Shown: positions 1 to 64,000 of the stretch, in pieces
Layout: each line of letters starts with the position of its first letter
How positions within the stretch are numbered: the stretch's first letter is position 1
From: an uncultured archaeon
GTDB lineage: Archaea > Asgardarchaeota > Thorarchaeia > Thorarchaeales > Thorarchaeaceae
Assembly: GCA_964558645.1 (NCBI GenBank)
Contig: CAZLEV010000003.1
Span: 128,001-192,000, forward strand
Direction: 5' to 3'
Length of the DNA stretch: 64,000 nucleotides
The notes under the pieces: generated by a model
Databases searched by the model: none
The model's input: the letters and a program-made list of their open reading frames with translations, nothing else
Told to the model about the DNA's origin: nothing
Translations under genes and position numbers: made by a program

Positions 1-275
1 CGGGCCCGAAGATGAGCCTGGGTGCTATTCACTTGCTCAAAGCGCTTGATTCCATAGGCTTTGATTTACTCATCACCTCCGAGGACATCCCTCAGATGTC
101 GAGTTCCCCTGATCCTGAGGTTCTCAAGCTCTATGCAGAACTTGAGCGCATCCTAATAGCTGTGGACGGAGCCAAGACGATTAAGGACATCTCTGAAGTG
201 ACAAGAATCGATGTTGGGGTTGTGCTTCATGTGCTTAGAGACCTTCATAAACGGGGCATGGTTGCGTTCAAATAG
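1..275 (+). CDS. 5'-truncated protein, C-terminal winged-helix region paralogous to the C-terminus of the downstream GTPase fusion (NPRL2-like)
   Basis: Frame is open to the window edge (GGC CCG AAG ATG). GAIHLL..IP....PDP....Y......DG..T...I matches GALQIM..IP....PDP....Y......DG..P...V of ORF 373-2346. Confidence 0.7.
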   Translation, partial: GPKMSLGAIHLLKALDSIGFDLLITSEDIPQMSSSPDPEVLKLYAELERILIAVDGAKTIKDISEVTRIDVGVVLHVLRDLHKRGMVAFK

Positions 276-293
276 ACTGTCAGTATCCCCACC

Positions 294-304
294 AAAGGTT
301 CATA
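294..304 (+). promoter_or_regulatory. Putative BRE/TATA promoter
   Basis: AAAGGTTCATA; the same AAAGG(G)TT-W-TA pattern recurs upstream of other genes (8311, 17666, 27147, 37329). Confidence 0.45.
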
Positions 305-372
305 GAGGTTGATTTAACTACACGTCCTGAAGGAAAACATCATCTCACATAAAACAAACCCGCTCTGCTGGA

Positions 373-2346
373 GTGTGCTGCAATCTGATTCACAATGTTA
401 TACTCATCGACAAGGCGACTGGAGAAGTCGTCACTAGGGTCAGATTCTGGAAGATAGACTTCACTGATGATGATATACGTGAGTTCATGAATGGGTATTC
501 GGATCTCATGGACACCGAGGGTCTCTCTCCAGACACTCCGGTCTATGTCGGCGAGCACAAGGTGTTCCACTCTCTTGTTGATGATGATATTCAGCTCATG
601 CTTGTTACTGATGGCAGAGATGAGGATCGAACAATTGTCCGAAAAGCCAAAGAAGGAGCCGCCCGGATATCTACTGCACTGAGGGGTAATAGCATAGGGT
701 ATGTGAAAGACAATCTGGATGATATTCTAGATGAGCTGGTCTTCACAAGATTCAAGGTGTCTTTTGTTGGCTCCGGTGGTGTTGGCAAGAGTACGTTGCT
801 CAGACTACTGTTTGGCAAGGAACCAGCACCAGGCGGCTATGTTCCCACTATCAACGTCGCCGTAGACTCGTCAGAGACAATACAGTTCGGCACTTTTCTC
901 GTCACCATATGGGACTTCGCAGGGCAGGCGGTATTTCAAGATCTCTGGGCCTTCTATTTCTCGGGCACAGATGTCATTTTCCTCATTACTGACAGCAGTT
1001 TCCGGAATGTGATGCAGACCAAGAGCCTGCTGCGAACCATTCGGAAGGAAGCTCCTGCGGTTCCGCTCTTCATCATTGCAAACAAACAGGATCTCCCGGA
1101 GTCCATGCGAGCTGAGAAGATTCAGCGGCTTCTGGGTGCACCTACGTTCCCAATGGTTGCAACGGACAAGACTCGAAGGGACGAGTTCATTCGACTGATG
1201 CTCGAGGTAGCCACGAAGACAGTGGGAGTCGAGTTGCCCGACAGGCCTCTGAGTGAGATGATTACGGTTCACCGAAAGGACAAGGAGGTTGAACTACCTC
1301 CTCAGCCTGGCAATATTCGCAGCGATTCAGGTGCCACGTCTGGTGAGAAAGGGGAGTGGATCGAAGCTCAGCACAGTGGAGAGAGCGGACTCTCGGGTGA
1401 CTTGAGAGCGGGCGAAGTCAGTGGCGACTCGACAATCGACTACCCCGTCAATATCGAGCCCGAATCTGATGCGGTTGTTGAGATTCCTGAGAAGATTGCT
1501 GAGCAGGCACGGGTTCTCCATGTGATTATGATCGTTCAGGACAGCGGGACGTTCCATACCTGCTACGAGCTCAACTATGCCAACGAGGAAGTGGACGCCA
1601 CCGCAATCACATCTTTGATCTCCGCTCTCGATTCCTTTGGTGGAATCGACGGTGATCCCAGCGGCATGGCCGATAAGAGTGACGCCCTTAAGAGAATCGA
1701 ACACGAAGGAAACCTGGTCATGGTGGAGAAGTCTGACCATTTCTTGCTAGGTGTGACAGTCACCAATGACAGTGAAGAAGAGAAGTATCGAAGGATCATG
1801 TCCTCTCTGCTCTTCGAGTTCGAAGAAGCATATCAAGGAACTTGGGGTGCCTGGGATGGAGATGTGACAATCTTTGAACCCACCGTTTTTTCACTTCTGC
1901 AGAAGATACCAATGAGCCCTATCAGTTTCGACTATGTAGTTCGCGCACGTGAGGCCGGTCGTCCGCTATCATTTGACAGTAGAGAGGTGGGTCGTTCCAT
2001 TGTGGAAGTCAAGAGCGCAATAGAAGGGTCTGAGACCGTTGGAGGCTTGGTTAGAAGCCTAGACCTTCCCCGGGAGAATGTCACTGGAGCGCTGCAGATC
2101 ATGGAGCATTTTGGATGGATTAGCTTTCAAGTTGACCTCGGGCCACAGAGCATTCCTAGGAAAGTCAAGAATCCTGATCCTGACACAGTCAAGGCTTATG
2201 GCACAGCGGTTGTCAAGTTCGTGGATTACTGTGATGGCGAAACACCTCTGGAGGATGTCGTAAAGAAGGTCGGTGTAAGCTACAACGCTATGAAGTTCGT
2301 CGCGACCAAGCTTGTGCTATCTGGTGTTCTTGAGATTGTGGCTTAG
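373..2346 (+). CDS. Longin - Arf/Rab-like small GTPase - longin - tandem winged-helix fusion protein
   Basis: G1 GSGGVGKST, G2 YVPTI, G3 IWDFAGQ, G4 NKQD. N-terminal IHNVILID..G longin pattern; second longin (LHVIMI...ITSLISALDSF...FEFEEAY...WDGDVTIF); C-terminal wH pair. Start is GTG 373 or possibly CTG 385. Confidence 0.85.
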   Translation: MCCNLIHNVILIDKATGEVVTRVRFWKIDFTDDDIREFMNGYSDLMDTEGLSPDTPVYVGEHKVFHSLVDDDIQLMLVTDGRDEDRTIVRKAKEGAARISTALRGNSIGYVKDNLDDILDELVFTRFKVSFVGSGGVGKSTLLRLLFGKEPAPGGYVPTINVAVDSSETIQFGTFLVTIWDFAGQAVFQDLWAFYFSGTDVIFLITDSSFRNVMQTKSLLRTIRKEAPAVPLFIIANKQDLPESMRAEKIQRLLGAPTFPMVATDKTRRDEFIRLMLEVATKTVGVELPDRPLSEMITVHRKDKEVELPPQPGNIRSDSGATSGEKGEWIEAQHSGESGLSGDLRAGEVSGDSTIDYPVNIEPESDAVVEIPEKIAEQARVLHVIMIVQDSGTFHTCYELNYANEEVDATAITSLISALDSFGGIDGDPSGMADKSDALKRIEHEGNLVMVEKSDHFLLGVTVTNDSEEEKYRRIMSSLLFEFEEAYQGTWGAWDGDVTIFEPTVFSLLQKIPMSPISFDYVVRAREAGRPLSFDSREVGRSIVEVKSAIEGSETVGGLVRSLDLPRENVTGALQIMEHFGWISFQVDLGPQSIPRKVKNPDPDTVKAYGTAVVKFVDYCDGETPLEDVVKKVGVSYNAMKFVATKLVLSGVLEIVA

Positions 2347-2349
2347 AGG

Positions 2350-4485
2350 TTAGACGTCAAGCACAATCCTCTCCTTGTATTGGGGTAATAGGATATCGCC
2401 ACTTGTTTTCTTGATTGGAGTATGAACCATGGCTTTCTTGCCCGTGCAAGAAGCAACGAACTCTGCGAGCCTTGAAGCTGATGAGTGGGCACTAAGCCGT
2501 GCATATTCAACAGCACACTTGTGATCTTCGTATCCATGCAAGAGATTCCATCCGGTTGTACGTGGTGCAAGGTACCCACACAAGATGACAGCTGCATCTG
2601 GGTTATGTCGATGCTCATTGTAGTGCATTTTGGCAAAGCCGCCGTCGAGCATTCCACCTCCAGCCACTAGAATGTCGTCATCTTCGAGAACGACTTTGTT
2701 CTTTTTCATGCCTGTCCAGTCGCCATTGTAACCCGTCAGCTTGGTCACTCGTTCTGCCATGCCCGCCACAATCACGTTTCTAGATGAGGTAATCCCAAGT
2801 TCGTCAAGCATGACAAGGACTTCCTGTGACCTGCCGACGGCGAAGGTCGGAATAATCACTGGACCGTGTCTGGCTATGGTCTGCGAGACCTGATCAGATA
2901 CTTGTCTTCTGTCGAAATCCTCCCTTTCCCAGTATGTACCGTCAAAGATTGTCAAATCGCAGTCTGTAGGTAGGGTAGCTCCGTGGAACAGCACGGATTT
3001 ATCAAGATTGAAATCACCTGTGTAGAGAATCCTTTTTCCCTCCACATCCACGACAAAAGCCGAGCTTCCGGGAATGTGTCTTGCCTCAGTCGGGGTGACA
3101 ACAATGCCTCCGGCTAGCTCGCTTGCTGTCCCCGTTTCTAGTTGTACATAGTTTCTCTTGACTTTGTCTATGTTCGTCCGATTGAACCAGGAAACCATGT
3201 CATACTTGTCATTCCGTCTCGGCGGAAGTGGAGTCCCTACCTTGAGGGCATCCTCAAGAAGAGTCATCGAAACTGCCCCCGTGATCCCGCTTGCACACCA
3301 CTTCCCCGGATAGTGCTCATAGAGCGCAGGAAGTCCTCCAACGTGATCAAGATGTGAGTGTGTGATAAGCACGCAGTCAATCATCTCCAGTTCAGGGACC
3401 CATTCAGGGATTCTCTGATTAGCGACTGACAGACCGTAATCAAGGAGGATGGCACTGGTATCTGTCCTCACCAGAATGCCACTTCTGCCAATCTCTGGCC
3501 CACCAAGGAATATTATCTCTACTTGCTTGGCCCTTCTAGAATACGCAATTGACGACATCAGTTCCACTCGGAGTTTCTGTGGAATCATCTCAAAGAGGAC
3601 GGGTTCAACTGCTTCAGGAGGGGGTGCCGAATCAAGATCCTGCAGGCGGATGGGCAGTACTCTCCCTTCAGCACTCATGAATCTCCTCTTCTGATAGACT
3701 CTCTGAACGGCATCATATGCCTCTGAAACACCTGCCTCCGGACCAATCTTCTCTTGTGCTTCTTGATTGACTCTCTTTCGGAATATATCGAGAATCCTAG
3801 ATGACAGCACATCAGGCAGCCAGCTTCGGGTTGCCTTATAGACATCCAAGTATTCCTTCCCCCGGAGAGCCTCCTCCAAGTACTCCGGATATCGGCGGAT
3901 CGAATCTGTGAGTCTGAAGTCATCGGATTCCAGGGCTGATTCCAGATTCAAGCCAAGCTCTGAGGCGGGTTCTCTGAAATCATCCGGCTTATAGTAGGGG
4001 GATCCTAAGAACGCAATCCATTCTCTTAGACCACTCATTACCTGCATCGCATTCTTTCCCGATGCGATTTCGATGAGAACAAGGGCTCTCTTCAGAAGGG
4101 CATCTACGCCTTCTTGATGGAGCTTTCCGAGAGAGTATCGATACACATATCGAAGGTCTTCCTCGTCGAAATTTCCGAAGATAAAACCATAGCAACACAT
4201 TGCCAGCGCATCGAGGTATTCCTGCAACGATAATCGGTCTATCTCGCTCAGAAAGATCTTACGTAGGGTCTCGCTCACCTTCGCACCATGCTCTATTCCT
4301 TCGATATCCTCATCAATAGCTACTCTGGCCTGGTAGACTGCAATTTCCAGGCTTCGCTTCAATGGACCGTCCAGGTCCGAAATATCAGCTCTTTCGTCGG
4401 ATATAGAATGGGAGCTGACTCTGGAGAAGAAATCCTGAATCACTTCTGTTGAGGCATCTTCCCGGAGTCGTTCGATCAGTGTCAT
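2350..4485 (-). CDS. Beta-CASP metallo-beta-lactamase ribonuclease (aCPSF-like) with ~320-aa helical N-terminal extension
   Basis: GGPEIGRS, LLDYG, THSHLDHVG, HIPGS, YTGD, DGTY, FAVGRSQE, GMLxGG, LSAH and VH motifs. Confidence 0.85.
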   Translation of the reverse strand: MTLIERLREDASTEVIQDFFSRVSSHSISDERADISDLDGPLKRSLEIAVYQARVAIDEDIEGIEHGAKVSETLRKIFLSEIDRLSLQEYLDALAMCCYGFIFGNFDEEDLRYVYRYSLGKLHQEGVDALLKRALVLIEIASGKNAMQVMSGLREWIAFLGSPYYKPDDFREPASELGLNLESALESDDFRLTDSIRRYPEYLEEALRGKEYLDVYKATRSWLPDVLSSRILDIFRKRVNQEAQEKIGPEAGVSEAYDAVQRVYQKRRFMSAEGRVLPIRLQDLDSAPPPEAVEPVLFEMIPQKLRVELMSSIAYSRRAKQVEIIFLGGPEIGRSGILVRTDTSAILLDYGLSVANQRIPEWVPELEMIDCVLITHSHLDHVGGLPALYEHYPGKWCASGITGAVSMTLLEDALKVGTPLPPRRNDKYDMVSWFNRTNIDKVKRNYVQLETGTASELAGGIVVTPTEARHIPGSSAFVVDVEGKRILYTGDFNLDKSVLFHGATLPTDCDLTIFDGTYWEREDFDRRQVSDQVSQTIARHGPVIIPTFAVGRSQEVLVMLDELGITSSRNVIVAGMAERVTKLTGYNGDWTGMKKNKVVLEDDDILVAGGGMLDGGFAKMHYNEHRHNPDAAVILCGYLAPRTTGWNLLHGYEDHKCAVEYARLSAHSSASRLAEFVASCTGKKAMVHTPIKKTSGDILLPQYKERIVLDV

Positions 4486-4504
4486 GGTTTATCATCTACT
4501 AGGA

Positions 4505-5560
4505 TTAGCGCTCGATGGGCTTGACGGCCATAAATAGTCCTCGTCTGCTATCGCGGAGTGACAGGTGCTTCTTGACCAGTCCTTCAGACATCAGGATGGA
4601 GAGTGCATGTCTGACTGTTCTCGCAGGTAGCATGGTCTCCTCTATGATTTGTCTGGCTGTCAGCTTCTCATGGTATTCCAGTACTTTGAGCACGAGCTTC
4701 GCACTGGGAGGTAGATCTTGAGCAAGATCCTCAAGGATGTCTGTTTTCTTCTGCAATTTGCCGCGCAGGGCGGCGATTCTCTCTTCGGTAAGTTTCACGA
4801 ATATCGCATCGCTATCTGCTCTTCTAACAATGATTGGGCCAGAGTTCACGTTATGCCTGAGCTGCCCATCTAGAATGGTCTCTACCATTACCGGGCAGGT
4901 CAGTTTGCGAATCTCGATTTCTATATTATCCGCCACAATCAGTGGTCTTCTTGCGGGATTTGTGCTGTTCACTGGTATCACAGAGAGAACCGGGGCAGGA
5001 GATAGCACTATGGGGCCGCCTGTACTCAAGGAGTAGGCTGTACTTCCAGTAGGAGTGGCTATGATAAGTCCATCACTGCCGTCTTTCCAAAACTCCTCTC
5101 CATCGAGGTTCAGTGAATACCTGATAAGTGTAGCATTGCGTTTGGCAAAGATAGCTGCTTCATTAAGAGCAGGTGGAATTTCGCTATCGCCAACAGTAAC
5201 TGAGAGGCGAGAACGATGATCTTCAGTCCACTCGCCTGCAATCAAGTCTTCAACGGCAAGTTCGAAATTGCCTGTCGTAACGTCAAAGAAGAAGTCCGGC
5301 TGCCCTCGTGAAGAAATAGGCAGAATTGGGGTTGGGCAGTTGCCCATCTGTAGTAGGGTGTCAAGGACTGTTCGGTCAGAGCCAACGACGGCCACGACAT
5401 CCGCATCTAGGTCATCAAGGTTCTTGCCCGAGGAATCCAAGGCTTCTGCCAGCCCATGCTCTAGAATCACGTCTGCTCCCTCTTGATTGAGCAGATACAG
5501 CACTGACTTTGCGTCCTGAATCATGCTTGACTCATTGCCGGAAATCAAACCAATCTTCGT
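4505..5560 (-). CDS. NAD(+) kinase-family protein fused to a C-terminal winged HTH
   Basis: ALNE and DGLIIATPTGSTAYSLSTGGP motifs; GGDGT motif altered to GSDRT; C-terminal LPPSAKLVLKVLEY...LPARTVRHALSILMSEGLV wHTH. Start uncertain (ACG 5560, TTG 5548 or ATG 5524). Confidence 0.85.
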   Translation of the reverse strand, partial: TKIGLISGNESSMIQDAKSVLYLLNQEGADVILEHGLAEALDSSGKNLDDLDADVVAVVGSDRTVLDTLLQMGNCPTPILPISSRGQPDFFFDVTTGNFELAVEDLIAGEWTEDHRSRLSVTVGDSEIPPALNEAAIFAKRNATLIRYSLNLDGEEFWKDGSDGLIIATPTGSTAYSLSTGGPIVLSPAPVLSVIPVNSTNPARRPLIVADNIEIEIRKLTCPVMVETILDGQLRHNVNSGPIIVRRADSDAIFVKLTEERIAALRGKLQKKTDILEDLAQDLPPSAKLVLKVLEYHEKLTARQIIEETMLPARTVRHALSILMSEGLVKKHLSLRDSRRGLFMAVKPIER

Positions 5561-5657
5561 GTTTCATTCCTCCCCAGAGGGAACATGTCTTGTCGTTCTA
5601 CCTTACCCTCTTAAATTGAGTGCCGAATTGTAAAGCATCACTATACTCATATTGTTT

Positions 5658-5699
5658 GGCAATTATTGCCGAGGCTTCATCAATGGGTCAATAATTGCC
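5658..5699. promoter_or_regulatory. Two copies of a palindromic operator GGCAATWATTGCC between divergent NADK-HTH and nadA
   Basis: GGCAATTATTGCC (5658-5670) and GTCAATAATTGCC (5687-5699), 29 bp apart, just upstream of an AT-rich TATA-like CATTAAAA (5711-5718). Confidence 0.65.
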
Positions 5700-5758
5700 G
5701 GTTGAGATTTCATTAAAATACCCTATTTGATGCTTAATCTCGACGGATTTGATGAAGG

Positions 5759-6715
5759 ATGAAACTCAACGAACTTCAGAAACGCATTGTCGAACTGAAA
5801 GCAAGGCGTAATGCACTCATCCTGGCCCACAACTATCAGACACTTGAAGTACAGCAAATAGCAGATTTCGTTGGTGATTCGCTGCAGCTCGCTAGGAAAT
5901 CATCAGAGATAGAGGGCTTTGATATGGTCATCTTTGCAGGTGTACGTTTCATGGCCGAAATGTCAGCTGTCTTGACGGACATCCCAGTCTATATTCCAGA
6001 TCCAGATGCTCTCTGCCCCTTGGCTGCTTGGGTCCATCCTGAGAAGATTCGTTCAAGACGGAGCGAGTATCCTGATGCTCCAGTAGTAGTCTATGTCAAT
6101 ACGACTGCAGAAACCAAGGCCGAATGTGATGTCATATGCACGTCGAGCAATGCCGTTGAGGTCATTGAATCTCTTGGTGCTACACAGGTTCTGTTCGGTC
6201 CAGACAGGAATCTAGCCGAGTATGTTCGCAGGCAGACTGACTGTGAAATTGTTGATATAGAACCTCGTGGGAGCTGCTATGTTCACCTCCAATTCGTGCC
6301 CGAGGATATCACTCGACTGAAGGAGGAGCATCCTGATGCTATTGCTATTGCCCATCCGGAATGTCCACCAGAGGTTCAAGAGGTATCGGACATCGTTGGT
6401 TCGACAGGGAAGATGGTTCAAGTTGTTGCTGAGTCTTCAGCTCGAAAGTTCATTATAGCCACTGAGTTAGGCCTAGTAGAGCAGCTCCAGGCTGACCATC
6501 CTGACAAGATGATCATGGCTGCAAAGCCCACTGCAGTATGTAGAACTATGAAGAGGATTACTCTTGAGAAAATTCTTCATGTCTTAGAAGACTTACCTGC
6601 CGATCATCGGGTAACAGTTCCGAATCATATGACTGATCACATACGCACTGTATTGGAGAAGATGAACCGCCTCAAGACACGTGAAGAGGCAGAAACTGTG
6701 ACTGCCTCACATTAG
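5759..6715 (+). CDS. nadA: Quinolinate synthase A
   Basis: ILAHNYQ, GDSL, GVRFMAE, YVNT, CTSSNA, PDRNL, CYVH, AHPEC, GST and ATE motifs; Fe-S cysteines present. Confidence 0.95.
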   Translation: MKLNELQKRIVELKARRNALILAHNYQTLEVQQIADFVGDSLQLARKSSEIEGFDMVIFAGVRFMAEMSAVLTDIPVYIPDPDALCPLAAWVHPEKIRSRRSEYPDAPVVVYVNTTAETKAECDVICTSSNAVEVIESLGATQVLFGPDRNLAEYVRRQTDCEIVDIEPRGSCYVHLQFVPEDITRLKEEHPDAIAIAHPECPPEVQEVSDIVGSTGKMVQVVAESSARKFIIATELGLVEQLQADHPDKMIMAAKPTAVCRTMKRITLEKILHVLEDLPADHRVTVPNHMTDHIRTVLEKMNRLKTREEAETVTASH

Positions 6716-6900
6716 TCTGAATAGAACCACATAGCATCAATAGTCTGGATATCGCATCTCGTTATCATGATAGGCCACTCTCGTGCTGAGGCGATGGAAT
6801 TTCCAGAAACTGGTGAGGTCAATTTGCACAACCGACCACCTAGAATCATATTGGGGAAATGAAGTGGCTCAAGAAGCTGGGTGGGTATCAAGCGCTCGAG

Positions 6901-7569
6901 CTAGTCCTCCTCTCGAAATCTGATTACATCAAGGAGCTCAGATAGTTCTCCAATTACAGGCCCGTCATGTCCAGCCTCTCTGAAATCATCTTCAGAAAAC
7001 ATCCCTGCAACCGCTACGAAGGAGCAATATCCATTTGCTCTCTCATAGTCCTTGATTGAATCTCCAACAAAGACAATTTCTGACATCTCAATATTGTGTT
7101 GCTCTTGCACATACTTGAAGTGATCCTTGCCCTTTTCGAATCCGGGCCTGTATCCCAATATCTGGTCGAAGAAGTTCTGCAGGTTCCTTCTGGCAAAGTA
7201 CTTCTCAATTGTCGACTGAAAAGTCGACGAGGAAACGAATACCGAAAACCCCCTGTCGTTAAGCACGGCAAGGGTCCTGACTGTATCAGGGAAGAGTCTC
7301 TGGTCATAGATGGAGTCTATCTTCAGTTTCTCAAACTCTTCAATCGCATGCTTATTTTCGGTTCTGTCAGGGAAGTTGATTTGTATCTGCTGTTCGAATG
7401 GTAATCCTGTTGTTGTCCTGTATCTCTTGGTGGCTTCTTCGCTGGTGATGTCGTAATACTTCATCATGGTTCTGACACCAATTCTCTCCAGGAATGGCAT
7501 GCTGTCTGCCAGCGTTCCATCAAAGTCAAGGATGACAGCAGTACACGGGATTGGCTCTCTCATATTCAT
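6901..7569 (-). CDS. HAD-superfamily hydrolase
   Basis: Motif I DFDGTLADS, motif II SSS, K, motif IV VGDSIKD. Confidence 0.9.
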   Translation of the reverse strand: MNMREPIPCTAVILDFDGTLADSMPFLERIGVRTMMKYYDITSEEATKRYRTTTGLPFEQQIQINFPDRTENKHAIEEFEKLKIDSIYDQRLFPDTVRTLAVLNDRGFSVFVSSSTFQSTIEKYFARRNLQNFFDQILGYRPGFEKGKDHFKYVQEQHNIEMSEIVFVGDSIKDYERANGYCSFVAVAGMFSEDDFREAGHDGPVIGELSELLDVIRFREED

Positions 7570-7681
7570 CGCCTAGGCCTTTCAATGACTTAGATTGTTC
7601 TTCTAAACACTTTTGGTCGTACAAGGCCGACCTAGAATACAGGTTTGGTATCTTGTGATGTTCTTCAGAAGACTGCTGACC

Positions 7682-8224
7682 TCAACATGATGTGTCCTCT
7701 CCGCGTTGATTTCTCTTGTAGTCTTCTATGCATCTGTTGATCGATACGTATGCATCTTTGAGTTCCTTGAATTTCTTGACCTCTGTATGAACACCCTCGT
7801 AGACCTTGTAGAAGCGGTAGAACTGTGCAATTTCGTTGACCTGACTCTTGGGGAGGTCAAGAATGCTGTTCACTTCACGGTAGTAGGGGTCGTTGACGTG
7901 TACTGCAATGATTTTGTCATCAATGCGTCCAGCGTCTTCCATTTCCATCATACCTATTGGTCTGGCATGCACGAGGCAGGAAGTGAAAGTTGGTTCCTTA
8001 ATCAGCAAGATGACATCGAGAGGGTCACCATCACAGTCAAGAGAGTGCGGCATGAATCCGTAATCGAAAGGCGCGAAGGTGTAAAGAACTCTGTCCACAT
8101 GGAAGCAGTTGTACTCTGTATTGTACTCAAGTTTGTTCTTGCTGGCTCTGGTCATCTCGATTATGACGTATATCTCACTCGGAGGGTCTGGTCCAGGAGG
8201 TATATCGTGAAGGTAGTTCGTCAT
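7682..8224 (-). CDS. ppa: Family I inorganic pyrophosphatase
   Basis: IIE...KLEY, DRVLY, DYGF, DGDPLD, DDKIIAV, FYRFYK; ATG at 8224 (MTNYLH). Confidence 0.92.
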   Translation of the reverse strand: MTNYLHDIPPGPDPPSEIYVIIEMTRASKNKLEYNTEYNCFHVDRVLYTFAPFDYGFMPHSLDCDGDPLDVILLIKEPTFTSCLVHARPIGMMEMEDAGRIDDKIIAVHVNDPYYREVNSILDLPKSQVNEIAQFYRFYKVYEGVHTEVKKFKELKDAYVSINRCIEDYKRNQRGEDTSC

Positions 8225-8347
8225 GTGCTTTCCGCCAAGTGGTTTCGAGAGTCTCCCTTCTAATGAGGTTTGCCACTTGGCATTCACTTGCTGGAATAGG
8301 TATCATCAGCAAGGGTTTTTACTGAGTATTATTCTCTATTCTACGGA

Positions 8348-8941
8348 GTGATTCACATATTGCCAGACCTCAATGAATCAGCTGAAGATAGACCTGAACC
8401 TGAAGATGACACTCTCGACATCGGCTCGCTATTCAGGGGCACAGCTACAGTCACATTCATGGTCGAGGTCGTCACAGCCATCATGATGCTTGGTTCGGGT
8501 GTTGCTTTCGTTGTAAGCAGCTCGGGCTTCTTGGACTTCCTAGAGGGCGACGTGTTAATCTTCCTATTCCTGCTAGGCTCTATGATTACGCTATTCTTCT
8601 TCTTGGGAACAATTGGCTTCTTCGTCAGGGTCAACAGGAAGTTGGGTCGCACAGTGTTCTGGGAGGGTGTGGGTCAAGTGGATCTATCTAAGCCACGCGT
8701 CAAAACAGTCGTGCTAATCTATGGGCTTGCTGTAGGTCTTGTTCTCGTAATGGGCATGTATGGCTACTGGCTGGTATGGAAGTACTTCTTTGAAGCCATG
8801 GCGGCCACCTCTTTGAGTGTATTCGGTTTTGGAATATCTCTTGGTGGATTTATGCTCGCACTCCTTGTGCAGATGGTTGTGATTGCCGTGGGTAGAACCG
8901 CCTCGAATGTTGTGAGAACCGTCCTCGCGGAGGACAGCTAA
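8348..8941 (+). CDS. Hypothetical 4-TM membrane protein
   Basis: Four hydrophobic segments; BRE/TATA AAGGGTTTTTA at 8311. Confidence 0.7.
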   Translation: MIHILPDLNESAEDRPEPEDDTLDIGSLFRGTATVTFMVEVVTAIMMLGSGVAFVVSSSGFLDFLEGDVLIFLFLLGSMITLFFFLGTIGFFVRVNRKLGRTVFWEGVGQVDLSKPRVKTVVLIYGLAVGLVLVMGMYGYWLVWKYFFEAMAATSLSVFGFGISLGGFMLALLVQMVVIAVGRTASNVVRTVLAEDS

Positions 8942-9131
8942 GAAACCGACATGTGTGGATCTTCAGTGATGGGAAGCCAGCTGCCACCCCTGCAGTGCTC
9001 CATTCAGACAAATATCCGCGGACTACCGGTAGCGTAGCATCCTGCGTATTCACTCATCTCAAGACTGTACACGCTCGAGTCATGGGCTTCTGTTCATGCA
9101 CGAACAGGTTACTATAAGACTCAGAGGAGAC

Positions 9132-9365
9132 CTAGAAATGGTGTGACTCGGCAAGTATCTGAGTCTTGACAATCTCGGATATCACCAAGAACTCGGTCGG
9201 CTCTTCCTTTTCTCGGTGTTTCAGGGCGACGATGTCATCTCCAACCTCAGCAACTAATGCTTCCGCAAGGATGACCATTGCGTGCCCAAAGAATCGAAGC
9301 TCCTTTCCGGTATCTTTGCTCCATCTGAGAACTGATTCCAGTGTTCGCAAATTGCTCTCATTCAT
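9132..9365 (-). CDS. Small hypothetical protein, possible Sm/SH3-like fold (paralog 1)
   Basis: 77 aa; clear paralogy with 9591-9827 (L..VL.W, GDD.VA, EF); TATA-like element ~24 nt upstream of ATG. Confidence 0.7.
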   Translation of the reverse strand: MNESNLRTLESVLRWSKDTGKELRFFGHAMVILAEALVAEVGDDIVALKHREKEEPTEFLVISEIVKTQILAESHHF

Positions 9366-9590
9366 GATATGCCATTGAATTCGAATCGCAATAACGGTTT
9401 CCAATTCGATGTTTTGGTCTAAGTTGCTGGCCAGTTGATTGCCATCTGGAACAAACGATACGGCAGTATCCCATCGTTACTGCTTTGGCGCTTGGGCTAT
9501 ACAGAGTAAAGAGAAATCCGGTGTCGGATTCTGTCTTGAGATCGTTGCAGTCCTACGCCTGTTGCGTGAGACCTGGTTTCCGAGGTGTTT

Positions 9591-9827
9591 CTAGACGTGA
9601 GGTCGTTTACCAAGAACTGTGATCTTGGTTATCTCGTCAAGACGTAAGAACTCGTCAGGTTTGTCATCCTTGTTGTGCAATATTGCGACGACGTCATCTC
9701 CGATATATGCAACTCTTCCCTCTGAGAGAGTCTTAGAGTCGCGACCGTACAGCTTGAGGTCGATCTCCTCCTTGGAAGCCCAGATCAAGACTGCTCTAAG
9801 ATTCGGTAGCTTATCTGGTTGATTCAT
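9591..9827 (-). CDS. Small hypothetical protein, possible Sm/SH3-like fold (paralog 2)
   Basis: 78 aa; paralog of 9132-9365; leaderless-type promoter spacing. Confidence 0.7.
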   Translation of the reverse strand: MNQPDKLPNLRAVLIWASKEEIDLKLYGRDSKTLSEGRVAYIGDDVVAILHNKDDKPDEFLRLDEITKITVLGKRPHV

Positions 9828-9880
9828 GATACCAATAGAAGCTCTCAATACAGATAAGGTTAGAGCTCTCGCAATCATAT

Positions 9881-9924
9881 GAAAAAGAAGAGTGATGAGG
9901 TGTTTCCCTCATGAGAAACACCCC
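9881..9924 (-). terminator. Hairpin plus U-rich terminator after kbl-like gene
   Basis: GGTGTTTC/GAAACACC stem (9899-9922), followed on the minus strand by CTCTTCTTTTTC. Confidence 0.6.
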
Positions 9925-9942
9925 AGCTATGTGACAGCGTTG

Positions 9943-11136
9943 TTAGATGATGTCGAGCTTCTTGCCGACTTTCTCATAGGCATTAAGGGACTTGTCTAGG
10001 TGTTCCTTTGTGAGGCCGCTGTTCATCATATTCCTGATGCGAGCTTTATCTCGGGCAACCATCGGGAACACGATGGGGAGCGCCAATATCCCCTCATCAT
10101 ATAAGCCGCTGCTAAGCTCATTGGCCTTTGAGCTTTCTCCTACCATTGCTGGCACAATTGGTGTCTGACTGAAGCCAGTATCGTAGCCAAGCTCTTGAAG
10201 TCCTTTCTTGAAGTATTCGCGGTTGTCCCACAGCGTCTTCACATGCTGCTCTTCTGTCTCAAGAATGTCGATTGCAGCAATGCACGCGGCGGCCGTGGCT
10301 GGTGGATGTGAAGCACTGAGAAGCCATGAACGGCTTTTGTTGAATGCATACTTGACCATGTGGTCGCTTCCAGACACATGGCCGCCCATAACTCCGAAGG
10401 CCTTTGAGAAAGTTCCCATCTCAAAATGAACATCCTTGTGAGTGAGACCAAAGTGTGATACAATCCCTCTTCCGCCCTCACCAAGGACTGCCTCACCATG
10501 GGCATCGTCCACGTAGATCATGGCTCCGTGCTCCTTACCAAGCTTCACTATCTCATCGAGAGGTGCGATGTCTCCGTCCATGCTGAACACACCATCAGTG
10601 ATAATCAGAATTCGCCGTGGATTATCCTTCTCGACTTCGTCAAGAACTCTCTCAAGGTCCGCCATGTCACTGTGTTTATACACAAACCGCTTGGCCTTCG
10701 TCAATCGGACGCCATCAATAATACTCCCATGATTCAGTTCGTCGGACACAATTGCATCCTCTTTGTCAACGAGCTGAGGGATGAGACCCTCATTCGCCGT
10801 GAAGCCTGCCGAATAGGTCAGTGATGCCTCTGCGCCTTTGAAGTTGGCGAGTCTTCTCTCAAGTTCCAAATGTAGGTCCATGGTACCTGCGATTGCTCGT
10901 ACAGAACCCGAGCCAACACCGTGAGTTCTGATAGCCTCCAAAGCTGCCTCCCTAAGTTTCGGATGATTAGCAAGATTGAGGTAGTTGTTGCTGCAAAGCA
11001 TTATGACCTCTACACCGTCTACCTTGGATATCGGCAGGCTTGGGCCCTGAAGTTCTCTAATCTTCCAATTCAGGTCTTGCTCAACCAGCCTCTCATACTC
11101 ATCTTTCATCCATTTCGTTGGGTCTCTCTTCGCCAT
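9943..11136 (-). CDS. kbl: PLP-dependent glycine C-acetyltransferase / 8-amino-7-oxononanoate synthase family
   Basis: CSNNYL, GSGSVR, SDELNHGSIIDG, TDGVFSMDGD, VDDAHG, GTFSKAFG. Substrate (Kbl vs BioF) is not resolvable by eye. Confidence 0.8.
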   Translation of the reverse strand: MAKRDPTKWMKDEYERLVEQDLNWKIRELQGPSLPISKVDGVEVIMLCSNNYLNLANHPKLREAALEAIRTHGVGSGSVRAIAGTMDLHLELERRLANFKGAEASLTYSAGFTANEGLIPQLVDKEDAIVSDELNHGSIIDGVRLTKAKRFVYKHSDMADLERVLDEVEKDNPRRILIITDGVFSMDGDIAPLDEIVKLGKEHGAMIYVDDAHGEAVLGEGGRGIVSHFGLTHKDVHFEMGTFSKAFGVMGGHVSGSDHMVKYAFNKSRSWLLSASHPPATAAACIAAIDILETEEQHVKTLWDNREYFKKGLQELGYDTGFSQTPIVPAMVGESSKANELSSGLYDEGILALPIVFPMVARDKARIRNMMNSGLTKEHLDKSLNAYEKVGKKLDII

Positions 11137-11354
11137 TATCTTCACCGTTATAGTCACGTTACTACTACGAAACATTATTGCGTCGTATCTGCCTCGGGCT
11201 CAATATGCTAGCTATTTATGGGCTTCGCTCCCTGATTATTTGGTTTATTCCTTTCTCTTAGAATCTCTATTTGAAGCAGCAAGAGATGGCGTGACGTTGT
11301 TCTTTTTTCTACCAGCGACACCCAGGTGCGATAGACGCCGAATTTCGGACGGGA

Positions 11355-11993
11355 TCAGTCGCTCAAGAGATCCTTTGCTTCGGAGATCCAAGCCTTGACT
11401 CTCCTAATATTGAACCTGTACCCTTCCGGAATTGTCACATGGCCGAGCTGCACCGCATCGTTGATTCGTCCAAGCAATGACTCGGGATTTGCCGAGGCCA
11501 ATTCTTCGAGGTCTGTGATACCCCCACCGTACACGATTGCCTCAGCGTCTTCCTGCGACACCGACTGGAGCCAACAGAACCTGCTGACTGCAATCCATAT
11601 CTGAGCCTCCTCCAGGCTCACATTGCAGACACCTGCGACCTCGTCAGCCATGCTACTCAGGAGATCCGCCAAGTTATTGATACCTGCATCACGGAGTTTC
11701 TTCCCATGCTTTGGGCCTATTCCCTCGACTGTTTCAACAGGCAGTTCAACAAGTTCAGCACGAGGCTGCTCAACCTGCGGGACATAGGATTCGGTGACAT
11801 CTTCAGAAACAGCCATGGCCTTAGCTGAAGAGGCCACTGCTCCCTCAACTCTTTCTTCTCTTGAGCACACAATGCCAATGAGCCCAAACACTGATAGCAT
11901 GAGAAGAATCTCGTTCTTACTTGCTAGACTGTAACACAATGCTAACGCTACCAGAGATAGTGTGCGAACCCTGCTGTTTCGGATGACCGTCAT
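11355..11993 (-). CDS. Membrane-anchored DUF4332-like (helix-hairpin-helix) protein
   Basis: VEGIGPKHGKKLRDAGI..LADLL and GITDLEELA...VKAWI motifs after two N-terminal hydrophobic segments. Confidence 0.75.
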   Translation of the reverse strand: MTVIRNSRVRTLSLVALALCYSLASKNEILLMLSVFGLIGIVCSREERVEGAVASSAKAMAVSEDVTESYVPQVEQPRAELVELPVETVEGIGPKHGKKLRDAGINNLADLLSSMADEVAGVCNVSLEEAQIWIAVSRFCWLQSVSQEDAEAIVYGGGITDLEELASANPESLLGRINDAVQLGHVTIPEGYRFNIRRVKAWISEAKDLLSD

Positions 11994-12078
11994 ATCTACA
12001 CTCTTGCTCCCTTTTATTGGTTGACTGTGTTAGGGCCTTGCTGAATAATGAATCTTGCTGAATTCTCTGGCAGACATA

Positions 12079-13410
12079 TCAGACGCCATTCTCTTCGAGA
12101 GATAGGGTCTCCCTTCTTCTCCCTTCATTGCGTTTTACGGCAATGTACATAGGAAGAACAGAGAGTGGATACAGACTCATCGCGATTGGGAAGAAGAAGA
12201 CTCCGAATGGCACTATTCCGTTGAAGACCCCTGCAGACAACATTAGGGAGGTCAAGAGTGTACCTGTCTGACGGGGAAACGTCCACATTATGCGATTCAC
12301 CGCCCAAGAGCGCCCTCTTCTTGAGCTCGTGATTTCGCCCATGAACAACGAGTGCGTGGCTGGTCTCGCCATGTTAGCAACAGCCATCCTAATGACATAG
12401 AAGACAACCATTAGGAAGAAGTAAGGTGCATACACCATCCCTACTGTCAGAATCGGTGCCATGAGGTATAGTAGGAACACAAGTCGTAGCTTTCCTATTC
12501 TCTCACTTGAAAAACCGACAAATAGCGTGCCGGTGGTGAGAAGCAGGTTTGAGACTGTAGGTACGCTCCCTAATACAACTGGGTCAGTGGTAAATGCCTT
12601 GTTAATCCAGGGAATAAGATAGGGGACGACCATGCCCGAGGCCAGCCCCATGATGAGACTATTAATCCCAAACAGAAGAGAGGTCTTTGCGTCATTCTCT
12701 GTGGGATCCTCAAGGCTCTCCAGTCTGGGCAATTCTTCGATTGCCGGAGAGTCTTCCATGACATAGTTCTCCTCCAACCATCTCTCAGTCCGAATCCCGT
12801 AAAGGCCGGTTAGTATTGTGATTGCACCCATGATGAAGAAGATGACTGCGAACCGCGTTAGCGCACTTGATACTCCAGGGATGCTGATGGCGTCTAGAAA
12901 CGGGGCTGCAACGGGATCGAGGATAAAGCCTCCAAGAAAGGGTGCCACGGTACCAGATAGGGTTGCTGCTGCCTGCGTCACTCCATATGATCTCGTTCTA
13001 TCCTCTCCTTTCTCGGTGAAATCGGCAACGAGAGAGTCTACAGATGTACTGGTAAATCCGCTTCCTATTCCTGTGAGGGCATACACCCCAAGCGACCAGA
13101 GTCCACCCGTGAAGGGTAGTGCAAACAGGCACAGACCGCTTGCGACACTGCCGATGAGTATGGCCTTTCCTCTCCCTGCTCTGTCACTGAAAGTCCCTGC
13201 AGGAAAGAGAACCGCTGACTGAACGTAGCCGGCTGCAGCCACCATGAGCCCATAGAATGCCTCATCTTGTCCGATGCTGATCGCGAACAATGGAAGAACA
13301 ACGATGTTGAATGCCCAACCCAGCCGACTCGTGGCTGTGAGAATGGAGAGCCGCGTCATCTTCTCTGCTGAATTCACATCAATGACAGAGCTATCAGGGC
13401 TCAAGGGCAT
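12079..13410 (-). CDS. MFS transporter
   Basis: About 12 TM segments; motif A GTFSDRAGRG and SERIGK. Confidence 0.9.
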   Translation of the reverse strand: MPLSPDSSVIDVNSAEKMTRLSILTATSRLGWAFNIVVLPLFAISIGQDEAFYGLMVAAAGYVQSAVLFPAGTFSDRAGRGKAILIGSVASGLCLFALPFTGGLWSLGVYALTGIGSGFTSTSVDSLVADFTEKGEDRTRSYGVTQAAATLSGTVAPFLGGFILDPVAAPFLDAISIPGVSSALTRFAVIFFIMGAITILTGLYGIRTERWLEENYVMEDSPAIEELPRLESLEDPTENDAKTSLLFGINSLIMGLASGMVVPYLIPWINKAFTTDPVVLGSVPTVSNLLLTTGTLFVGFSSERIGKLRLVFLLYLMAPILTVGMVYAPYFFLMVVFYVIRMAVANMARPATHSLFMGEITSSRRGRSWAVNRIMWTFPRQTGTLLTSLMLSAGVFNGIVPFGVFFFPIAMSLYPLSVLPMYIAVKRNEGRRRETLSLEENGV

Positions 13411-13523
13411 CCTATTCTCACATCCCTTATGGGGGTTGTCTGGTAGGCGGAGTAGGGCATTTACATAAATGATTGGCCTGCGGCCATCTGTTGAGATGCC
13501 TGTCGTGGTCAGAGGCCTTCGTT

Positions 13524-14294
13524 CTACTCTCTTCTCTTGTTTATCTCATGGAACTGCTTACTCACCAAGAAGAAGAGCAGACTTGTGAATAGGAGTACGA
13601 CGATGCTGAGCAAAGGTGGAACACCAAATGACTCTACTCCGAGACCGCGACGAATGAGGATCAATGTATGCGTCAAGGGTGAAAACATCGAGACTACTTG
13701 CCCGGCGAAGGGAAGACTCTCTATCGGGATGAATATCCCGCTGATGAAGAGTAGCGGTATCCGGATGAAGTTCATTGGCATCATGATGTTTCCAACACTC
13801 TCTGTGGGGATGCTGGCAAACATGATTCCCATAGCTGCAAAGGCTATACATGAGAGGAGGACTCCCAACACAAAGAGAATGACATCGACCACTTGGAGCG
13901 AGAAGAACAACCATCCCACAAGGAATGGAATAACTGATACAATCAGGCCAAAGGCCACTCCTGCCAAAGACTTCCCTAGAATCACTGAGAGCAATGACAT
14001 CGGGGCTGAGAGATACCTATCAAATGTCTTTGTTCTCCGCTCGAGTGGTATGACAACTGGTCCGACAGTTGAGGCGGCCCAGAAAACGGTTTGTGAGAAC
14101 AGGACCGGTAGCATCTCGGTGATGCTGAGATTTCTTCCCACGGTGAATGTAAAGAACAACGCAAAAGGAAACATCACTCCAAACATCAGAGTGGGGGGTG
14201 AGAGGTAATAGACCTTGATGTCCTTCCATCCTATTGCCCATGCGCGCGACGCTTCCTTTCGGATTCTGGTGATGATTGTTGCATCATTCGACAA
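13524..14294 (-). CDS. ABC-2 type transporter permease
   Basis: ERRTKTFDRYLSAP, GK, FISGIFIPIESLP and SPLT motifs; 6 TMs. Confidence 0.9.
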   Translation of the reverse strand: MSNDATIITRIRKEASRAWAIGWKDIKVYYLSPPTLMFGVMFPFALFFTFTVGRNLSITEMLPVLFSQTVFWAASTVGPVVIPLERRTKTFDRYLSAPMSLLSVILGKSLAGVAFGLIVSVIPFLVGWLFFSLQVVDVILFVLGVLLSCIAFAAMGIMFASIPTESVGNIMMPMNFIRIPLLFISGIFIPIESLPFAGQVVSMFSPLTHTLILIRRGLGVESFGVPPLLSIVVLLFTSLLFFLVSKQFHEINKRRE

Positions 14295-14297
14295 TAA

Positions 14298-15278
14298 CTA
14301 TTGCCTCCCTTTTCCTCTGTTTCCTGTCTGGAACTTTCCTCTGTGAACAATCTCTTCTCCCGTCAGTTCCAAGAATACGTCCTCAAGTGTGGGTCCAAGG
14401 GTGTTAACGCTTAGTATCTTCATTCCATTTTGCTTCGCTAGTTCGAAGACGCCCGTAAGGGTTTCAGGTGGAGTCAGGGTGAATAGTCTAAATTTGTCTC
14501 CCCGTTTCTGGACTTCCCTAACGCCCTCAAGATCCGTCAACTTGGAAGAGAGCGCATCGTTTCCAGTATCAAAGGAAACCTCTATTGAGTGCATCTTCTC
14601 CATGGCCTGTTTCAACTTTTCAGGCGGTCCGATGGTTCCTATTCTGCCTTGGTTAATGATGGCAATTCTGCTACACAGTTCATTTGCTTCTTGCATGTTG
14701 TGAGTGGTCAGAAAGATAGTTGTGCCATTCTCATTGAGTTCACGTACAAGTCCTCGTATCGTTCTCACGCTCTGGACATCAAGCGCTGTTGTGGGTTCAT
14801 CGAGAAACAGAACTTGAGCGTCGTTGATCAGAGCCATGGCAATAGTGAGGCGTCGTTTCATGCCCCCGGAGAACTCGCGCACGTTATCATCTCTGACTTC
14901 CTGCAGGCCAAACATCTCCAGCAGTTCCTCAGCCTTCTCCTCACGTTTGTGTTTTTCCAGTCCGTAGAGTTTGGCTGTGAATATGAGATTGTCCCATGCA
15001 CTGAGATCGTTGTACACGTTGGACAGGTCCGTGACGACACCCATTATCTCTTTGGCAGCAAAGGCCTCATGCTGGATATCATGACCCATGATTCTTGCTG
15101 TTCCCTTAGTAGGAGTAGAGATGCCAGTCAGCATCCGGGTCGTCGTCGTCTTACCTGCTCCGTTGGGGCCCAAGAACCCAAAGACCTCACCTTGTTGCAC
15201 CTCGAAACTGATATGATCCACAGCCATGAAGTTTCCGAACTTCTTAGTGAGGTCCTTAACAGAGATGGCAGATGTCAT
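14298..15278 (-). CDS. ABC exporter ATP-binding protein (DrrA-like)
   Basis: GPNGAGKT, FSGGMKRR, FLDEPT, TTH, C-terminal PTLEDVFLELTG. Confidence 0.92.
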   Translation of the reverse strand: MTSAISVKDLTKKFGNFMAVDHISFEVQQGEVFGFLGPNGAGKTTTTRMLTGISTPTKGTARIMGHDIQHEAFAAKEIMGVVTDLSNVYNDLSAWDNLIFTAKLYGLEKHKREEKAEELLEMFGLQEVRDDNVREFSGGMKRRLTIAMALINDAQVLFLDEPTTALDVQSVRTIRGLVRELNENGTTIFLTTHNMQEANELCSRIAIINQGRIGTIGPPEKLKQAMEKMHSIEVSFDTGNDALSSKLTDLEGVREVQKRGDKFRLFTLTPPETLTGVFELAKQNGMKILSVNTLGPTLEDVFLELTGEEIVHRGKFQTGNRGKGRQ

Positions 15279-15399
15279 GATTCTTCTAGATAGCTTCCAT
15301 CTGATAAATCCGGTACTTTCAGAGGTTGGAATCTTCAAGGCAACAGATTCATAATCCTTCTCCGAATATGGTTACGTACCCACTGGGGGTTGCGCGACC

Positions 15400-17004
15400 A
15401 TGGAGGAAAGCACCCAATTCGACAAAGAGATGTATCTTGACATTTTGCAGAATGACCTCCCCATGAAACGGTATGTTTCCAGAGGAGACACGCCTGACGG
15501 AGTGGACATCCGGGGGCCGCATGAGGAGGCAGACCGATCGATTGCTAGGGCTATTCGTTTCACGAAGAGCGATGGGACCCCTCGGTTTCAACCGGTGCTC
15601 GGCAGTGCAGGGATGGGAAAGACACACTTCTTCTGGGTGTTGAAGGAACGAGAGGCGGATCCCAAGTTCGGTCCTTACACCACCATCTACGTTCCCTCTC
15701 CACCGAGTCCAGCACGCGTACCTTTGCACTTCCACGCCTGCATAGTTGACGAGGCGGGGGATGAGCTGTTTGCAAGTGCCGGACGAATGTTAGTCGCCCG
15801 TTTTGGCGATGGTTCCGATAATGGCAGCCAAGATATCGATCATATAATGGACCGCGCATTGGAAGAGTATCCCGGAATCAGCTCAGATGCAGTCAAGGTG
15901 TTACTTCAGTATCAGCTAGATCCAAAGCGAAGGGTGCTTGCCAGAAGATGGCTTCTTGGAGACGCGTTGAGTCAAGAAGAGATTGATAGCCTAGATGTCC
16001 ATACTGTGCTAGAGGATGATGATGTCACACTAGCAACAATCAAGGTCTTATCGGAGGGGGCACAGGAGCCGCTTACACTATTCATAGACGAGATGGAGGG
16101 GCCTTACAATACACATGGAGATCACGGTGAGAGGCAGTTCCTTGAGGTCATGAAACGGTTATACAATGAATCAAAGAACATCGTAATTGTGGCTTCTTGC
16201 TTGACTGAAATCTGGCCCAGAATCTACGAGCTAGCTGATGCTCCAATGAAGTCCCGTATGGAAGAGCCTGTGGAATTACGCCACTTCACTAAGAACGACG
16301 TGGCCGGATTCGTGGCCCGCACCATGAACAGGTATTGGGAAGAGAAGAACGTTGATCCTCCACCCAATCCACTATTCCCACTCTCAGAGGAGGATATTGA
16401 CACCGCATTCACCAAATCTAGGGGTGTTCCCCGTGAGGCGATAAGGCACATCATCAATCGTCTCGACGGGATTCTGCTTGGCCGCGAAGAAACTGCGGTT
16501 GAAGAACAGGATGACTACGTTGTCAAGTTGACTCCGAATGTGGTCATCGGTGCCATTGTGAAAGCGATACTCATCGCTGGCCTGAAGATGGATGTTGAGG
16601 TGCGACTGCACACTGCATCAGGCGGTGAGAAATCCCAAGCCTCGGCTACTGTCGTTCTGCACCGAGAAGGAGATGAGCATAAGGTATCAATTGATGTGCC
16701 AAATGTCAAGGACTGGAATCGAAGCGGTGGTGTGGCTGCCTACTACTCGGCAAAGAGACTCCAGAGTGCTCTTGAAGAAGGTGAGGCTGAGATTGCTGTT
16801 ATTGCCATCCCTGAAGAGTCGCGTGGTGCCAAATTCGAGTCTATCAGTGCCTCATTGGGTAGAAGGCTGTTCAAGCTCCGCTTGAATGAAACCACTGCTA
16901 AGCAACTGGTTGAGATGACAAACCGGGCAAAGCTCAGTGAAGCACGAAAAGCTGTGTTTCTGGATTTGATTGGCAGTGTCTTTGGTCCATCTGAATTGAT
17001 GTGA
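15400..17004 (+). CDS. P-loop AAA+ ATPase (BrxD/DUF2791-like features) with uncharacterised C-terminal alpha/beta domain
   Basis: Walker A GSAGMGKT, Walker B LFIDEME, ARRWLLG, SRM arginine finger, GVPRE sensor 2. Confidence 0.7.
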   Translation: MEESTQFDKEMYLDILQNDLPMKRYVSRGDTPDGVDIRGPHEEADRSIARAIRFTKSDGTPRFQPVLGSAGMGKTHFFWVLKEREADPKFGPYTTIYVPSPPSPARVPLHFHACIVDEAGDELFASAGRMLVARFGDGSDNGSQDIDHIMDRALEEYPGISSDAVKVLLQYQLDPKRRVLARRWLLGDALSQEEIDSLDVHTVLEDDDVTLATIKVLSEGAQEPLTLFIDEMEGPYNTHGDHGERQFLEVMKRLYNESKNIVIVASCLTEIWPRIYELADAPMKSRMEEPVELRHFTKNDVAGFVARTMNRYWEEKNVDPPPNPLFPLSEEDIDTAFTKSRGVPREAIRHIINRLDGILLGREETAVEEQDDYVVKLTPNVVIGAIVKAILIAGLKMDVEVRLHTASGGEKSQASATVVLHREGDEHKVSIDVPNVKDWNRSGGVAAYYSAKRLQSALEEGEAEIAVIAIPEESRGAKFESISASLGRRLFKLRLNETTAKQLVEMTNRAKLSEARKAVFLDLIGSVFGPSELM

Positions 17005-17017
17005 ATCTCTACCGACC

Positions 17018-17599
17018 TCACTGCCCCTCTGAATCGGTGTTGTGCTCATCGTCTACTTCGGGTGATTCTGTTTCATCCTCCTCTTCCTTGCACGCAACCT
17101 CAGGCAATACTAGGATGAGGATGAAGATGACCACTATCGTGATTTGACCAAGGGGTTCTTTCAGCCAAAGGCTCACATGGCCAATCTGTGGAATTATGAG
17201 AACAACCTCTCCCACAATTTCATCGATGGTTCTATTTCCAGGATCCCTTTGTGAATTCGCATCTCCTCTCGTGTAGTAGAAGAAAACGCCATCTATCTCC
17301 TCAATTTCTACAACGCGATGCACAATGGGATTCGGATTCCAGTCGTCTTGATACACAACTATATCGCCGACCTGTATCCCTTCTTCAGTTCGGCCTTGGA
17401 GGACAAGAAGGTCTCCGACGTTGATTGTCGGAACCATAGACTCACTCGTTACCACAACAAGGGGTGTGGTCGTGCCCATCGCGGCCATGAAGACACCATA
17501 ACCGCCCAGTGTAACACCTACAACAAGGATTAGGAGTACACCTGTCTTCACCATTTCGGACCTGTTGTCCCAATCAAGGGCTCTTCGGGTGCGTTCCAT
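17018..17599 (-). CDS. Signal peptidase I (Sec11/S26B type)
   Basis: VVTSESMVP, GDL, GDIVVY, IVHRV and TRGDAN motifs (Ser-His dyad). Confidence 0.92.
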   Translation of the reverse strand: MERTRRALDWDNRSEMVKTGVLLILVVGVTLGGYGVFMAAMGTTTPLVVVTSESMVPTINVGDLLVLQGRTEEGIQVGDIVVYQDDWNPNPIVHRVVEIEEIDGVFFYYTRGDANSQRDPGNRTIDEIVGEVVLIIPQIGHVSLWLKEPLGQITIVVIFILILVLPEVACKEEEDETESPEVDDEHNTDSEGQ

Positions 17600-17718
17600 G
17601 GGCTCTACGCTCGATACGAGGGGACTGTGGTCGGCTAATAAGGCTTCTGAGAATTGGCCCACAACAAAAGGTTAAACTTGTGACTCTTGGCCACTTGTCT
17701 TCCAAGAGGCACCCCGCA

Positions 17719-18870
17719 ATGAGCAGCATCTGGGTCAGAACATGGGAGAGCACGCCGAAGATCGACTGCGGCCTATGTGGGAGAAATAGCTGCTCAAGTT
17801 TCTCGCGGGCGGTTCTTGTTGGCGACCTTGAAGTTGCGGCATGTCCCATACTTCGTCTACCTGAGTTTGTCAGCCTCAGGGAGGAGTTGGAAACGAATCG
17901 CGCCCGAAAAATGAAAGCGCGCTCCAGAGTGGCACCCGACCGACCAAAGAATGGTGTCTTGTACACAAGACCCTGCAAGGACACGGATGAACGTCTTATG
18001 GCTGAGCTCAGAGTCCACAATGGGATAGAGCCCGGTGAACCCGTTCGGTTTCCGCAGTTCGACCCTCTGATTCTCTGTGACATGTTGGAATGCTTGGATG
18101 TTCCTTTCGAAGATGTGAAGTGTAGTCGTGAACTAGGGTATGGGCGGATTAAGGCTTCTGAGATGAGTATCACCGTGCTCCGGGACGGCCGTGTGAATAT
18201 TCGCAGGGTCGAGAGCAAGGAATCAGTCGCTCAGGTGTTTCAGAAGATTGAGCGCGTCATAATCGGTTCAGTTGTATGCGAGTGTTGTGGATGTGATTTG
18301 CTTTCAATACTCGCAGGATGTAGGACGCGAGATATTGACCCAGACCATCCTGTGCTCGCTGCTGGAAGCAGCCTCTCTCTGAACGAAGATATTGCTCGTC
18401 AACCGCTTACGAGAGGAAGCCTGGAGGCGGCATTAGGCGACAGTGCCTCGACGACCATAGAGACGATAGACTCACTTCACAATCTGTTGGTTCGGGGGAT
18501 CGGACAGCTTGCAGACGATGGTTCTTCGTCAAGCGCGGAGGAACCAGATATGGATGAAGCCAGATGCACGGTTGCTAGATTGATGCAGAGCCATGATGTT
18601 CGCGGCAATGAGACCGTTGTCCTCAAAGCTCTATCGATTCTCAGTGCAACTCTTGCTGCATTGGATAGCATCAATGATGTTGGGCGTCTGCGAGATCAGC
18701 TTGATGAAGAAGGCCATCGTTCAGTCCAGTCCTATATTGAAAGGGCAAAGGCCGGTCTGCTCACTGAAGTCATTCCCGCTACTGAAACCTCTAGCCTGCT
18801 ACTCTGTTATGCCCATCTGAACAAGGTGAACAGAGCTATTCGACTTCTGAACAGATGGGACCATTCATAG
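17719..18870 (+). CDS. (Fe-S)-binding protein
   Basis: N-terminal DCGLCGRNSCSSF...ACP 4Fe-4S motif; further RPC, KC and CECCGC cysteines. Confidence 0.75.
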   Translation: MSSIWVRTWESTPKIDCGLCGRNSCSSFSRAVLVGDLEVAACPILRLPEFVSLREELETNRARKMKARSRVAPDRPKNGVLYTRPCKDTDERLMAELRVHNGIEPGEPVRFPQFDPLILCDMLECLDVPFEDVKCSRELGYGRIKASEMSITVLRDGRVNIRRVESKESVAQVFQKIERVIIGSVVCECCGCDLLSILAGCRTRDIDPDHPVLAAGSSLSLNEDIARQPLTRGSLEAALGDSASTTIETIDSLHNLLVRGIGQLADDGSSSSAEEPDMDEARCTVARLMQSHDVRGNETVVLKALSILSATLAALDSINDVGRLRDQLDEEGHRSVQSYIERAKAGLLTEVIPATETSSLLLCYAHLNKVNRAIRLLNRWDHS

Positions 18871-18955
18871 CGGTGATTGAGGCTTCTGCTTGCTTGATGT
18901 GTTACCTCACATCTTAAAAGTGGGCCGGCGAGTTGTGCATTACAGGGAATTTGAA

Positions 18956-20332
18956 ATGAGAGTTGTTAAGATACGCTCTGAAGGGCTCTCGCATCTCTCC
19001 TATTTCGTACATTCTGGGAATGATGCATTTGTTGTAGATCCCCGAAGAGACATTGACGTCTACGTGAAGTTGGCTGAGGAGAACGATTGCGAAATCAAGC
19101 ACATCTTCGAAACTCACAGAAACGAGGACTATGTTATTGGTTCATTGGAACTGAAGAATCGAATACCATCTGCGCGGATTGGACACAGTGATGCTATCGA
19201 TTTCGAGTTCGGTGACGATTCTATACCTGATGGCGAAACCATTGCGATAGGGGCCATGAAAATCACCTGCACAAACACACCAGGTCACACCCCCGACAGT
19301 ATGTGTTATGCAGTTGCTGATGAATCTGTGAGCACTGATCCCATTGTTGTATTCACAGGCGACACGTTGTTCGTTAACGAAGTCGGACGAACGGACCTTG
19401 TGGACCCAGACAGAACTGGTGAGTTTGCCGAAGTATTGTACGAAAGTCTTCATGAGAAGGTCCTTCCACTCGGAGATCATGTCATTATTCATCCTGCGCA
19501 CGGAGCGGGATCCGTCTGTGGTGGTGACATTGGCGAACGCGAGTTCTCCACAATTGGATATGAGAAACGAAATAACAAGTGGCTATCAATGGACCGAGAC
19601 GAGTTTGTGAAGCATAAGCTCGAACAAAAACTCATACTGTCGCCCTACTTCAAGCACTGCGAGAAATTGAACACCATTGGCCCCCCACTCCTTAGTGATA
19701 GAGATCCAGTTCGCACGCTTGATGTTGACACATTTGAGGAAATGAGGAATAAGCCAAAGCACGTAGTAATTGACACCCGTGATCCTAAAGCGTATCTTGA
19801 AGGACACATCCCTGACTCGATCAGCAGCTTTCTAGGAGCCATGGGGATGATTGCTGGCTGGGTTTTCAATCCCGATGACCTATTCCTCCTCATCCTTAGT
19901 AACCCAGCAGACATGGAAGAGACAAGAAGCTACTTGATTCGCGTTGGTTATGATAATGTATTAGGTTATCTTGCAAGGGGATTCGAGGGCTGGAAACAAG
20001 CCGGTAATCTAGTAAGTTCAATGAAGAACTATGAAATCCCTGAGCTGAAAGAGCGTCTAGATAAAGGCGGAGTTCAGATTGTAGACGTGCGACAGCCTCA
20101 TGAGTATCATCGGGGCACCATGAAGGATTCCCACTTCATCCCCCTTACATCAATCGACGAGAAGATGGGCTCCCTTGAGCAGAATAAGGAGGTCATCACG
20201 ATTTGCCCATCTGGAATCCGAAGCACCACAGCGGCAAGCATTCTCAAGAGGAACGGTTTTGAGAAAGTTGGTGTGCCTGTTGAAGGCCTGAAGTCTTGGC
20301 GAGAGGCAGGTCTTCCTCTAGAGAAGGATTAA
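18956..20332 (+). CDS. MBL-fold hydrolase fused to two rhodanese domains
   Basis: ETHRNEDY, TPGHT, FTGDTLF, GRTDL, PAHGAGSVCG; IDTR..GHIP; VDVR...ICPSGIRS with catalytic Cys in the last domain. Confidence 0.88.
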   Translation: MRVVKIRSEGLSHLSYFVHSGNDAFVVDPRRDIDVYVKLAEENDCEIKHIFETHRNEDYVIGSLELKNRIPSARIGHSDAIDFEFGDDSIPDGETIAIGAMKITCTNTPGHTPDSMCYAVADESVSTDPIVVFTGDTLFVNEVGRTDLVDPDRTGEFAEVLYESLHEKVLPLGDHVIIHPAHGAGSVCGGDIGEREFSTIGYEKRNNKWLSMDRDEFVKHKLEQKLILSPYFKHCEKLNTIGPPLLSDRDPVRTLDVDTFEEMRNKPKHVVIDTRDPKAYLEGHIPDSISSFLGAMGMIAGWVFNPDDLFLLILSNPADMEETRSYLIRVGYDNVLGYLARGFEGWKQAGNLVSSMKNYEIPELKERLDKGGVQIVDVRQPHEYHRGTMKDSHFIPLTSIDEKMGSLEQNKEVITICPSGIRSTTAASILKRNGFEKVGVPVEGLKSWREAGLPLEKD

Positions 20333-20334
20333 GC

Positions 20335-21921
20335 ATGTTCTGGCAACGCAAGACAGGTCGCTCTGATATCATTGCGAAGAATGGAGCAGTTGCGACTTCC
20401 CAGCCGCTTGCCACACAGGCTGGCGTAGAAATTCTGAAGAGGGGAGGTAATGCTGTTGACGCAGCCATAGCTGCAGCAGCTGTCCTCGATGTTGTTGAGC
20501 CGTTCTCGACTGGATGCGGTGGAGATGCGTTTGCACTTGTCCATCTGACGGGATCGAATAGACCACTTGGATACAATGGCTCAGGGCATTCTGGTTCGTT
20601 GGTAACTCTGTCTGACCTACGTGAGCGCGGATGGGAAGCTATGCCGACTCGGGGGGGTCCAACTGTCACGGTCCCCGGAGCCATGCATCTCTGGCATACT
20701 CTTGTTGATGCCCATGGACGACTTGAGTTCTCAGATGTTCTTTCTCCAGCAATCAGATACGCAGAAGAGGGATTCCCGGTGTCTCCTGTCATTTCCGAGG
20801 TCTGGGGTCTAGTGACTGATTTTCTTAGGAGCGAATACGCCCGTGAGATCTTTACTCTAGATGGGGCTCCTCCACGAAGAGGTCAGCTTATGAAGAATCC
20901 GGACCTTGCAGGTGTCTTCAGAGGTGTCGGTAGGGAAGGGCTTGAGTATTTCTATGAGGGTGAGGTAGCCAGACGAATTGTTGAAACAGTACAGGATGAC
21001 GGAGGCTTCTTGACTCTTGAGGATATGAAGACGCATGCTACAACCGTTACCGAGCCCATCTCGTTGAGTTATCGTGGGCATGATGTATATGAGCATCCTC
21101 CCAATGGACAGGGTTTCGCTGCTTTGATTATGCTGGGACTAATGCAGGAACTCGAATCATCAACTCAACCTGCAATGAGTGCTGAACGGTACCATCTGAT
21201 GATTGAGGCCAAGAAGCTCGCTTATGCGGACCTCTATGCTCACAATGCGGATCCCGATTTCTATGATGTACCACTGGAGGATATGCTCTCAGGAGAGTAT
21301 CTGCAGAAACGTGCTCATATGATAGACAGCGATGCAGCCATGAAACTCCCAGAATCGGGTCTGGGCTATGAATGCGATACTGTCTATCTCGCTGCAGCTG
21401 ACAGGGATGGGAACGCCGTCAGTTTCATCAACAGCCTCTATATGGGCTTTGGAAGCGGGCTGGTTGTACCTGGAACTGGAATCAAGCTCCAAAACCGAGG
21501 AAGCCTTTTCCAATTAGATCCCGGGCATCCCAATGCTTATGCTCCCAACAAGAGGCCCTTCCATACAATCATCCCCGGGGCGGTATACAGAAACAAAAAG
21601 ATGGAAGGTGTTTTCGGCATTATGGGCGGCCCGCATCAGGCACAGGCACATGCTCAGTTCATCAGTAACATGATAGACTACGAGATGAGTCCTCAAGAGG
21701 CCCTTGACTATCCAAGGTTTCATCACGATCAAGAATCTAACACTGTTGCCTTAGAGAACGGTGTTCCGCCGAATATCCAAGGCAATCTTCGAAAACTCGG
21801 CCACGTACTTGCCCATGAGACCTCCTTCGGTTTCGGAGGGGGGCAGGCAATCTTCAAGCTAGAAGATTCATGGATTGCAGGTTCTGATTTCAGGAAGGAT
21901 GGCCAAGCTGCCGGTTTTTAG
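20335..21921 (+). CDS. ggt: Gamma-glutamyltransferase
   Basis: GGNAVDAA, nucleophile T in DTVY, SFINS, GFGSG, KRPFHTIIP, MGG, DFRKDG. Confidence 0.92.
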   Translation: MFWQRKTGRSDIIAKNGAVATSQPLATQAGVEILKRGGNAVDAAIAAAAVLDVVEPFSTGCGGDAFALVHLTGSNRPLGYNGSGHSGSLVTLSDLRERGWEAMPTRGGPTVTVPGAMHLWHTLVDAHGRLEFSDVLSPAIRYAEEGFPVSPVISEVWGLVTDFLRSEYAREIFTLDGAPPRRGQLMKNPDLAGVFRGVGREGLEYFYEGEVARRIVETVQDDGGFLTLEDMKTHATTVTEPISLSYRGHDVYEHPPNGQGFAALIMLGLMQELESSTQPAMSAERYHLMIEAKKLAYADLYAHNADPDFYDVPLEDMLSGEYLQKRAHMIDSDAAMKLPESGLGYECDTVYLAAADRDGNAVSFINSLYMGFGSGLVVPGTGIKLQNRGSLFQLDPGHPNAYAPNKRPFHTIIPGAVYRNKKMEGVFGIMGGPHQAQAHAQFISNMIDYEMSPQEALDYPRFHHDQESNTVALENGVPPNIQGNLRKLGHVLAHETSFGFGGGQAIFKLEDSWIAGSDFRKDGQAAGF

Positions 21922-22014
21922 TTTCTGTTCCTGATGCATAGACTGAAATCGGCTGGCTTCAATACGCAGAGCAGAAAGTCCAGTTCCCAATTGACGTTAT
22001 GGCTTGTGAGAATC

Positions 22015-23526
22015 ATGGATGAAGAGTCAATCGAATATCGAGAAGAGAGTGACATGCTTGGCACGCGTCGAATACCGAGAGATGCTTATTGGGGTGTACA
22101 GACTCTGCGGGCGGTGGAGAACTTCGGGGTCTCACTGATACCATTGAGCAACTACACTACCCTTGTCCAAGCGCTGGCCATGGTCAAGAAGTCCTGTACG
22201 ATGGCTAACCAAGAACTTGGTCACCTTGGAGATGAATATGCCAATGCCATCATTCAGGCATGTGATGAGGTTATTGATGAACAGATGCATGACCAGTTCG
22301 TTGTCGATATGCTTCAGGGAGGGGCAGGTACCAGTACGAACATGAACATGAATGAGGTGCTTGCCTCTCGAGCTAACGAGATTCTGGGACATCCGCGGAA
22401 TTCCATGAGTCCCGTGTCTGCCAATGACCATGTGAACATGGCCCAGAGTACAAATGATGTCTATCCCACTGCAATCAAGATTGCTGCAATCTTCGGTCTC
22501 TCAGACTTGTCATCAGCTTTGGAGCAGTTGATTCTGGCACTGGATGAGAAGGCGCGAGAATGCAGTGACCTACTGAAGCTCGGCCGTACAGAGATGCAAG
22601 ATGCTGTACCGATCACTCTCGGTCAGGAGTTTTCAGCATGGTCTGGATGTCTGAAGCGCGATTTGCTACGAATCGGCTTGGCGGTGGACGTGTTGGAAAA
22701 GCACAATATTGGGGCTACTGCAATAGGCACCTCTCTAAACGCGGATCCTGAATATATCCGAGGAGCAGAGAGGCATCTACGAGATGTAACAGGTCTTGAT
22801 GGACTCACAACTGCTGAGAACCTGATTGATGACACTCAAAATAGTGACGAGTTTGTGCATGCCTCTGGTTTGCTTCGAGTACTTGCCACAAATCTAAGCA
22901 AGATATGCAATGATCTGATCCTGCTTTCATCCGGTCCTATAGGTGGCTTTCATGAGATCACCCTCCCTGCCGTTCAGCCTGGTAGCTCGATCATGCCTGG
23001 TAAAGTCAATCCTGTCATCTGCGAGATGGTCATTCAGTGTGCCTATGAGGTAATTGGTCATGATGCAGTGATATCGCTGGCTGCGCAGGCTGGCCAGCTT
23101 GAGTTGAATGCCTATGAACCAGTTATTGCCTACAACTTCTTTCAGGCTGTCAAGCTGCTTCGAAACTCGATGCCCATTCTGACCAACAAGTGCATCAAAG
23201 GAATTGAACCTAACAGAGAGGGCCTTGATGTTGTTCACAGGAGCATCGGGCTGGTGACTGCTCTGAACCCTGTCCTAGGTTACAAGGCGGCAACTCGAAT
23301 TGCTAAGAAGGCTCTTGATACGAAGAAGACCATCCGTGAGATTGTGCTGGAGGAAGGGATTTTCGATGAGAGTTACCTCGATGTGCTTCTCTCCCCAGAG
23401 CGAATGACGACAGCAGGAATCGCAGGACATAGTCATGCTTCCACGAGTGATGAAGATGGTGATGACGGTCCGAATGATGAGAGGCCGGATGGACAAGACA
23501 ATGTGACAGCAACAGAGGAGCGCTAA
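22015..23526 (+). CDS. aspA: Aspartate ammonia-lyase
   Basis: QGGAGTSTNMNMNE, QSTND, GRT, GSSIMPGKVNP, GQLELN. Confidence 0.88.
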   Translation: MDEESIEYREESDMLGTRRIPRDAYWGVQTLRAVENFGVSLIPLSNYTTLVQALAMVKKSCTMANQELGHLGDEYANAIIQACDEVIDEQMHDQFVVDMLQGGAGTSTNMNMNEVLASRANEILGHPRNSMSPVSANDHVNMAQSTNDVYPTAIKIAAIFGLSDLSSALEQLILALDEKARECSDLLKLGRTEMQDAVPITLGQEFSAWSGCLKRDLLRIGLAVDVLEKHNIGATAIGTSLNADPEYIRGAERHLRDVTGLDGLTTAENLIDDTQNSDEFVHASGLLRVLATNLSKICNDLILLSSGPIGGFHEITLPAVQPGSSIMPGKVNPVICEMVIQCAYEVIGHDAVISLAAQAGQLELNAYEPVIAYNFFQAVKLLRNSMPILTNKCIKGIEPNREGLDVVHRSIGLVTALNPVLGYKAATRIAKKALDTKKTIREIVLEEGIFDESYLDVLLSPERMTTAGIAGHSHASTSDEDGDDGPNDERPDGQDNVTATEER

Positions 23527-23530
23527 CTCT

Positions 23531-23992
23531 ATGGATATCCAACCCGAGCTACGTGAGAGAGTGATGAACCTTCTAGAGAGCCAGTTGGTAGGTGCGCTGT
23601 CTACAACAAGCAATGGTATTCCCTACTCTTGTTTGGTCAGCTACAGGTTCACTGATGACCTTGAAACTGCGATATTCGCGACCAAGAGAGATCGGCTCAA
23701 GTACCGCAAGATGATGGAGAATCCGAATGTGTCGTTGCTCATTGACGACCGTCAGAACCGAATGGATGATTTTCGAACAGTGACCTCCCTTAGCGTCTTG
23801 GGAACCGTTATTGATACGGAGGGACCAACGAGGGAGAGGTATATGGACCTGCTTCTCGAGAAGCATCCATATTTCACCGACTTTGTCCGTGCCTCAGACA
23901 CAGCAGTGATTGAGGTCTCTGTGAAGCATATGTACATCGTAAAAGATTTCGAGAGTGTAACGAAACTCACAATTGAAGAAAAGGGTGAGTAG
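23531..23992 (+). CDS. Pyridoxamine 5'-phosphate oxidase-family (split-barrel flavin-binding) protein
   Basis: LST...PYS, FAT....KY...NPNVSLLID. Confidence 0.8.
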   Translation: MDIQPELRERVMNLLESQLVGALSTTSNGIPYSCLVSYRFTDDLETAIFATKRDRLKYRKMMENPNVSLLIDDRQNRMDDFRTVTSLSVLGTVIDTEGPTRERYMDLLLEKHPYFTDFVRASDTAVIEVSVKHMYIVKDFESVTKLTIEEKGE

Positions 23993-24302
23993 TGGTCAGT
24001 TGACCACGAGCAGAGATGGACTGTCTGTACGCATGGCTGCACGAAGTTGCTCGCGGCCAACCTTCCCGGTAGGATGACATGTCTGAGTTGTTACCCTCCG
24101 TTCGAGTTGAACAGAAGCCCTAGGCCTCGGACCTCAACTTCCTACTCCGCCATGTCACAGGGTCGGATGACACGACAGCCATAGAGGTTTGATAGTCAAA
24201 ACATATGCTATGCATACTCGAACATGAATGATTTTGGGTAATATCTTACACGTCATATGGAAACCAACAAAAGGGGGAACAGTTTACTATTGTTATTGAG
24301 AA

Positions 24303-25169
24303 GTGATAGAGTTGCCAGAAGAAGATGTCAAACGTGGTGGAGATACCGTCTATCGGGTATTCTCTCAAGATTTCTATGCAACGGATTTACACATTGAAGA
24401 AATCGGAATCAAACAGCAAGAAGAGTGGAGGTCTAGAAGTCGTCAGTATACAACGGATTCCGAGATAATTGGAAAAGTGGAAACTGCGCAACGAGGCTCT
24501 GCTTCGGATTCGATGCCTGACTTGGAGAAAGAGGGGTTTATCGTCCAGCGAGAACGCCCTTGGGATGATGCTCCGAATGAGTATTCGAAGAGGCTAGTTC
24601 TCAAGCTGTTTACGGACACTGGGAACTGGTATGCGACCATTGAAGAGATGTTGGCGGATGAATATGCTAGGAGTTTCTCTGCAGATATGCCGTTAGTGTC
24701 ATTTGCTGTCTTGACCGATGAGAATGAGATTCTCACACGAATCAGTCAGAATCGTCGGGGTCCGGTCGACACTGAGAGTTATTCCTTTTTTCTGGTTGGT
24801 AACGATGGCCAGTTCCAAGTCTTCAGAATCGAAGGAAAGAGGATCACCATGGGCGACGATTTCCGTGTAGTAATGGCCACAGACGACGCAACAGTGGCTG
24901 AGATAGACAGCAAGGTGGTTAACATAGGTGGCGAGTGCACTGTCAAGATACGCGATCCGATTCTGGCAAATAATGATTGGTTCTGTAGGGTTCTTCAGGC
25001 ATTCTCAACGACAATCAAGTACAGAAAGGACATCTGGAAGAAAATCTCGCGGGGCTTGGAGGCGCTTAAGGACAGCAAGGGTACGCCTTTGCAAGAGCGG
25101 TTCGAAGTCAGCCTGCTTGCAAACCCGCGCCGTCTGACGCTTGAGATAGATGAGTTCGATGACGTCTAA
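24303..25169 (+). CDS. Hypothetical protein, possible LURP-one/scramblase (tubby-like) fold
   Basis: FRIEGKRITMGDDFRV...VAEIDSKVVNIGG strand repeat followed by a terminal helix. Confidence 0.6.
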   Translation: MIELPEEDVKRGGDTVYRVFSQDFYATDLHIEEIGIKQQEEWRSRSRQYTTDSEIIGKVETAQRGSASDSMPDLEKEGFIVQRERPWDDAPNEYSKRLVLKLFTDTGNWYATIEEMLADEYARSFSADMPLVSFAVLTDENEILTRISQNRRGPVDTESYSFFLVGNDGQFQVFRIEGKRITMGDDFRVVMATDDATVAEIDSKVVNIGGECTVKIRDPILANNDWFCRVLQAFSTTIKYRKDIWKKISRGLEALKDSKGTPLQERFEVSLLANPRRLTLEIDEFDDV

Positions 25170-26041
25170 GCTTTGCTGATGATTTCCCTAACTTTGTGGA
25201 GAGCATCGCTTACAAAGCCAGTTCTCTCCATTGATTGGAGAGCATCCTTGACTGCTTTGTAATGGAGAATCGCCTCCGCGGTGACTTCTCCCTCCTTGAC
25301 ATCGTCTGCGACTCGAACGACATTCATGAGATGGGTTTCCCGTGCACGGTCTTTGAGCGACCCGATGTCAACGGTCCACCGTCCGAAGTCAGTGACATAC
25401 TCTAGATTGGCTCTCACCAGGTCCAAGTTGTCCTGCGGTGGATCATGCCCAGAGAGTATCAGTTTCGCGTCAGCCTGGAGGTAGCCGCCAAGAGTTGCCT
25501 TGTATTCCTGAATGTTCATCTGATTGATGTATGGGATTGGACTCTCGATGTTGTCTCCAACAAACAAGACCCTGTCTCTCTTGTCAAAGCAACTGGCAGA
25601 GTCTCGTGTATGCCCAGGCGTGTGAAAGAACTCAATCTCCTCCTCCGCGAAGTCCAGTTTCTCTCTGAATGTCATATTGGGTGGAAGTCTGAATACATTT
25701 CCTCGCTGATGTGAGGAATACTTCTCCAACACGTTCTCCCATTCTGTGATGACTCGCTTACGGCATAGCTCATGGCCTATGATTAGTTTTCCCTCGAAAT
25801 GACAGTTGCCCCAGATGTGATCATAGTCTGCATGCGAATTGAATATGATGAGTCTTGATGGCAAGCTGTATCTCTTTGATAGTTGCGTCATCAGTTCTCT
25901 CATCGGTTCTGGACCACAAAAAGTGTCACAGACAAAGAGGGATGTTTCTCCAACTACGACGTACACATTGCCGATGTATGGATCATCGAAAGTAAACAAG
26001 AGTCCTCTGTCAGAGACTTCTGTGACCTGCATCCTGTTCAC
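25166..26041 (-). CDS. MBL-fold metallo-hydrolase
   Basis: NSHADYDHIWGN, TPGHT, FVGD, SGH. Confidence 0.88.
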   Translation of the reverse strand: MNRMQVTEVSDRGLLFTFDDPYIGNVYVVVGETSLFVCDTFCGPEPMRELMTQLSKRYSLPSRLIIFNSHADYDHIWGNCHFEGKLIIGHELCRKRVITEWENVLEKYSSHQRGNVFRLPPNMTFREKLDFAEEEIEFFHTPGHTRDSASCFDKRDRVLFVGDNIESPIPYINQMNIQEYKATLGGYLQADAKLILSGHDPPQDNLDLVRANLEYVTDFGRWTVDIGSLKDRARETHLMNVVRVADDVKEGEVTAEAILHYKAVKDALQSMERTGFVSDALHKVREIISKA

Positions 26042-26099
26042 CTTCTTCTCGCCTTACATACTAGTAAGCGGTCTCTAATGAAACCTCTTCTAAGCCACA

Positions 26100-27053
26100 T
26101 TAGATCCGCTTGCTTCTGAAGAGACCTGAGCATGCGTGGGTCTCGAGACCTCGCTTTTCCAGTTCATCCAGAATCATGTTCATCCCAATCGAATCGCTGC
26201 TCATATGTCCGGCGATTACTACGTAGAGCCCCTCTCTCTCACATTCCTCTTTGAGTTTGTCTGTCAAGTGCATGGTCACAATTGTGCTGACCCCTGCTCT
26301 TGCGAGCTTGCGAATAGAGTCAGGGCCAGGAGTCGTGCCGCCTGTGAAGAAGACAAACTTCTCGCCACAGCTTCCTGATTCGCTTCCAACGAGAATTTCA
26401 GGTCCTGCACCGTACTTCTCGGCCTCTTGATACTCAGGGATTTCGAGGAGCGCCTCGGTCAGCTCACCCAACGTTGAAGGGTCTTTCTCCTTAAGATAGT
26501 CGTCAAGATACTGATATCCCAGAGAGTCGGCTGGTGTGTGAGAACACATGAATGGCATATCGATGAGTCGGGCTGCATCTATCGTCTGTGTGTGGTTTCG
26601 CGCTTTGGTCGCGAAGTGAACTTCCTTGAGCCTCTTTGCCATGGCGGATTCGGCCTGTGCAATCGGTACCCCGAGCTTTGCCCAGTGGTCGGGCTGTAGC
26701 TTCATCACCCAGTCCAAGTTACTAGTTCCGATACCATGCGGATGGTGGGCCAGAACTAGTTCTATCTTGGTTCCTTTGTCGTTCAGTCGATCGGCCAGAA
26801 CAATCTCGCCAGACGTGATGTCGATGCCTGCAAGAACGCTGCCAACCTCCCTGTCTTCTGTGCCATAGAGTAATCTGCAGTCTGTATATGGATTCCAAAC
26901 AACGTCCGGGTCAGCGAGCTCCTTCTTCTTCCCTTCGAGCTTATCATACTTCTCTTTCGACTTTTCGAGAATCTCTTTGACCCGGTCCTCGCCGCGCGGG
27001 TCTGCTTCGATGCCCATCTGCACAATCAAACGGTATATGTCGCCTAGTTTCAT
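26100..27053 (-). CDS. NIF3/NGG1p-interacting factor family protein
   Basis: GID, AHHP, HTPAD, TGGT, MH, AGHMSSDSIG. Confidence 0.8.
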   Translation of the reverse strand: MKLGDIYRLIVQMGIEADPRGEDRVKEILEKSKEKYDKLEGKKKELADPDVVWNPYTDCRLLYGTEDREVGSVLAGIDITSGEIVLADRLNDKGTKIELVLAHHPHGIGTSNLDWVMKLQPDHWAKLGVPIAQAESAMAKRLKEVHFATKARNHTQTIDAARLIDMPFMCSHTPADSLGYQYLDDYLKEKDPSTLGELTEALLEIPEYQEAEKYGAGPEILVGSESGSCGEKFVFFTGGTTPGPDSIRKLARAGVSTIVTMHLTDKLKEECEREGLYVVIAGHMSSDSIGMNMILDELEKRGLETHACSGLFRSKRI

Positions 27054-27194
27054 GAGACTGCACTAGAGTCTGACTGTATGAAGCTTTCGCATCAAGCATG
27101 AACTCCGCTGCATCTCCCAAATTAGGTCTAAGTTAGAGCGTCGCACAAAGGTTTTATTGAACCATGTTACCAGTTGTGATGAGGTGCGCGCCCG

Positions 27195-29543
27195 ATGCCC
27201 AATGGGTGGAGAGCAAAAATAGCAATATTCGCAATGGTTCTAATCATAGCATCAGTATGTGTAAATGTGAACGCAATCTACGTCCAGACTCAGTCATGGA
27301 GCCAGAGTCAGACCCTTACAAGGGAAGACAACGGCCATGCATATTTGAGAGTAGACGGAGATGATGGAGTATTCGGTGATCGGCATCTGCTCACTGTAGA
27401 TGAAGATGTTGACTATATCAGGTACAACTACGGTCACTCCTCTTGGAGCCGACAGACTGGCACGTTCGAAGGTCCCGCCACGATGTACACTTACTTGGGA
27501 CGAGACTCAATAGACAATCAAGGTTGGCTATCCAACGGAACACGGTATCCCTACTTCTATGACTTCATCAATACAACGGAGGACTTCACACTCTCACTTG
27601 AACATATGAGGCATGAGTTCCCAGTTATAGTTGGAGAAGAGTTCTCGGTTCTCATCGAGTCTAATCGTGCTTACTATGGTACTTTCAATCTGACATCAGA
27701 GGAAGAGTACTTCCACTTCACCTTGGCTTCTCGTCAGGATGACTGTGAGATGGTTGCTGTAGTCGTGGACCCCCTAGGCAGGCTTCTGACTGAAATCTTT
27801 GTGGAGGATGGTGACATCCAACTGATGCCATTCAACCCTTCAATACCGGGAATGTACACAATCGTGCTCATCGCTGTTTCCGGAAACCGAGGGATTCTGA
27901 CGGCTGATTTACTCCTTGAAGAAGTTGAGCCTATTCTTCTTGAACCTGACCAGATTGTCGAGGGAATGCTTCCGGGATCCGAGATGAAAGTCAGACAAGA
28001 CGACGGCGATTTCGTGTATACAGAGATACCCCCGTCTGCAATGACATACAAGGTGACAGGGAACTACACTCATCCCGGCCGGCTCAGATACTCCTTCAAC
28101 TACATGGCTATGATGATGGGAGGCATGGAGCCGTTCATCATCGTCACTGGCGACTCTTTCTCCTGCAGCAATGAAGTGACAGGTTTCATGGATGGAATGG
28201 GTGGTGCTGGAGACACCTATTGGTATCAGTGCTTCAGGAATGGGTCTTACTATTTCACTGTTATCGGAATGGATGAGACACAATACACACTGCTCAACGA
28301 GGTTCCTGATACCCCCGTCCTGCCTCTGAACCAAGAGTTCTATCTCGAGAGCCCGTATCAGGATGGAAGCAGACAGGCTTTCACGCTAAACTTGGCACAG
28401 GACTCGGTCTTTGTCGTGAATCGGTCCACGGAGAGCGATCCATTCGACTGGAGTATATGGACCGTGGATGATAACAACTGCTTCCGGTATAGATCTGTCC
28501 CCAGTCATCAGGACCTCGAATCTGCCTCGCCCTTCTACTTACCTGCTGGGCGGTACTTGCTGGTTGCCACATCCTATAACATGGATGACAAGGGATTCTA
28601 CGAGTTCAACGTTGGTCCAATTCTTGATGGAACTGGTCAGGTCGCTGTGGACGCTGGGCGGATCATAGGAGTGAGTGTAGAGACCGATCCTATTCATTTC
28701 TACCGGGCAAATGTTACTCTTGAGACCCTCGACAATGTTACTGTATCTGCGCGGTACGTTATACTCGGAGACTATGGAAGCACCATAACTACTTGGATCC
28801 AAGATCTCGGGAACCGAAGAGCTGGCTTCGGTTGGCAAAAGGTGATGGCAAACTGGACGTCAAAGGATCTCGGACTTCCAATAACCTACGACCGATTTTC
28901 CGGTGAGAGAAGCATCATTGCAATCGTGCCCTATCAAGTGGTGAACAACACGCCCGGGGGAGGCAATGAGTATCACGAGTACACCGTCGACTACGGCATC
29001 CACTTCGATCCACTGTGGGATGATTATTTCAATGGAACCGGAAGCTTGACTGTGGGAAGCAGCGTTGCGATACACAACTTCACTCTTGGCGATCCTGGTG
29101 AATCCACTGAGATATACGTGCTCAGTGTAGATGCCTCTGCAGGAGTCTGGCACAATGTCACTGTCGTGGTTTCTGACGTGACATCTTGGACAGCCTCTGT
29201 CAGACAGGAAGCCCCGTTCGGCGCTCAGGTCCTTAGATGGTTCGATCTCGACGATACACTGGTTGGTTCGACCTCGGACGAGGCTGCCTTTCAGTTCGGA
29301 ACCCTTGAAGGCCGATTTAACCTAATCTTCTATGTGCAACGTGTTCTAGCCGGTGAAGGCAGTCTTGACGTTATAATCGAGCCCTTCACCACGAATGTTC
29401 TGGGTTCTCCACCAGCAATCAGGTACCTTGGCATTTCGGCTGAAAGCGTGGGTGATCTCGGTCCCGTTCTCATAGTCGTTGGTGGCGTCGGCGCAGCAGT
29501 TGCCATTGTGGCAATAGTGTATTTCGTGAAAGTGAAGAAGTAG
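27195..29543 (+). CDS. Secreted, C-terminally anchored surface protein with repeated beta-sandwich (PPC-like) domains
   Basis: N-terminal signal peptide; PGMYTIVL, NGSYYFTV and AGRYLLVA strand repeats; many NxS/T sequons; C-terminal TM + KVKK. Confidence 0.8.
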   Translation: MPNGWRAKIAIFAMVLIIASVCVNVNAIYVQTQSWSQSQTLTREDNGHAYLRVDGDDGVFGDRHLLTVDEDVDYIRYNYGHSSWSRQTGTFEGPATMYTYLGRDSIDNQGWLSNGTRYPYFYDFINTTEDFTLSLEHMRHEFPVIVGEEFSVLIESNRAYYGTFNLTSEEEYFHFTLASRQDDCEMVAVVVDPLGRLLTEIFVEDGDIQLMPFNPSIPGMYTIVLIAVSGNRGILTADLLLEEVEPILLEPDQIVEGMLPGSEMKVRQDDGDFVYTEIPPSAMTYKVTGNYTHPGRLRYSFNYMAMMMGGMEPFIIVTGDSFSCSNEVTGFMDGMGGAGDTYWYQCFRNGSYYFTVIGMDETQYTLLNEVPDTPVLPLNQEFYLESPYQDGSRQAFTLNLAQDSVFVVNRSTESDPFDWSIWTVDDNNCFRYRSVPSHQDLESASPFYLPAGRYLLVATSYNMDDKGFYEFNVGPILDGTGQVAVDAGRIIGVSVETDPIHFYRANVTLETLDNVTVSARYVILGDYGSTITTWIQDLGNRRAGFGWQKVMANWTSKDLGLPITYDRFSGERSIIAIVPYQVVNNTPGGGNEYHEYTVDYGIHFDPLWDDYFNGTGSLTVGSSVAIHNFTLGDPGESTEIYVLSVDASAGVWHNVTVVVSDVTSWTASVRQEAPFGAQVLRWFDLDDTLVGSTSDEAAFQFGTLEGRFNLIFYVQRVLAGEGSLDVIIEPFTTNVLGSPPAIRYLGISAESVGDLGPVLIVVGGVGAAVAIVAIVYFVKVKK

Positions 29544-29561
29544 TTTCGCTTCGCAGGTGAT

Positions 29562-29600
29562 GGAGAGGGTTATCCCTCTCCTCCCTTCCCTTTTCTTTCT
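29562..29600 (+). terminator. Hairpin plus pyrimidine/U tract terminator
   Basis: GGAGAGGG-TTAT-CCCTCTCC perfect 8-bp stem, then TCCCTTCCCTTTTCTTTCT. Confidence 0.65.
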
Positions 29601-29714
29601 CTGTTCAATGAAATATATCGTGAACCAAGTCTATTGGGAGCTTGATATTCGCAAGCCAATAGACAAGAGGGCCACCAACTAGTTTCTTCAGAACTGTGGC
29701 AGCCTTCAGTTTCA

Positions 29715-32700
29715 CTACTTTCTCTTTCGAACGTAGAACGCGACTACAGCAACTACGACCACTGCGATTCCTAGAGCCGCCAAGACCATAGGCAGTGTCA
29801 AATCCACAGGTCTTGTTGTTGCTTCTTGGGGTTGAACAGCTAGTACAGTGACGTCTACCCTATCAGAAACGGAATTTGCAGATCTATCATAGACTGTGAG
29901 TACGAAGTATGTTTCTCCGGGCTCTAGGTGGTCGACACTGTAAACGATGCGCGAACCGGACCAAGGTCCCGATGCCACAACACTGTTGTTTCTCTCAATC
30001 TGATACCATGCAGGATAGTCATCGTCTGGAGTCCAGACGACAGTGTTTCCAGTCGAGCCGTGCATGTAGGTCAGGTCGTCCGGTGAGTCTATGGTCGGAT
30101 CTACATCATCATCAATGACTTGGACAAGAATTGTATCGCTGTCAGAGTTTCTATCCAAGTCGTAAATGACAATGTGGTACTCGTAGATTCCTTCAATGAG
30201 TCCATCGAGACCCAAGGTCAGGGTGCCAGATGTCCATGTGCCCGTGATTTGCTCCTCCCCATCAATGTACACCATATAGATGTCGGGATTCAGGTCGGAA
30301 ATCTGCCACGTGACAGACTGATTGGTGCCGTCTTCGAAGACGGTGACATCTGCTGCAGAACTCATCACAGGCGGAGTGTTATCGAACACATGGATGAGCA
30401 CTTCATCAGTTGCGCTGTTGTCTTCAGTGTCCCAGATGGTGAAGGTTGCCGTATGGGTGCCATATGTGAGGTTATCCACATTGACAGTCACGCCGTCTTC
30501 GAACTTCCAGGCGTCCTCTTCCCAGAGCTGGCCATCGATCTCAAGTGTCCAAGACTTCAGGAAATCGTCTCGTGGGCGCCACGTGAGTGTGTTCCCCGCA
30601 GAACCCTCGGCATAGCTTATGTCCAGTGGCTGGTCAATCATCGGGGTCGTTGGTGCAAAGAGACATGGATAGTTATCTACCGATGAGCCTCCGGCAATCT
30701 CGTCATAGATGCCGGTTCCATCCCAGTCATCCCAGCAGTTACCAAGCTCAACGCCATCATCAAATGTGTTGAGACTATCATCATAGGCGTTTGCCGTACC
30801 ACTGAAGGCGATGGTGTTGTAGTAGACATCCGTGCCTGCTGACGAGAGCAAGACTATGCCAAACTGGGAGGACCACAGGATTGTGTTGTTCGTGATAAGT
30901 TGGTTGTCGCCGTTCACCACGCGGATTGCCTGACCACAGCTCTCGAAGTGGTTCAGGGTCACATTGTGCCCGTCTGAGGTGCTGCCAATTGGCTCAACTC
31001 CATACGAAGTACAATGCCGAAAGACGTTGCCTGTGATGTTGTAGTCGGATGAGCTGTATGCTGCAATTCCGATTGTGCAATTGTAGATGGTATTATTGAT
31101 GATTTGATGCGAGTTTGACTCGTAGAGCCCGTAGATGACCTGACCTGGAATGTGTCTAAAAACAGATCCCATCACGACCCCATTGTCCCCGTATTCACAG
31201 TATACGCCTTGGAAGGAGTTCTCTACGGTCAGGTTCAAGAGTTGAAACTGGTCAGACTCATAGAGATGGATTGCTGTTCCAGTTGGAATGAAGCGGTCAA
31301 AGGACGACTCTGCGACATACAGCCCATCGGAACGGTATCCGTAGATACCTTTCGCAGCCCCAATGCCGGTGAGCTGAGAATCAAGGACAGTTGCATTCTC
31401 GGTTTCGTGGACGACGATGCCATATCGGTTCCCAGAGATTTCAACGCCCTCGATGTTGATCTCCTCAGAGAAGGCAGTCAGGATTCCGGCCGATGACGTT
31501 TCGAATTCACCACCTTGTATCGTCATATTCTCGCAGTCCACGATGATGATTTCGCCACATTGTGTTCCATCTATGACCATGTCTGATTGTGCTCTGAGGT
31601 ACAGCAGATCCTTGCCATTGACGATGTTGTCGTTGACTGTATGATTGTAGTGCTGCACGTTCGGACTAATGGGCGCGAGTATGCCACATCCGGTGAACTC
31701 ATTTCCTTCTATGGTGCAGTTGATACACTGAAACAAGTAGAGTCCGTTCAGTGCCTGCGATACTATGTTGTTCGAGAAGGTAGCATTTACTGCGCCGTAG
31801 AATGCCGCTCCTTCATTCTCGATTGCCGTGATGGTGTTCTCGATCACCGTGAGATTGTCTGAACCAGTGATATAGATACCATCAACCGAATCGGAGATGT
31901 CATTGTCAGACAAGTATGCCCTGTCGCAGTCGGAAAGGTAGAGAGCCTGCGAAAATGCATCCGACAAGATATTGCCGATGATGACTGAATCTGGAGAGTT
32001 GGACAGCTCGAGTCCCCTAAGGAAAGTATTCGTGACGGTGTTGTACTCGATTTGGGCTGAGTCACAGCCCAAAACATGGATTCCGCGCTCAGCCATTTCG
32101 CTAATGATGTTACCACTCACTACCCAGTTGTCACACGACTCGAGGTATATTCCGGTCGTACCAACAATTTCAATGTGGTTGTCTGATCCTGTTCCGTTAT
32201 TACAACCAACAGCATAGATCCCGTACTCAGCAGCATCTTGGATGTAGTTGTCTGTCAGGGTTGGATCCTGACAATCATCAGCGTCTACTGCTGTATCTCC
32301 GGGGCTGATGAAGGAGCAGTTGTGAATCTCAAGTTCATCACACTCATCTATATCAATTCCCACAGCGCCAGAGTTTTCGATCACAGTATTGCGAATGCTG
32401 AGATTGTGACAGCCCTCTATGTCCATACCCTCTAAGACTACATCTCTGATTCGGCAGCCAGATATCACTGTGTCATTGCATTGGGTAATCTGGTATCCCT
32501 TAGGGCCATCAGAGATGTCACAGGAGGTAATGGACGCACCGTGTGATAACAGAATGTACATGTGCCTGACATTGGGTGTGCTCCCATAGAGATTCTCTAT
32601 CACGACCCCGGGGCTGAAGGCAACATATGGTCCCCCTTGAGGCCCATCGAGGTAGACATCTTGGATGACAAGCCCGTGGCAGTAGGTGGCCTGCAACGCC

Positions 32701-33407
32701 TCGCTCCCCCCGTGGACGTCGTTGTTTGTAAAGGCTGTTCCATTGGAGGAGGCAAGGATGAAGTTGTGATTTATCCCTCCAGGATAGAATGAACAAGAGT
32801 CGATGAGGGCTCCATGACAGTATTCGATGTATGTGGTCCGGTAGTCTGTTGCGTTAATCATGCAGTTCTGAAGGCTTATTCCTGGACAGCTCTCGGCCGT
32901 GACGGCATAGTCTGTACCTCCCCTCAGCACGGAGTGACTAACGTGCGTGTAGTTTGCCAAGAAGAGGTTGATGGCCTGCGTTGGAGAGAATATGGAGTTG
33001 TATTCGAGACTCGCATGGGTTGTGTTCTGAATCACTACGGCAGGGATGCTAGAAATCTGCCTGATGTAGCAGTCTTGAATCAAGAAATGCGCATACGTGT
33101 TCTTGATCTCTATCAGGACAACACCTAGGTCTCGAGTGATGTTCAGCCCAGATATCACGTATGGCTCCTCCTCTGTTCCATCCCCGGGCCAGCCCTGCAG
33201 TTCAAAGTCCTCGGTGCCCTCGATATGGATGGGTACATGAGGCTTGATCTCCTCTGGAGCCAAGCGCGATCCACGTTCTTGGGCGACCATGGCGGTCCTT
33301 TCCGTCAAGCCAGATTCATGGGTGTTCAGTATCCATTCTGAAGTCAGCATCGCCGGCTGCAGAATGAGCGCAACAATAACACAAAAGGCCAGTAACTTAG
33401 ATTTCAT
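29715..33407 (-). CDS. NosD/right-handed parallel beta-helix surface protein with three Ig-like domains and C-terminal TM anchor (paralog 1)
   Basis: Signal peptide; HVPIHI..GWPGDGT..PY cap; GIY....N..I..N repeats; GNCWDD; PxD.Y.EG..GN...W Ig repeats; TM + RKRK; SD GGAGGAG. Confidence 0.9.
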   Translation of the reverse strand: MKSKLLAFCVIVALILQPAMLTSEWILNTHESGLTERTAMVAQERGSRLAPEEIKPHVPIHIEGTEDFELQGWPGDGTEEEPYVISGLNITRDLGVVLIEIKNTYAHFLIQDCYIRQISSIPAVVIQNTTHASLEYNSIFSPTQAINLFLANYTHVSHSVLRGGTDYAVTAESCPGISLQNCMINATDYRTTYIEYCHGALIDSCSFYPGGINHNFILASSNGTAFTNNDVHGGSEALQATYCHGLVIQDVYLDGPQGGPYVAFSPGVVIENLYGSTPNVRHMYILLSHGASITSCDISDGPKGYQITQCNDTVISGCRIRDVVLEGMDIEGCHNLSIRNTVIENSGAVGIDIDECDELEIHNCSFISPGDTAVDADDCQDPTLTDNYIQDAAEYGIYAVGCNNGTGSDNHIEIVGTTGIYLESCDNWVVSGNIISEMAERGIHVLGCDSAQIEYNTVTNTFLRGLELSNSPDSVIIGNILSDAFSQALYLSDCDRAYLSDNDISDSVDGIYITGSDNLTVIENTITAIENEGAAFYGAVNATFSNNIVSQALNGLYLFQCINCTIEGNEFTGCGILAPISPNVQHYNHTVNDNIVNGKDLLYLRAQSDMVIDGTQCGEIIIVDCENMTIQGGEFETSSAGILTAFSEEINIEGVEISGNRYGIVVHETENATVLDSQLTGIGAAKGIYGYRSDGLYVAESSFDRFIPTGTAIHLYESDQFQLLNLTVENSFQGVYCEYGDNGVVMGSVFRHIPGQVIYGLYESNSHQIINNTIYNCTIGIAAYSSSDYNITGNVFRHCTSYGVEPIGSTSDGHNVTLNHFESCGQAIRVVNGDNQLITNNTILWSSQFGIVLLSSAGTDVYYNTIAFSGTANAYDDSLNTFDDGVELGNCWDDWDGTGIYDEIAGGSSVDNYPCLFAPTTPMIDQPLDISYAEGSAGNTLTWRPRDDFLKSWTLEIDGQLWEEDAWKFEDGVTVNVDNLTYGTHTATFTIWDTEDNSATDEVLIHVFDNTPPVMSSAADVTVFEDGTNQSVTWQISDLNPDIYMVYIDGEEQITGTWTSGTLTLGLDGLIEGIYEYHIVIYDLDRNSDSDTILVQVIDDDVDPTIDSPDDLTYMHGSTGNTVVWTPDDDYPAWYQIERNNSVVASGPWSGSRIVYSVDHLEPGETYFVLTVYDRSANSVSDRVDVTVLAVQPQEATTRPVDLTLPMVLAALGIAVVVVAVVAFYVRKRK

Positions 33408-33413
33408 CATATG

Positions 33414-33607
33414 CTCCTCCTTTGGCGGCATCGGAAGCTTGGTGCCACAGTGCACCATCTTCTCTCTCCACACGTCTTGCCAGCACAAACGCCGATAGAT
33501 CCTGACCACCAAGATGCCAAAGAACGAATCGCTTTGGCGCGGGCTTGTACCTTCGGGTTCGGTGGGCGCAATACCTGAACAGGTAGGAAGCTAAAGAATC
33601 TAATAAA
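33414..33607 (-). promoter_or_regulatory. TATA box plus long structured 5' leader with alternative SD-occluding pairing
   Basis: TTTATTA at 33607-33601. The transcript has GCCAAAG twice (33538-33532, and 33426-33420 abutting the SD) and one complement (33522-33516). Confidence 0.5.
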
Positions 33608-33742
33608 TCCCGAGCTTGAAACTCGCTCATGCGTTGGCGGAAAGAACCACTGCTGAGAGGTAAGACCTGAGTGTTTCTTCGGCTATCTGAATGGGCCGGT
33701 CTTGAGCATCCTCACATACTCCCCCTCCATCATGTCAGGTAC

Positions 33743-33979
33743 CTAATAGGCTGTTAGCCCGACGGAAAGAAGCAGTATCCCAAAGACGAAAAGGCGAATT
33801 GCGACACCAGAGATTTCGGACACAGTCTGAGGATTGCCGGTGTAGGCTGCAATTGGTGCTGTGAGCGGATCTAGGACCAGCGCCATGGCAGTGAGGATGA
33901 TGCCCAATAAGGCCGCAGCTGTGGCCAGAAGATGCCGTTTTTCTCGAGGGCCTCTTCTCTGTTTCCTTTCGGTCGGCAT
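33743..33979 (-). CDS. Small 2-TM membrane protein
   Basis: Basic N-terminus followed by two hydrophobic helices; start uncertain. Confidence 0.55.
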   Translation of the reverse strand: MPTERKQRRGPREKRHLLATAAALLGIILTAMALVLDPLTAPIAAYTGNPQTVSEISGVAIRLFVFGILLLSVGLTAY

Positions 33980-34124
33980 GGTCTTGTTCAGATATCTTCC
34001 TACCGGCTTGAGTATTGGCGGTGGGGATGAAAACTTGCTGATAGTCTGTCGGTCCAGCGTGTCTGAGAGGATTGCCCCCATCGCTGAGGTTACGACGGAT
34101 CTGGAAGGTGTCTGAAAACCTTAC

Positions 34125-35168
34125 CTAGTATCCCCTATCGATGCCTACGACATTGATAAGATCAGGTCTTCCTTCGTGGACTCGCCGAATGTTCTCTACA
34201 ACTTCATCCCATCGTTTGAGGTCATCCATCGGCGAGGCACCCCGGTGAGGAGAGAGAACTACATTATCGAGTTCGTGGAACGGGTATTCGTAGGGGAAGA
34301 GGCGTCCCTCCTCGTCAGGCTCGGGATTATAGTCATACCATACGTCGATGGCGGCACCCCGAATCTTCCTTTCTAATAGAGCCCTGTAAAGGCTCTCTTG
34401 AACAACGATACCTCCCCGTCCCATATTGACCAATAAACCGTTCTCACCTAGTAGATTCAGTTCCTTCTCTCCGATAAGACCCTCAGTCTCCTCGGTCAAG
34501 GGTACTGCAATGATGAGTGTGTCAATATGCCGAAGAAACTCATGCAACTCGGAAGGTACGAATTTGGTGACCTCGGTTGGCAGTCTGTCATCCTCGATCC
34601 AGGACCTCCTCAAGACAGAGAATTCCACGTCGAATCCAGAAAGGAATCTGTGTGTCCTGCTATTTACAGCACCATATCCAAGAAGACCAACTCTTCTGTT
34701 ACGAAGTGGAATGCTTCTTGCTTCCGCATTGGCCGTTCTCCAGAGTCCGCTTACCATCCCATTATGATGTCGGACAACCTTATTGGTCAGAGCCAGAAGC
34801 AGAGCGACGGCATGCTGTGCCGTGAAATAGGAGTTGCCATGTCCGTTGACTAGAGTTACGTTTTTCTCTCTATAGAGATCTCGGAACTTCGGTAGGAGAT
34901 GTTGTACGCCAGCTCCAGGATTGATGTGCAGCTTCAGCTTCTCTGCTGCTTCGAACAGCTCCTTGGACGGTCTCCATCCCACAATGACGTCCGCATCTTC
35001 GACCAATCGAAGGTACTCTTCTTTGTCATGCCTGTCCGGATATACAAGTATGAGATCTTCGAGGTCATCAAGACCAGAATTAAGATAGTCTGCCAGTCTT
35101 TCGGGGACATCCCAGATGAAGAGAACCTTCGTCTTAGCTGCTCTATCAGGAGTCATCATTTCACTCAT
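34125..35168 (-). CDS. D-isomer-specific 2-hydroxyacid dehydrogenase
   Basis: GAGV, GLLGYGAV, PLTEETEGLI, NMGRG, IDVW, SPH. Confidence 0.9.
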   Translation of the reverse strand: MSEMMTPDRAAKTKVLFIWDVPERLADYLNSGLDDLEDLILVYPDRHDKEEYLRLVEDADVIVGWRPSKELFEAAEKLKLHINPGAGVQHLLPKFRDLYREKNVTLVNGHGNSYFTAQHAVALLLALTNKVVRHHNGMVSGLWRTANAEARSIPLRNRRVGLLGYGAVNSRTHRFLSGFDVEFSVLRRSWIEDDRLPTEVTKFVPSELHEFLRHIDTLIIAVPLTEETEGLIGEKELNLLGENGLLVNMGRGGIVVQESLYRALLERKIRGAAIDVWYDYNPEPDEEGRLFPYEYPFHELDNVVLSPHRGASPMDDLKRWDEVVENIRRVHEGRPDLINVVGIDRGY

Positions 35169-35177
35169 TGCGCTTGG

Positions 35178-36242
35178 CTATTCAAAGATGTCGGATACCC
35201 GTTCATCGAATTCTTTGAACGCGGTGACAAGTGCCGTGTCGCTGGTCAACTGCTCTCTATGATTGACTTCAAACTCCATCATTGCATTTCTCAGTGAGTG
35301 TCGTAGACTCGGGGTTTCCTTTGTGACAATAAGGAGAGCTCTGGTGATGCTGCCTGTCTCCACAAGAATCCGTACATCTCCATGGTCAACCCTGTCGAGA
35401 GCACTCTCGCTTGCAAGCATCTCCTTCATCAAGCTGATAACACCGGACATCGCGGAACCGATGAGTTCGGGGTCCACACTGTCAGTGTAGTCACGGAAGC
35501 GATAGCTGTATACCAGCGTTCCCTCTGAATCAAGGATTAAGAGGTCGAGTGGCCTGGCTTCACTTATGAAGAGCATCTTGGGGTTCCAGGCAACTGTTAC
35601 GGCGACGAGGAGCAGGCCCAGCGTATATGGAATAGGCCACAAGTTGCCAATCTGCTGAGGGATCCCGGGAATCCCCGCGATTACAACGCCGAACACTCCA
35701 GCAATCATCCAGATGAAGAAACCTAGAAAATAGGCTGCAATCATTTTCTTTCGTTGAGGATCCTCTTCGACATTGATGACTTTCATGCCATAACGAACAA
35801 TCTCGTACGCTAGGAGAAGAAAGGCCAGTCCCTCGATGGCCACAGGAATCGCCTCAGACCAGTCCATCTTCTCGAGTTCTCCTAGCAGGGCTGCACCTGC
35901 CATGAAGGCAACTGCATTGGCTCGTGGAGGAAGCGAGTCATATTGGCTGTACATGATGGCATAGTACCAGAAAAGGAATCCTCCGACGATGAAGAATGCG
36001 AGGAGCACGTTGGACATCCAAAGACGTTGGCCACCGATATACACTTCCCAGTTTCTGAATGGCATGTAGATCTGGTCTAGTAAGAGATCTATTGCCATTG
36101 CTGAGAAGGATGCAATTGCCAAGGTATAGAGTAGAGTGGGAAGGCGTCTGGTTCTCCACCAAGATCTCACAATCACTATCATGGCGATGCCCGAGATGAC
36201 GGTAGAAACAAGCAGATACGGGACCAGTTCTAGTGATTGCAA
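35178..36242 (-). CDS. ~7-TM membrane protein with C-terminal cytoplasmic longin domain
   Basis: Seven hydrophobic segments, then LLILDSEGTLVYSY...DPELIGSAMSGV...EML...VDHGD..ILVE...FE longin pattern. Confidence 0.8.
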   Translation of the reverse strand: MQSLELVPYLLVSTVISGIAMIVIVRSWWRTRRLPTLLYTLAIASFSAMAIDLLLDQIYMPFRNWEVYIGGQRLWMSNVLLAFFIVGGFLFWYYAIMYSQYDSLPPRANAVAFMAGAALLGELEKMDWSEAIPVAIEGLAFLLLAYEIVRYGMKVINVEEDPQRKKMIAAYFLGFFIWMIAGVFGVVIAGIPGIPQQIGNLWPIPYTLGLLLVAVTVAWNPKMLFISEARPLDLLILDSEGTLVYSYRFRDYTDSVDPELIGSAMSGVISLMKEMLASESALDRVDHGDVRILVETGSITRALLIVTKETPSLRHSLRNAMMEFEVNHREQLTSDTALVTAFKEFDERVSDIFE

Positions 36243-36429
36243 GGTAGGTTCCTCTTTGGCCTGCGGAGAGCAGACTGACCTCTAGAGGCACTAGAGGTCG
36301 ATACCTGCAAATATGCGTTTCCTGTCTGGTCCCACGCACCAGGAATTCTAGACTGCTTTCATCACTGGGTGACTCAAGCAGACCGAGTGATGAAGTCATA
36401 TCATGGAGGTCCGAAAATAGCTCTTGGTA

Positions 36430-37284
36430 ATGAAGATGAAATTTGGGATATCAACAATCAACTTCGGGTGGTTTGCAGATACAGACCTTCTCATTGAAGT
36501 TGCCATGGAGGCTGAGGATGCCGGGTGGGACGGTTTCTTCCTCTGGGATCATCTTCTTGTCTTTCATCCTGAACCTGTTGTTCCCTTTGCAGACCCCTGG
36601 ATTGCTCTTACCGCAATCGCCGTTCATACAAAGCGTATGAGGATCGGACCCATGATCACCCCTATGCCGCGTCGGCGGCCCTGGAAACTAGCCAGAGAAG
36701 CCGTCACTCTGGATCATATCTCGAACGGACGTCTGACGCTGGGTGTAGGTATCGGGGCTCCGCCTGAGGTCGAATACGGCCTCTTCGGTGAGGAGACAAG
36801 TGCACGTATCCGAGCTGAGAAGCTTGATGAGTCACTGGATATCGTGACTGGTCTTTGGTCGGGTAAGCCATTCTCCCACCAGGGTAAGCACTACAATGTC
36901 CGCGAGATGACCTTCCTGCCCAAGCCCAAGCAGGAACCCCGAATTCCTGTGTGGGTGGGCGGAAGTTACCCTCACAAGGCACCGTTCCGACGAGCTGCGA
37001 AGTATGACGGTGTGATTCCTGTACACTCGGCCTGGCCGGAGCCTCTGGAGGCATCACACGTGCAAGAGATTCTGGACATCGTTGTTGCTGAACGCGAGGA
37101 TCTTGAGGGATTTGATATTGTCGTGTGCGGGGAAACCACAGGAAAGGATGTTGACGCGGACATCAACACACTCCAGCCGTGGAGTGACCTTGCAGTCACT
37201 TGGTGGCTTGAGGATATTCACGGGATAAGGGGATCTCTTTCAGAGATGCGGGAGAGGATCAGGCTGGGTCCTCCAGACGTGTGA
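36430..37284 (+). CDS. LLM-class flavin/F420-dependent oxidoreductase
   Basis: AEDAGWDGFFLWDH, DPW, RRP, TLDHISNGRLTLGVG, PKPKQEPRIPVWVGG. Confidence 0.9.
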   Translation: MKMKFGISTINFGWFADTDLLIEVAMEAEDAGWDGFFLWDHLLVFHPEPVVPFADPWIALTAIAVHTKRMRIGPMITPMPRRRPWKLAREAVTLDHISNGRLTLGVGIGAPPEVEYGLFGEETSARIRAEKLDESLDIVTGLWSGKPFSHQGKHYNVREMTFLPKPKQEPRIPVWVGGSYPHKAPFRRAAKYDGVIPVHSAWPEPLEASHVQEILDIVVAEREDLEGFDIVVCGETTGKDVDADINTLQPWSDLAVTWWLEDIHGIRGSLSEMRERIRLGPPDV

Positions 37285-37328
37285 GGTCTTTCTCTCTTTA
37301 TAAAGCTCGATTCTATACCATTCTCTGC

Positions 37329-37498
37329 AAAGGGTTATATGGGACGATTGCATTTCTGACAAGTTATCGCTGGGTTGACCGACCCCGGGAGGCCACGCAC
37401 TCCCAGCGCGAACTCATAGAGCGCCACCTTTGTGAGGCCCGCTTCGATGTCACACGATGACCTCCTCTGATCGGTTATCCATAGAGGAGGCTCGGAGA
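37329..37498 (+). promoter_or_regulatory. BRE/TATA plus structured 5' leader with SD-sequestering hairpin
   Basis: AAAGGGTTATAT (37329-37340); CGCTGGG/CCCAGCG stem (37368-37408); CCTCCTCT/AGAGGAGG stem (37461-37490). Confidence 0.55.
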
Positions 37499-39508
37499 TT
37501 GAGAAACCGAGAAATGCATAGAGTGAGACTTCTATCACTGGTTTTCATAGCTGTTGTGCTCTTGAACACCGTGCCCGGAGCTGTCTGGGCAGGACAGGCT
37601 GTAGAGAGGAGCGAGGAGATTCTACCCGATCCTACGAAGAAGTATGATTTGGACTACATCTACATCTTCTACGACCCCGCGGATGAATTGATGTGTTCCA
37701 TCGCGGAATCTGTCCATGAAGTCCTTAGTTTCAGGCTTCAGAATATAATCATGATTCCAGTGGACTCGTATGACATCCTCAACTTCTATCTCCTTGATGA
37801 ACCGTGGATTGCTGTCTATGCATTACGTTCGAGTCTGAAAAATGTGGTATTCCCCGACAGGAACATGACATGGTACAAGTTCTATCAGGTCCTTTCCGAG
37901 CATAGGTCAACCCGGCACGTTGTTGGCATGGGTAACACGCTATCGATGGCACAGCACATCGGCCCCACAGAGCCCAACATACGTCACACCGATGCAGAGC
38001 AGATTGATGGACTTGTTGTGATCTTGTACAATCTCTGGGAGATTCAGGAGGCACTATCCCAGCGCTCGGAGGCCAGCAGCGATTACAGGAGAGCCCACGA
38101 GGATATTCAGACGATGGCTCTCAAGATATATGGCGATAATTTCGACATGTTCTTCAAACGCACAGTCGACCCTCAGAATCCCATTGGGGAAATCGATGAG
38201 AAGGCTCGCGAAGAGCGAACGAAGAAGATGTGGGAACAACATGCCCCCACCATCGAGAAGACGTACTATCATATGTCTGAAGAAGGTCAGCTTGAGGAGC
38301 TCACCGAAGAGGAGCTCCCTGAAGACTTCACTCCGCCCATCAAACTAAGCAGCGCAGCCGAGCTGGCCGCAGACGATTTTGTTCTTGGTGAGATACCTCT
38401 GCTGTCTGCTCTTCGAGGCCCGATAGGCGAAATTATTGACGTACTCCTCAGCGTATTGGGTGGCTCTGGCTCCACAATCATCTCCGTTCCCAGCGATTTG
38501 ATAGAAACGATTCAGAGTCTCTTCTCTGTCATCAAACCCATCATTGGTATTGTTTCAGACTTTGATGCAGAGTCTCCTCTGAAATCTGTCGTAAACGCTC
38601 TGGCCAATGAGTTTCCATTCATGGCCCAGTTCAAAGACTACCTGAATATCATTCTCAAGGCTCTCTTTAACTTCAGAGGCGATCTTGGAAGCATATTGGA
38701 GATAGTCGGAGATCTGATTGAGGTCCTTCTGCCCGATAGTGTCCCGGATATGCTGAAGAGTTTCATCGGTCAGATGTTGGACGCCGAAGACGGGCTGTGG
38801 AATGCGATAAGCTCCTTGGTTACAGGGGAGAAGGGCGTATTCGATGCAATCTTTAGTTTCTTCACTACGAATACACTGGAGTCACTTCTGAACAAAACGC
38901 TATCTGCAACTATTGGCCTTCTTCCAAGCGAGGTTTCTGCCCTCCTCCCCCGCGTCGTGACTTTCACGAAGTCAATTGTCAGTTTCATGACAAGCGGCAA
39001 CTTCATGGACTTCATCCAGCAAGTGGGCACTGAACTGCTTAGCTCAATACTCTCTGTAGCAGGTCTAGAGGATGTCGTTGACAAGGTCATGTCATTCATC
39101 CACATGGCTATGAGCGTTGTCGACCTTGTAGACAAGTTCGACACAACAAGTCTAATCGATTTGGCAAAGGGCATGCTGGAGGAGATTGTGGGTGGTTCCA
39201 ACATACCTGGTGGTGTCGAGGCTCTGGCGAAAGAGCTGTTCAGTGTCATAAAGACTTTCCAAGAGGGTGCAAGCTCTGACTTCACAGGCTTTGCTTCGCA
39301 AATAGGCAGCATCTTGGAGTCTGGCATCACAGGGGTCTCTGAAGATGTGAGGAACATTGTCCGTGACACTATTTCCCTCGTATCTGGATTCTTCGTCAGT
39401 GGCTTCAACAAGAATCAGCTCCCCGATATTTTCGAGATAGCCCAGGACATTGCGAACGAGTTTCTGGGTTCAGGAGCGACGTTATCGAGGCCTTCAATCA
39501 GGCCCTGA
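37499..39508 (+). CDS. Giant surface protein, N-terminal part (signal peptide + amphipathic helical region); frameshifted relative to 39517-43995
   Basis: TTG start 8 nt after GAGGAGG; signal peptide; the helical pattern continues in the -1 frame (DVIEAFNQALKPILGII). Confidence 0.75.
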   Translation: MRNREMHRVRLLSLVFIAVVLLNTVPGAVWAGQAVERSEEILPDPTKKYDLDYIYIFYDPADELMCSIAESVHEVLSFRLQNIIMIPVDSYDILNFYLLDEPWIAVYALRSSLKNVVFPDRNMTWYKFYQVLSEHRSTRHVVGMGNTLSMAQHIGPTEPNIRHTDAEQIDGLVVILYNLWEIQEALSQRSEASSDYRRAHEDIQTMALKIYGDNFDMFFKRTVDPQNPIGEIDEKAREERTKKMWEQHAPTIEKTYYHMSEEGQLEELTEEELPEDFTPPIKLSSAAELAADDFVLGEIPLLSALRGPIGEIIDVLLSVLGGSGSTIISVPSDLIETIQSLFSVIKPIIGIVSDFDAESPLKSVVNALANEFPFMAQFKDYLNIILKALFNFRGDLGSILEIVGDLIEVLLPDSVPDMLKSFIGQMLDAEDGLWNAISSLVTGEKGVFDAIFSFFTTNTLESLLNKTLSATIGLLPSEVSALLPRVVTFTKSIVSFMTSGNFMDFIQQVGTELLSSILSVAGLEDVVDKVMSFIHMAMSVVDLVDKFDTTSLIDLAKGMLEEIVGGSNIPGGVEALAKELFSVIKTFQEGASSDFTGFASQIGSILESGITGVSEDVRNIVRDTISLVSGFFVSGFNKNQLPDIFEIAQDIANEFLGSGATLSRPSIRP

Positions 39509-39516
39509 AGCCAATA

Positions 39517-42500
39517 TTGGGTATCATCGCGATTGCGACGAACAAGGATACCCTTAAGCAGATGGTGAGCAAAACCGTTGATAATTTCGTTTCTGAACTT
39601 GGCGATATTCCCACTATGGTCAAGAATGTGATCAAGTTCCTTGATACCGAAGATTCCTTCCCGACCTCAGCCGGTCCAGTGGCTCTTGCAGCAGACGGCG
39701 AACTAGAAACGATTCTTGACACTGCCGGTGAGATTGTTGGCGGTGTCTTTCAGATGGTCCAGGGAATCAAGGGCCAGAGCTTTCAGGGTGTCATGCAGGC
39801 TGTTCTGATGAGTGCTGGTTCTCTTGTAGGGAGCTTCCCAGCATTTGATGATGTTCCAATCGACGCAGTACTCAAGCTTTTCCAGTCCTTCTTCCCCAAG
39901 GCATTCGGCCTAGATCAAGATGACATGCCGAGCGCGGCCACGATAGTTCAGGAAATCCTCGATCTTGCAGAGGGGCTCATTGGAGGGTCACTCGATCTTG
40001 GAATGGTGCAGGAGATTCTCACTTTCTTCATGGATATCAAAGGCATCTTTACGAATGGCGTTGAGTGGCTCTTGGGTAAGGTGTTTGACTGGCTAAGCGG
40101 CCTGCTCAGTCCAATTCTTCAGGACATTGAGAATTCGATTGCCGGTCTCTTTGAAGGGCTCGATGACCTGCTAGGCTTCTCTGGGAGTCTTCCTATTGGC
40201 CTTGGTGATTGGTCCCTGTTTGATCTGACCTACGCCCTGGGAATCCGTGCGAACTTTGCCATCGACCTTACTCCGATATTTGACATGATCGTGAGCATGA
40301 TATTCGATGCCCGTGAAGTCTTCGCCATTGAGAATCTGGGCAAGTTCTTCAAGCAGCTGTTCTCATTCTTCGAGATCAGTCCACAGTTCTATGCAGAACT
40401 CGGTGTAGGTGGCTTCGATACAGAGAAGAACCCCCTCATGAAGACCATGCTTACAACTCTTGGTCTTGAGCTCTCCTTTGAGGGTAGCGCCAAGTTCGTG
40501 CTTAATCTATTCACCTTTAGGAATGGCCAGTTCGAATTCGAGAACTTCTTCAAGGTTGTTGAGTGGGGCCTCCATATCAAGATTCATCTCGGCAAAGTCT
40601 TCACACTGCTTGACTTCCTCACCGCCGGTGTCGGTGGAGGGGCACTCAACGCGGTTGCAGAGTTTCTAGGGCTGGACTCTATCAAGGTCGAGGTCTATTT
40701 CGACATTCTGATTGATATCATCAAGAAGGCAGCTTCGGCAAACCAGCCCGAAGTATCCAGCATGACACTCACAATAATATTCGGCGTGGCCATACATATC
40801 CCTATCGAGCTAATCATCGTTGCGATCACTATTGACGGGTCACTGGAGATCATACTCACTTTCTTCCAGGATTTCGCTAACCCCGCTCCTATGAAGATTA
40901 CATTGCGTCTCATCTTCACCGTTAAGGTGAAGTTCCGATTCCTGTTTGTATCCGATACTGCCAAATTCACTTGGGAGCCTGGCGGCCCGTGGGACCTATC
41001 ACCGAACAAGGGTGAGGCCGAGTACACCGAATCCGGGGTAGGATTCGACTCGGACGGTGACGGTCTATCAGATGAGTATGAGGATAGCATACCCGGCCTT
41101 GACAAGAATAACCCTGACACCGACGGTGATGGTGCCAATGACAAGCTAGAAGTAATGACCATGGGCACTGATCCCGTCAATCCTGACAGTGATGGGGACG
41201 GTCTGCTTGACGGCGAAGAATGGGATTTGGGCACGAATCCGATGCGAGAAGACAGCGACTGGGATGGCATAAGCGATTATGACGAGGTACGAGTCTATGG
41301 GACCGACCCTCTCTGTCAAGATACGGACGGCGACGGGCTGAGTGATTACTATGAGATTCACACCAAGATAGATATCAGCGGTGTCACACCAACCGTGACA
41401 GAGGTCATCATCGGAGGCGTTTCTTACAATGATCGAACGGATCCTCTAAATCCGGATACTGATGGTGATGGTCTACTTGATGGTGACGAGGGCCCGATGG
41501 GTGCCTACTATGGTGACCCTGCCCTGTATAATGACACTGAAGATGAGGATACCGGTTGGGCTATGGATCCAGACCCGCTCATCTTCAATGGGGGATACAC
41601 TCATCCGCTTGACGCCGATACGGACGATGACAGTTATCTCCAGCTCTACAACGGAGTGGTTGACTCTCAAGCGCTCCTGTTCCTCAAAGACATGAACGAC
41701 GGAGCTGAGGTCGCAGGCTTCTGGATCATTGTCTACGATGAGGAGGGCGAGCCCGAGAGGAAACGGGTTTTCACGAATCCTTGTAACCCGGATAGCGATG
41801 GAGATACAGGTGTCACCGACAGAACGCCGCAGCCGGGCGCATGGTTGAACTCCGACGGATACGAGCTCGCACAAGTGCCGCCTACAGATCCCACAAACGG
41901 CGATTCCGACGGCGATGGGCTGTTGGATGGACTCGAGGGAGTTCTCAGCCAGTATAGCAATCACACTGACCCGAATAATCCCGATACAGATGGAGATGGA
42001 TTGTTTGATATGCAGGAGGTACTACTTGGTACTGATCCAAGATGTGCTGATTCCGACGGTGACATGATCAGTGATGGTGACGAGTTCTACATATACTTCA
42101 CAAATCCACTTCTCTGGGATACCGACTTTGACGGACTCGGTGATGGTGAAGAGGTGTTCTTCTGGCATACGAACCCGCTGATTGACGATTCGGATGGAGA
42201 CCGGCTACTCGACGGGGATGAGGTTCTCATATATGGAACGGATCCAATGGACGAAGACACCGACAATGACGGTCTCACGGACTTTGAAGAGGTCATGATT
42301 TGGTACACTGACGGTTTTGTGTACGATACCGATGGGGACGGACTATCGGATGGAGAGGAGGTGAAGCTCTACGGAACAGACCCTCTATCGTGGGATACTG
42401 ACGGGGACTCAATCACAGAGCCGAATGAACACGGTGAGATGACCTTCCCGCTCAGCGACTATCATGAGGTCATGATATACCACACTAATGCAACAGACGC

Positions 42501-43995
42501 TGATTCAGACCAAGATGGCTTACGCGACTCCATTGAGCTCTATCTGGCTTCAGGGCTGATTCCCTGGATGGATCCGATTCCGCTTGATCCCAACCTCAAG
42601 GACACTGACGGCGACCTGCTACCTGATGGTTCTGAGCTGGCTATCCAGAATGTTTCTGGCCTCATCTACCCATATCGTGCAATGACACTTGTCTTTCGCT
42701 ACAACACGTCACCTGTCAATGCCGATACTGATGGAGACCTCCTCACAGACTACCAAGAGGTGATGGTGTTCAACACGTTACCGTATAACAACGATACAGA
42801 CAACGACACACTCACCGACTATCAGGAGATATGGATATACAACACATCAGCCCTGACAAATGATACTGACGGTGACGGTCTGTATGATTTCGAGGAGACG
42901 TTGGTGGAGGTTTATCCGTATGGGCCATGGCCTCCGGACAACTGGAGCATAGGAATGGAGCCCAGCGAGTTCTTCACAGCTGCAGACTGGGATATAGCAG
43001 ATGTTGACTACGCTAGTCTGCCTCAGTTTGAGTTGGCCCAAGAACCGCTCTACCCCACGCTTGCGACAGATCCTGACTCGGATGATGATTGGTTGCCGGA
43101 TGGTGCTGAGGTTCACTTCTATCATACAAATCCAATGGACAGTGATACCGACGGTGACGGCATAGAGGATGGGATGGAGTTTGACACCGACTTTGACGGG
43201 CTTGAGGATGGACTGGAGTTCAAACTCGGTCTGCATAGAGTTGGAGGTGGAATATTCAATCCGGACTCAGACGGTGACGGAATTCCAGATGGAGCAGAAT
43301 ACTACATATACGGGACCGACCCGGGGAACCCGGACACCGATGGTGACGGCTATCCCGATGGTTTGGAGATTATGATTGGGACTGACCCCTTGGTTGAAAC
43401 GACTCGAACAGAGTATGAGTATGCTCTGGCAGTGAAACGGGGCGATTCAACCATGGACATTCTCATGCCGCTGGGTGCTGTCAAGAATGCTCGGACCGTG
43501 GATGTGAACGTCCTCAACTTCACTCCCTTTGAAGAGATGTGGTTCAGATACAACACCACTGACGGCTGGAGTGAGAACACCTCCATGACGTACAACCCTG
43601 CGACCATGACATGGAGTCATACTACCATTGAGTGGGAAGAAGGAGGATACGTCTTGCAGGTGTTCGGACTGGACACAGAGGGCGAGACCCATGCGGCTCA
43701 GCGATACTTCAGTGTGGCCGCCGTGCCGACTTATCCCGAACCTCTGAACCCGCTCATCATGTTGGCCATCGGGATTGGCGTCGGCATCTTTGCAGTTCTC
43801 TTCATCCTGTTCGGTATCCCCCTGATACGGGACTACTGGCGGAAACGGCAGGAGGCGAAGGCTGCCGAGGCTCCGCCTGAGGAAACGGTGGAGACTGCCG
43901 AGGAATCGACCAGCAAGAAGAAGACATCCAGTAAGAAGAAGACATCCACCAAGAAGAAGCCAAGCTCTGAGAAGAGCAAGAAGGGAGGTGCGTAG
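39517..43995 (+). CDS. Giant surface protein, C-terminal part: helical region, long beta-strand region, TSP3-like Ca2+-binding repeats, Ig-like domain, TM, Lys-rich tail
   Basis: No SD or signal peptide of its own; frame open from 39367; about 26 DxDxDGxxDxxE repeats; TM LIMLAIGIGVGIFAVLFILFGIPLI. Confidence 0.8.
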   Translation: MGIIAIATNKDTLKQMVSKTVDNFVSELGDIPTMVKNVIKFLDTEDSFPTSAGPVALAADGELETILDTAGEIVGGVFQMVQGIKGQSFQGVMQAVLMSAGSLVGSFPAFDDVPIDAVLKLFQSFFPKAFGLDQDDMPSAATIVQEILDLAEGLIGGSLDLGMVQEILTFFMDIKGIFTNGVEWLLGKVFDWLSGLLSPILQDIENSIAGLFEGLDDLLGFSGSLPIGLGDWSLFDLTYALGIRANFAIDLTPIFDMIVSMIFDAREVFAIENLGKFFKQLFSFFEISPQFYAELGVGGFDTEKNPLMKTMLTTLGLELSFEGSAKFVLNLFTFRNGQFEFENFFKVVEWGLHIKIHLGKVFTLLDFLTAGVGGGALNAVAEFLGLDSIKVEVYFDILIDIIKKAASANQPEVSSMTLTIIFGVAIHIPIELIIVAITIDGSLEIILTFFQDFANPAPMKITLRLIFTVKVKFRFLFVSDTAKFTWEPGGPWDLSPNKGEAEYTESGVGFDSDGDGLSDEYEDSIPGLDKNNPDTDGDGANDKLEVMTMGTDPVNPDSDGDGLLDGEEWDLGTNPMREDSDWDGISDYDEVRVYGTDPLCQDTDGDGLSDYYEIHTKIDISGVTPTVTEVIIGGVSYNDRTDPLNPDTDGDGLLDGDEGPMGAYYGDPALYNDTEDEDTGWAMDPDPLIFNGGYTHPLDADTDDDSYLQLYNGVVDSQALLFLKDMNDGAEVAGFWIIVYDEEGEPERKRVFTNPCNPDSDGDTGVTDRTPQPGAWLNSDGYELAQVPPTDPTNGDSDGDGLLDGLEGVLSQYSNHTDPNNPDTDGDGLFDMQEVLLGTDPRCADSDGDMISDGDEFYIYFTNPLLWDTDFDGLGDGEEVFFWHTNPLIDDSDGDRLLDGDEVLIYGTDPMDEDTDNDGLTDFEEVMIWYTDGFVYDTDGDGLSDGEEVKLYGTDPLSWDTDGDSITEPNEHGEMTFPLSDYHEVMIYHTNATDADSDQDGLRDSIELYLASGLIPWMDPIPLDPNLKDTDGDLLPDGSELAIQNVSGLIYPYRAMTLVFRYNTSPVNADTDGDLLTDYQEVMVFNTLPYNNDTDNDTLTDYQEIWIYNTSALTNDTDGDGLYDFEETLVEVYPYGPWPPDNWSIGMEPSEFFTAADWDIADVDYASLPQFELAQEPLYPTLATDPDSDDDWLPDGAEVHFYHTNPMDSDTDGDGIEDGMEFDTDFDGLEDGLEFKLGLHRVGGGIFNPDSDGDGIPDGAEYYIYGTDPGNPDTDGDGYPDGLEIMIGTDPLVETTRTEYEYALAVKRGDSTMDILMPLGAVKNARTVDVNVLNFTPFEEMWFRYNTTDGWSENTSMTYNPATMTWSHTTIEWEEGGYVLQVFGLDTEGETHAAQRYFSVAAVPTYPEPLNPLIMLAIGIGVGIFAVLFILFGIPLIRDYWRKRQEAKAAEAPPEETVETAEESTSKKKTSSKKKTSTKKKPSSEKSKKGGA
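41047..43392 (+). repeat. Coding TSP3-like Ca2+-binding repeats (DT/SDGDGLxDxxE...GTDP)
   Basis: About 26 copies counted by eye, some degenerate. Confidence 0.85.
43915..43959 (+). repeat. 18-bp tandem repeat encoding KKKTSS/T
   Basis: AAGAAGAAGACATCCA at 43915 and 43933, plus a partial third copy at 43951. Confidence 0.8.
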
Positions 43996-43996
43996 A

Positions 43997-46900
43997 GTGA
44001 AGAAGCAGATACTAACCCTCGTGTTCATGACGGTAATGATGGTCGGTGCGTTCGGCATCATTCCTGTAATCCCGGTCACTACTACTGCTATTGATAGTGA
44101 GGACATGCTGACCACACCAACGGGTCTTTGGGACGATGTTCCCGATGACTTACGGCCGTCAATAGAGAGCCTGATGGCAGGGATGGATCAGACACTGCCT
44201 GCAGATAAGGACATAGGCCTAGTCCTCGGTGACAGGATGAACGACTACAGGGTGACCTACGAACCCTGGAAGTCGAAGGCGGCCATCCACGCTATAGCAT
44301 ATGACGAGGGTACTGGCTTCCTTGCACTGGGAGGCGGGTACCTCTATGATAATCAGGTGCATATCTTCCGTTTGAATACTGAGACCAAACTCTGGGACAA
44401 GGTCTGGGACACAGGCGATGGTATCTTCGGCAGTGATGTAATGGCTCTGGACTTTGGGGACACGGACCTTAACGATTTCATTGAGATTGTTGCAGGGTGC
44501 GCCGATGGGCACGTGTATGTCTTTGAGCAGCGGCATATCTACGACCCCTATGCCAATACGGAGAACCAGTTCGATCATGTCTGGACCAGTCCTAACATGT
44601 TCCGTGTCTTCGATGTCAAGGTAGATGATATAGACCGTGACTACAGGCCAGACATCATAGCTGGTGGCTGGGATGGCAAGATACACATCTTTGAGTACAG
44701 TAATCACTCGGGTTATCCCTTCACCGAGGAACATTGGATAACCTATGATGAGGTTTCAACCCTCGAAGTCGGAAAGAACGAGAGAATCTACTCCATAGAA
44801 ACAGGTGATACCAACTACAATGGCCTTCCAGAGATAATATGCGGCACCCGGGAGGGGACGGTCTACGTCTTTGAGAACGATGGTCTGGTTATGATGATCA
44901 ATGGGCAGCCCTTCCCGCTGATAAACGACAACAATTACTACTTGAATTGGAGCAGCGAGAACTACACTTGGACACCGATACTGTCGATGTCTGTGGGAGA
45001 ACTCGACGGTACCCCCGGTGACGAGATAGCCCTTGTCGCACAGGGCCAGGGTGTCTTCACCCTCGATTGGAACGAACTCAGGGGCACATACGACTACGAG
45101 AAGGTCTATCGTGACTACGAAGAGTGGGAGACCTTCGGCTTCTGGCAGCTTGATTTCTATGTTGACCGCGTTGTCGAGGCGAATAACGTGACCTATCACG
45201 ATCCAGTGAATGCATCTCTACATGTCGACGAACCGATACAATACGAGTGGAACGAAGGACTGGGGATATTTTTGCCAGATGCAAGTGTATACCCGTATAA
45301 CTCAGGCATGGCCGGCCCGAATACACTCCAGAGCGGCGCCGATGGCAACTTCTCCACCTTTGATTCGTCGATAGCTGGTGTATCCAACTGTACGGCAGTA
45401 CTTGACTTCGGCCAGGATGAGGAAGGTACTGGTGGGGCGAACGACCGGGCTGATGTCATGATATACTTCAAATCAGGGACGAGTCTGAACCTTGCTGAGA
45501 TGCCGAATCACTTCAACTTCAGCATTTCAAAGGATGGTGATGAGTTCGAGCAGGTCTCCTTGGACCATGCCTGGGCTCTCTTCAGCACAATGTACATAGA
45601 TGTGGATGATGCGCTGTCCCGTCGGAAGTGGGACTACTTCCGTTACGTCAAGATTTCTGTGTTCAATGATGCAGTGTACGATATCAATGGTCTGCAACTC
45701 GTTCAGGTGTACAACACGCTTACCGACGCAATAAGTGTGGAGATTGGTCCGCTACGAATGGATGGAATGTCCTATCTATCAGGAACATCGGAACCCAACA
45801 AGATCCTTGCCGGGACCGTTACAGGCGAGCTGATTGCCATTCAGTATAACTCCACGCAGAACGACTACGACATAATCTGGGAGAGTTGGGACGATGACTT
45901 CTATACATTTGGCGCCAACATCTGGGATATGGAGTATGTGGGCAACACACCCAATGTACCAACTTGGAATTGGCAATATGGAATGATCTGGAATCCCGTA
46001 GGTGCAAACACCTACAACTCGTGGAGCTACGGTGTCCTTAATCCATGGCAGTTTGGGTCGGCCACTTTCAATTACTTCATGGGCACAAACGAAGGAGAGA
46101 TTCGGGCATTCACGGTCCCTGATGTGGTTCCGATTGGCTCATCACCTCTGATAGATCCTGTGACAGATGGGTACTTCAGCAGCATCAATTCTTGGCTTGC
46201 ATCTAACGATTGGGTCAATGTTTCAGTGGAAGCGCCATGGTTCATCCAGAACGATCTCGGAACGAACCATCCAATGATAGCTCTTGGTGTGTTCAATCCC
46301 GATGTTTCTATCGAGAATATTCCACTGACAGATTTTGCTGATGCACCTACGCGAGCAGCCGTGATGTTTTACTACCGCGAAGATGACACAAGCAATTTCA
46401 TCATGCGTAGGGATCTCTATAAGATGGACACAACGGGCGAGCTTGTCAATCAAATCAATCTTGCTCGAGCTCCTCCGAAGCTGGACTTCGCGGACTTCGA
46501 CAAGGACGGAGACCTTGACTTCGTGGTGTCCAATGGCTACTTGTACATGGCCCGCAACATGTGGATGGAGACTGAAGGCCCAGACCAGACGCTCAACTTC
46601 ACCTTGGTGAGAGGCTATTTCGATGACATAAACAACAAAGCGACCAGCAAGATTTGGGGTCAGCCCGAGCTTGTTGACATCGACTCCGATGGTGACATGG
46701 ATCTCATCCTCAGCTATGCAAACAGCAAAGGAGCAACCTGCTGGATTAACGAGGGTACTAAGGACAATCCTATCTGGGTCGAGGATAAGCAGGTCATGTC
46801 GAATCCTAGACCTGAGACGAATATGAAGTATCAGAACTTCACAGATGTGCGTATCGTGCCTAAGATGGGTGCTTACTACTCCGGATATACCATGGAACGC

Positions 46901-49900
46901 TGGTATGAACTGAACGGTTGGGAGATGGATTTCGATTGGACCATTGCCGGCTATCGGCCTTGGAACCAACGTATCGCTTGGGCGACTCCCGAGTTTGACA
47001 CAACCGAGAGCTACATTGTGGCCAGCTATCCACGAGTTGCCCAGCTTGACTTCAGCCTCATGAGTAATGCTGTCAGCGGTCTCAGAGCTCACATCAATAT
47101 TGGTTTCCATGTACATGAGTCATGGAGCAACGATGATGACCTTAAGGACTGGACCCTTGCCATCACGTCAGCTGATGTCGACAACGATGGAAAAGGAGAG
47201 CTGATTGTGGGTGACTATGACAACAATGTGTATGCCTTTGAGCATCTGGGGAACAACACGTACAAACGTATGTTCCGGTCCTTTGACCTCAATCACACGG
47301 TTAGCACGGACGCTTCGCCATATCTGCATGAAGAGCTTGAGGGTATCTCCGGTGACTTCAATCGGAGGATATGGGACCATGCGAAACACTTGGTTGCAGG
47401 TGTGGACCTTGATCAAGATGGGCTACGTGAAATCATCGTGGCAGCCAATCTACAGGTATACATCTTTGAAGAGGTTGGTCTCTTTGGTGGTGACGAAGTC
47501 AGGTTCGTCTATTCCTTCGACTTGCGTGACACAGAGTGGAGCGACAGACCGGCGTGGGACCTGGTGACCGAGATTACCGCCATGGCTGCAGGAGATGATC
47601 TCGACCATAACGGAGAACTGGAGCTTGCTGTGGCTGCTGGACCCTACCTATTCATCTACAATGTCCCCGAGGGAACCTTCGATAACATGGAGGACCGTGA
47701 GTACTTCGTCACAAGCCCATCGCTTGAGGGTCGATACTTCCTTGTAGGAAACCCAGAACTGATTGATTTCAGGTACTATGAGATCAGCACACTGGTGCTC
47801 TGCGATACAGATCAAGATGGCTACAGAGAGGTCATCCTTGGGGGAACAGAAGATGTTAGACTACAGCGACCCAACGGTTTTGCTCACATCTACGAGTGCC
47901 AGGGTGGCACCTTCTACAAGGTCTGGGAGGCTCCGATTGAGGTAACTTATTGGAACCCTGTGTCGGTCATCAAATTGGATGATCAAGACTATGATGGAGC
48001 TCAGGAGATCATCATTGGCCATACCTTTGGATTCGACATGTGGGAGTGGATACCCGGCACAGATTCAGAATATCAGAAGGTTGAGTACGTGACTTCTTCA
48101 CCCAATTATCCAAAGGTGCCGCTTACCACGACATACGCCAGCGGTGATAACGCTCTGGATTCTGTTGAGACCGAGCGGTCTATCAAGGACATGGCACGTG
48201 GAGTGACTGGAGCTTGGTCGGACTACATCTTGATGGTCTACGAGAACTCAACAGAGATCTGGTACAAGCTCTACAATGAACCCAATGACCTCTGGTCCTA
48301 TGGTGCCAGATTCAGTACTCTCACCGGTCTTGCATATAGCGGAAACAGCAGTCCGATAGTCAAAGAGACACGTCCAACGGTTATATTCAACGAACCAGAG
48401 GGTGACATCTACGTTGCTTGGGAGGCTGAAGACAGCGGCGGAATTCGATATCTTGCTCTTGTTTGGGGCGACATTGGTGTGGGGTGGAACGGTATCAAGC
48501 TCTTTCAGGACTTCAGCGGAATCGGTGGGTGGACACGTCGCTACTATCCAAGTGTGTTCCAATTCAACTCAACCCATGTTGGATTGGCGTGCACCTACGA
48601 CAGCTACTCCGCCCTATTCCCGGGAACATACAGCTACGGCCGTGTGGCAGTCTACATCACGCCTGATGACCTCTCTGGCGGCTGGACATCCATGCCCGTC
48701 AACTTCAACGACAGAACGTACTTCCAAGCCCATGATGTAGACATCATCAGGCTACACGATGATGATGCTGATGGTAACTACTCTTTCGCCATAGCAATGT
48801 CTGCAGTCTATACGAGGTCTGCGAAGGCAGACCATGATGTGTGGGTGGTTGTGTGTGATGATGACTCGAACTTCAACTGGACCGGTGCCAATCCTCACCA
48901 GGCCACGACATCGTTCGATGACGAGATGTTTGTTGACATTGACCAGTCGCAGTCAGAGGAGCATGCCCTCATGGTGATATACGAAAGTATGGGTGTACCT
49001 CTTGAAGACCGTATCGGCATGGTTTCGAGTACAACGCTGGGCAGAGAGTGGAATCTTGAGAATACACTGAATACCATCCCGGAGTACATCATTCGCACTG
49101 AGATGCCCAGCGGATACATACACTATTCGTACGGCGGTTCTCCTTGGCCAATCTATAAGCTCTCGGCCTTCTCACCAGATCTCCTTGCCATGGACGGCTC
49201 TGGGTTCATGTATACATGCACATTCTCGTATGCATTCTACTTCCCACCTGGATATGTCGGCGACCTAGGTTTCTGGTACACAGGTCATGACATTGTCTAC
49301 GGCATCAATCCACAGTCTGATTGGACAATGAACCATCTGAGGGATGTGGTTGACCTCGATACAGGCGACACTGACGCCGATGGGCGACGTGAAGTAATCG
49401 TGGGCTTTGACAATCAAGTTGGAGTCTATGAGATGAAGCACTCGACGAATGGTACCGGCTTCATGACATATGAAGAGGCTTGGCTGTCTGATGCGTTCCA
49501 GAATCCAGTGACGGGTGTTACGGTCTACGATACTAACGGAAACGGCTGGGACGAGATTGGCATAGCAACAGAACGAGGTGATGTCTACATCTGGGAATAT
49601 GTTGATCCGTCCGAGGGTGCGGTGGAGCTCTGGTACTCCGAGCAGTTGTGGACGACTCCCACAGACGGCAATGCAGCCCTCATGTACTGGGCTGACCTCA
49701 TCGATGCCTACGATGTAGACGGAGATGGCTACGATGAGATATTCACAGCCAATCCGGATATCGGAAGAGTGGCTGCATACCATCCAAATGGCAGTCTGTT
49801 CTGGGAGAACACTGACGCAGGCGATGGCTTCAACTGCTTCCTGTTGTCAGACCTGAACAATGATACGGTACCCGAGATACTTGCTGGTTCTGATGACACG

Positions 49901-58086: not shown

Positions 58087-61000
58087 TTAGCTAGGTCTTC
58101 TCTTTCGTATATACCAAATCAGAGCACCTACCACCACGATAACGCCCACGACTCCCGCAATCAGGAGTAATGGAACGATGTCGGGAGGTGGAGGTGTTGC
58201 GGTAGGAACAGCCGCTACGACCGTGACAACGACTGTATCGGTTGCAGTATTTCCACTCTTGTCTGAAACTGTTATCGCGAACTCATAGGTTCCGGGGTCA
58301 AGTCCATCGAGATTCACAACTACCTTGCCGCCTCCCCAACTACCAGATGCATATAACGTGGAGTTCTCCATCACCTCGAAGGAGGCAGGGTATTGGTCTG
58401 ACGGTGTCCATGTGATGGTATTACCCACTGTGCCCTCGACGTACACGATGTCGGCGGGTGAGTCGATGGTGGGACTGATGTCATCGTTGATGACCAGTAC
58501 TCTCAAAGTATCTTCTGCCATGTTTCCGTCAACGTCATAGATGACCATCCGAAGGATACGTAGCCCCTCTGAGAGGTCATCAATGCCAACTTCAAGAACT
58601 CCTGAAGTCCACGAACCTGTTTCAGATTCGATGTCATCCACATAGAGAACGTAGTGGTCAGGGTTCAGGTCATCCACAGTCCATGTCACTGTCTGACCAG
58701 TTGCGCCGACAAAGGCTTCTCTATCTGGAGCACTGCTAATGGTGGGCGGAGTCGCATCATAGACGTGTATGTTGACCGTGTCTGTCACATAGTTCTCATG
58801 GATATCCCACACAGTGATTACCAACGTATGGGTGCCGTATGGCAATCCATCAATGTTGACGATGATACTGGTATAGTTCCATGCATCCCCGGCCCAGTAC
58901 TCCGAGTTGATCTCAACTTCCCAGTTGCGGAGGTTATCATCAACAGGGTACCATGTGATGGTATTTCCGGTGGAACCCTCTGCGTAGGACATATCCTGAG
59001 GTTGGTTGATGATGGGCGTGGTGGGGAGGAATCCCTGTGGATATCTGTCCTGCGCATTCCCGATTATGACCGGAGCGCCAGAGAACGGGTACCAGTAGTT
59101 GCCCATGCTCACATTATCGTCCCAGTTCCGAACCGAGGCATCATAGCCATTTCCTTCCAGGTTCATCACAAACACGTTGTAGTAGACCGAGACGTTGATT
59201 CCCGATGAAACATATACTCCGTACTCCGAATTCCATCTAATGGAGTTGTTCAGGATGAAGATGTTCGCGCCTCCCTCGACGTAGACTCCGTAGCCGTTGT
59301 CCTCTATCTTGTTGTAGGTGACATTGACCCAATCAGACCATAAAAGGTAGACTGCCCGGTCGGTACAATACGAGAAGTTGGAATCACTGATTGAAACATT
59401 GTCAGAGGAAAAGACGAACACCCCTACTGATGCGTTCGTAAATGTAGACTCTTGGACAATGTCGTTGTTGAAGTTATCCAGAAATACCCCGTAACTGTTG
59501 AGGTCCTTGAAGTCGCACGAGGTGAGGAACATGCCAGAACCATCGTGGGCGTACACCCCATAGTGTGAGTTTGTCACGCTGCACTGACTGATTCGGACAT
59601 TGGTTGTAGTGAAGAGTCTGATCCCTACGCCATTGGATTCATAACAGTCCGCGACAGTGGTTCCAGTGATGTTGATGTTGGTGACCGAGAAGGTCGCGAT
59701 GCCCCACCTGCTATCAGAACCATCTGAGTCGCAGTCCTGAATTGTCACGTTCTCGGCCAGATACCCGATGTAGGCCGCAAGGTTGTTGGAGAAATGAGCA
59801 TCCTGGATGAGCAGATTGTGAGTTCCGTATCCCGCGATAGGCACGGAGGCAGAATCGAAGTCGCCCCCAGTCACCGTGCAGTCAGTGGAGTTCATGAGCA
59901 AGATCTGGCCATAGTCATCCCCATTCAGGTCAATGCTCGAACCATTCCATGCGTAGTAGAGCGGCTTACCGTTCACAGTATTGCCTGAGAACTCGTGCTC
60001 ATAGGTATCGATTAGGTGGAGTTCGAAGACGAACCCACAGCCCGTCAATGTGTTGTCTCTGAAGTGAGAATCTGTTATACCGTGGAGGAAGATACCCTGC
60101 TCTGACGGAAAGTCAATGGAGTTATCAACAAACGTGATGTTTGTGGAGCCCATCACATGCACTGCCTCCAGACCTGTTCCACTTAGTGTGTTTGCAGCTA
60201 CCTCTACATTCATGCTACTCGACATATAGAACGCCTCGCCACCTCCCTCCACAGTGTTCCCAGAAACCGTCGAGTTGTGCAAGCCATGCATATTGATTCC
60301 ATACGTTTGACTACCATTCACCCAGTTGTTGGCAATAGTTGTCCTGGGGCTATTTAATGCCAATATACCTTGTGAGGATGCCATGCTGATATCGTTATCA
60401 TTGATGTTGGCGTCGGGACACTGCATCACGTAGATGCCACTGTGAGTGGTGCCGGTGATGGTGTTCATATCAATGAAACATCGCGGTGATACTACAACCC
60501 AAATCGCATATGCGCCAGAGTCGGAAATCGAATTGGACGTTATTGTCGAGTTTTCACAATGGTCTAGGGCGATGCCAAATGCACCCGCGTTGGATATGGA
60601 ACTACCTACTATGTCTACTGGGTACGAATAGTTGGCGTATATTCCAGAGGCAACTATTGAATCGATCGTTATGCCGCTGAGTAATGTTCGGTTTGAGTCG
60701 GTAATCTCGATTCCGAAGTACGTGGTGTTGGATATCGAGCTGTCAGTGATCTCACTATGCGGAGAGTTGACCACGAGGATTCCTGATGCCTCAGCGTCTG
60801 TCAGGGTCAGTCCAGTGATTGTGGTCTCCCAAGAATCAGAAACAACGACACCTTGTTCTCCACTCGAAACAACATTACAGGATGAGAGTGTCGTATGGTT
60901 CGACCAATCGATCTCGATGCCGATATCTGCCTGCGAGCCAAAGGTGGAATCAGTCACGCTGGTTGCGTTGCACTTGTAGATCTGTAGTCCGGGGCGGCTA

Positions 61001-61842
61001 GTCCCGTGAGCCTCACTCGCCGCAATGCTTGCCCCCTCCACCGTGTACAGGCGAATGCCATATCCTTGGTTTTCGTGAGGTACGGCAACGTTGTTTATCT
61101 CAACATCGATATCGAACTCGAAGGCGTATCCTGCCAGAAGGCCGGTGCTGAATTCATCAGTGACCGTGGTGTGGTTGGAATACCGGACTACTGCCGTGTA
61201 GTAACTGGGGTTATTACCTGCAAGAACGTTGTGGGAAAGTGTCAGGTCTGTACAGTACGAGCATGTAAGTGCTCGATGGGTTGTTGAGTTCATTCTGTTC
61301 CAGCTGACTTCCGATTCTGAGGATGCATAGACAAAGACTGCAATCTGATTTGCAAGCACGTCACAATGCATAATCTTCGTGCCGGCAGTATCGAAGGCTT
61401 CAATCCCACGACCTGCTGACATAATGGTGCAATACTCAACAAGCCCATTCGATACGTTGAGAAAGGCGATACCAACCTCATTTGACATCTGGTTCACATA
61501 ACAGTCTCGGATGATGAAGTATGCATCCGTGTTGGTGATATGTATTGCCACCTTTCCTACGTCATATGTGATATTCAGGGCTTCGATGATAAAGGGATCC
61601 ACCTCACTGCCGCTGCCGGGCCAGCCCTGTCCCACGAAATCATCTGTCCCGTTGATGAGAATCGGGACGTGGTCAGTGAGGTCTTCAGAGTCAAGACGTA
61701 TTCCAGGTTCTTGTGCCAGACTGATGTTTCTCTCGGGAGCTGCATCAAGTGCGGCAGGTTTCGTTACGAAGTATCCCGTCAACACAAGAGGCTGAACAAG
61801 TAAAATGAACGCAAGTATTCCAGTCATAATCCGTTTTTGCAA
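58087..61842 (-). CDS. NosD/parallel beta-helix surface protein with Ig-like domains and TM anchor (paralog 2)
   Basis: Same architecture as 29715-33407; TTG start 6 nt after GGAGGAG (alternatives ATG 61869 or 61827); TM + RKRRPS. Confidence 0.9.
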   Translation of the reverse strand: MQKRIMTGILAFILLVQPLVLTGYFVTKPAALDAAPERNISLAQEPGIRLDSEDLTDHVPILINGTDDFVGQGWPGSGSEVDPFIIEALNITYDVGKVAIHITNTDAYFIIRDCYVNQMSNEVGIAFLNVSNGLVEYCTIMSAGRGIEAFDTAGTKIMHCDVLANQIAVFVYASSESEVSWNRMNSTTHRALTCSYCTDLTLSHNVLAGNNPSYYTAVVRYSNHTTVTDEFSTGLLAGYAFEFDIDVEINNVAVPHENQGYGIRLYTVEGASIAASEAHGTSRPGLQIYKCNATSVTDSTFGSQADIGIEIDWSNHTTLSSCNVVSSGEQGVVVSDSWETTITGLTLTDAEASGILVVNSPHSEITDSSISNTTYFGIEITDSNRTLLSGITIDSIVASGIYANYSYPVDIVGSSISNAGAFGIALDHCENSTITSNSISDSGAYAIWVVVSPRCFIDMNTITGTTHSGIYVMQCPDANINDNDISMASSQGILALNSPRTTIANNWVNGSQTYGINMHGLHNSTVSGNTVEGGGEAFYMSSSMNVEVAANTLSGTGLEAVHVMGSTNITFVDNSIDFPSEQGIFLHGITDSHFRDNTLTGCGFVFELHLIDTYEHEFSGNTVNGKPLYYAWNGSSIDLNGDDYGQILLMNSTDCTVTGGDFDSASVPIAGYGTHNLLIQDAHFSNNLAAYIGYLAENVTIQDCDSDGSDSRWGIATFSVTNINITGTTVADCYESNGVGIRLFTTTNVRISQCSVTNSHYGVYAHDGSGMFLTSCDFKDLNSYGVFLDNFNNDIVQESTFTNASVGVFVFSSDNVSISDSNFSYCTDRAVYLLWSDWVNVTYNKIEDNGYGVYVEGGANIFILNNSIRWNSEYGVYVSSGINVSVYYNVFVMNLEGNGYDASVRNWDDNVSMGNYWYPFSGAPVIIGNAQDRYPQGFLPTTPIINQPQDMSYAEGSTGNTITWYPVDDNLRNWEVEINSEYWAGDAWNYTSIIVNIDGLPYGTHTLVITVWDIHENYVTDTVNIHVYDATPPTISSAPDREAFVGATGQTVTWTVDDLNPDHYVLYVDDIESETGSWTSGVLEVGIDDLSEGLRILRMVIYDVDGNMAEDTLRVLVINDDISPTIDSPADIVYVEGTVGNTITWTPSDQYPASFEVMENSTLYASGSWGGGKVVVNLDGLDPGTYEFAITVSDKSGNTATDTVVVTVVAAVPTATPPPPDIVPLLLIAGVVGVIVVVGALIWYIRKRRPS

Positions 61843-61847
61843 TCTCC

Positions 61848-62019
61848 ACTCCTCCGGGAGTCTTTTCATGAAGCATCGCTGAGGCATGTGAAAGAACTGG
61901 ACAAGCGCAGTGATGTGCCTGTGTTGTCCATATGGTGCGGCGAACGGAGCTCGCTTCCTTTACCTTCACGCCAGTGCATCAAGACGTGCTGCTTTCCTCT
62001 CGGCAAACTCACTAATAAA
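61848..62019 (-). promoter_or_regulatory. TATA box plus long structured 5' leader
   Basis: TTTATTA at 62019-62013; three nested stems and an ACTCC/GGAGT hairpin over the SD. Confidence 0.5.
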
Positions 62020-62063
62020 CTTCACAGGTTCATAGATGCGTACTTCTCGATAAGAGTAAAGCA

Positions 62064-62094
62064 TTGGGCCCGGGCACGGCGCCCGGGTTCCCAA
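62064..62094 (-). terminator. GC-rich hairpin after NosD paralog 3
   Basis: TTGGG-CCCGGGC-ACGGC-GCCCGGG-TT-CCCAA. Confidence 0.5.
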
Positions 62095-62101
62095 CAAGAC
62101 T

Positions 62102-64000
62102 CTAGGCACCCCTTCGCTTGTTGAACAGGTATCCTGCGATAGCTACCACGATAACTGCTGCAATCCCGCCTAGGACCAACAAGAGAAGCATTGGATCCAT
62201 TGGCACCACATCTTCCTCCTCTGCTGTGGGCAATGCAAGCACTGTGACCTCAACGACGTCAGTAGCTGAGTTTCCACTCTGGTCATACACTGTGACCTCA
62301 AAACTGTGACTACCAACATCAAGCCCATCAAGGCTGAAGATGATTCGGGCTCCAGCCCATGGTCCTGAAGACACGACGGAGCCATCTGACTCAATCTCGT
62401 AGCTTGCTGGCCAGTCGTCTGTTGCTGTCCATGCAATTCTTGCCCCAGTCGTGCCCTCATAGATGGTCATGTCTGAGGGGGATTCTATAGTGGGAGGTGC
62501 GTCATCATACACAACAAGAACCGTGATGATGTCAGAGTCGCTGTTTCTATCGAGGTCGTACACAGTCAACTCGACTTCGTATAGTCCCGCGACAAGCCCG
62601 TCAAGACTGTAGGTCACTTGGTTTGTCCATGGTCCCTGGGCGTCAATCTCGCCGTCAAGAAGGACGATGTAGGTGTCTGGATTGAGATCCGAGGCAGTCC
62701 AGCTGATAGTCTGGCCCGCCACTCCTTCGAAGGCTATGGTATCTGGTTGTCCCTTTAATACTGGCGGAGTGTCATCATAGACATGTATAAGCACTTGATC
62801 TGTCACGCTATTCTGATCCACATCGTAGACAACTATGTCGAGCGTATGGGTACCATAAGGCAAGCCATCAACGTTTACTGTGATGTCATTGAAGTCCCAA
62901 GCACCCGATGCCCAGAACTGACCATCGATTTCGACGGTCCAGTCGCGGAGCTCGTCGTCACGAGGATTCCAAGTAAGCTCATTGCTTGTTGACCCTTCGG
63001 CGTAATAGAGGTCCATTGGCTGATCGATGACCGGAGTTGTCGGAGCGTACAGGTTGGGATAGTTGTCAATTGCGCCTCCGCCTCCAGCCGTTATCGAGTA
63101 CGGGGGAGGCGGTGTGTAATCTCCCCACCAGTTCCCTTCTGACACCCCGTCGTCCCAATTGTGTGGGTCGTTGTCGTAACCGTTGATCGAATTGAATGCG
63201 ATCGTGTTATAGTAGACTTCGGATCCGTCTGAATTGGAGAGATAGATCCCATAAGTCGTACACCAACGGACTGTATTGTTTGTGATTGTGGCGTTGTCAC
63301 CGTTGCTAACTCGAATGCCATAGCCACAGCTCTCTACAATGCTGGATGTTACGTTGTTGAAGTCTGCAAAGGATCCCGCAATGTAGATTCCTGTTGTGCA
63401 ATGTCGGACTTCGCAATCGGTTATGTTCCAATAATCCGAGTTATCAACATAGACCCCCATCGTGCTGTTCAGGAAGTAGCAGTCTTCAACTGTTGCCCAA
63501 TCAGCTGACGAGGCGGCATAGATTCCGGTATACTCGTTGTGGATGAAGTCACATCCGGCAATGATAGCGTCCTCACCAAATCGGAGGTAAAGACCTCTAT
63601 GATTGTACTCCAATATGCTTGAAACAAGAACGAATCTTGAAGACATGTACGAATCAATGCCATATCCATTCATGCCACTGAACTTCCTGAACGTGCAGCC
63701 TTCAACGTGGGCGTCATCTGATTCGTACAGTCCTAGGCCTCTGCCATTGGCCACCCCCGCAAAGTGCGAGTCTATGAGAGTAAGGTTTTGTGCTGGATTG
63801 GCGATACACCCATAGTGATTGCCTACAGATTCTATGCCTTCGATATGGATGTACTCTCCTGTGTAGATCACAATCGGGACGCTGCAATACTCGAAGACAC
63901 CTCCTAAGACTGTGATGTTTGTGCAGTCGACCATGGCAATCTGGCCGTAATCACCGCCAGAAACGATGAGGTCCGACTCGCTAATAAGATACAGGAATGG
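62102..64000 (-). CDS. NosD/parallel beta-helix surface protein (paralog 3), 5'-truncated
   Basis: Frame open to the window edge (PFLYLISESDLIVSGGDYGQIAM); same beta-helix, GNWWGD, Ig repeats and TM + KRRGA. Confidence 0.9.
   Translation of the reverse strand, partial: PFLYLISESDLIVSGGDYGQIAMVDCTNITVLGGVFEYCSVPIVIYTGEYIHIEGIESVGNHYGCIANPAQNLTLIDSHFAGVANGRGLGLYESDDAHVEGCTFRKFSGMNGYGIDSYMSSRFVLVSSILEYNHRGLYLRFGEDAIIAGCDFIHNEYTGIYAASSADWATVEDCYFLNSTMGVYVDNSDYWNITDCEVRHCTTGIYIAGSFADFNNVTSSIVESCGYGIRVSNGDNATITNNTVRWCTTYGIYLSNSDGSEVYYNTIAFNSINGYDNDPHNWDDGVSEGNWWGDYTPPPPYSITAGGGGAIDNYPNLYAPTTPVIDQPMDLYYAEGSTSNELTWNPRDDELRDWTVEIDGQFWASGAWDFNDITVNVDGLPYGTHTLDIVVYDVDQNSVTDQVLIHVYDDTPPVLKGQPDTIAFEGVAGQTISWTASDLNPDTYIVLLDGEIDAQGPWTNQVTYSLDGLVAGLYEVELTVYDLDRNSDSDIITVLVVYDDAPPTIESPSDMTIYEGTTGARIAWTATDDWPASYEIESDGSVVSSGPWAGARIIFSLDGLDVGSHSFEVTVYDQSGNSATDVVEVTVLALPTAEEEDVVPMDPMLLLLVLGGIAAVIVVAIAGYLFNKRRGA

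What the first reader, a model, noticed from the sequence alone, without database searches (positions are those of the whole stretch)
1..2346. Candidate proto-GATOR1 module: small GTPase fused in cis to an NPRL2-like longin+winged-helix unit, next to a second NPRL-like gene
Seen: ORF 373-2346 has a longin domain, an intact GTPase (~748-1220), an acidic low-complexity linker, a second longin (~1507-1900) and two wH-like repeats (AIEGSETVGGLVRSLDL...VTGALQIMEHFGWI; YCDGETPLEDVV...LVLSGVL). The truncated upstream gene ends in a homologous wH unit (AVDGAKTIKDISEVTRIDVGVVLHVLRDLHKRGMV). Known: eukaryotic NPRL2 and NPRL3 are paralogous longin + winged-helix proteins that heterodimerise in GATOR1, the GAP for RagA/B. 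From memory, their wH begins with a similar I-D-G-x-x-x-I-x-x-I...L-x-x-x-G-x-V pattern. Inference: the two genes encode an NPRL2/NPRL3-like pair with the target GTPase tethered to one subunit, a compact ancestral GTPase-regulator complex.
Basis: partly seen in the sequence, partly recalled or inferred. Interest (0 to 1): 0.8.

Follow-up and report, generated by a model that had tools for sequence, protein, structure and literature searches.

The report
Thorarchaeal GTPase and dead-GTPase twin genes
Two neighbouring genes of a Thorarchaeota (Asgard archaeon) genome encode an Arf-like GTPase and a full-length sister protein with a dead GTPase domain; both are built as longin, G domain, longin and two winged helices, a layout that recalls the eukaryotic Rag and NPRL2/NPRL3 (GATOR1) switch proteins, though real kinship to GATOR1 is only weakly supported.

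Summary
ORF 373-2346 (657 aa) has this domain order:
- a sigma-adaptin/zeta-COP-like longin;
- an intact Arf-family G domain;
- an ~80-aa acidic disordered linker;
- a second longin;
- two acidic winged helices.

The upstream gene is 575 aa, and only its last 91 codons lie in the window. It is more than "a second NPRL-like gene": it is a full-length paralog (hhalign 98% over 539 columns). Its middle domain keeps the small-GTPase fold but has lost the P-loop, DxxGQ and NKxD, so it is a pseudoGTPase.

The pair is directly adjacent in 57 of 67 testable Thorarchaeota loci. The partner was found in 40/43 sampled genomes of the same GTDB family and in 0/158 genomes of other Asgard families.

NPRL2 kinship is weak:
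- For: a profile of the longin+2wH module ranks NPRL2 first among PDB sequences (E 0.0013). Foldseek ranks an SEA-complex chain first, and GATOR1-complex chains high, for the partner model.
- Against: Pfam NPR2 finds nothing. The second longin looks more like MON1/FUZ. No arginine finger is evident. The fused GTPase is Arf-like, not Rag-like.

An NPRL2-like longin family in Thorarchaeota was already published (Liu et al. 2020/2021). Earlier runs of this scan also reported this gene pair in other Thorarchaeota genomes.

Most likely the two proteins form a heterodimeric active/dead GTPase switch. Binding and activity are untested.

The parts
1..275 (+). 3' end (last 91 codons plus stop) of the 575-aa partner gene. 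This stretch covers the end of wH1 and all of wH2. The whole gene is G000:C3:126548-128275, i.e. it starts 1452 bases before window position 1 (L002:8548-10275). The full protein runs longin (aa 13-134), pseudoGTPase (aa 133-282), longin (aa 311-413), wH, wH.
276..372 (+). 97-nt spacer between the partner gene and the GTPase gene. The scans found no terminator-like site. The spacer is 63-182 nt in 57 related loci.
373..2346 (+). 657-aa gene: longin, Arf-like GTPase, acidic linker, longin, wH, wH. The start codon is GTG.
385..744 (+). First longin domain (aa 5-124), sigma/mu-adaptin and zeta/delta-COP-like. It is very conserved, including the invariant T79-D80-G81-R82-D83-E84.
745..1233 (+). 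Arf-family G domain (aa 125-287). G1 is GSGGVGKST, the switch-I residue is T159, G3 is WDFAGQ with the catalytic Gln, and G4 is NKQDLP.
1249..1500 (+). Acidic, disordered, poorly conserved linker (aa 293-376; net charge -11; pLDDT about 30).
1501..1842 (+). Second longin domain (aa 377-490). R473 is invariant in the 32 GTPase-fused homologs, and its column is Arg in at least 90% of the three module groups.
1870..2166 (+). First winged-helix unit with its leading helices (aa 500-598; pI 5.8).
2167..2343 (+). Second winged-helix unit (aa 599-657; pI 5.1). This is the stretch whose profile aligns to human NPRL2 residues 170-236.

Best explanation
The two adjacent genes encode a pseudo-symmetric pair of full-length paralogs, each built as longin, G domain, longin and two winged helices. 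One has a working Arf-family GTPase and the other a nucleotide-dead GTPase fold.

I propose that they form a heterodimeric molecular switch, in the manner of Rag/Gtr heterodimers and longin-based regulator pairs. In this model:
- the longin domains serve as built-in platforms that hold and regulate the single active G domain;
- the dead subunit acts as a fixed-state regulatory or scaffolding half;
- the acidic tandem winged helices act as protein-protein contact modules, as in the NPRL2/NPRL3 C-terminal domains, not as DNA binders;
- the GTP/GDP state of the one live site would set the conformation of the assembly towards effectors that are still unknown.

Shown: the architecture, the paralogy, the loss of G motifs, conservation and synteny. 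Inferred: heterodimerisation, regulation of the G domain by the longins, and any link to nutrient or membrane signalling.

The longin+2wH tail probably belongs to the same broad superfamily as NPRL2/NPRL3. The pair is not an ortholog of GATOR1.
For: Paralogy and loss of G motifs:
- hhalign of the two families gives 98.2%, E 5e-14, 539 columns over the whole length. The P-loop is deleted and DxxGQ and NKQD are replaced in the partner.

Active subunit:
- Its G motifs are invariant in 32 homologs.
- Its nearest solved relative is Arf1 (E 6e-15).

Synteny and distribution:
- The partner lies directly upstream on the same strand, 63-182 nt away, in 57 of 67 testable loci.
- The same neighbourhood is seen at 65% identity.
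- The partner was found in 40/43 genomes of the same GTDB family, as a single gene in nearly all of them.
- The GTPase protein was found in about 41/43.

Resemblance to Rag, SEA-complex and GATOR1-complex chains:
- Both models give Foldseek alignments of 320-384 columns to RagA/Gtr1/LokiRagO (G domain plus C-terminal roadblock), and hits to SEA-complex chain 8adl_S. The partner model also hits 362-408-residue chains of GATOR1 entries whose identities were not checked.

Winged helices: they are net acidic (pI 5.1-5.8).

Established knowledge: longin/roadblock dimers act as GTPase platforms (PMC3747258), and Asgard longin-GTPase-roadblock fusions exist (PMC10933270).
Against: - No direct evidence shows that the two proteins bind each other or that the longins touch the G domain.
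- The inter-domain arrangement in the AF2 models is uncertain (pTM 0.43 and 0.51), and the G domain of the 657-aa model is poorly predicted.
- The GTPase protein occurs without the partner in a complete Thorarchaeota chromosome and in the one sampled genome of a sister family. It can therefore work alone or with another partner.
- The 97-nt spacer leaves co-transcription open.
- The partner evolves much faster than the GTPase protein (about 40% against about 65% identity).
Confidence: 0.55

Rival explanations
1. Proto-GATOR1 in the strict sense. The longin+2wH modules of the two proteins pair like NPRL2-NPRL3 and act as a longin-type GAP, with an arginine or equivalent residue, on the G domain tethered in cis. 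The module would be a true homolog of the GATOR1 core.
For: - A profile of the module ranks NPRL2 first in the PDB (E 0.0013; wH2 aligns to NPRL2 170-236).
- The standalone-subfamily profile hits human NPRL2 (E 0.016) and yeast Npr2 (E 0.07).
- Foldseek ranks SEA-complex chain 8adl_S (named Npr2) first for the partner model, and 362-408-residue chains of GATOR1 entries, whose identities were not checked, high.
- Liu et al. report an NPRL2-like longin plus C-terminal-domain family in most Thor MAGs.
- The partner's first longin carries G-[S/P]-K in the beta1-beta2 loop (39/40) and R/K at the end of beta4 (36/40). [quoted passage not shown]
- Arf-type GTPases need an external catalytic residue (established knowledge).
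Against: - Pfam NPR2 finds nothing in the genome or in the protein.
- The GTPase-fused subfamily profile alone gives no NPRL2 hit.
- The second longin matches MON1/FUZ longin-1, the catalytic longin of a GEF, better than NPRL2.
- The basic residue in the partner is Lys in 16/40 sequences, so it is not a strict arginine finger. The GP-like motif sits in the first longin, not in the NPRL2-like module.
- The client is Arf-like, not Rag-like.
- No DEPDC5-like component was sought or seen.
Confidence: 0.15
2. Built-in exchange factor. The second longins of the two proteins pair like Mon1-Ccz1 or Fuzzy-Inturned longin-1 and act as a GEF or nucleotide-free-state chaperone for the fused G domain.
For: - MON1A longin-1 is the second-best PDB hit of the module profile (E 0.0025).
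- Pfam Fuz_longin_1 matches 8 of 21 module sequences (best E 3e-4) and the partner itself (E 0.006).
- Foldseek and VIA list Mon1-Ccz1, CPLANE and BLOC-3 chains.
Against: - All E-values are marginal.
- The long VIA alignments to Fuzzy have rmsd 18.
- These proteins have two longins, not three.
- No catalytic GEF residues can be mapped.
Confidence: 0.12
3. GTP-controlled DNA-binding regulators. The C-terminal winged helices bind DNA, as in archaeal TrmB/MarR/ArsR regulators, and the GTPase gates this binding.
Against: - All four winged helices are net acidic (pI 5.1-5.8), and the whole proteins have pI 4.7.
- All the matches are below Pfam cut-offs.
- The same module profile prefers NPRL2, a protein-binding wH.
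Confidence: 0.08
4. The two proteins work independently. The adjacency is a remnant of a tandem duplication, and the dead copy has another role or none.
For: The GTPase protein occurs without the partner in some genomes. A gene is inserted between the two in 4 loci. The partner diverges faster.
Against: The partner keeps an intact full-length frame and many invariant residues across the family. The adjacency is kept in 57 of 67 loci at about 40% identity.
Confidence: 0.1

Closest known systems
NPRL2-NPRL3 (yeast Npr2-Npr3), core of GATOR1/SEACIT, the GAP for RagA/Gtr1
   Same: - Both are pairs of paralogs.
- Each carries a longin followed by two or more winged-helix repeats.
- There is a weak sequence signal: NPRL2 is the best PDB hit of the module profile (E 0.0013), with wH2 aligned to NPRL2 170-236.
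- Foldseek ranks SEA-complex chain 8adl_S (Npr2) first for the partner model, with chains of GATOR1 entries high.
   Different: - Here the module sits behind an extra longin and a (pseudo)GTPase in the same chain.
- The Pfam NPR2 model does not recognise it.
- No strict arginine finger is present.
- The GTPase is Arf-like.
- No DEPDC5 is known here.
- The second longin is closer to MON1/FUZ.
Rag/Gtr GTPase heterodimers, and Asgard Rag-like longin-GTPase-roadblock proteins (PMC10933270; LokiRagO, PDB 8yl2)
   Same: - A G domain is followed by a longin/roadblock domain.
- Two paralogous chains are expected to pair.
- Foldseek gives 320-384-column alignments to RagA/Gtr1/LokiRagO.
- An N-terminal longin before the G domain is known in Lokiarchaeia.
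   Different: - One subunit is nucleotide-dead.
- By sequence the G domain belongs to the Arf family (NKQDLP), and Gtr1_RagA scores below its cut-off.
- There is an 80-aa acidic linker.
- Two winged helices are added at the C-terminus.
C9orf72-SMCR8 (CSW) and FLCN-FNIP, longin-based GAPs for Arf and RagC
   Same: A longin heterodimer serves as a GTPase platform. CSW acts on Arf, the family of this G domain. The partner's first longin has G-[S/P]-K where GAP longins have the GP motif.
   Different: No DENN domain is present. The candidate basic residue is R or K, not invariant Arg. The regulator and the GTPase are fused.
Tri-longin RabGEFs (Mon1-Ccz1, Fuzzy-Inturned/CPLANE, BLOC-3)
   Same: Heterodimers of multi-longin paralogs. 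The second longin gives marginal matches to the MON1/FUZ/HPS1 longin-1 profile. CPLANE holds a small GTPase stably.
   Different: There are two longins with a G domain between them, not three. The winged helices have no counterpart.
Bacterial MglA-MglB and actinobacterial 'conservon' modules (Roadblock + DUF742 + small GTPase; named from my own knowledge)
   Same: A roadblock/longin, a small wH protein and a Ras-superfamily GTPase work together. DUF742 weakly matches the winged helices of 7 of 21 module sequences.
   Different: Those are separate small proteins with MglA-type GTPases. Here everything is fused, duplicated, and Arf-like.

Membership tests
NPRL2/NPRL3 (Pfam NPR2 PF06218, NPR3) | Longin domain followed by two or more winged-helix repeats | tested here: met
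   AF2 models put a longin (aa 381-486) and then two wH units in the 657-aa protein, and the same in the partner. The family definition is from PMC3747258. Here the module is the C-terminal half of a larger protein.
NPRL2/NPRL3 (Pfam NPR2 PF06218, NPR3) | Recognised by the family's curated sequence profile | tested here: not met
   No NPR2 or NPR3 hit at E <= 10 for the protein or its C-terminal half. PF06218 finds nothing in the whole genome at E <= 10. Only 2 of 21 module sequences match, best E 0.082.
NPRL2/NPRL3 (Pfam NPR2 PF06218, NPR3) | Reverse profile search prefers NPRL2/3 over generic wH or longin families | tested here: inconclusive
   - Combined profile: NPRL2 first, E 0.0013, against >= 0.07 for regulators.
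- Standalone subfamily: NPRL2 0.016 and Npr2 0.07.
- Partner subfamily: 0.3, tied with CodY.
- GTPase-fused subfamily: no hit.
- The longin part prefers MON1.
NPRL2/NPRL3 (Pfam NPR2 PF06218, NPR3) | Catalytic arginine finger beside a GP motif in the longin (PMC12290439) | tested here: inconclusive
   - Neither longin of the 657-aa protein has Arg in the beta4-beta5 loop.
- The partner's first longin has G-[S30/P8]-K and R20/K16 at the end of beta4.
- The mapping to NPRL2 Arg78 rests on my recollection of the NPRL2 sequence and on fold topology, not on a superposition.
NPRL2/NPRL3 (Pfam NPR2 PF06218, NPR3) | The two paralogs form a heterodimer that is a GAP for a Rag-family GTPase | not testable with these tools
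   Only conserved adjacency is shown. The fused G domain is Arf-like rather than Rag-like. Activity needs biochemistry.
Arf family of small GTPases | Pfam Arf above its gathering score, with G1-G5 including WDxxGQ and NKQD | tested here: met
   Arf scores 64.3 bits against a cut-off of 22.3. The motifs are invariant. Arf1 is the best PDB match (E 6e-15), with NKQDLP aligned.
Arf family of small GTPases | N-terminal amphipathic helix that inserts into membranes | tested here: not met
   A 120-aa longin domain precedes the G domain directly.
Rag/Gtr GTPases | Gtr1_RagA profile above cut-off | tested here: not met
   21.1 bits against a cut-off of 22, E 2.3e-4, far below Arf.
Rag/Gtr GTPases | G domain followed by a C-terminal roadblock/longin dimerisation domain | tested here: met
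PseudoGTPase (partner protein) | Small-GTPase fold with the nucleotide-binding motifs lost | tested here: met
Tri-longin RabGEFs (MON1/CCZ1/FUZ/HPS1) | Three consecutive longin domains | tested here: not met
   Two longins with a G-fold domain between them. Fuz_longin_1 matches are below the cut-off.

The most novel reading that the evidence does not exclude
The active/dead pair, perhaps together with the tandem standalone longin+2wH proteins of the same genomes, is a surviving archaeal relative of the ancestor of both Rag heterodimers and the NPRL2-NPRL3 GAP core. It would be a single complex in which a longin-type GAP or GEF and its Arf/Rag-like client are still fused. The eukaryotic GATOR1-Rag axis could then be traced to a fused Asgard module and reconstituted in vitro.
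Probability: 0.15. Interest if true: 0.85.

Novelty: new variant of a known kind. Interest (0 to 1): 0.55.

Why it matters
Longin and roadblock platforms that control small GTPases are central to eukaryotic membrane traffic and nutrient signalling: Rag-Ragulator, GATOR1, folliculin, C9orf72-SMCR8 and Mon1-Ccz1. How they arose is an open question.

This pair gives a compact, conserved, soluble-looking archaeal system. One live Arf-like GTPase, its dead twin, four longins and four winged helices lie in two chains. It could be expressed, crystallised and assayed to see what a longin does to a GTPase fused to it.

I found no paper on an Asgard pseudoGTPase. However, NPRL2-like longin families and longin-GTPase fusions in Asgard archaea are already published. 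The gain is therefore a specific testable module rather than a new principle.

Tried and rejected
- **Complex prediction** on the two C-terminal halves (A1 372-657 with A2 300-575). No verdict: score 0.16 against a mark of 0.32, controls not run. This is evidence neither for nor against binding. The N-terminal halves could not be tested, because only one job was allowed.
- **Pfam NPR2.** No hit in the protein or in the whole genome.
- **Profiles of the two first longins against PDB sequences.** Nothing meaningful.
- **VIA-align lists.** They were filled by the first longin and the G fold. No NPRL2 chain reached the top 50. The C-terminal module was therefore barely tested by structure.
- **ESM Atlas searches.** Only unnamed Asgard clusters.
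- **The search for related loci with the module alignment.** Failed for lack of a conserved stretch.
- **The 178-aa ORF after the distant 626-aa homolog.** Tested as a possible reduced partner and found unrelated (hhalign 0.5%).
- **DUF742 and HTH_47 searches of the genome.** Only sub-threshold generic wH hits.
- **Profile-profile comparison with an NPRL2 family alignment.** I could not obtain eukaryotic NPRL2 sequences through the tools and did not type them from memory.
Full report
**Observation**

The window is G000:C3:128001-192000 of a 3.6-Mb Thorarchaeota MAG (names). ORF 373-2346 (+) is open and gives 657 aa.
- Pfam and NCBIfam see only a small GTPase at aa 125-256 (Arf 64.3 bits, Roc, Ras; Gtr1_RagA 21.1 bits, below its cut-off).
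- An alignment of 32 homologs at 62-88% identity shows invariant G1 (GSGGVGKST), a switch-I Thr, WDFAGQ and NKQD.
- The nearest solved sequences are Arf1 proteins (E 6e-15), with NKQDLP aligned.
- The AF2 model (mean pLDDT 66; G domain poorly modelled, the rest about 80-85) gives: a longin at aa 5-124, the G domain, a disordered acidic linker at aa 295-376, a second beta-beta-alpha-beta-beta-beta-alpha longin at aa 381-486, and two helix-rich units that end in hairpins.

**The upstream gene**

Only its last 91 codons lie in the window. The whole gene, taken from the genome, encodes 575 aa.
- It has no Pfam family above threshold.
- Its AF2 model is good (pLDDT 81.7).
- None of 40 homologs has a P-loop, DxxG or NKxD.
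- Profile-profile alignment of the two families gives 98.2% probability, E 5e-14, over 539 columns from the first longin to the last winged helix. The P-loop segment is simply missing in the partner.

The two genes are therefore full-length paralogs, one live and one dead.

**Conservation and synteny**

- Both families are confined to Thorarchaeota records.
- Of 72 loci fetched with the GTPase protein, 67 have enough upstream DNA to test:
  - 57 have the partner directly upstream on the same strand, 63-182 nt away;
  - 4 have one gene inserted between the two (a 526-aa opposite-strand ORF in L011);
  - 6 have no partner within 1.2-4 kb.
- In a sample of 201 Asgard genomes, the partner occurs in 40/43 genomes of the same GTDB family and in 0/158 genomes of 26 other families.
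- The GTPase protein occurs in about 41/43 genomes of that family, and in the one sampled genome of the sister family, where the partner was not found.
- A complete Thorarchaeota chromosome also lacks the partner. Another genome has it on a different small contig.

**The NPRL2 question**

NPRL2/NPRL3 are longin proteins with two or more C-terminal winged-helix repeats (PMC3747258).

I aligned the longin+2wH module from three groups: the GTPase-fused proteins, the partners, and standalone 270-300-aa proteins found by an exhaustive HMMER search.

Evidence for a link:
- The combined profile hits NPRL2 as the best of all PDB sequences (E 0.0013; wH2 and its leader against NPRL2 170-236). MON1A longin-1 follows (E 0.0025). 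Generic wHTH regulators come only at E >= 0.07.
- Foldseek of the partner model ranks chain 8adl_S of the SEA complex first. One search names that chain Npr2. Several 362-408-residue chains of GATOR1 entries, whose identities I did not check, rank high among Rag GTPases and Mon1-Ccz1. TM-scores are low and no aligned range is given.

Evidence against, or weakening it:
- Taken separately, the standalone profile still ranks NPRL2 first (0.016, plus yeast Npr2 0.07) and the partner profile does so only nominally (0.3). The GTPase-fused profile gives nothing.
- Pfam NPR2 finds nothing in the protein or the genome.
- Per-sequence Pfam scans favour HTH_47 (10/21), Fuz_longin_1 (8/21) and DUF742 (7/21) over NPR2 (2/21).

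The NPRL2 preference is real but marginal. It concerns the winged helix rather than the longin.

**Catalytic features**

GAP longins carry a GP motif in the beta1-beta2 loop next to an arginine finger (PMC12290439).
- Neither longin of the GTPase protein has these.
- The partner's first longin has D-L-x-G-[S/P]-K (G 39/40, P 8/40, K 39/40) and R or K at the end of beta4 (20 R, 16 K). This is suggestive, but it is not a strict arginine finger, and it does not lie in the NPRL2-like module.
- The winged helices are acidic (pI 5.1-5.8), which argues for protein contacts rather than DNA binding.

**Literature**

- Liu et al. [quoted passage not shown]
- Tran et al. (PMC10933270) described Asgard GTPases fused to longin and roadblock domains.
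- I found no paper on an Asgard pseudoGTPase or on this tandem pair.
- Earlier runs of this scan reported the same pair in other Thorarchaeota genomes, with similar readings.

**Interpretation**

The best reading is a heterodimeric switch with one live Arf-like site and one dead twin. It has built-in longin platforms and winged-helix contact modules, and it works like Rag heterodimers and longin regulator pairs.

It shares an architecture, and perhaps distant ancestry, with NPRL2/NPRL3. It fails the family's profile test, so it should not be filed as GATOR1.

The genome also holds a conserved tandem pair of standalone longin+2wH proteins. That pair fits the NPRL2/3 layout better and could act as trans regulators.

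Binding, GAP or GEF action, and effectors all remain to be tested.

Noticed in passing
G000:C17:55032-55874 and 55934-56776 (- strand; L093:5032-5874, 5934-6776); third copy G000:C11:59107-60015 (L094:4107-5015): A tandem pair of 280-aa standalone longin+2 winged-helix paralogs, plus a third copy elsewhere. They have no GTPase domain and no GTPase neighbour. The adjacent pair recurs in most genomes of the same GTDB family. Related standalone proteins occur in records named Baldrarchaeia and Ranarchaeia, and one cluster member is labelled Thermofilum. This pair fits the NPRL2/NPRL3 layout more closely than the finding itself and is probably the family noted by Liu et al.
   Followed up: partly
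window 2350-4485 (-): A 711-aa metallo-beta-lactamase/beta-CASP nuclease with a ~330-aa N-terminal extension of no known family. It converges on the GTPase gene with a 3-nt gap. This neighbour is kept even beside the distant 626-aa homolog (L003-L007).
   Followed up: partly
window 4505-5548 (-) and 5759-6715 (+): A NAD-kinase-like protein with a C-terminal winged helix, head to head with quinolinate synthase nadA. The same arrangement is seen in L003-L005.
   Followed up: no
L002:5006-7198 and 7246-8511 (just upstream of the window): An N6-adenine methyltransferase (MmeI/Eco57I-like) followed by a cytosine-5 methyltransferase, with no nuclease beside them. The same pair precedes the partner gene in another Thorarchaeota genome (L006, L007).
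   Followed up: no
L051 (CP070658.1, complete chromosome) and G114: The GTPase-fused protein is present, but the pseudoGTPase partner was not found in these genomes. The live subunit can therefore exist alone.
   Followed up: partly
L003:7976-8512: In the lineage with the distant 626-aa homolog, a 178-aa alpha/beta protein of no known family follows the GTPase gene. Upstream, where the partner would be, lies a CUB/PPC/caspase-like (Peptidase_C14) protein.
   Followed up: partly

What the first reader, a model, noticed from the sequence alone, without database searches (positions are those of the whole stretch)
4505..6715. NAD-kinase-wHTH fusion divergent from nadA: candidate new NAD-sensing transcription factor
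Seen: the NAD-binding motifs (NE, DG...TPTGSTAY) are intact, but the GGDGT phosphate-binding motif reads GSDRT. A wHTH is fused C-terminally, and the gene is head-to-head with quinolinate synthase. Known: characterised NAD-biosynthesis regulators (NadR, NiaR, NrtR, NadQ) are HTHs fused to repurposed enzyme folds. I recall NADK-HTH fusions in other archaea but no characterised regulator of this type. Inference: the kinase fold serves as an NAD(P) sensor controlling de novo NAD synthesis and its own gene.
Basis: partly seen in the sequence, partly recalled or inferred. Interest (0 to 1): 0.8.

Follow-up and report, generated by a model that had tools for sequence, protein, structure and literature searches.

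The report
NAD-kinase-derived regulator of archaeal nadA
A Thorarchaeota (Asgard) gene joins a remodelled NAD kinase to a DNA-binding winged helix and faces the NAD-synthesis gene nadA across a palindrome found only where the gene is present, so it is very probably an undescribed archaeal transcription factor for NAD synthesis.

Summary
ORF 4505-5548 (-) encodes 347 aa with an NAD-kinase fold and a C-terminal winged helix. It lies 210 bp head-to-head with nadA (5759-6715, +). GGDGT reads GSDRT, and the following GxNxGxLGFL loop is replaced. The NE motif, conserved region II and the catalytic Asp are kept.

The altered motifs are fixed, not decaying: GSD[R/K] occurs in about 118 of 121 orthologues, and dN/dS is 0.05-0.12. 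The genome has a separate canonical GGDGT NAD kinase.

Evidence for a regulatory role:
- The divergent nadA pairing holds in 20 of 21 first-survey loci, at 34-90% identity.
- More distant lineages pair the gene with nadA-nadC, nadX-nadA or pncB/pncA.
- All 19 compact (about 200 bp) nadA-facing Thor intergenic regions carry GGCAA-N3-TTGCC about 101 bp before the nadA ATG. It is the top-scoring site in this genome.
- The palindrome recurs in a Bathyarchaeota locus, and upstream of nadA in a genome where the regulator lies elsewhere.
- It is missing from four Thor genomes that have nadA but lack the regulator.

The effector, the sign of regulation and the loss of kinase activity are inferred. I found no publication. 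This scan has already reported the family on other genomes with the same reading.

The parts
4505..5548 (-). NADK-wHTH gene (347 aa): candidate NAD-metabolism transcription factor
   Evidence: ORF and translation. Pfam and NCBIfam hits. AF2 model and Foldseek matches to NAD kinases. More than 110 orthologues at 50-90% identity. dN/dS 0.05-0.12 within the genus.
5369..5383 (-). GSDRT (aa 56-60), in place of the GGDGT phosphate-binding and catalytic motif
   Evidence: In the 121-row family alignment, 119 rows cover this stretch: G56 in 119, S57 in 118, D58 in 118, R/K59 in 114. Of 60 unfused NADK cluster representatives, 56 read GGDG.
5282..5329 (-). PILPISSRGQPDFFFD (aa 74-89), replacing the canonical P-[VI]-L-G-[IV]-N-x-G-x-L-G-F-L loop
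   Evidence: HMMER alignment to 4hao and 7mh7. The derived motif P-I-L-P-x-[AS]-S-x-G-Q-P-D-F-L-F-D is nearly invariant in the family.
5159..5164 (-). NE short motif (aa 129-130), retained
   Evidence: N129 is invariant in the 59-sequence alignment. NE or ND occurs in 72 of 72 wHTH-bearing cluster representatives.
5009..5074 (-). Conserved region II, DGLIIATPTGSTAYSLSTGGPI (aa 159-180): dinucleotide-binding site, retained
   Evidence: D159, G160, T165, P166, G168, S169, T170, Y172, G177 and G178 are invariant. The Ppnk residues shown vital by mutagenesis (D85, N159, E160, T200, Y202; PMC8553519) all have counterparts here.
4526..4717 (-). C-terminal winged helix-turn-helix (aa 278-341)
   Evidence: Weak MarR_2, HTH_9, ArsR, GntR and TrmB hits. 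AF2 shows helices 281-292, 298-305 and 309-321 and strands 325-329 and 337-341. It has the lowest dN/dS of the protein, 0.02-0.05. LPPSAK...RTVR.AL...LRDSR is conserved across Asgard families.
5658..5670 (.). Site 1: perfect palindrome GGCAAT-T-ATTGCC (core GGCAA-N3-TTGCC), the candidate operator
   Evidence: It is present with at most 1 mismatch in 19 of 19 compact nadA-facing Thor intergenic regions, 94-108 bp before the nadA ATG. It is the highest PWM score in the 3.63 Mb genome, 22.5 bits. The 7 other exact matches all lie inside long ORFs. It is absent from 4 related nadA loci that lack the regulator.
5687..5699 (.). Site 2: GTCAAT-A-ATTGCC, a one-mismatch copy 29 bp downstream that ends 13 bp before the nadA TATA box
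   Evidence: The 29-bp offset holds in 18 of 19 loci. The right half TTGCC is invariant. The left half G-N-C/A-A-A is present in about 11 of 19. The right half persists in genomes without the regulator, so only the left half looks specific to the regulator.
5702..5720 (+). Conserved TTGAGATT block and the nadA TATA box (TTAAAATA, 5713-5720)
   Evidence: Columns 44-61 of the anchored 18-locus comparison are conserved. The block is also retained in regulator-less genomes.
5608..5616 (-). Putative TATA box of the regulator / beta-CASP operon (ATTTAAGAG on the minus strand)
   Evidence: CTCTTAAAT is conserved in most of the loci, at a variable distance from site 1. It is retained in front of the beta-CASP gene in genomes where the regulator gene is absent.
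5759..6715 (+). nadA (quinolinate synthase), the predicted target gene
   Evidence: Pfam NadA 2.5e-101 and NCBIfam equivalog 351.7 bits, above the 294-bit cut-off.
2350..4485 (-). 711-aa beta-CASP metallo-beta-lactamase gene 19 nt downstream, probably co-transcribed with the regulator
   Evidence: Pfam Lactamase_B and Beta-Casp hits. It lies downstream of the regulator in all Thor-family loci whose flank reaches that far. Where the regulator is missing, it sits directly behind the same promoter.

Best explanation
The gene encodes a transcription factor of NAD metabolism that evolved from NAD kinase.

- DNA binding (inferred): the C-terminal winged helix binds the palindrome GGCAA-N3-TTGCC at 5658-5670, and probably the weaker copy at 5687-5699, just upstream of the nadA BRE/TATA.
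- Sensing (inferred): the NADK body is the sensor. It keeps the dinucleotide pocket (NE motif and region II), so the likely effector is a pyridine dinucleotide (NAD+/NADH or NADP+/NADPH).
- Kinase function (inferred): the phosphoryl-donor side has been rebuilt into a new, strongly conserved surface (GSD[R/K] and GQPDF[LF]FD). A separate canonical NAD kinase makes the cell's NADP, so this protein is probably no longer a working kinase.
- Sign (inferred): the sites lie upstream of the TATA box rather than over or after it. I therefore lean (about 55:45) to an activator that leaves the DNA when the end product is plentiful, as proposed for RbkR. The alternative is an end-product co-repressor.
- Family history (inferred): members with intact GGDG, found in DPANN and in an Asgard genome with no other ~300-aa NADK, look like bifunctional kinase/regulators. 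The Thor form looks like a later, sensor-only stage.

Shown here: the architecture, the motif states, the paralogue, the synteny, and the conservation and co-variation of the operator.
For: 1. Architecture: an NADK fold plus a wHTH.
2. Redundancy: the genome has a canonical NADK with GGDGT, NE and region II on contig C2. Every Thor genome that carries the fusion also gave a second, canonical-type match.
3. Synteny: nadA lies divergent in 20 of 21 first-survey loci at 34-90% identity. Among 12 more distant Asgard loci, 6 face nadA (3 of them nadA-nadC) and 2 pair with pncB, one of those also with pncA. In Bathyarchaeota the neighbour is nadX-nadA.
4. Lineage logic: nadA was not found in two f29 genomes (87-91% complete). 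There the regulator sits in front of pncB, so it follows whichever NAD supply route the lineage has.
5. Operator conservation: site 1 occurs in 19 of 19 compact nadA-facing Thor intergenic regions at a fixed distance from nadA, while the N3 spacer and the flanks vary.
6. Operator uniqueness: site 1 is the best PWM hit in the genome and the only exact match outside a long ORF.
7. Operator in distant lineages: related palindromes occur in families f5 and f15. A perfect GGCAA-ATA-TTGCC occurs in the Bathyarchaeota locus, 20.9 bits.
8. Operator in trans: in G031 the regulator lies away from nadA, yet GGCAATTTTTTCC lies about 113 bp upstream of the nadA-nadX-nadC operon, 14.7 bits. In the own genome hits of about this score occur roughly once per 190 kb.
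9. Co-variation: four Thor genomes lack the regulator but keep nadA and its neighbours. None has site 1; the best score anywhere in those loci is 8.9 bits.
10. Motif statistics: only 18 of 72 wHTH-bearing cluster representatives keep GGDG, against 56 of 60 unfused NADKs. NE/D and region II are kept in all 72. The clusters are related, so this is descriptive.
11. Selection: dN/dS is 0.05-0.12 overall, lowest in the wHTH.
12. Precedent: RbkR is an archaeal kinase/wHTH regulator whose operators lie 1-12 nt upstream of promoter elements and whose DNA binding is suppressed by its product (PMC5397151).
Against: - No binding, ligand or activity measurement exists; everything is comparative.
- All five Ppnk residues shown vital by mutagenesis, including the catalytic Asp, are retained, so kinase activity cannot be excluded.
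- The TTGCC half of site 2 and the TTGAGATT block persist in genomes without the regulator. They may belong to the core promoter or to another factor. Only site 1 is firmly tied to the regulator.
- In this genome no site was found upstream of nadB, nadC, nadX or pncB, so the regulon would be one target gene plus perhaps the regulator's own operon.
- In families f29 and f32 and in L055, the PWM finds no clear palindrome next to the gene. The G336 (f32) nadA locus has none either.
- The wHTH Pfam hits are below gathering thresholds.
- The gene is co-transcribed with a beta-CASP nuclease whose link to NAD is unknown.
Confidence: 0.66

Rival explanations
1. It is a bifunctional 'trigger enzyme': a still-active NAD kinase (possibly with an altered phosphoryl donor or acceptor) that also regulates nadA, like RbkR, BirA or NadR.
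For: - D58, N129, E130, T170 and Y172 correspond to the residues shown vital in M. tuberculosis Ppnk, and all are kept.
- The N-terminal domain is under purifying selection (dN/dS 0.12-0.20).
- The replaced motifs are themselves nearly invariant, which suggests a working site rather than a dead one.
- 18 of 72 fusion clusters keep GGDG, including Micrarchaeota and Diapherotrites.
- G031 has an intact GGDGT fusion and no other ~300-aa NADK was found there.
Against: - Two glycines of GGDG are replaced, by Ser and by Arg/Lys, and the GxNxGxLGFL loop is gone.
- 56 of 60 unfused NADK representatives keep GGDG.
- The PF01513 N-domain model scores 17.9 bits, below its 25.5-bit cut-off.
- A canonical NADK is present in this genome and in every fusion-bearing Thor genome surveyed.
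- Across lineages the motif has changed in many different ways (GRDR, GGAA, GDSG, GNDK), as expected when catalysis is no longer required.
Confidence: 0.2
2. It is a wHTH regulator whose real business is the co-transcribed beta-CASP nuclease, or some process other than NAD. The nadA neighbourhood and the palindrome would then be incidental or belong to another factor.
For: - The beta-CASP gene follows the regulator by 19 nt and is conserved downstream in all Thor-family loci.
- The TTGCC-GnTTGAGATT block at the nadA promoter persists without the regulator.
- Some lineages (G031, L055, Micrarchaeota) have no NAD gene beside the fusion.
Against: - The beta-CASP link is confined to families f1 and f2, whereas association with NAD genes spans at least five Asgard families and Bathyarchaeota.
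- Site 1 keeps a fixed distance to the nadA start, not to the regulator's promoter.
- Site 1 is lost exactly where the regulator is lost, although the beta-CASP gene and its promoter remain.
- In G031 the palindrome sits at nadA, far from the regulator.
Confidence: 0.07
3. The winged helix is not a DNA reader. It would mediate protein contacts or oligomerisation of a specialised NADK paralogue, and another protein would bind the palindrome.
For: - The wHTH hits are sub-threshold and include the RPC82-type HTH_9, a protein-interaction wH.
- No DNA-binding data exist.
Against: - The wHTH is the most constrained part of the protein.
- The helix carrying R-T-V-R-x-A-L is conserved in the lineages that share the GGCAA/TTGCC palindrome.
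- Presence and absence of the operator track this gene.
Confidence: 0.05

Closest known systems
RbkR, the archaeal riboflavin kinase / wHTH regulator (Rodionova et al. 2017, PMC5397151)
   Same: - It is an archaeal cofactor-pathway regulator built from a small-molecule kinase of that pathway plus a winged helix.
- Its palindromic operators lie a few nt upstream of the promoter elements of biosynthesis genes and near its own gene.
- Its kinase domain is the sensor.
   Different: - The enzyme fold is unrelated (CTP-dependent riboflavin kinase, not NADK).
- RbkR is a proven active kinase. Here the kinase motifs are remodelled and a separate NADK exists.
- The operator motif is different.
- RbkR is validated by EMSA and a crystal structure. 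This protein is not.
Bacterial NAD regulators NadR, NiaR, NrtR and NadQ (PMC2330245, PMC2330246)
   Same: - They do the same job: control of nadA/nadB/nadC and salvage genes.
[quoted passage not shown]
- Their genes often lie next to NAD genes.
   Different: - No sensor domain is shared. NrtR and NadQ carry Nudix-related domains and NadR carries NMN adenylyltransferase and ribosylnicotinamide kinase domains; Pfam finds no domain here beyond NADK and wHTH.
- They are bacterial repressors.
- None uses an NADK fold.
- The held literature names no archaeal NAD regulator.
Canonical NAD kinases (Ppnk, Afnk, LmNADK1; PDB 1u0r, 1suw, 2i1w, 7qvs)
   Same: - The two-domain fold is the same (Foldseek E 1e-23, target-normalised TM about 0.8).
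- The NE/D motif, region II and the catalytic Asp are retained.
   Different: - GGDG reads GSDR and the GxNxGxLGFL loop is replaced.
- About 90 residues of linker and wHTH are added at the C-terminus.
- The protein scores far below NCBIfam equivalog cut-offs.
- It is a dispensable paralogue, absent from 31 of 85 genomes of the same family.

Membership tests
NAD kinase (EC 2.7.1.23; Pfam PF01513 + PF20143) | Two-domain NADK fold | tested here: met
   PF20143 matches at 5e-20. The AF2 model matches solved NADKs over about 275-290 residues at E 1e-23.
NAD kinase (EC 2.7.1.23; Pfam PF01513 + PF20143) | GGDG motif (described as one of three motifs conserved in all NAD kinases; PMC8553519) | tested here: not met
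   The motif reads GSDR(T). The Asp is kept and two glycines are replaced. The change is fixed in the family.
NAD kinase (EC 2.7.1.23; Pfam PF01513 + PF20143) | NE/D short motif and conserved region II | tested here: met
   N129-E130 and DGLIIATPTGSTAY at 159-172; the key residues are invariant in the alignment.
NAD kinase (EC 2.7.1.23; Pfam PF01513 + PF20143) | Scores above curated family thresholds (N-terminal Pfam domain; NCBIfam equivalogs) | tested here: not met
   PF01513 scores 17.9 bits against a 25.5-bit cut-off. The best NCBIfam equivalog scores 133.8 against 326 bits.
NAD kinase (EC 2.7.1.23; Pfam PF01513 + PF20143) | Phosphorylates NAD(H) to NADP(H) | not testable with these tools
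   This needs an enzyme assay.
MarR/TrmB-type winged-helix transcription factors | wHTH domain recognised by a family model | tested here: inconclusive
   MarR_2 scores 23.1 bits against a 27-bit cut-off. TrmB, ArsR and GntR hits are also sub-threshold. The AF2 topology H-H-H-beta-beta fits a wHTH. Some orthologues carry precomputed PF12802 or PF13412 hits.
MarR/TrmB-type winged-helix transcription factors | Palindromic operator near its own or target genes | tested here: met
   GGCAA-N3-TTGCC is conserved in 19 of 19 compact nadA-facing loci and absent where the gene is absent.
RbkR-type 'trigger enzyme' regulators (analogy only) | Homologous riboflavin kinase sensor domain | tested here: not met
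   Pfam finds only NADK and wHTH hits. The resemblance is in design, not descent.
NrtR / NiaR / NadR / NadQ | Family-specific sensor domain (for example the Nudix-like domain of NrtR or the NMNAT and RNK domains of NadR) | tested here: not met
   No such domain appears in the Pfam or NCBIfam scans.

The most novel reading that the evidence does not exclude
The family would record a repeated enzyme-to-sensor transition. A bifunctional NAD kinase/regulator survives with intact GGDG in DPANN archaea and in an Asgard genome with no other ~300-aa NADK. After duplication it lost catalysis independently in several lineages. In Thorarchaeota the donor site was then rebuilt, with Arg/Lys in place of the fourth Gly and a new GQPDF loop, into a pocket that reads the 2'-phosphate. 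The protein would then report the NADP(H)/NAD(H) balance rather than total NAD. It would be the first NAD-responsive transcription factor known in Archaea.
Probability: 0.3. Interest if true: 0.85.

Novelty: new variant of a known kind. Interest (0 to 1): 0.7.

Why it matters
NAD synthesis is controlled by dedicated transcription factors in bacteria, but I found no regulator described for Archaea in the held literature. This family offers a concrete candidate with a defined 13-bp operator, a defined target (nadA) and an obvious list of ligands, so it can be tested directly with EMSA and ligand titrations. It also gives a well-sampled natural series from probable bifunctional kinase/regulator to probable sensor-only pseudo-kinase. 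That series is useful for studying how enzymes become allosteric sensor domains. Finally, it corrects database annotation: these proteins are variously labelled NAD kinase, sugar kinase, MarR regulator or hypothetical.

Tried and rejected
- Homodimer prediction with NAD riding along gave no verdict (score 0.08 against a mark of 0.42). It counts neither for nor against oligomerisation.
- Regulon extension in this genome failed. The 7 other exact palindromes all lie inside long ORFs. The near-matches close to nadX, nadC and nadB also fall inside long ORFs (the nadB one inside nadB itself), and their upstream regions score 6.2 bits or less. The pncB-like upstream region has none.
- A phyletic test, asking whether the regulator is absent only where nadA is absent, failed. 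Four of five regulator-less Thor genomes do have nadA. This then became the operator co-variation test.
- I first read site 2 as a full second operator. That had to be weakened, because its TTGCC half and the TTGAGATT block persist without the regulator.
- Seven literature searches found no paper on an NADK-wHTH regulator or any archaeal NAD regulator and one reading of the NrtR paper did not either. Absence from the held library is not proof of absence.
- Pseudogene reading: rejected by dN/dS of 0.05-0.12 and by motif invariance.
- Whether family f29 relies on the fusion as its only NADK is inconclusive. Two of five MAGs have a separate canonical NADK and three (87-91% complete) show none.
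Full report
**What is there.**
The minus-strand ORF 4505-5548 encodes 347 aa from a TTG start.
- Pfam finds the NAD kinase C-terminal domain at residues 128-252 (5e-20). It also finds a cluster of weak winged-helix hits at 278-336 (MarR_2 8.3e-5).
- NCBIfam NAD kinase models align residues 10-268 but score far below their cut-offs (133.8 against 326 bits).
- An AlphaFold2 model built from 59 family members has mean pLDDT 86.6. It shows the NADK body, a disordered linker (264-274) and a three-helix plus beta-hairpin wHTH (281-341).
- Foldseek places the body with solved NAD kinases at E 1e-23, target-normalised TM about 0.8.
- nadA (5759-6715, +; Pfam 2.5e-101) is divergent, 210 bp away.

The organism is a Thorarchaeota-type Asgard archaeon, judged from the names on the closest database proteins.

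**The kinase motifs are remodelled, not decayed.**
- Of the 121 rows of the family alignment, 119 cover this stretch. Gly56 occurs in 119, Ser57 in 118, Asp58 in 118 and Arg/Lys59 in 114.
- The canonical P-[VI]-L-G-[IV]-N-x-G-x-L-G-F-L loop is replaced by an equally invariant P-I-L-P-x-[AS]-S-x-G-Q-P-D-F-L-F-D.
- The NE/D motif and conserved region II are intact.
- A review of NAD kinases lists GGDG, NE/D and region II as the three motifs of all NAD kinases. It names Asp85, Asn159, Glu160, Thr200 and Tyr202 of Ppnk as vital (PMC8553519). All five have counterparts here, so inactivity is an inference, not a fact.
- Within the genus, dN/dS is 0.05-0.12 overall, 0.12-0.20 in the N-terminal domain and 0.02-0.05 in the wHTH. 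The gene is functional and the DNA-binding end is its most constrained part.

**A canonical NAD kinase exists elsewhere.**
- Contig C2 encodes a 302-aa NADK with GGDGT, NEV and region II.
- Contig C11 has a third, 377-aa NADK-like protein.
- Every fusion-bearing Thor genome also gave a canonical-type match. The fusion itself is absent from 31 of 85 genomes of the same family. It is an accessory paralogue.

**Synteny.**
- In 20 of 21 loci from the first survey (34-90% identity) nadA is divergent from the fusion.
- Of 12 further loci from more distant Asgard families, six face nadA. Three of these (family f5) carry nadA-nadC.
- In family f29 the fusion precedes a pncB-like phosphoribosyltransferase on the same strand. 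nadA was not found in two f29 genomes, which are 87-91% complete.
- In family f32 the fusion lies beside pncB and an isochorismatase (pncA-like) gene.
- Outside Asgard, a Bathyarchaeota member is divergent from nadX-nadA. A Geothermarchaeota-type member abuts an isochorismatase. A Micrarchaeota member has no NAD neighbour.

**The operator.**
- All 19 compact (about 200 bp) nadA-facing Thor intergenic regions contain GGCAA-N3-TTGCC with at most 1 mismatch. It lies 94-108 bp before the nadA ATG, mostly 100-101 bp, with a variable spacer and variable flanks.
- In this window it is the perfect palindrome at 5658-5670.
- A PWM built from these sites ranks it first in the whole 3.63 Mb genome, at 22.5 bits. 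The seven other exact matches lie inside long ORFs.
- A second site (5687-5699) follows at a fixed 29-bp offset. It ends 13 bp before a conserved TATA box (5713-5720).
- Related palindromes occur in families f5 and f15. A perfect GGCAA-ATA-TTGCC occurs in the Bathyarchaeota locus, at 20.9 bits.

**Two tests tie site 1 to this protein.**
- In G031 the fusion lies next to nfnAB-like genes and a HAD gene, away from nadA. Even so, the nadA-nadX-nadC operon carries GGCAATTTTTTCC about 113 bp upstream, at 14.7 bits. In the own genome, hits of about this score occur roughly once per 190 kb.
- Four Thor genomes lack the fusion but keep nadA and the same neighbours. They have no site 1; the best score anywhere in those loci is 8.9 bits.

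Those four genomes do keep the TTGCC-GnTTGAGATT-TATA block. The right half of site 2 may therefore belong to the core promoter or to another factor. Only site 1 and the left half of site 2 look specific to the regulator.

**Family-wide picture.**
- A profile search of 1.84 billion cluster representatives found 72 near-complete wHTH-bearing clusters among the best 150 hits.
- Only 18 of these keep GGDG, against 56 of 60 unfused NADKs. NE/D and region II are kept in all 72. The clusters are related, so the contrast is descriptive.
- Across Asgard families the motif reads GSD[RK], GRDR, GGAA, GDSG or GNDK.
- It is intact (GGDGT) in G031, the one genome sampled where no other ~300-aa NADK was found.
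- Intact forms also occur in Micrarchaeota and Diapherotrites.
- This fits a bifunctional ancestor that became sensor-only after a second NADK took over catalysis.

**Mechanism and its limits.**
I conclude that this is a transcription factor for NAD supply genes, with the NADK dinucleotide pocket as its sensor. The sign of regulation is open. The sites lie upstream of BRE/TATA. In Archaea, and specifically for RbkR (operators 1-12 nt upstream of promoter elements, DNA binding suppressed by the product FMN; PMC5397151), that position suggests activation relieved by the end product. A co-repressor model as in bacteria remains nearly as likely. Autoregulation is plausible but weaker, because site 1 keeps its distance to the nadA promoter and not to the regulator's own TATA (5608-5616). 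In this genome the predicted regulon is nadA alone. No sites precede nadB, nadC, nadX or pncB.

**Novelty.**
Searches of the held literature found NadR, NiaR, NrtR and NadQ for bacteria and RbkR for archaeal riboflavin. They found nothing on an NADK-derived or any archaeal NAD regulator. This scan has already reported the same family on other genomes, with follow-ups reaching the same reading. The present window adds the regulator-less control genomes, the in-trans operator in G031 and the motif-state census.

Noticed in passing
window 5546-5573 (-): There is no in-frame ATG for the conserved N-terminal strand (M)KIGLISG. An ATG at 5567 sits 2 nt after a GGAGG but is out of frame. It opens an 11-codon uORF that ends 9 nt before Met9. 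A sister genome (L009) shows a 7-nt duplication (GAAGATT GAAGATT) that created an in-frame TTG at the ideal spacing. Here and in L008 that codon reads ACG. Translation must start at ACG, ATT, the TTG at 5548, or Met9 by reinitiation.
   Followed up: partly
window 2350-4485 (-): A 711-aa beta-CASP metallo-beta-lactamase has a ~320-aa N-terminal extension with no family hit. Its closest NCBIfam models are aCPSF1 and Cas14, both far below cut-off. It lies 19 nt downstream of the regulator and is conserved there in all Thor-family loci. In genomes lacking the regulator it sits directly behind the same TATA element. Its link to NAD is unknown.
   Followed up: partly
window 6901-7569 (-): A HAD-IA hydrolase convergent with nadA is conserved in at least 14 Thor loci and in three of the four regulator-less genomes examined. 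A HAD gene is also convergent with the fusion in G031 (L051). It might be a nucleotide or NADP phosphatase of NAD metabolism, but this was not tested.
   Followed up: partly
window 5695-5709 (+): The block TTGCC-G-G-TTGAGATT immediately upstream of the nadA TATA box is conserved across Thor genera whether or not the NADK-wHTH gene is present. It could be an unusually extended BRE or the site of a second factor.
   Followed up: partly
G000 contig C11, locus L003:1492-2625 (-): A third NADK-like paralogue (377 aa, FVGGDGT) has no NCBIfam hit. It recurs as a 372-384 aa protein in other Asgard genomes (G031, G044, G052). Its function is unknown.
   Followed up: no
G000 contigs C9:120381-121892 and C11:12365-13876: Two nadB matches have identical scores and open-frame lengths on different contigs. 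This suggests a duplicated or redundantly assembled segment. The genome's contamination estimate is 6.3%.
   Followed up: no
window 373-2346 (+): A 657-aa protein has an Arf/Roc-type small GTPase domain (residues about 125-256) inside a much longer multi-domain frame. Other readers of this scan have noted it as a longin-GTPase fusion.
   Followed up: no
L047 (G321) and L048 (G336): In Asgard families f29 and f32 the NADK-wHTH gene sits with a 422-454 aa archaeal-type nicotinate phosphoribosyltransferase, and in f32 also with an isochorismatase. nadA was not found in two f29 genomes. The GGCAA-N3-TTGCC PWM finds no site near the fusion there or in the G336 nadA locus, so these lineages may use a different operator.
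   Followed up: partly

Follow-up and report, generated by a model that had tools for sequence, protein, structure and literature searches.

The window analyzed here, a 64,000-nucleotide stretch from a Thorarchaeote whose closest named relatives are Thorarchaeota MAGs, carries two very large genes, A and B, read in the same direction (Table 1). The SD sequence of gene B sits in the final codons of gene A, an arrangement that indicates translational coupling and bears out the initial annotation of the locus as a two-gene operon. Among 64 A homologues, 28 have a tail with a terminal double glycine, at the codons that this SD overlaps. Read across a break in its frame, gene A would encode ~2166 residues, and gene B encodes 2696, both close to the ~2170 and ~2700 residues estimated at the outset. 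Downstream of gene B lies a Penicillin-amidase-family gene with an N-terminal hydrophobic segment (52489-55062), which is not conserved beside the pair. The operon region is flanked on both sides by paralogous surface proteins of the beta-helix (NosD-like) type that have PKD-like domains (29715-33512, 58087-61887 and 62102-63934), and the window also holds a 782-aa open reading frame lacking a Pfam match (27195-29543) and one of 354 aa with a sub-threshold match only (35178-36242).

Table 1. Features of the A-B operon, in window coordinates.
Feature	Position	Strand	Basis or remark
SD of gene A	37483..37490	+	Sequence
Most likely start of gene A (TTG)	37499	+	Fits N-termini of relatives; alternative in-frame ATGs at 37457 and 37514
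Gene A, 5' piece	37499..39508	+	Signal peptide, pseudo-protease and the first half of the helical domain; cut short by the frameshift
Clan-CD (caspase/CHAT/legumain-like) alpha/beta domain without His/Cys dyad	37646..38173	+	AF2 model of homologue
Conserved linker (short strands and amphipathic helix)	38177..38521	+	Model; part pairs with the beta domain
Acidic amphipathic helical domain, ~550 aa, split by frameshift	38522..40155	+	Model and sequence; largely missing in short paralogues
4-bp deletion frameshifting gene A	39470..39477	+	4-nt gap against three relatives; allele in runs of two studies
Gene A, 3' piece	39517..43995	+	Frame open from 39367; lacks its own signal peptide
Amphipathic beta-meander (11 long strands, helical inserts)	40165..40992	+	Model; no family match
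~26 bacterial-type TSP3 Ca-binding repeats (stalk of A)	41047..43371	+	Motifs, Pfam
Membrane-proximal beta-rich domain of A	43444..43749	+	Presumably Ig-like; no Pfam match
TM helix and Lys/Ser/Glu-rich tail (55 aa) of A	43753..43992	+	Hydropathy, sequence
SD of gene B	43984..43990	+	Within the last codons of A
Gene B, intact (GTG start)	43997..52087	+	2696 aa; multi-propeller single-pass protein
First seven-blade propeller of B, with two nested inserts	44276..47056	+	AF2 pLDDT 88.2, pTM 0.84
Insert 1 of first propeller, beta domain	~45167-45700		Presumably jelly-roll-like
Insert 2 of first propeller, second propeller-like region	~45962-46993		
Further FG-GAP propeller of B, with ~390-aa insert (48164-49336, no Pfam match)	47159..49606	+	Motif spacing; inferred boundaries
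C-terminal propellers of B (FG-GAP/PQQ-like)	49634..51916	+	Shortened or lengthened in other lineages
Pro-rich neck, TM helix (51995-52057) and short basic tail of B	51940..52087	+	Hydropathy, sequence
Terminator-like hairpin and T-run 3' of gene B	52150..52179	+	Weak; 0.4 expected by chance

The break in gene A is genuine. Three relatives carry four more bases near 39473, the close relative X3 has the four extra letters at the deletion site, and A is intact, at ~2150-2220 aa, in nearly all relatives. The deleted allele is present in the probable source run (X1) and in a run of a second study (X2), whose contig spans the site without differences, although the two runs could still derive from one site. 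Assembly error was rejected as the cause of the split, the same 4-bp deletion occurring in the runs of two studies, and programmed frameshifting is unsupported because the relatives have an intact A. The product of the 5' piece would leave the cell unanchored and that of the 3' piece has no signal peptide, so the A copy in the window is probably inactive and the A-B complex is probably not made in this strain, which tolerates the loss of intact A. As gene B is still intact, the loss of A appears to be recent. No second B or A-type sheet was found elsewhere in the host genome.

Hydropathy gives both proteins a signal peptide and a C-terminal TM helix, as had been proposed for A, while the cytoplasmic tail of A, first put at 45 residues, is ten residues longer. 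Between head and membrane, A forms a stalk of tandem DxDxDGxxDxxE repeats, matched by Pfam TSP3_bac (PF18884; E = 3.5e-48, 161 bits against a cut-off of 25). Here, a strict pattern finds 23 TSP3-type motifs (shuffled mean 0.005) and a loose one 26, the number first counted. The Ig domain placed below the stalk by the initial annotation is only partly upheld: a beta-rich region lies there, presumably Ig-like, but it has no Pfam match, and some A homologues have PKD domains. There are 13 N-glycosylation sequons in the 3' piece of A and 34 in B. TSP3 and FG-GAP repeats are also present in several unrelated proteins of the host genome and therefore are not by themselves indicators of adhesion. On two contigs of the host genome (G000:C9:139287-142022 and C11:31271-33766), FG-GAP and TSP3 repeats share one open reading frame with identical scores, reflecting either a recent duplication or an assembly overlap.

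In an AF2 model built from an intact homologue (1149 aa, pLDDT 80.5, pTM 0.55), the head of A consists of an alpha/beta domain, ~550 residues of helices, and a set of 11 long strands into which helices are inserted. SAVED-CHAT is the best match to the alpha/beta domain (Z 11.1-11.3, rmsd 4.2, ~160 residues aligned), ahead of legumain at Z 9.2 and metacaspase at Z 8.8, but it stands only 1-2 Z above generic alpha/beta folds. The assignment of this domain to clan CD is decided better by sequence comparison than by these structure matches. A profile search reaches other TSP3 surface proteins with the same domain, all of the named ones from Asgard archaea, and in stand-alone relatives of A a His-Gly and a Cys are invariant at the clan-CD positions, on the expected strands. 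A His-Gly followed by a Cys is the motif of clan CD (PMC12445089). The dyad is absent from all 82 A proteins (82/82). Among 30 genomic loci with a clan-CD-like domain, 21 are dyad-intact and none of these lies near B (0/21), while the six adjacent to B all lack the dyad (6/6), some of the contigs being short. Since the dyad is gone in every A and kept in the relatives, the A head is a pseudo-protease at most, and its N-terminal domain is best described, from its alignment, as a catalytically dead clan-CD fold. No Pfam family rose above noise for it. The fold is the one common to the clan CD proteases (CHAT, legumain, metacaspase, gingipain C25) and the pseudo-caspases; in contrast to the clan CD proteases, the A family lacks both catalytic residues, and its domain is extracellular, on a TSP3 stalk.

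The dyad-intact relatives form a family of Asgard surface proteins (G000:C5:169719-174498 of the host genome, locus L073; L068-L085, L087, L089 and L094), often with TSP3 repeats, which is also found in Lokiarchaeum ossiferum (L082) and has no Pfam match; its alignment gave no match among PDB sequences. Several members also have a sheet-like region. Together, these proteins look like an undescribed extracellular clan-CD protease family. One clan-CD-like domain lies inside an open frame of 13,746 codons (G160:C3:1041049-1041561), and a vWA plus Peptidase_C25 gene (L055:1-2316) stands two genes upstream of a single A-B pair, an arrangement not seen at the other loci.

The remainder of the A head is built from the helical domain and the beta-meander, of which the latter is the most conserved part. 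Mean hydropathy on the two faces of its strands is about +1.5 to +3.8 and -0.5 to -1.6, and the helical inserts between strands are glycine-hinged; in the model, the sheet is predicted to be large, curved, and amphipathic. Its alignment retrieved nothing credible from Pfam or PDB sequences. The best VIA and Atlas structure matches to the sheet are outer-membrane barrels, with the autotransporter EspP at Z 8-9 and CymA at Z 9.5; the barrels have 12-14 strands and match at an rmsd of 5.6-9 Å. An Atlas feature search returned no usable match, and a viral fold library yielded weak matches in helices only, for example to tape-measure proteins. Pfam profile matches of the helical domain, to a tape-measure protein and another helical protein, were likewise weak and were judged compositional. 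A second, shorter paralogous pair (A of ~1550-1650 aa, B of ~1950 aa) often stands beside the long one (G001:C26, G008:C29, G009:C11, G010:C4, G024:C5, G035:C34 and others); its A keeps the pseudo-protease and the sheet without most of the helical domain.

Protein B is a stack of beta-propellers. It matches Pfam FG-GAP_3 (E = 3.9e-30), and a strict pattern finds 13 FG-GAP Ca loops in it (shuffled mean 0.17), or ~25 when degenerate ones are added by eye, in line with the ~25 loops and several propellers first described, as are its Pro-rich neck, TM helix, and basic tail. In an AF2 model of B residues 1-1181, a seven-blade propeller spans model residues 15-941 and is followed by a further propeller. 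The first propeller reaches a Z of ~31 to known seven-blade propellers, and the nesting of domains within it resembles that of DDB1/SF3B3 at 8-10% identity, an architectural likeness only. The loops of blades 1-5 are near-invariant across the phylum, and the C-terminal half of B carries lineage-specific extensions, including C-type lectin and beta-helix domains.

How A and B relate to one another was surveyed in 400 Asgard genomes, 90 of them good. A was matched in 101/400 and B in 81/400 (27/90 and 24/90 of the good genomes), and every one of the 81 genomes with B also has A. At 113 B loci, the neighbors stand in the order A to B at 80 and B to A at six; when ten apparently lone B loci were inspected, A lay upstream at seven, and the other three ran into the end of a contig. 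The genes flanking the pair differ at every locus. As related genomes are not independent, we placed weight on rearrangements, namely the reversal of gene order and gene fusions. In a Thorarchaeia genus, A and B are fused in frame into a protein of ~4900 aa that keeps the TM helix and tail of A and the signal segment of B. In Baldrarchaeia, a fusion of ~4350 aa has two hydrophobic segments at the same junction and lacks the C-terminal TM of B, which implies that B relies there on A or on its own former signal helix for anchoring. A single clade for both fusions is rejected (p-AU 1.8e-59), and thus the two arose independently. Two genomes hold two copies of the pair within ~32 kb, one in each gene order (G102:C1 1647796-1679953 and G107:C4 141649-173964), and B is followed after five bases by a third gene, one with PPC domains, in a genome of the Hodarchaeales (L048:16451-16962).

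A and B thus behave as an obligate unit. The initial annotation had named independent occurrence of the two genes in other genomes as the finding that would speak against a pairing; what is found is strict co-occurrence, adjacency retained through reversal of order, and two independent fusions, by which a two-subunit surface unit is well supported. Of the heterodimer first proposed, the genetic unity therefore stands, and physical contact is presumed. A complex prediction for L. ossiferum A 885-1310 and B 86-640, run with alignments, gave no answer (score 0.00), with a guessed cut and a B propeller short of one blade. Sequence identities of A and B are correlated (Mantel r 0.89), a value we set aside as evidence of co-evolution, linked genes sharing their history. 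We consider it likely that A and B form a complex.

The pair is patchy in distribution, occurring in ~20% of Asgard genomes, and is not pan-Asgard. The conservation across Thorarchaeota and other Asgard archaea that had been put forward as a check is seen in several lineages, with named hosts including Thorarchaeota, L. ossiferum, Harpocratesius, Hodarchaeales, Heimdallarchaeum, and Kariarchaeaceae, but it is not universal: the pair is found in none of the 135 genomes of one family (0/135), nor in a single-contig Thorarchaeote. With such a distribution, it cannot be a universal Asgard coat or be required for contact with a partner. One host is in culture, L. ossiferum (NEF87_004127 and NEF87_004126; L047:10001-24160), and its pair nests inside the Thorarchaeia clade in the B tree (p-AU 0.047 for a group chosen after the tree was seen), which is no more than suggestive of lateral transfer from Thorarchaeia to Lokiarchaeum. 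No plasmid match was found. A reduced pair on a soil metagenome contig (L056:10001-19407) has an A-like gene (E = 5.7e-38) and a B-like gene (E = 1.8e-137) with a 4-bp overlap. Its protein cluster is labelled Bathyarchaeota/Bathyarchaeia, a label that rests on MAG names, and the pair may accordingly occur outside Asgard archaea. The A-like protein has the sheet, TSP3 repeats, and HYR domains behind a different N-terminus, and the B-like protein ends without a TM helix.

The reading we favor, tentatively, is that A and B are subunits of one membrane-tethered, calcium-stiffened surface complex for attachment or reception, with a neighboring cell, a vesicle, or an organic particle as its target. 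Coupled translation would supply A and B at roughly 1:1, and Ca2+ would fold both the stalk and the propeller blades so that the two heads are held off the membrane; A and B would bind each other. In such an assembly, the dead protease cleft and the invariant propeller loops of B might bind protein or glycan ligands, with the hydrophobic sheet offering a non-polar contact, and the task of the complex would be holding or capture, not signalling. The A head probably originated from a stand-alone surface protein with protease, sheet, and TSP3 stalk that lost catalysis on pairing with B, the direction of change being putative. In a more ambitious version, which we think rather improbable, the pair would be a contact machine in which the B stack recognizes a partner cell or vesicle and the A sheet engages its lipids for anchoring or uptake; this would make it one of the surface structures of L. 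ossiferum that lack an assigned protein, and possibly a prokaryotic analogue of the large lipid transfer proteins of eukaryotes, or related to them.

A structural role in the envelope, in which A-B would self-assemble into an irregular coat or scaffold made rigid by Ca2+ and bind no outside target, is somewhat unlikely. The very large size and many sequons of both proteins are consistent with it, as is the concentration of conservation in the sheet and the first propeller, and the hydrophobic face of the sheet could be buried by the helices of A itself or, in a coat, by B or other copies. The Asgard surface is moreover non-crystalline with globular densities, for which a 'badge' protein with large beta-sheets has been proposed (10.1101/2025.07.22.663070). 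This protein, LOKIASV2_13140 of Nerearchaeum marumarumayae, is predicted to be a surface protein of very large size whose beta-sheet domains, themselves very large, have a novel fold; it is present in all Promethearchaeaceae genomes that its authors examined, and no stalk, partner, or pair is described for it (10.1101/2025.07.22.663070). It resembles A in size and in its large beta-sheets, a likeness drawn from the published description, whereas A itself was matched in only 4/14 genomes of the family to which L. ossiferum belongs. An accessory function accounts better than a coat for the patchy distribution and the tolerated loss, and the lectin and beta-helix additions to B in particular lineages suggest ligand binding.

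The amphipathic sheet raises two further possibilities. One is the capture of lipids or hydrophobic nutrients, in which the helical domain and curved sheet of A would enclose a cavity as in MTP, vitellogenin, and apoB while B recognizes the donor particle or cell. Large lipid transfer proteins take all five of the highest Foldseek places for the A model (best E 2.6e-4), and they share with A the order in which a helical domain precedes a large antiparallel sheet of amphipathic character (MTP, lipovitellin/vitellogenin, apoB). The strong hydrophobicity of one face fits such a role, as does the retention of the sheet in short paralogues that have lost most of the helical domain. However, these matches have a TM of 0.07-0.13 and an rmsd above 30 Å, values so poor that homology is not established and the order of secondary structure alone may account for them; A also lacks the N-terminal beta-barrel and is tethered to the membrane on a Ca stalk. 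We regard this reading as doubtful. Large lipid transfer proteins do not appear among the 50 best VIA matches, a listing that does not speak against kinship. Less probable still is a tethered membrane-inserting module, whose 11-strand sheet would close or oligomerize into a barrel in the membrane of a neighbor, as an anchor or pore, the clan-CD protease having been the original autoprocessing trigger. The likeness of the sheet to EspP and CymA, the glycine-hinged inserts, and the sheet-like region of several dyad-intact relatives all point that way, but those matches have an rmsd of 7-9 Å and Z values in the range that any large curved sheet would reach, every B-paired member has a dead protease, and no immunity-like gene is conserved among the neighbors.

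Models of how eukaryotes arose give cell-cell contact a central place, and the complex surface structures of Asgard archaea have no proteins assigned to them. The pair provides a concrete, highly conserved candidate of ~0.5 MDa in a cultured strain, L. ossiferum, on whose surface densities without an assigned protein have been seen, some of them linking protrusions (PMC9834061). Its patchy range limits the claim to an accessory system, not the Asgard coat. The pair is apparently undescribed: no account of it was found in the literature, including under Asgard and FG-GAP, in a search that most subscription journals lay outside. Beyond the initial annotation, the analysis adds the dead protease head, the dyad-intact relatives, the Bathyarchaeia-labelled pair, a real frameshift, and an unclassified amphipathic sheet; the head of A is thereby linked to an apparently undescribed extracellular caspase-like protease family.

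Among the nearest known systems are the integrins and the bacterial TSP3 adhesins. As in the integrin alpha/beta heterodimer, a seven-blade Ca-loop propeller of the FG-GAP/VCBS superfamily sits on a single-pass subunit, B, that has a second single-pass partner, and the integrin-like logic initially suggested holds in this outline. B fits the alpha-type description through its Pfam FG-GAP matches and its modelled propeller, but it has several nested propellers in place of a single one followed by thigh and calf domains. Neither A nor B has a vWA match in Pfam, as first noted, or a MIDAS; A lacks a beta-I domain, its only alpha/beta domain aligning with dyad-bearing clan-CD-like relatives. The integrin tail motifs GFFKR and NPxY occur in 0/64 A tails and 0/84 B tails, which range from 5 to 124 aa and are not conserved; the A tail is fused to B in two lineages, in one of which B has no C-terminal anchor. 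These tail and domain results largely refute a true integrin precursor, that is, a heterodimer whose tails connect the actin cytoskeleton with ligands outside the cell, and we consider one highly improbable. The Asgard 'integrin beta 4-like' family (PMC9258230), which adjoins tubulin/FtsZ genes, appears to be different from A-B. Comparable to A are CglD and MtsD of Myxococcus xanthus, surface proteins with many DxDxDG Ca-binding repeats (10.1101/2023.10.19.562135). The L. ossiferum A scores 157 bits against the NCBIfam CglD model (cut-off 400) and 49.5 against MtsD (cut-off 800), in the repeat region only. CglD, a lipoprotein rich in Cys, contains a vWA/MIDAS domain, whereas A combines a C-terminal TM helix with a dead clan-CD domain, a helical domain, and an amphipathic sheet, and its propeller partner is obligate. 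By analogy, then, the pair would work most like a bacterial TSP3 adhesin joined by an FG-GAP propeller partner, while being a member of neither system.
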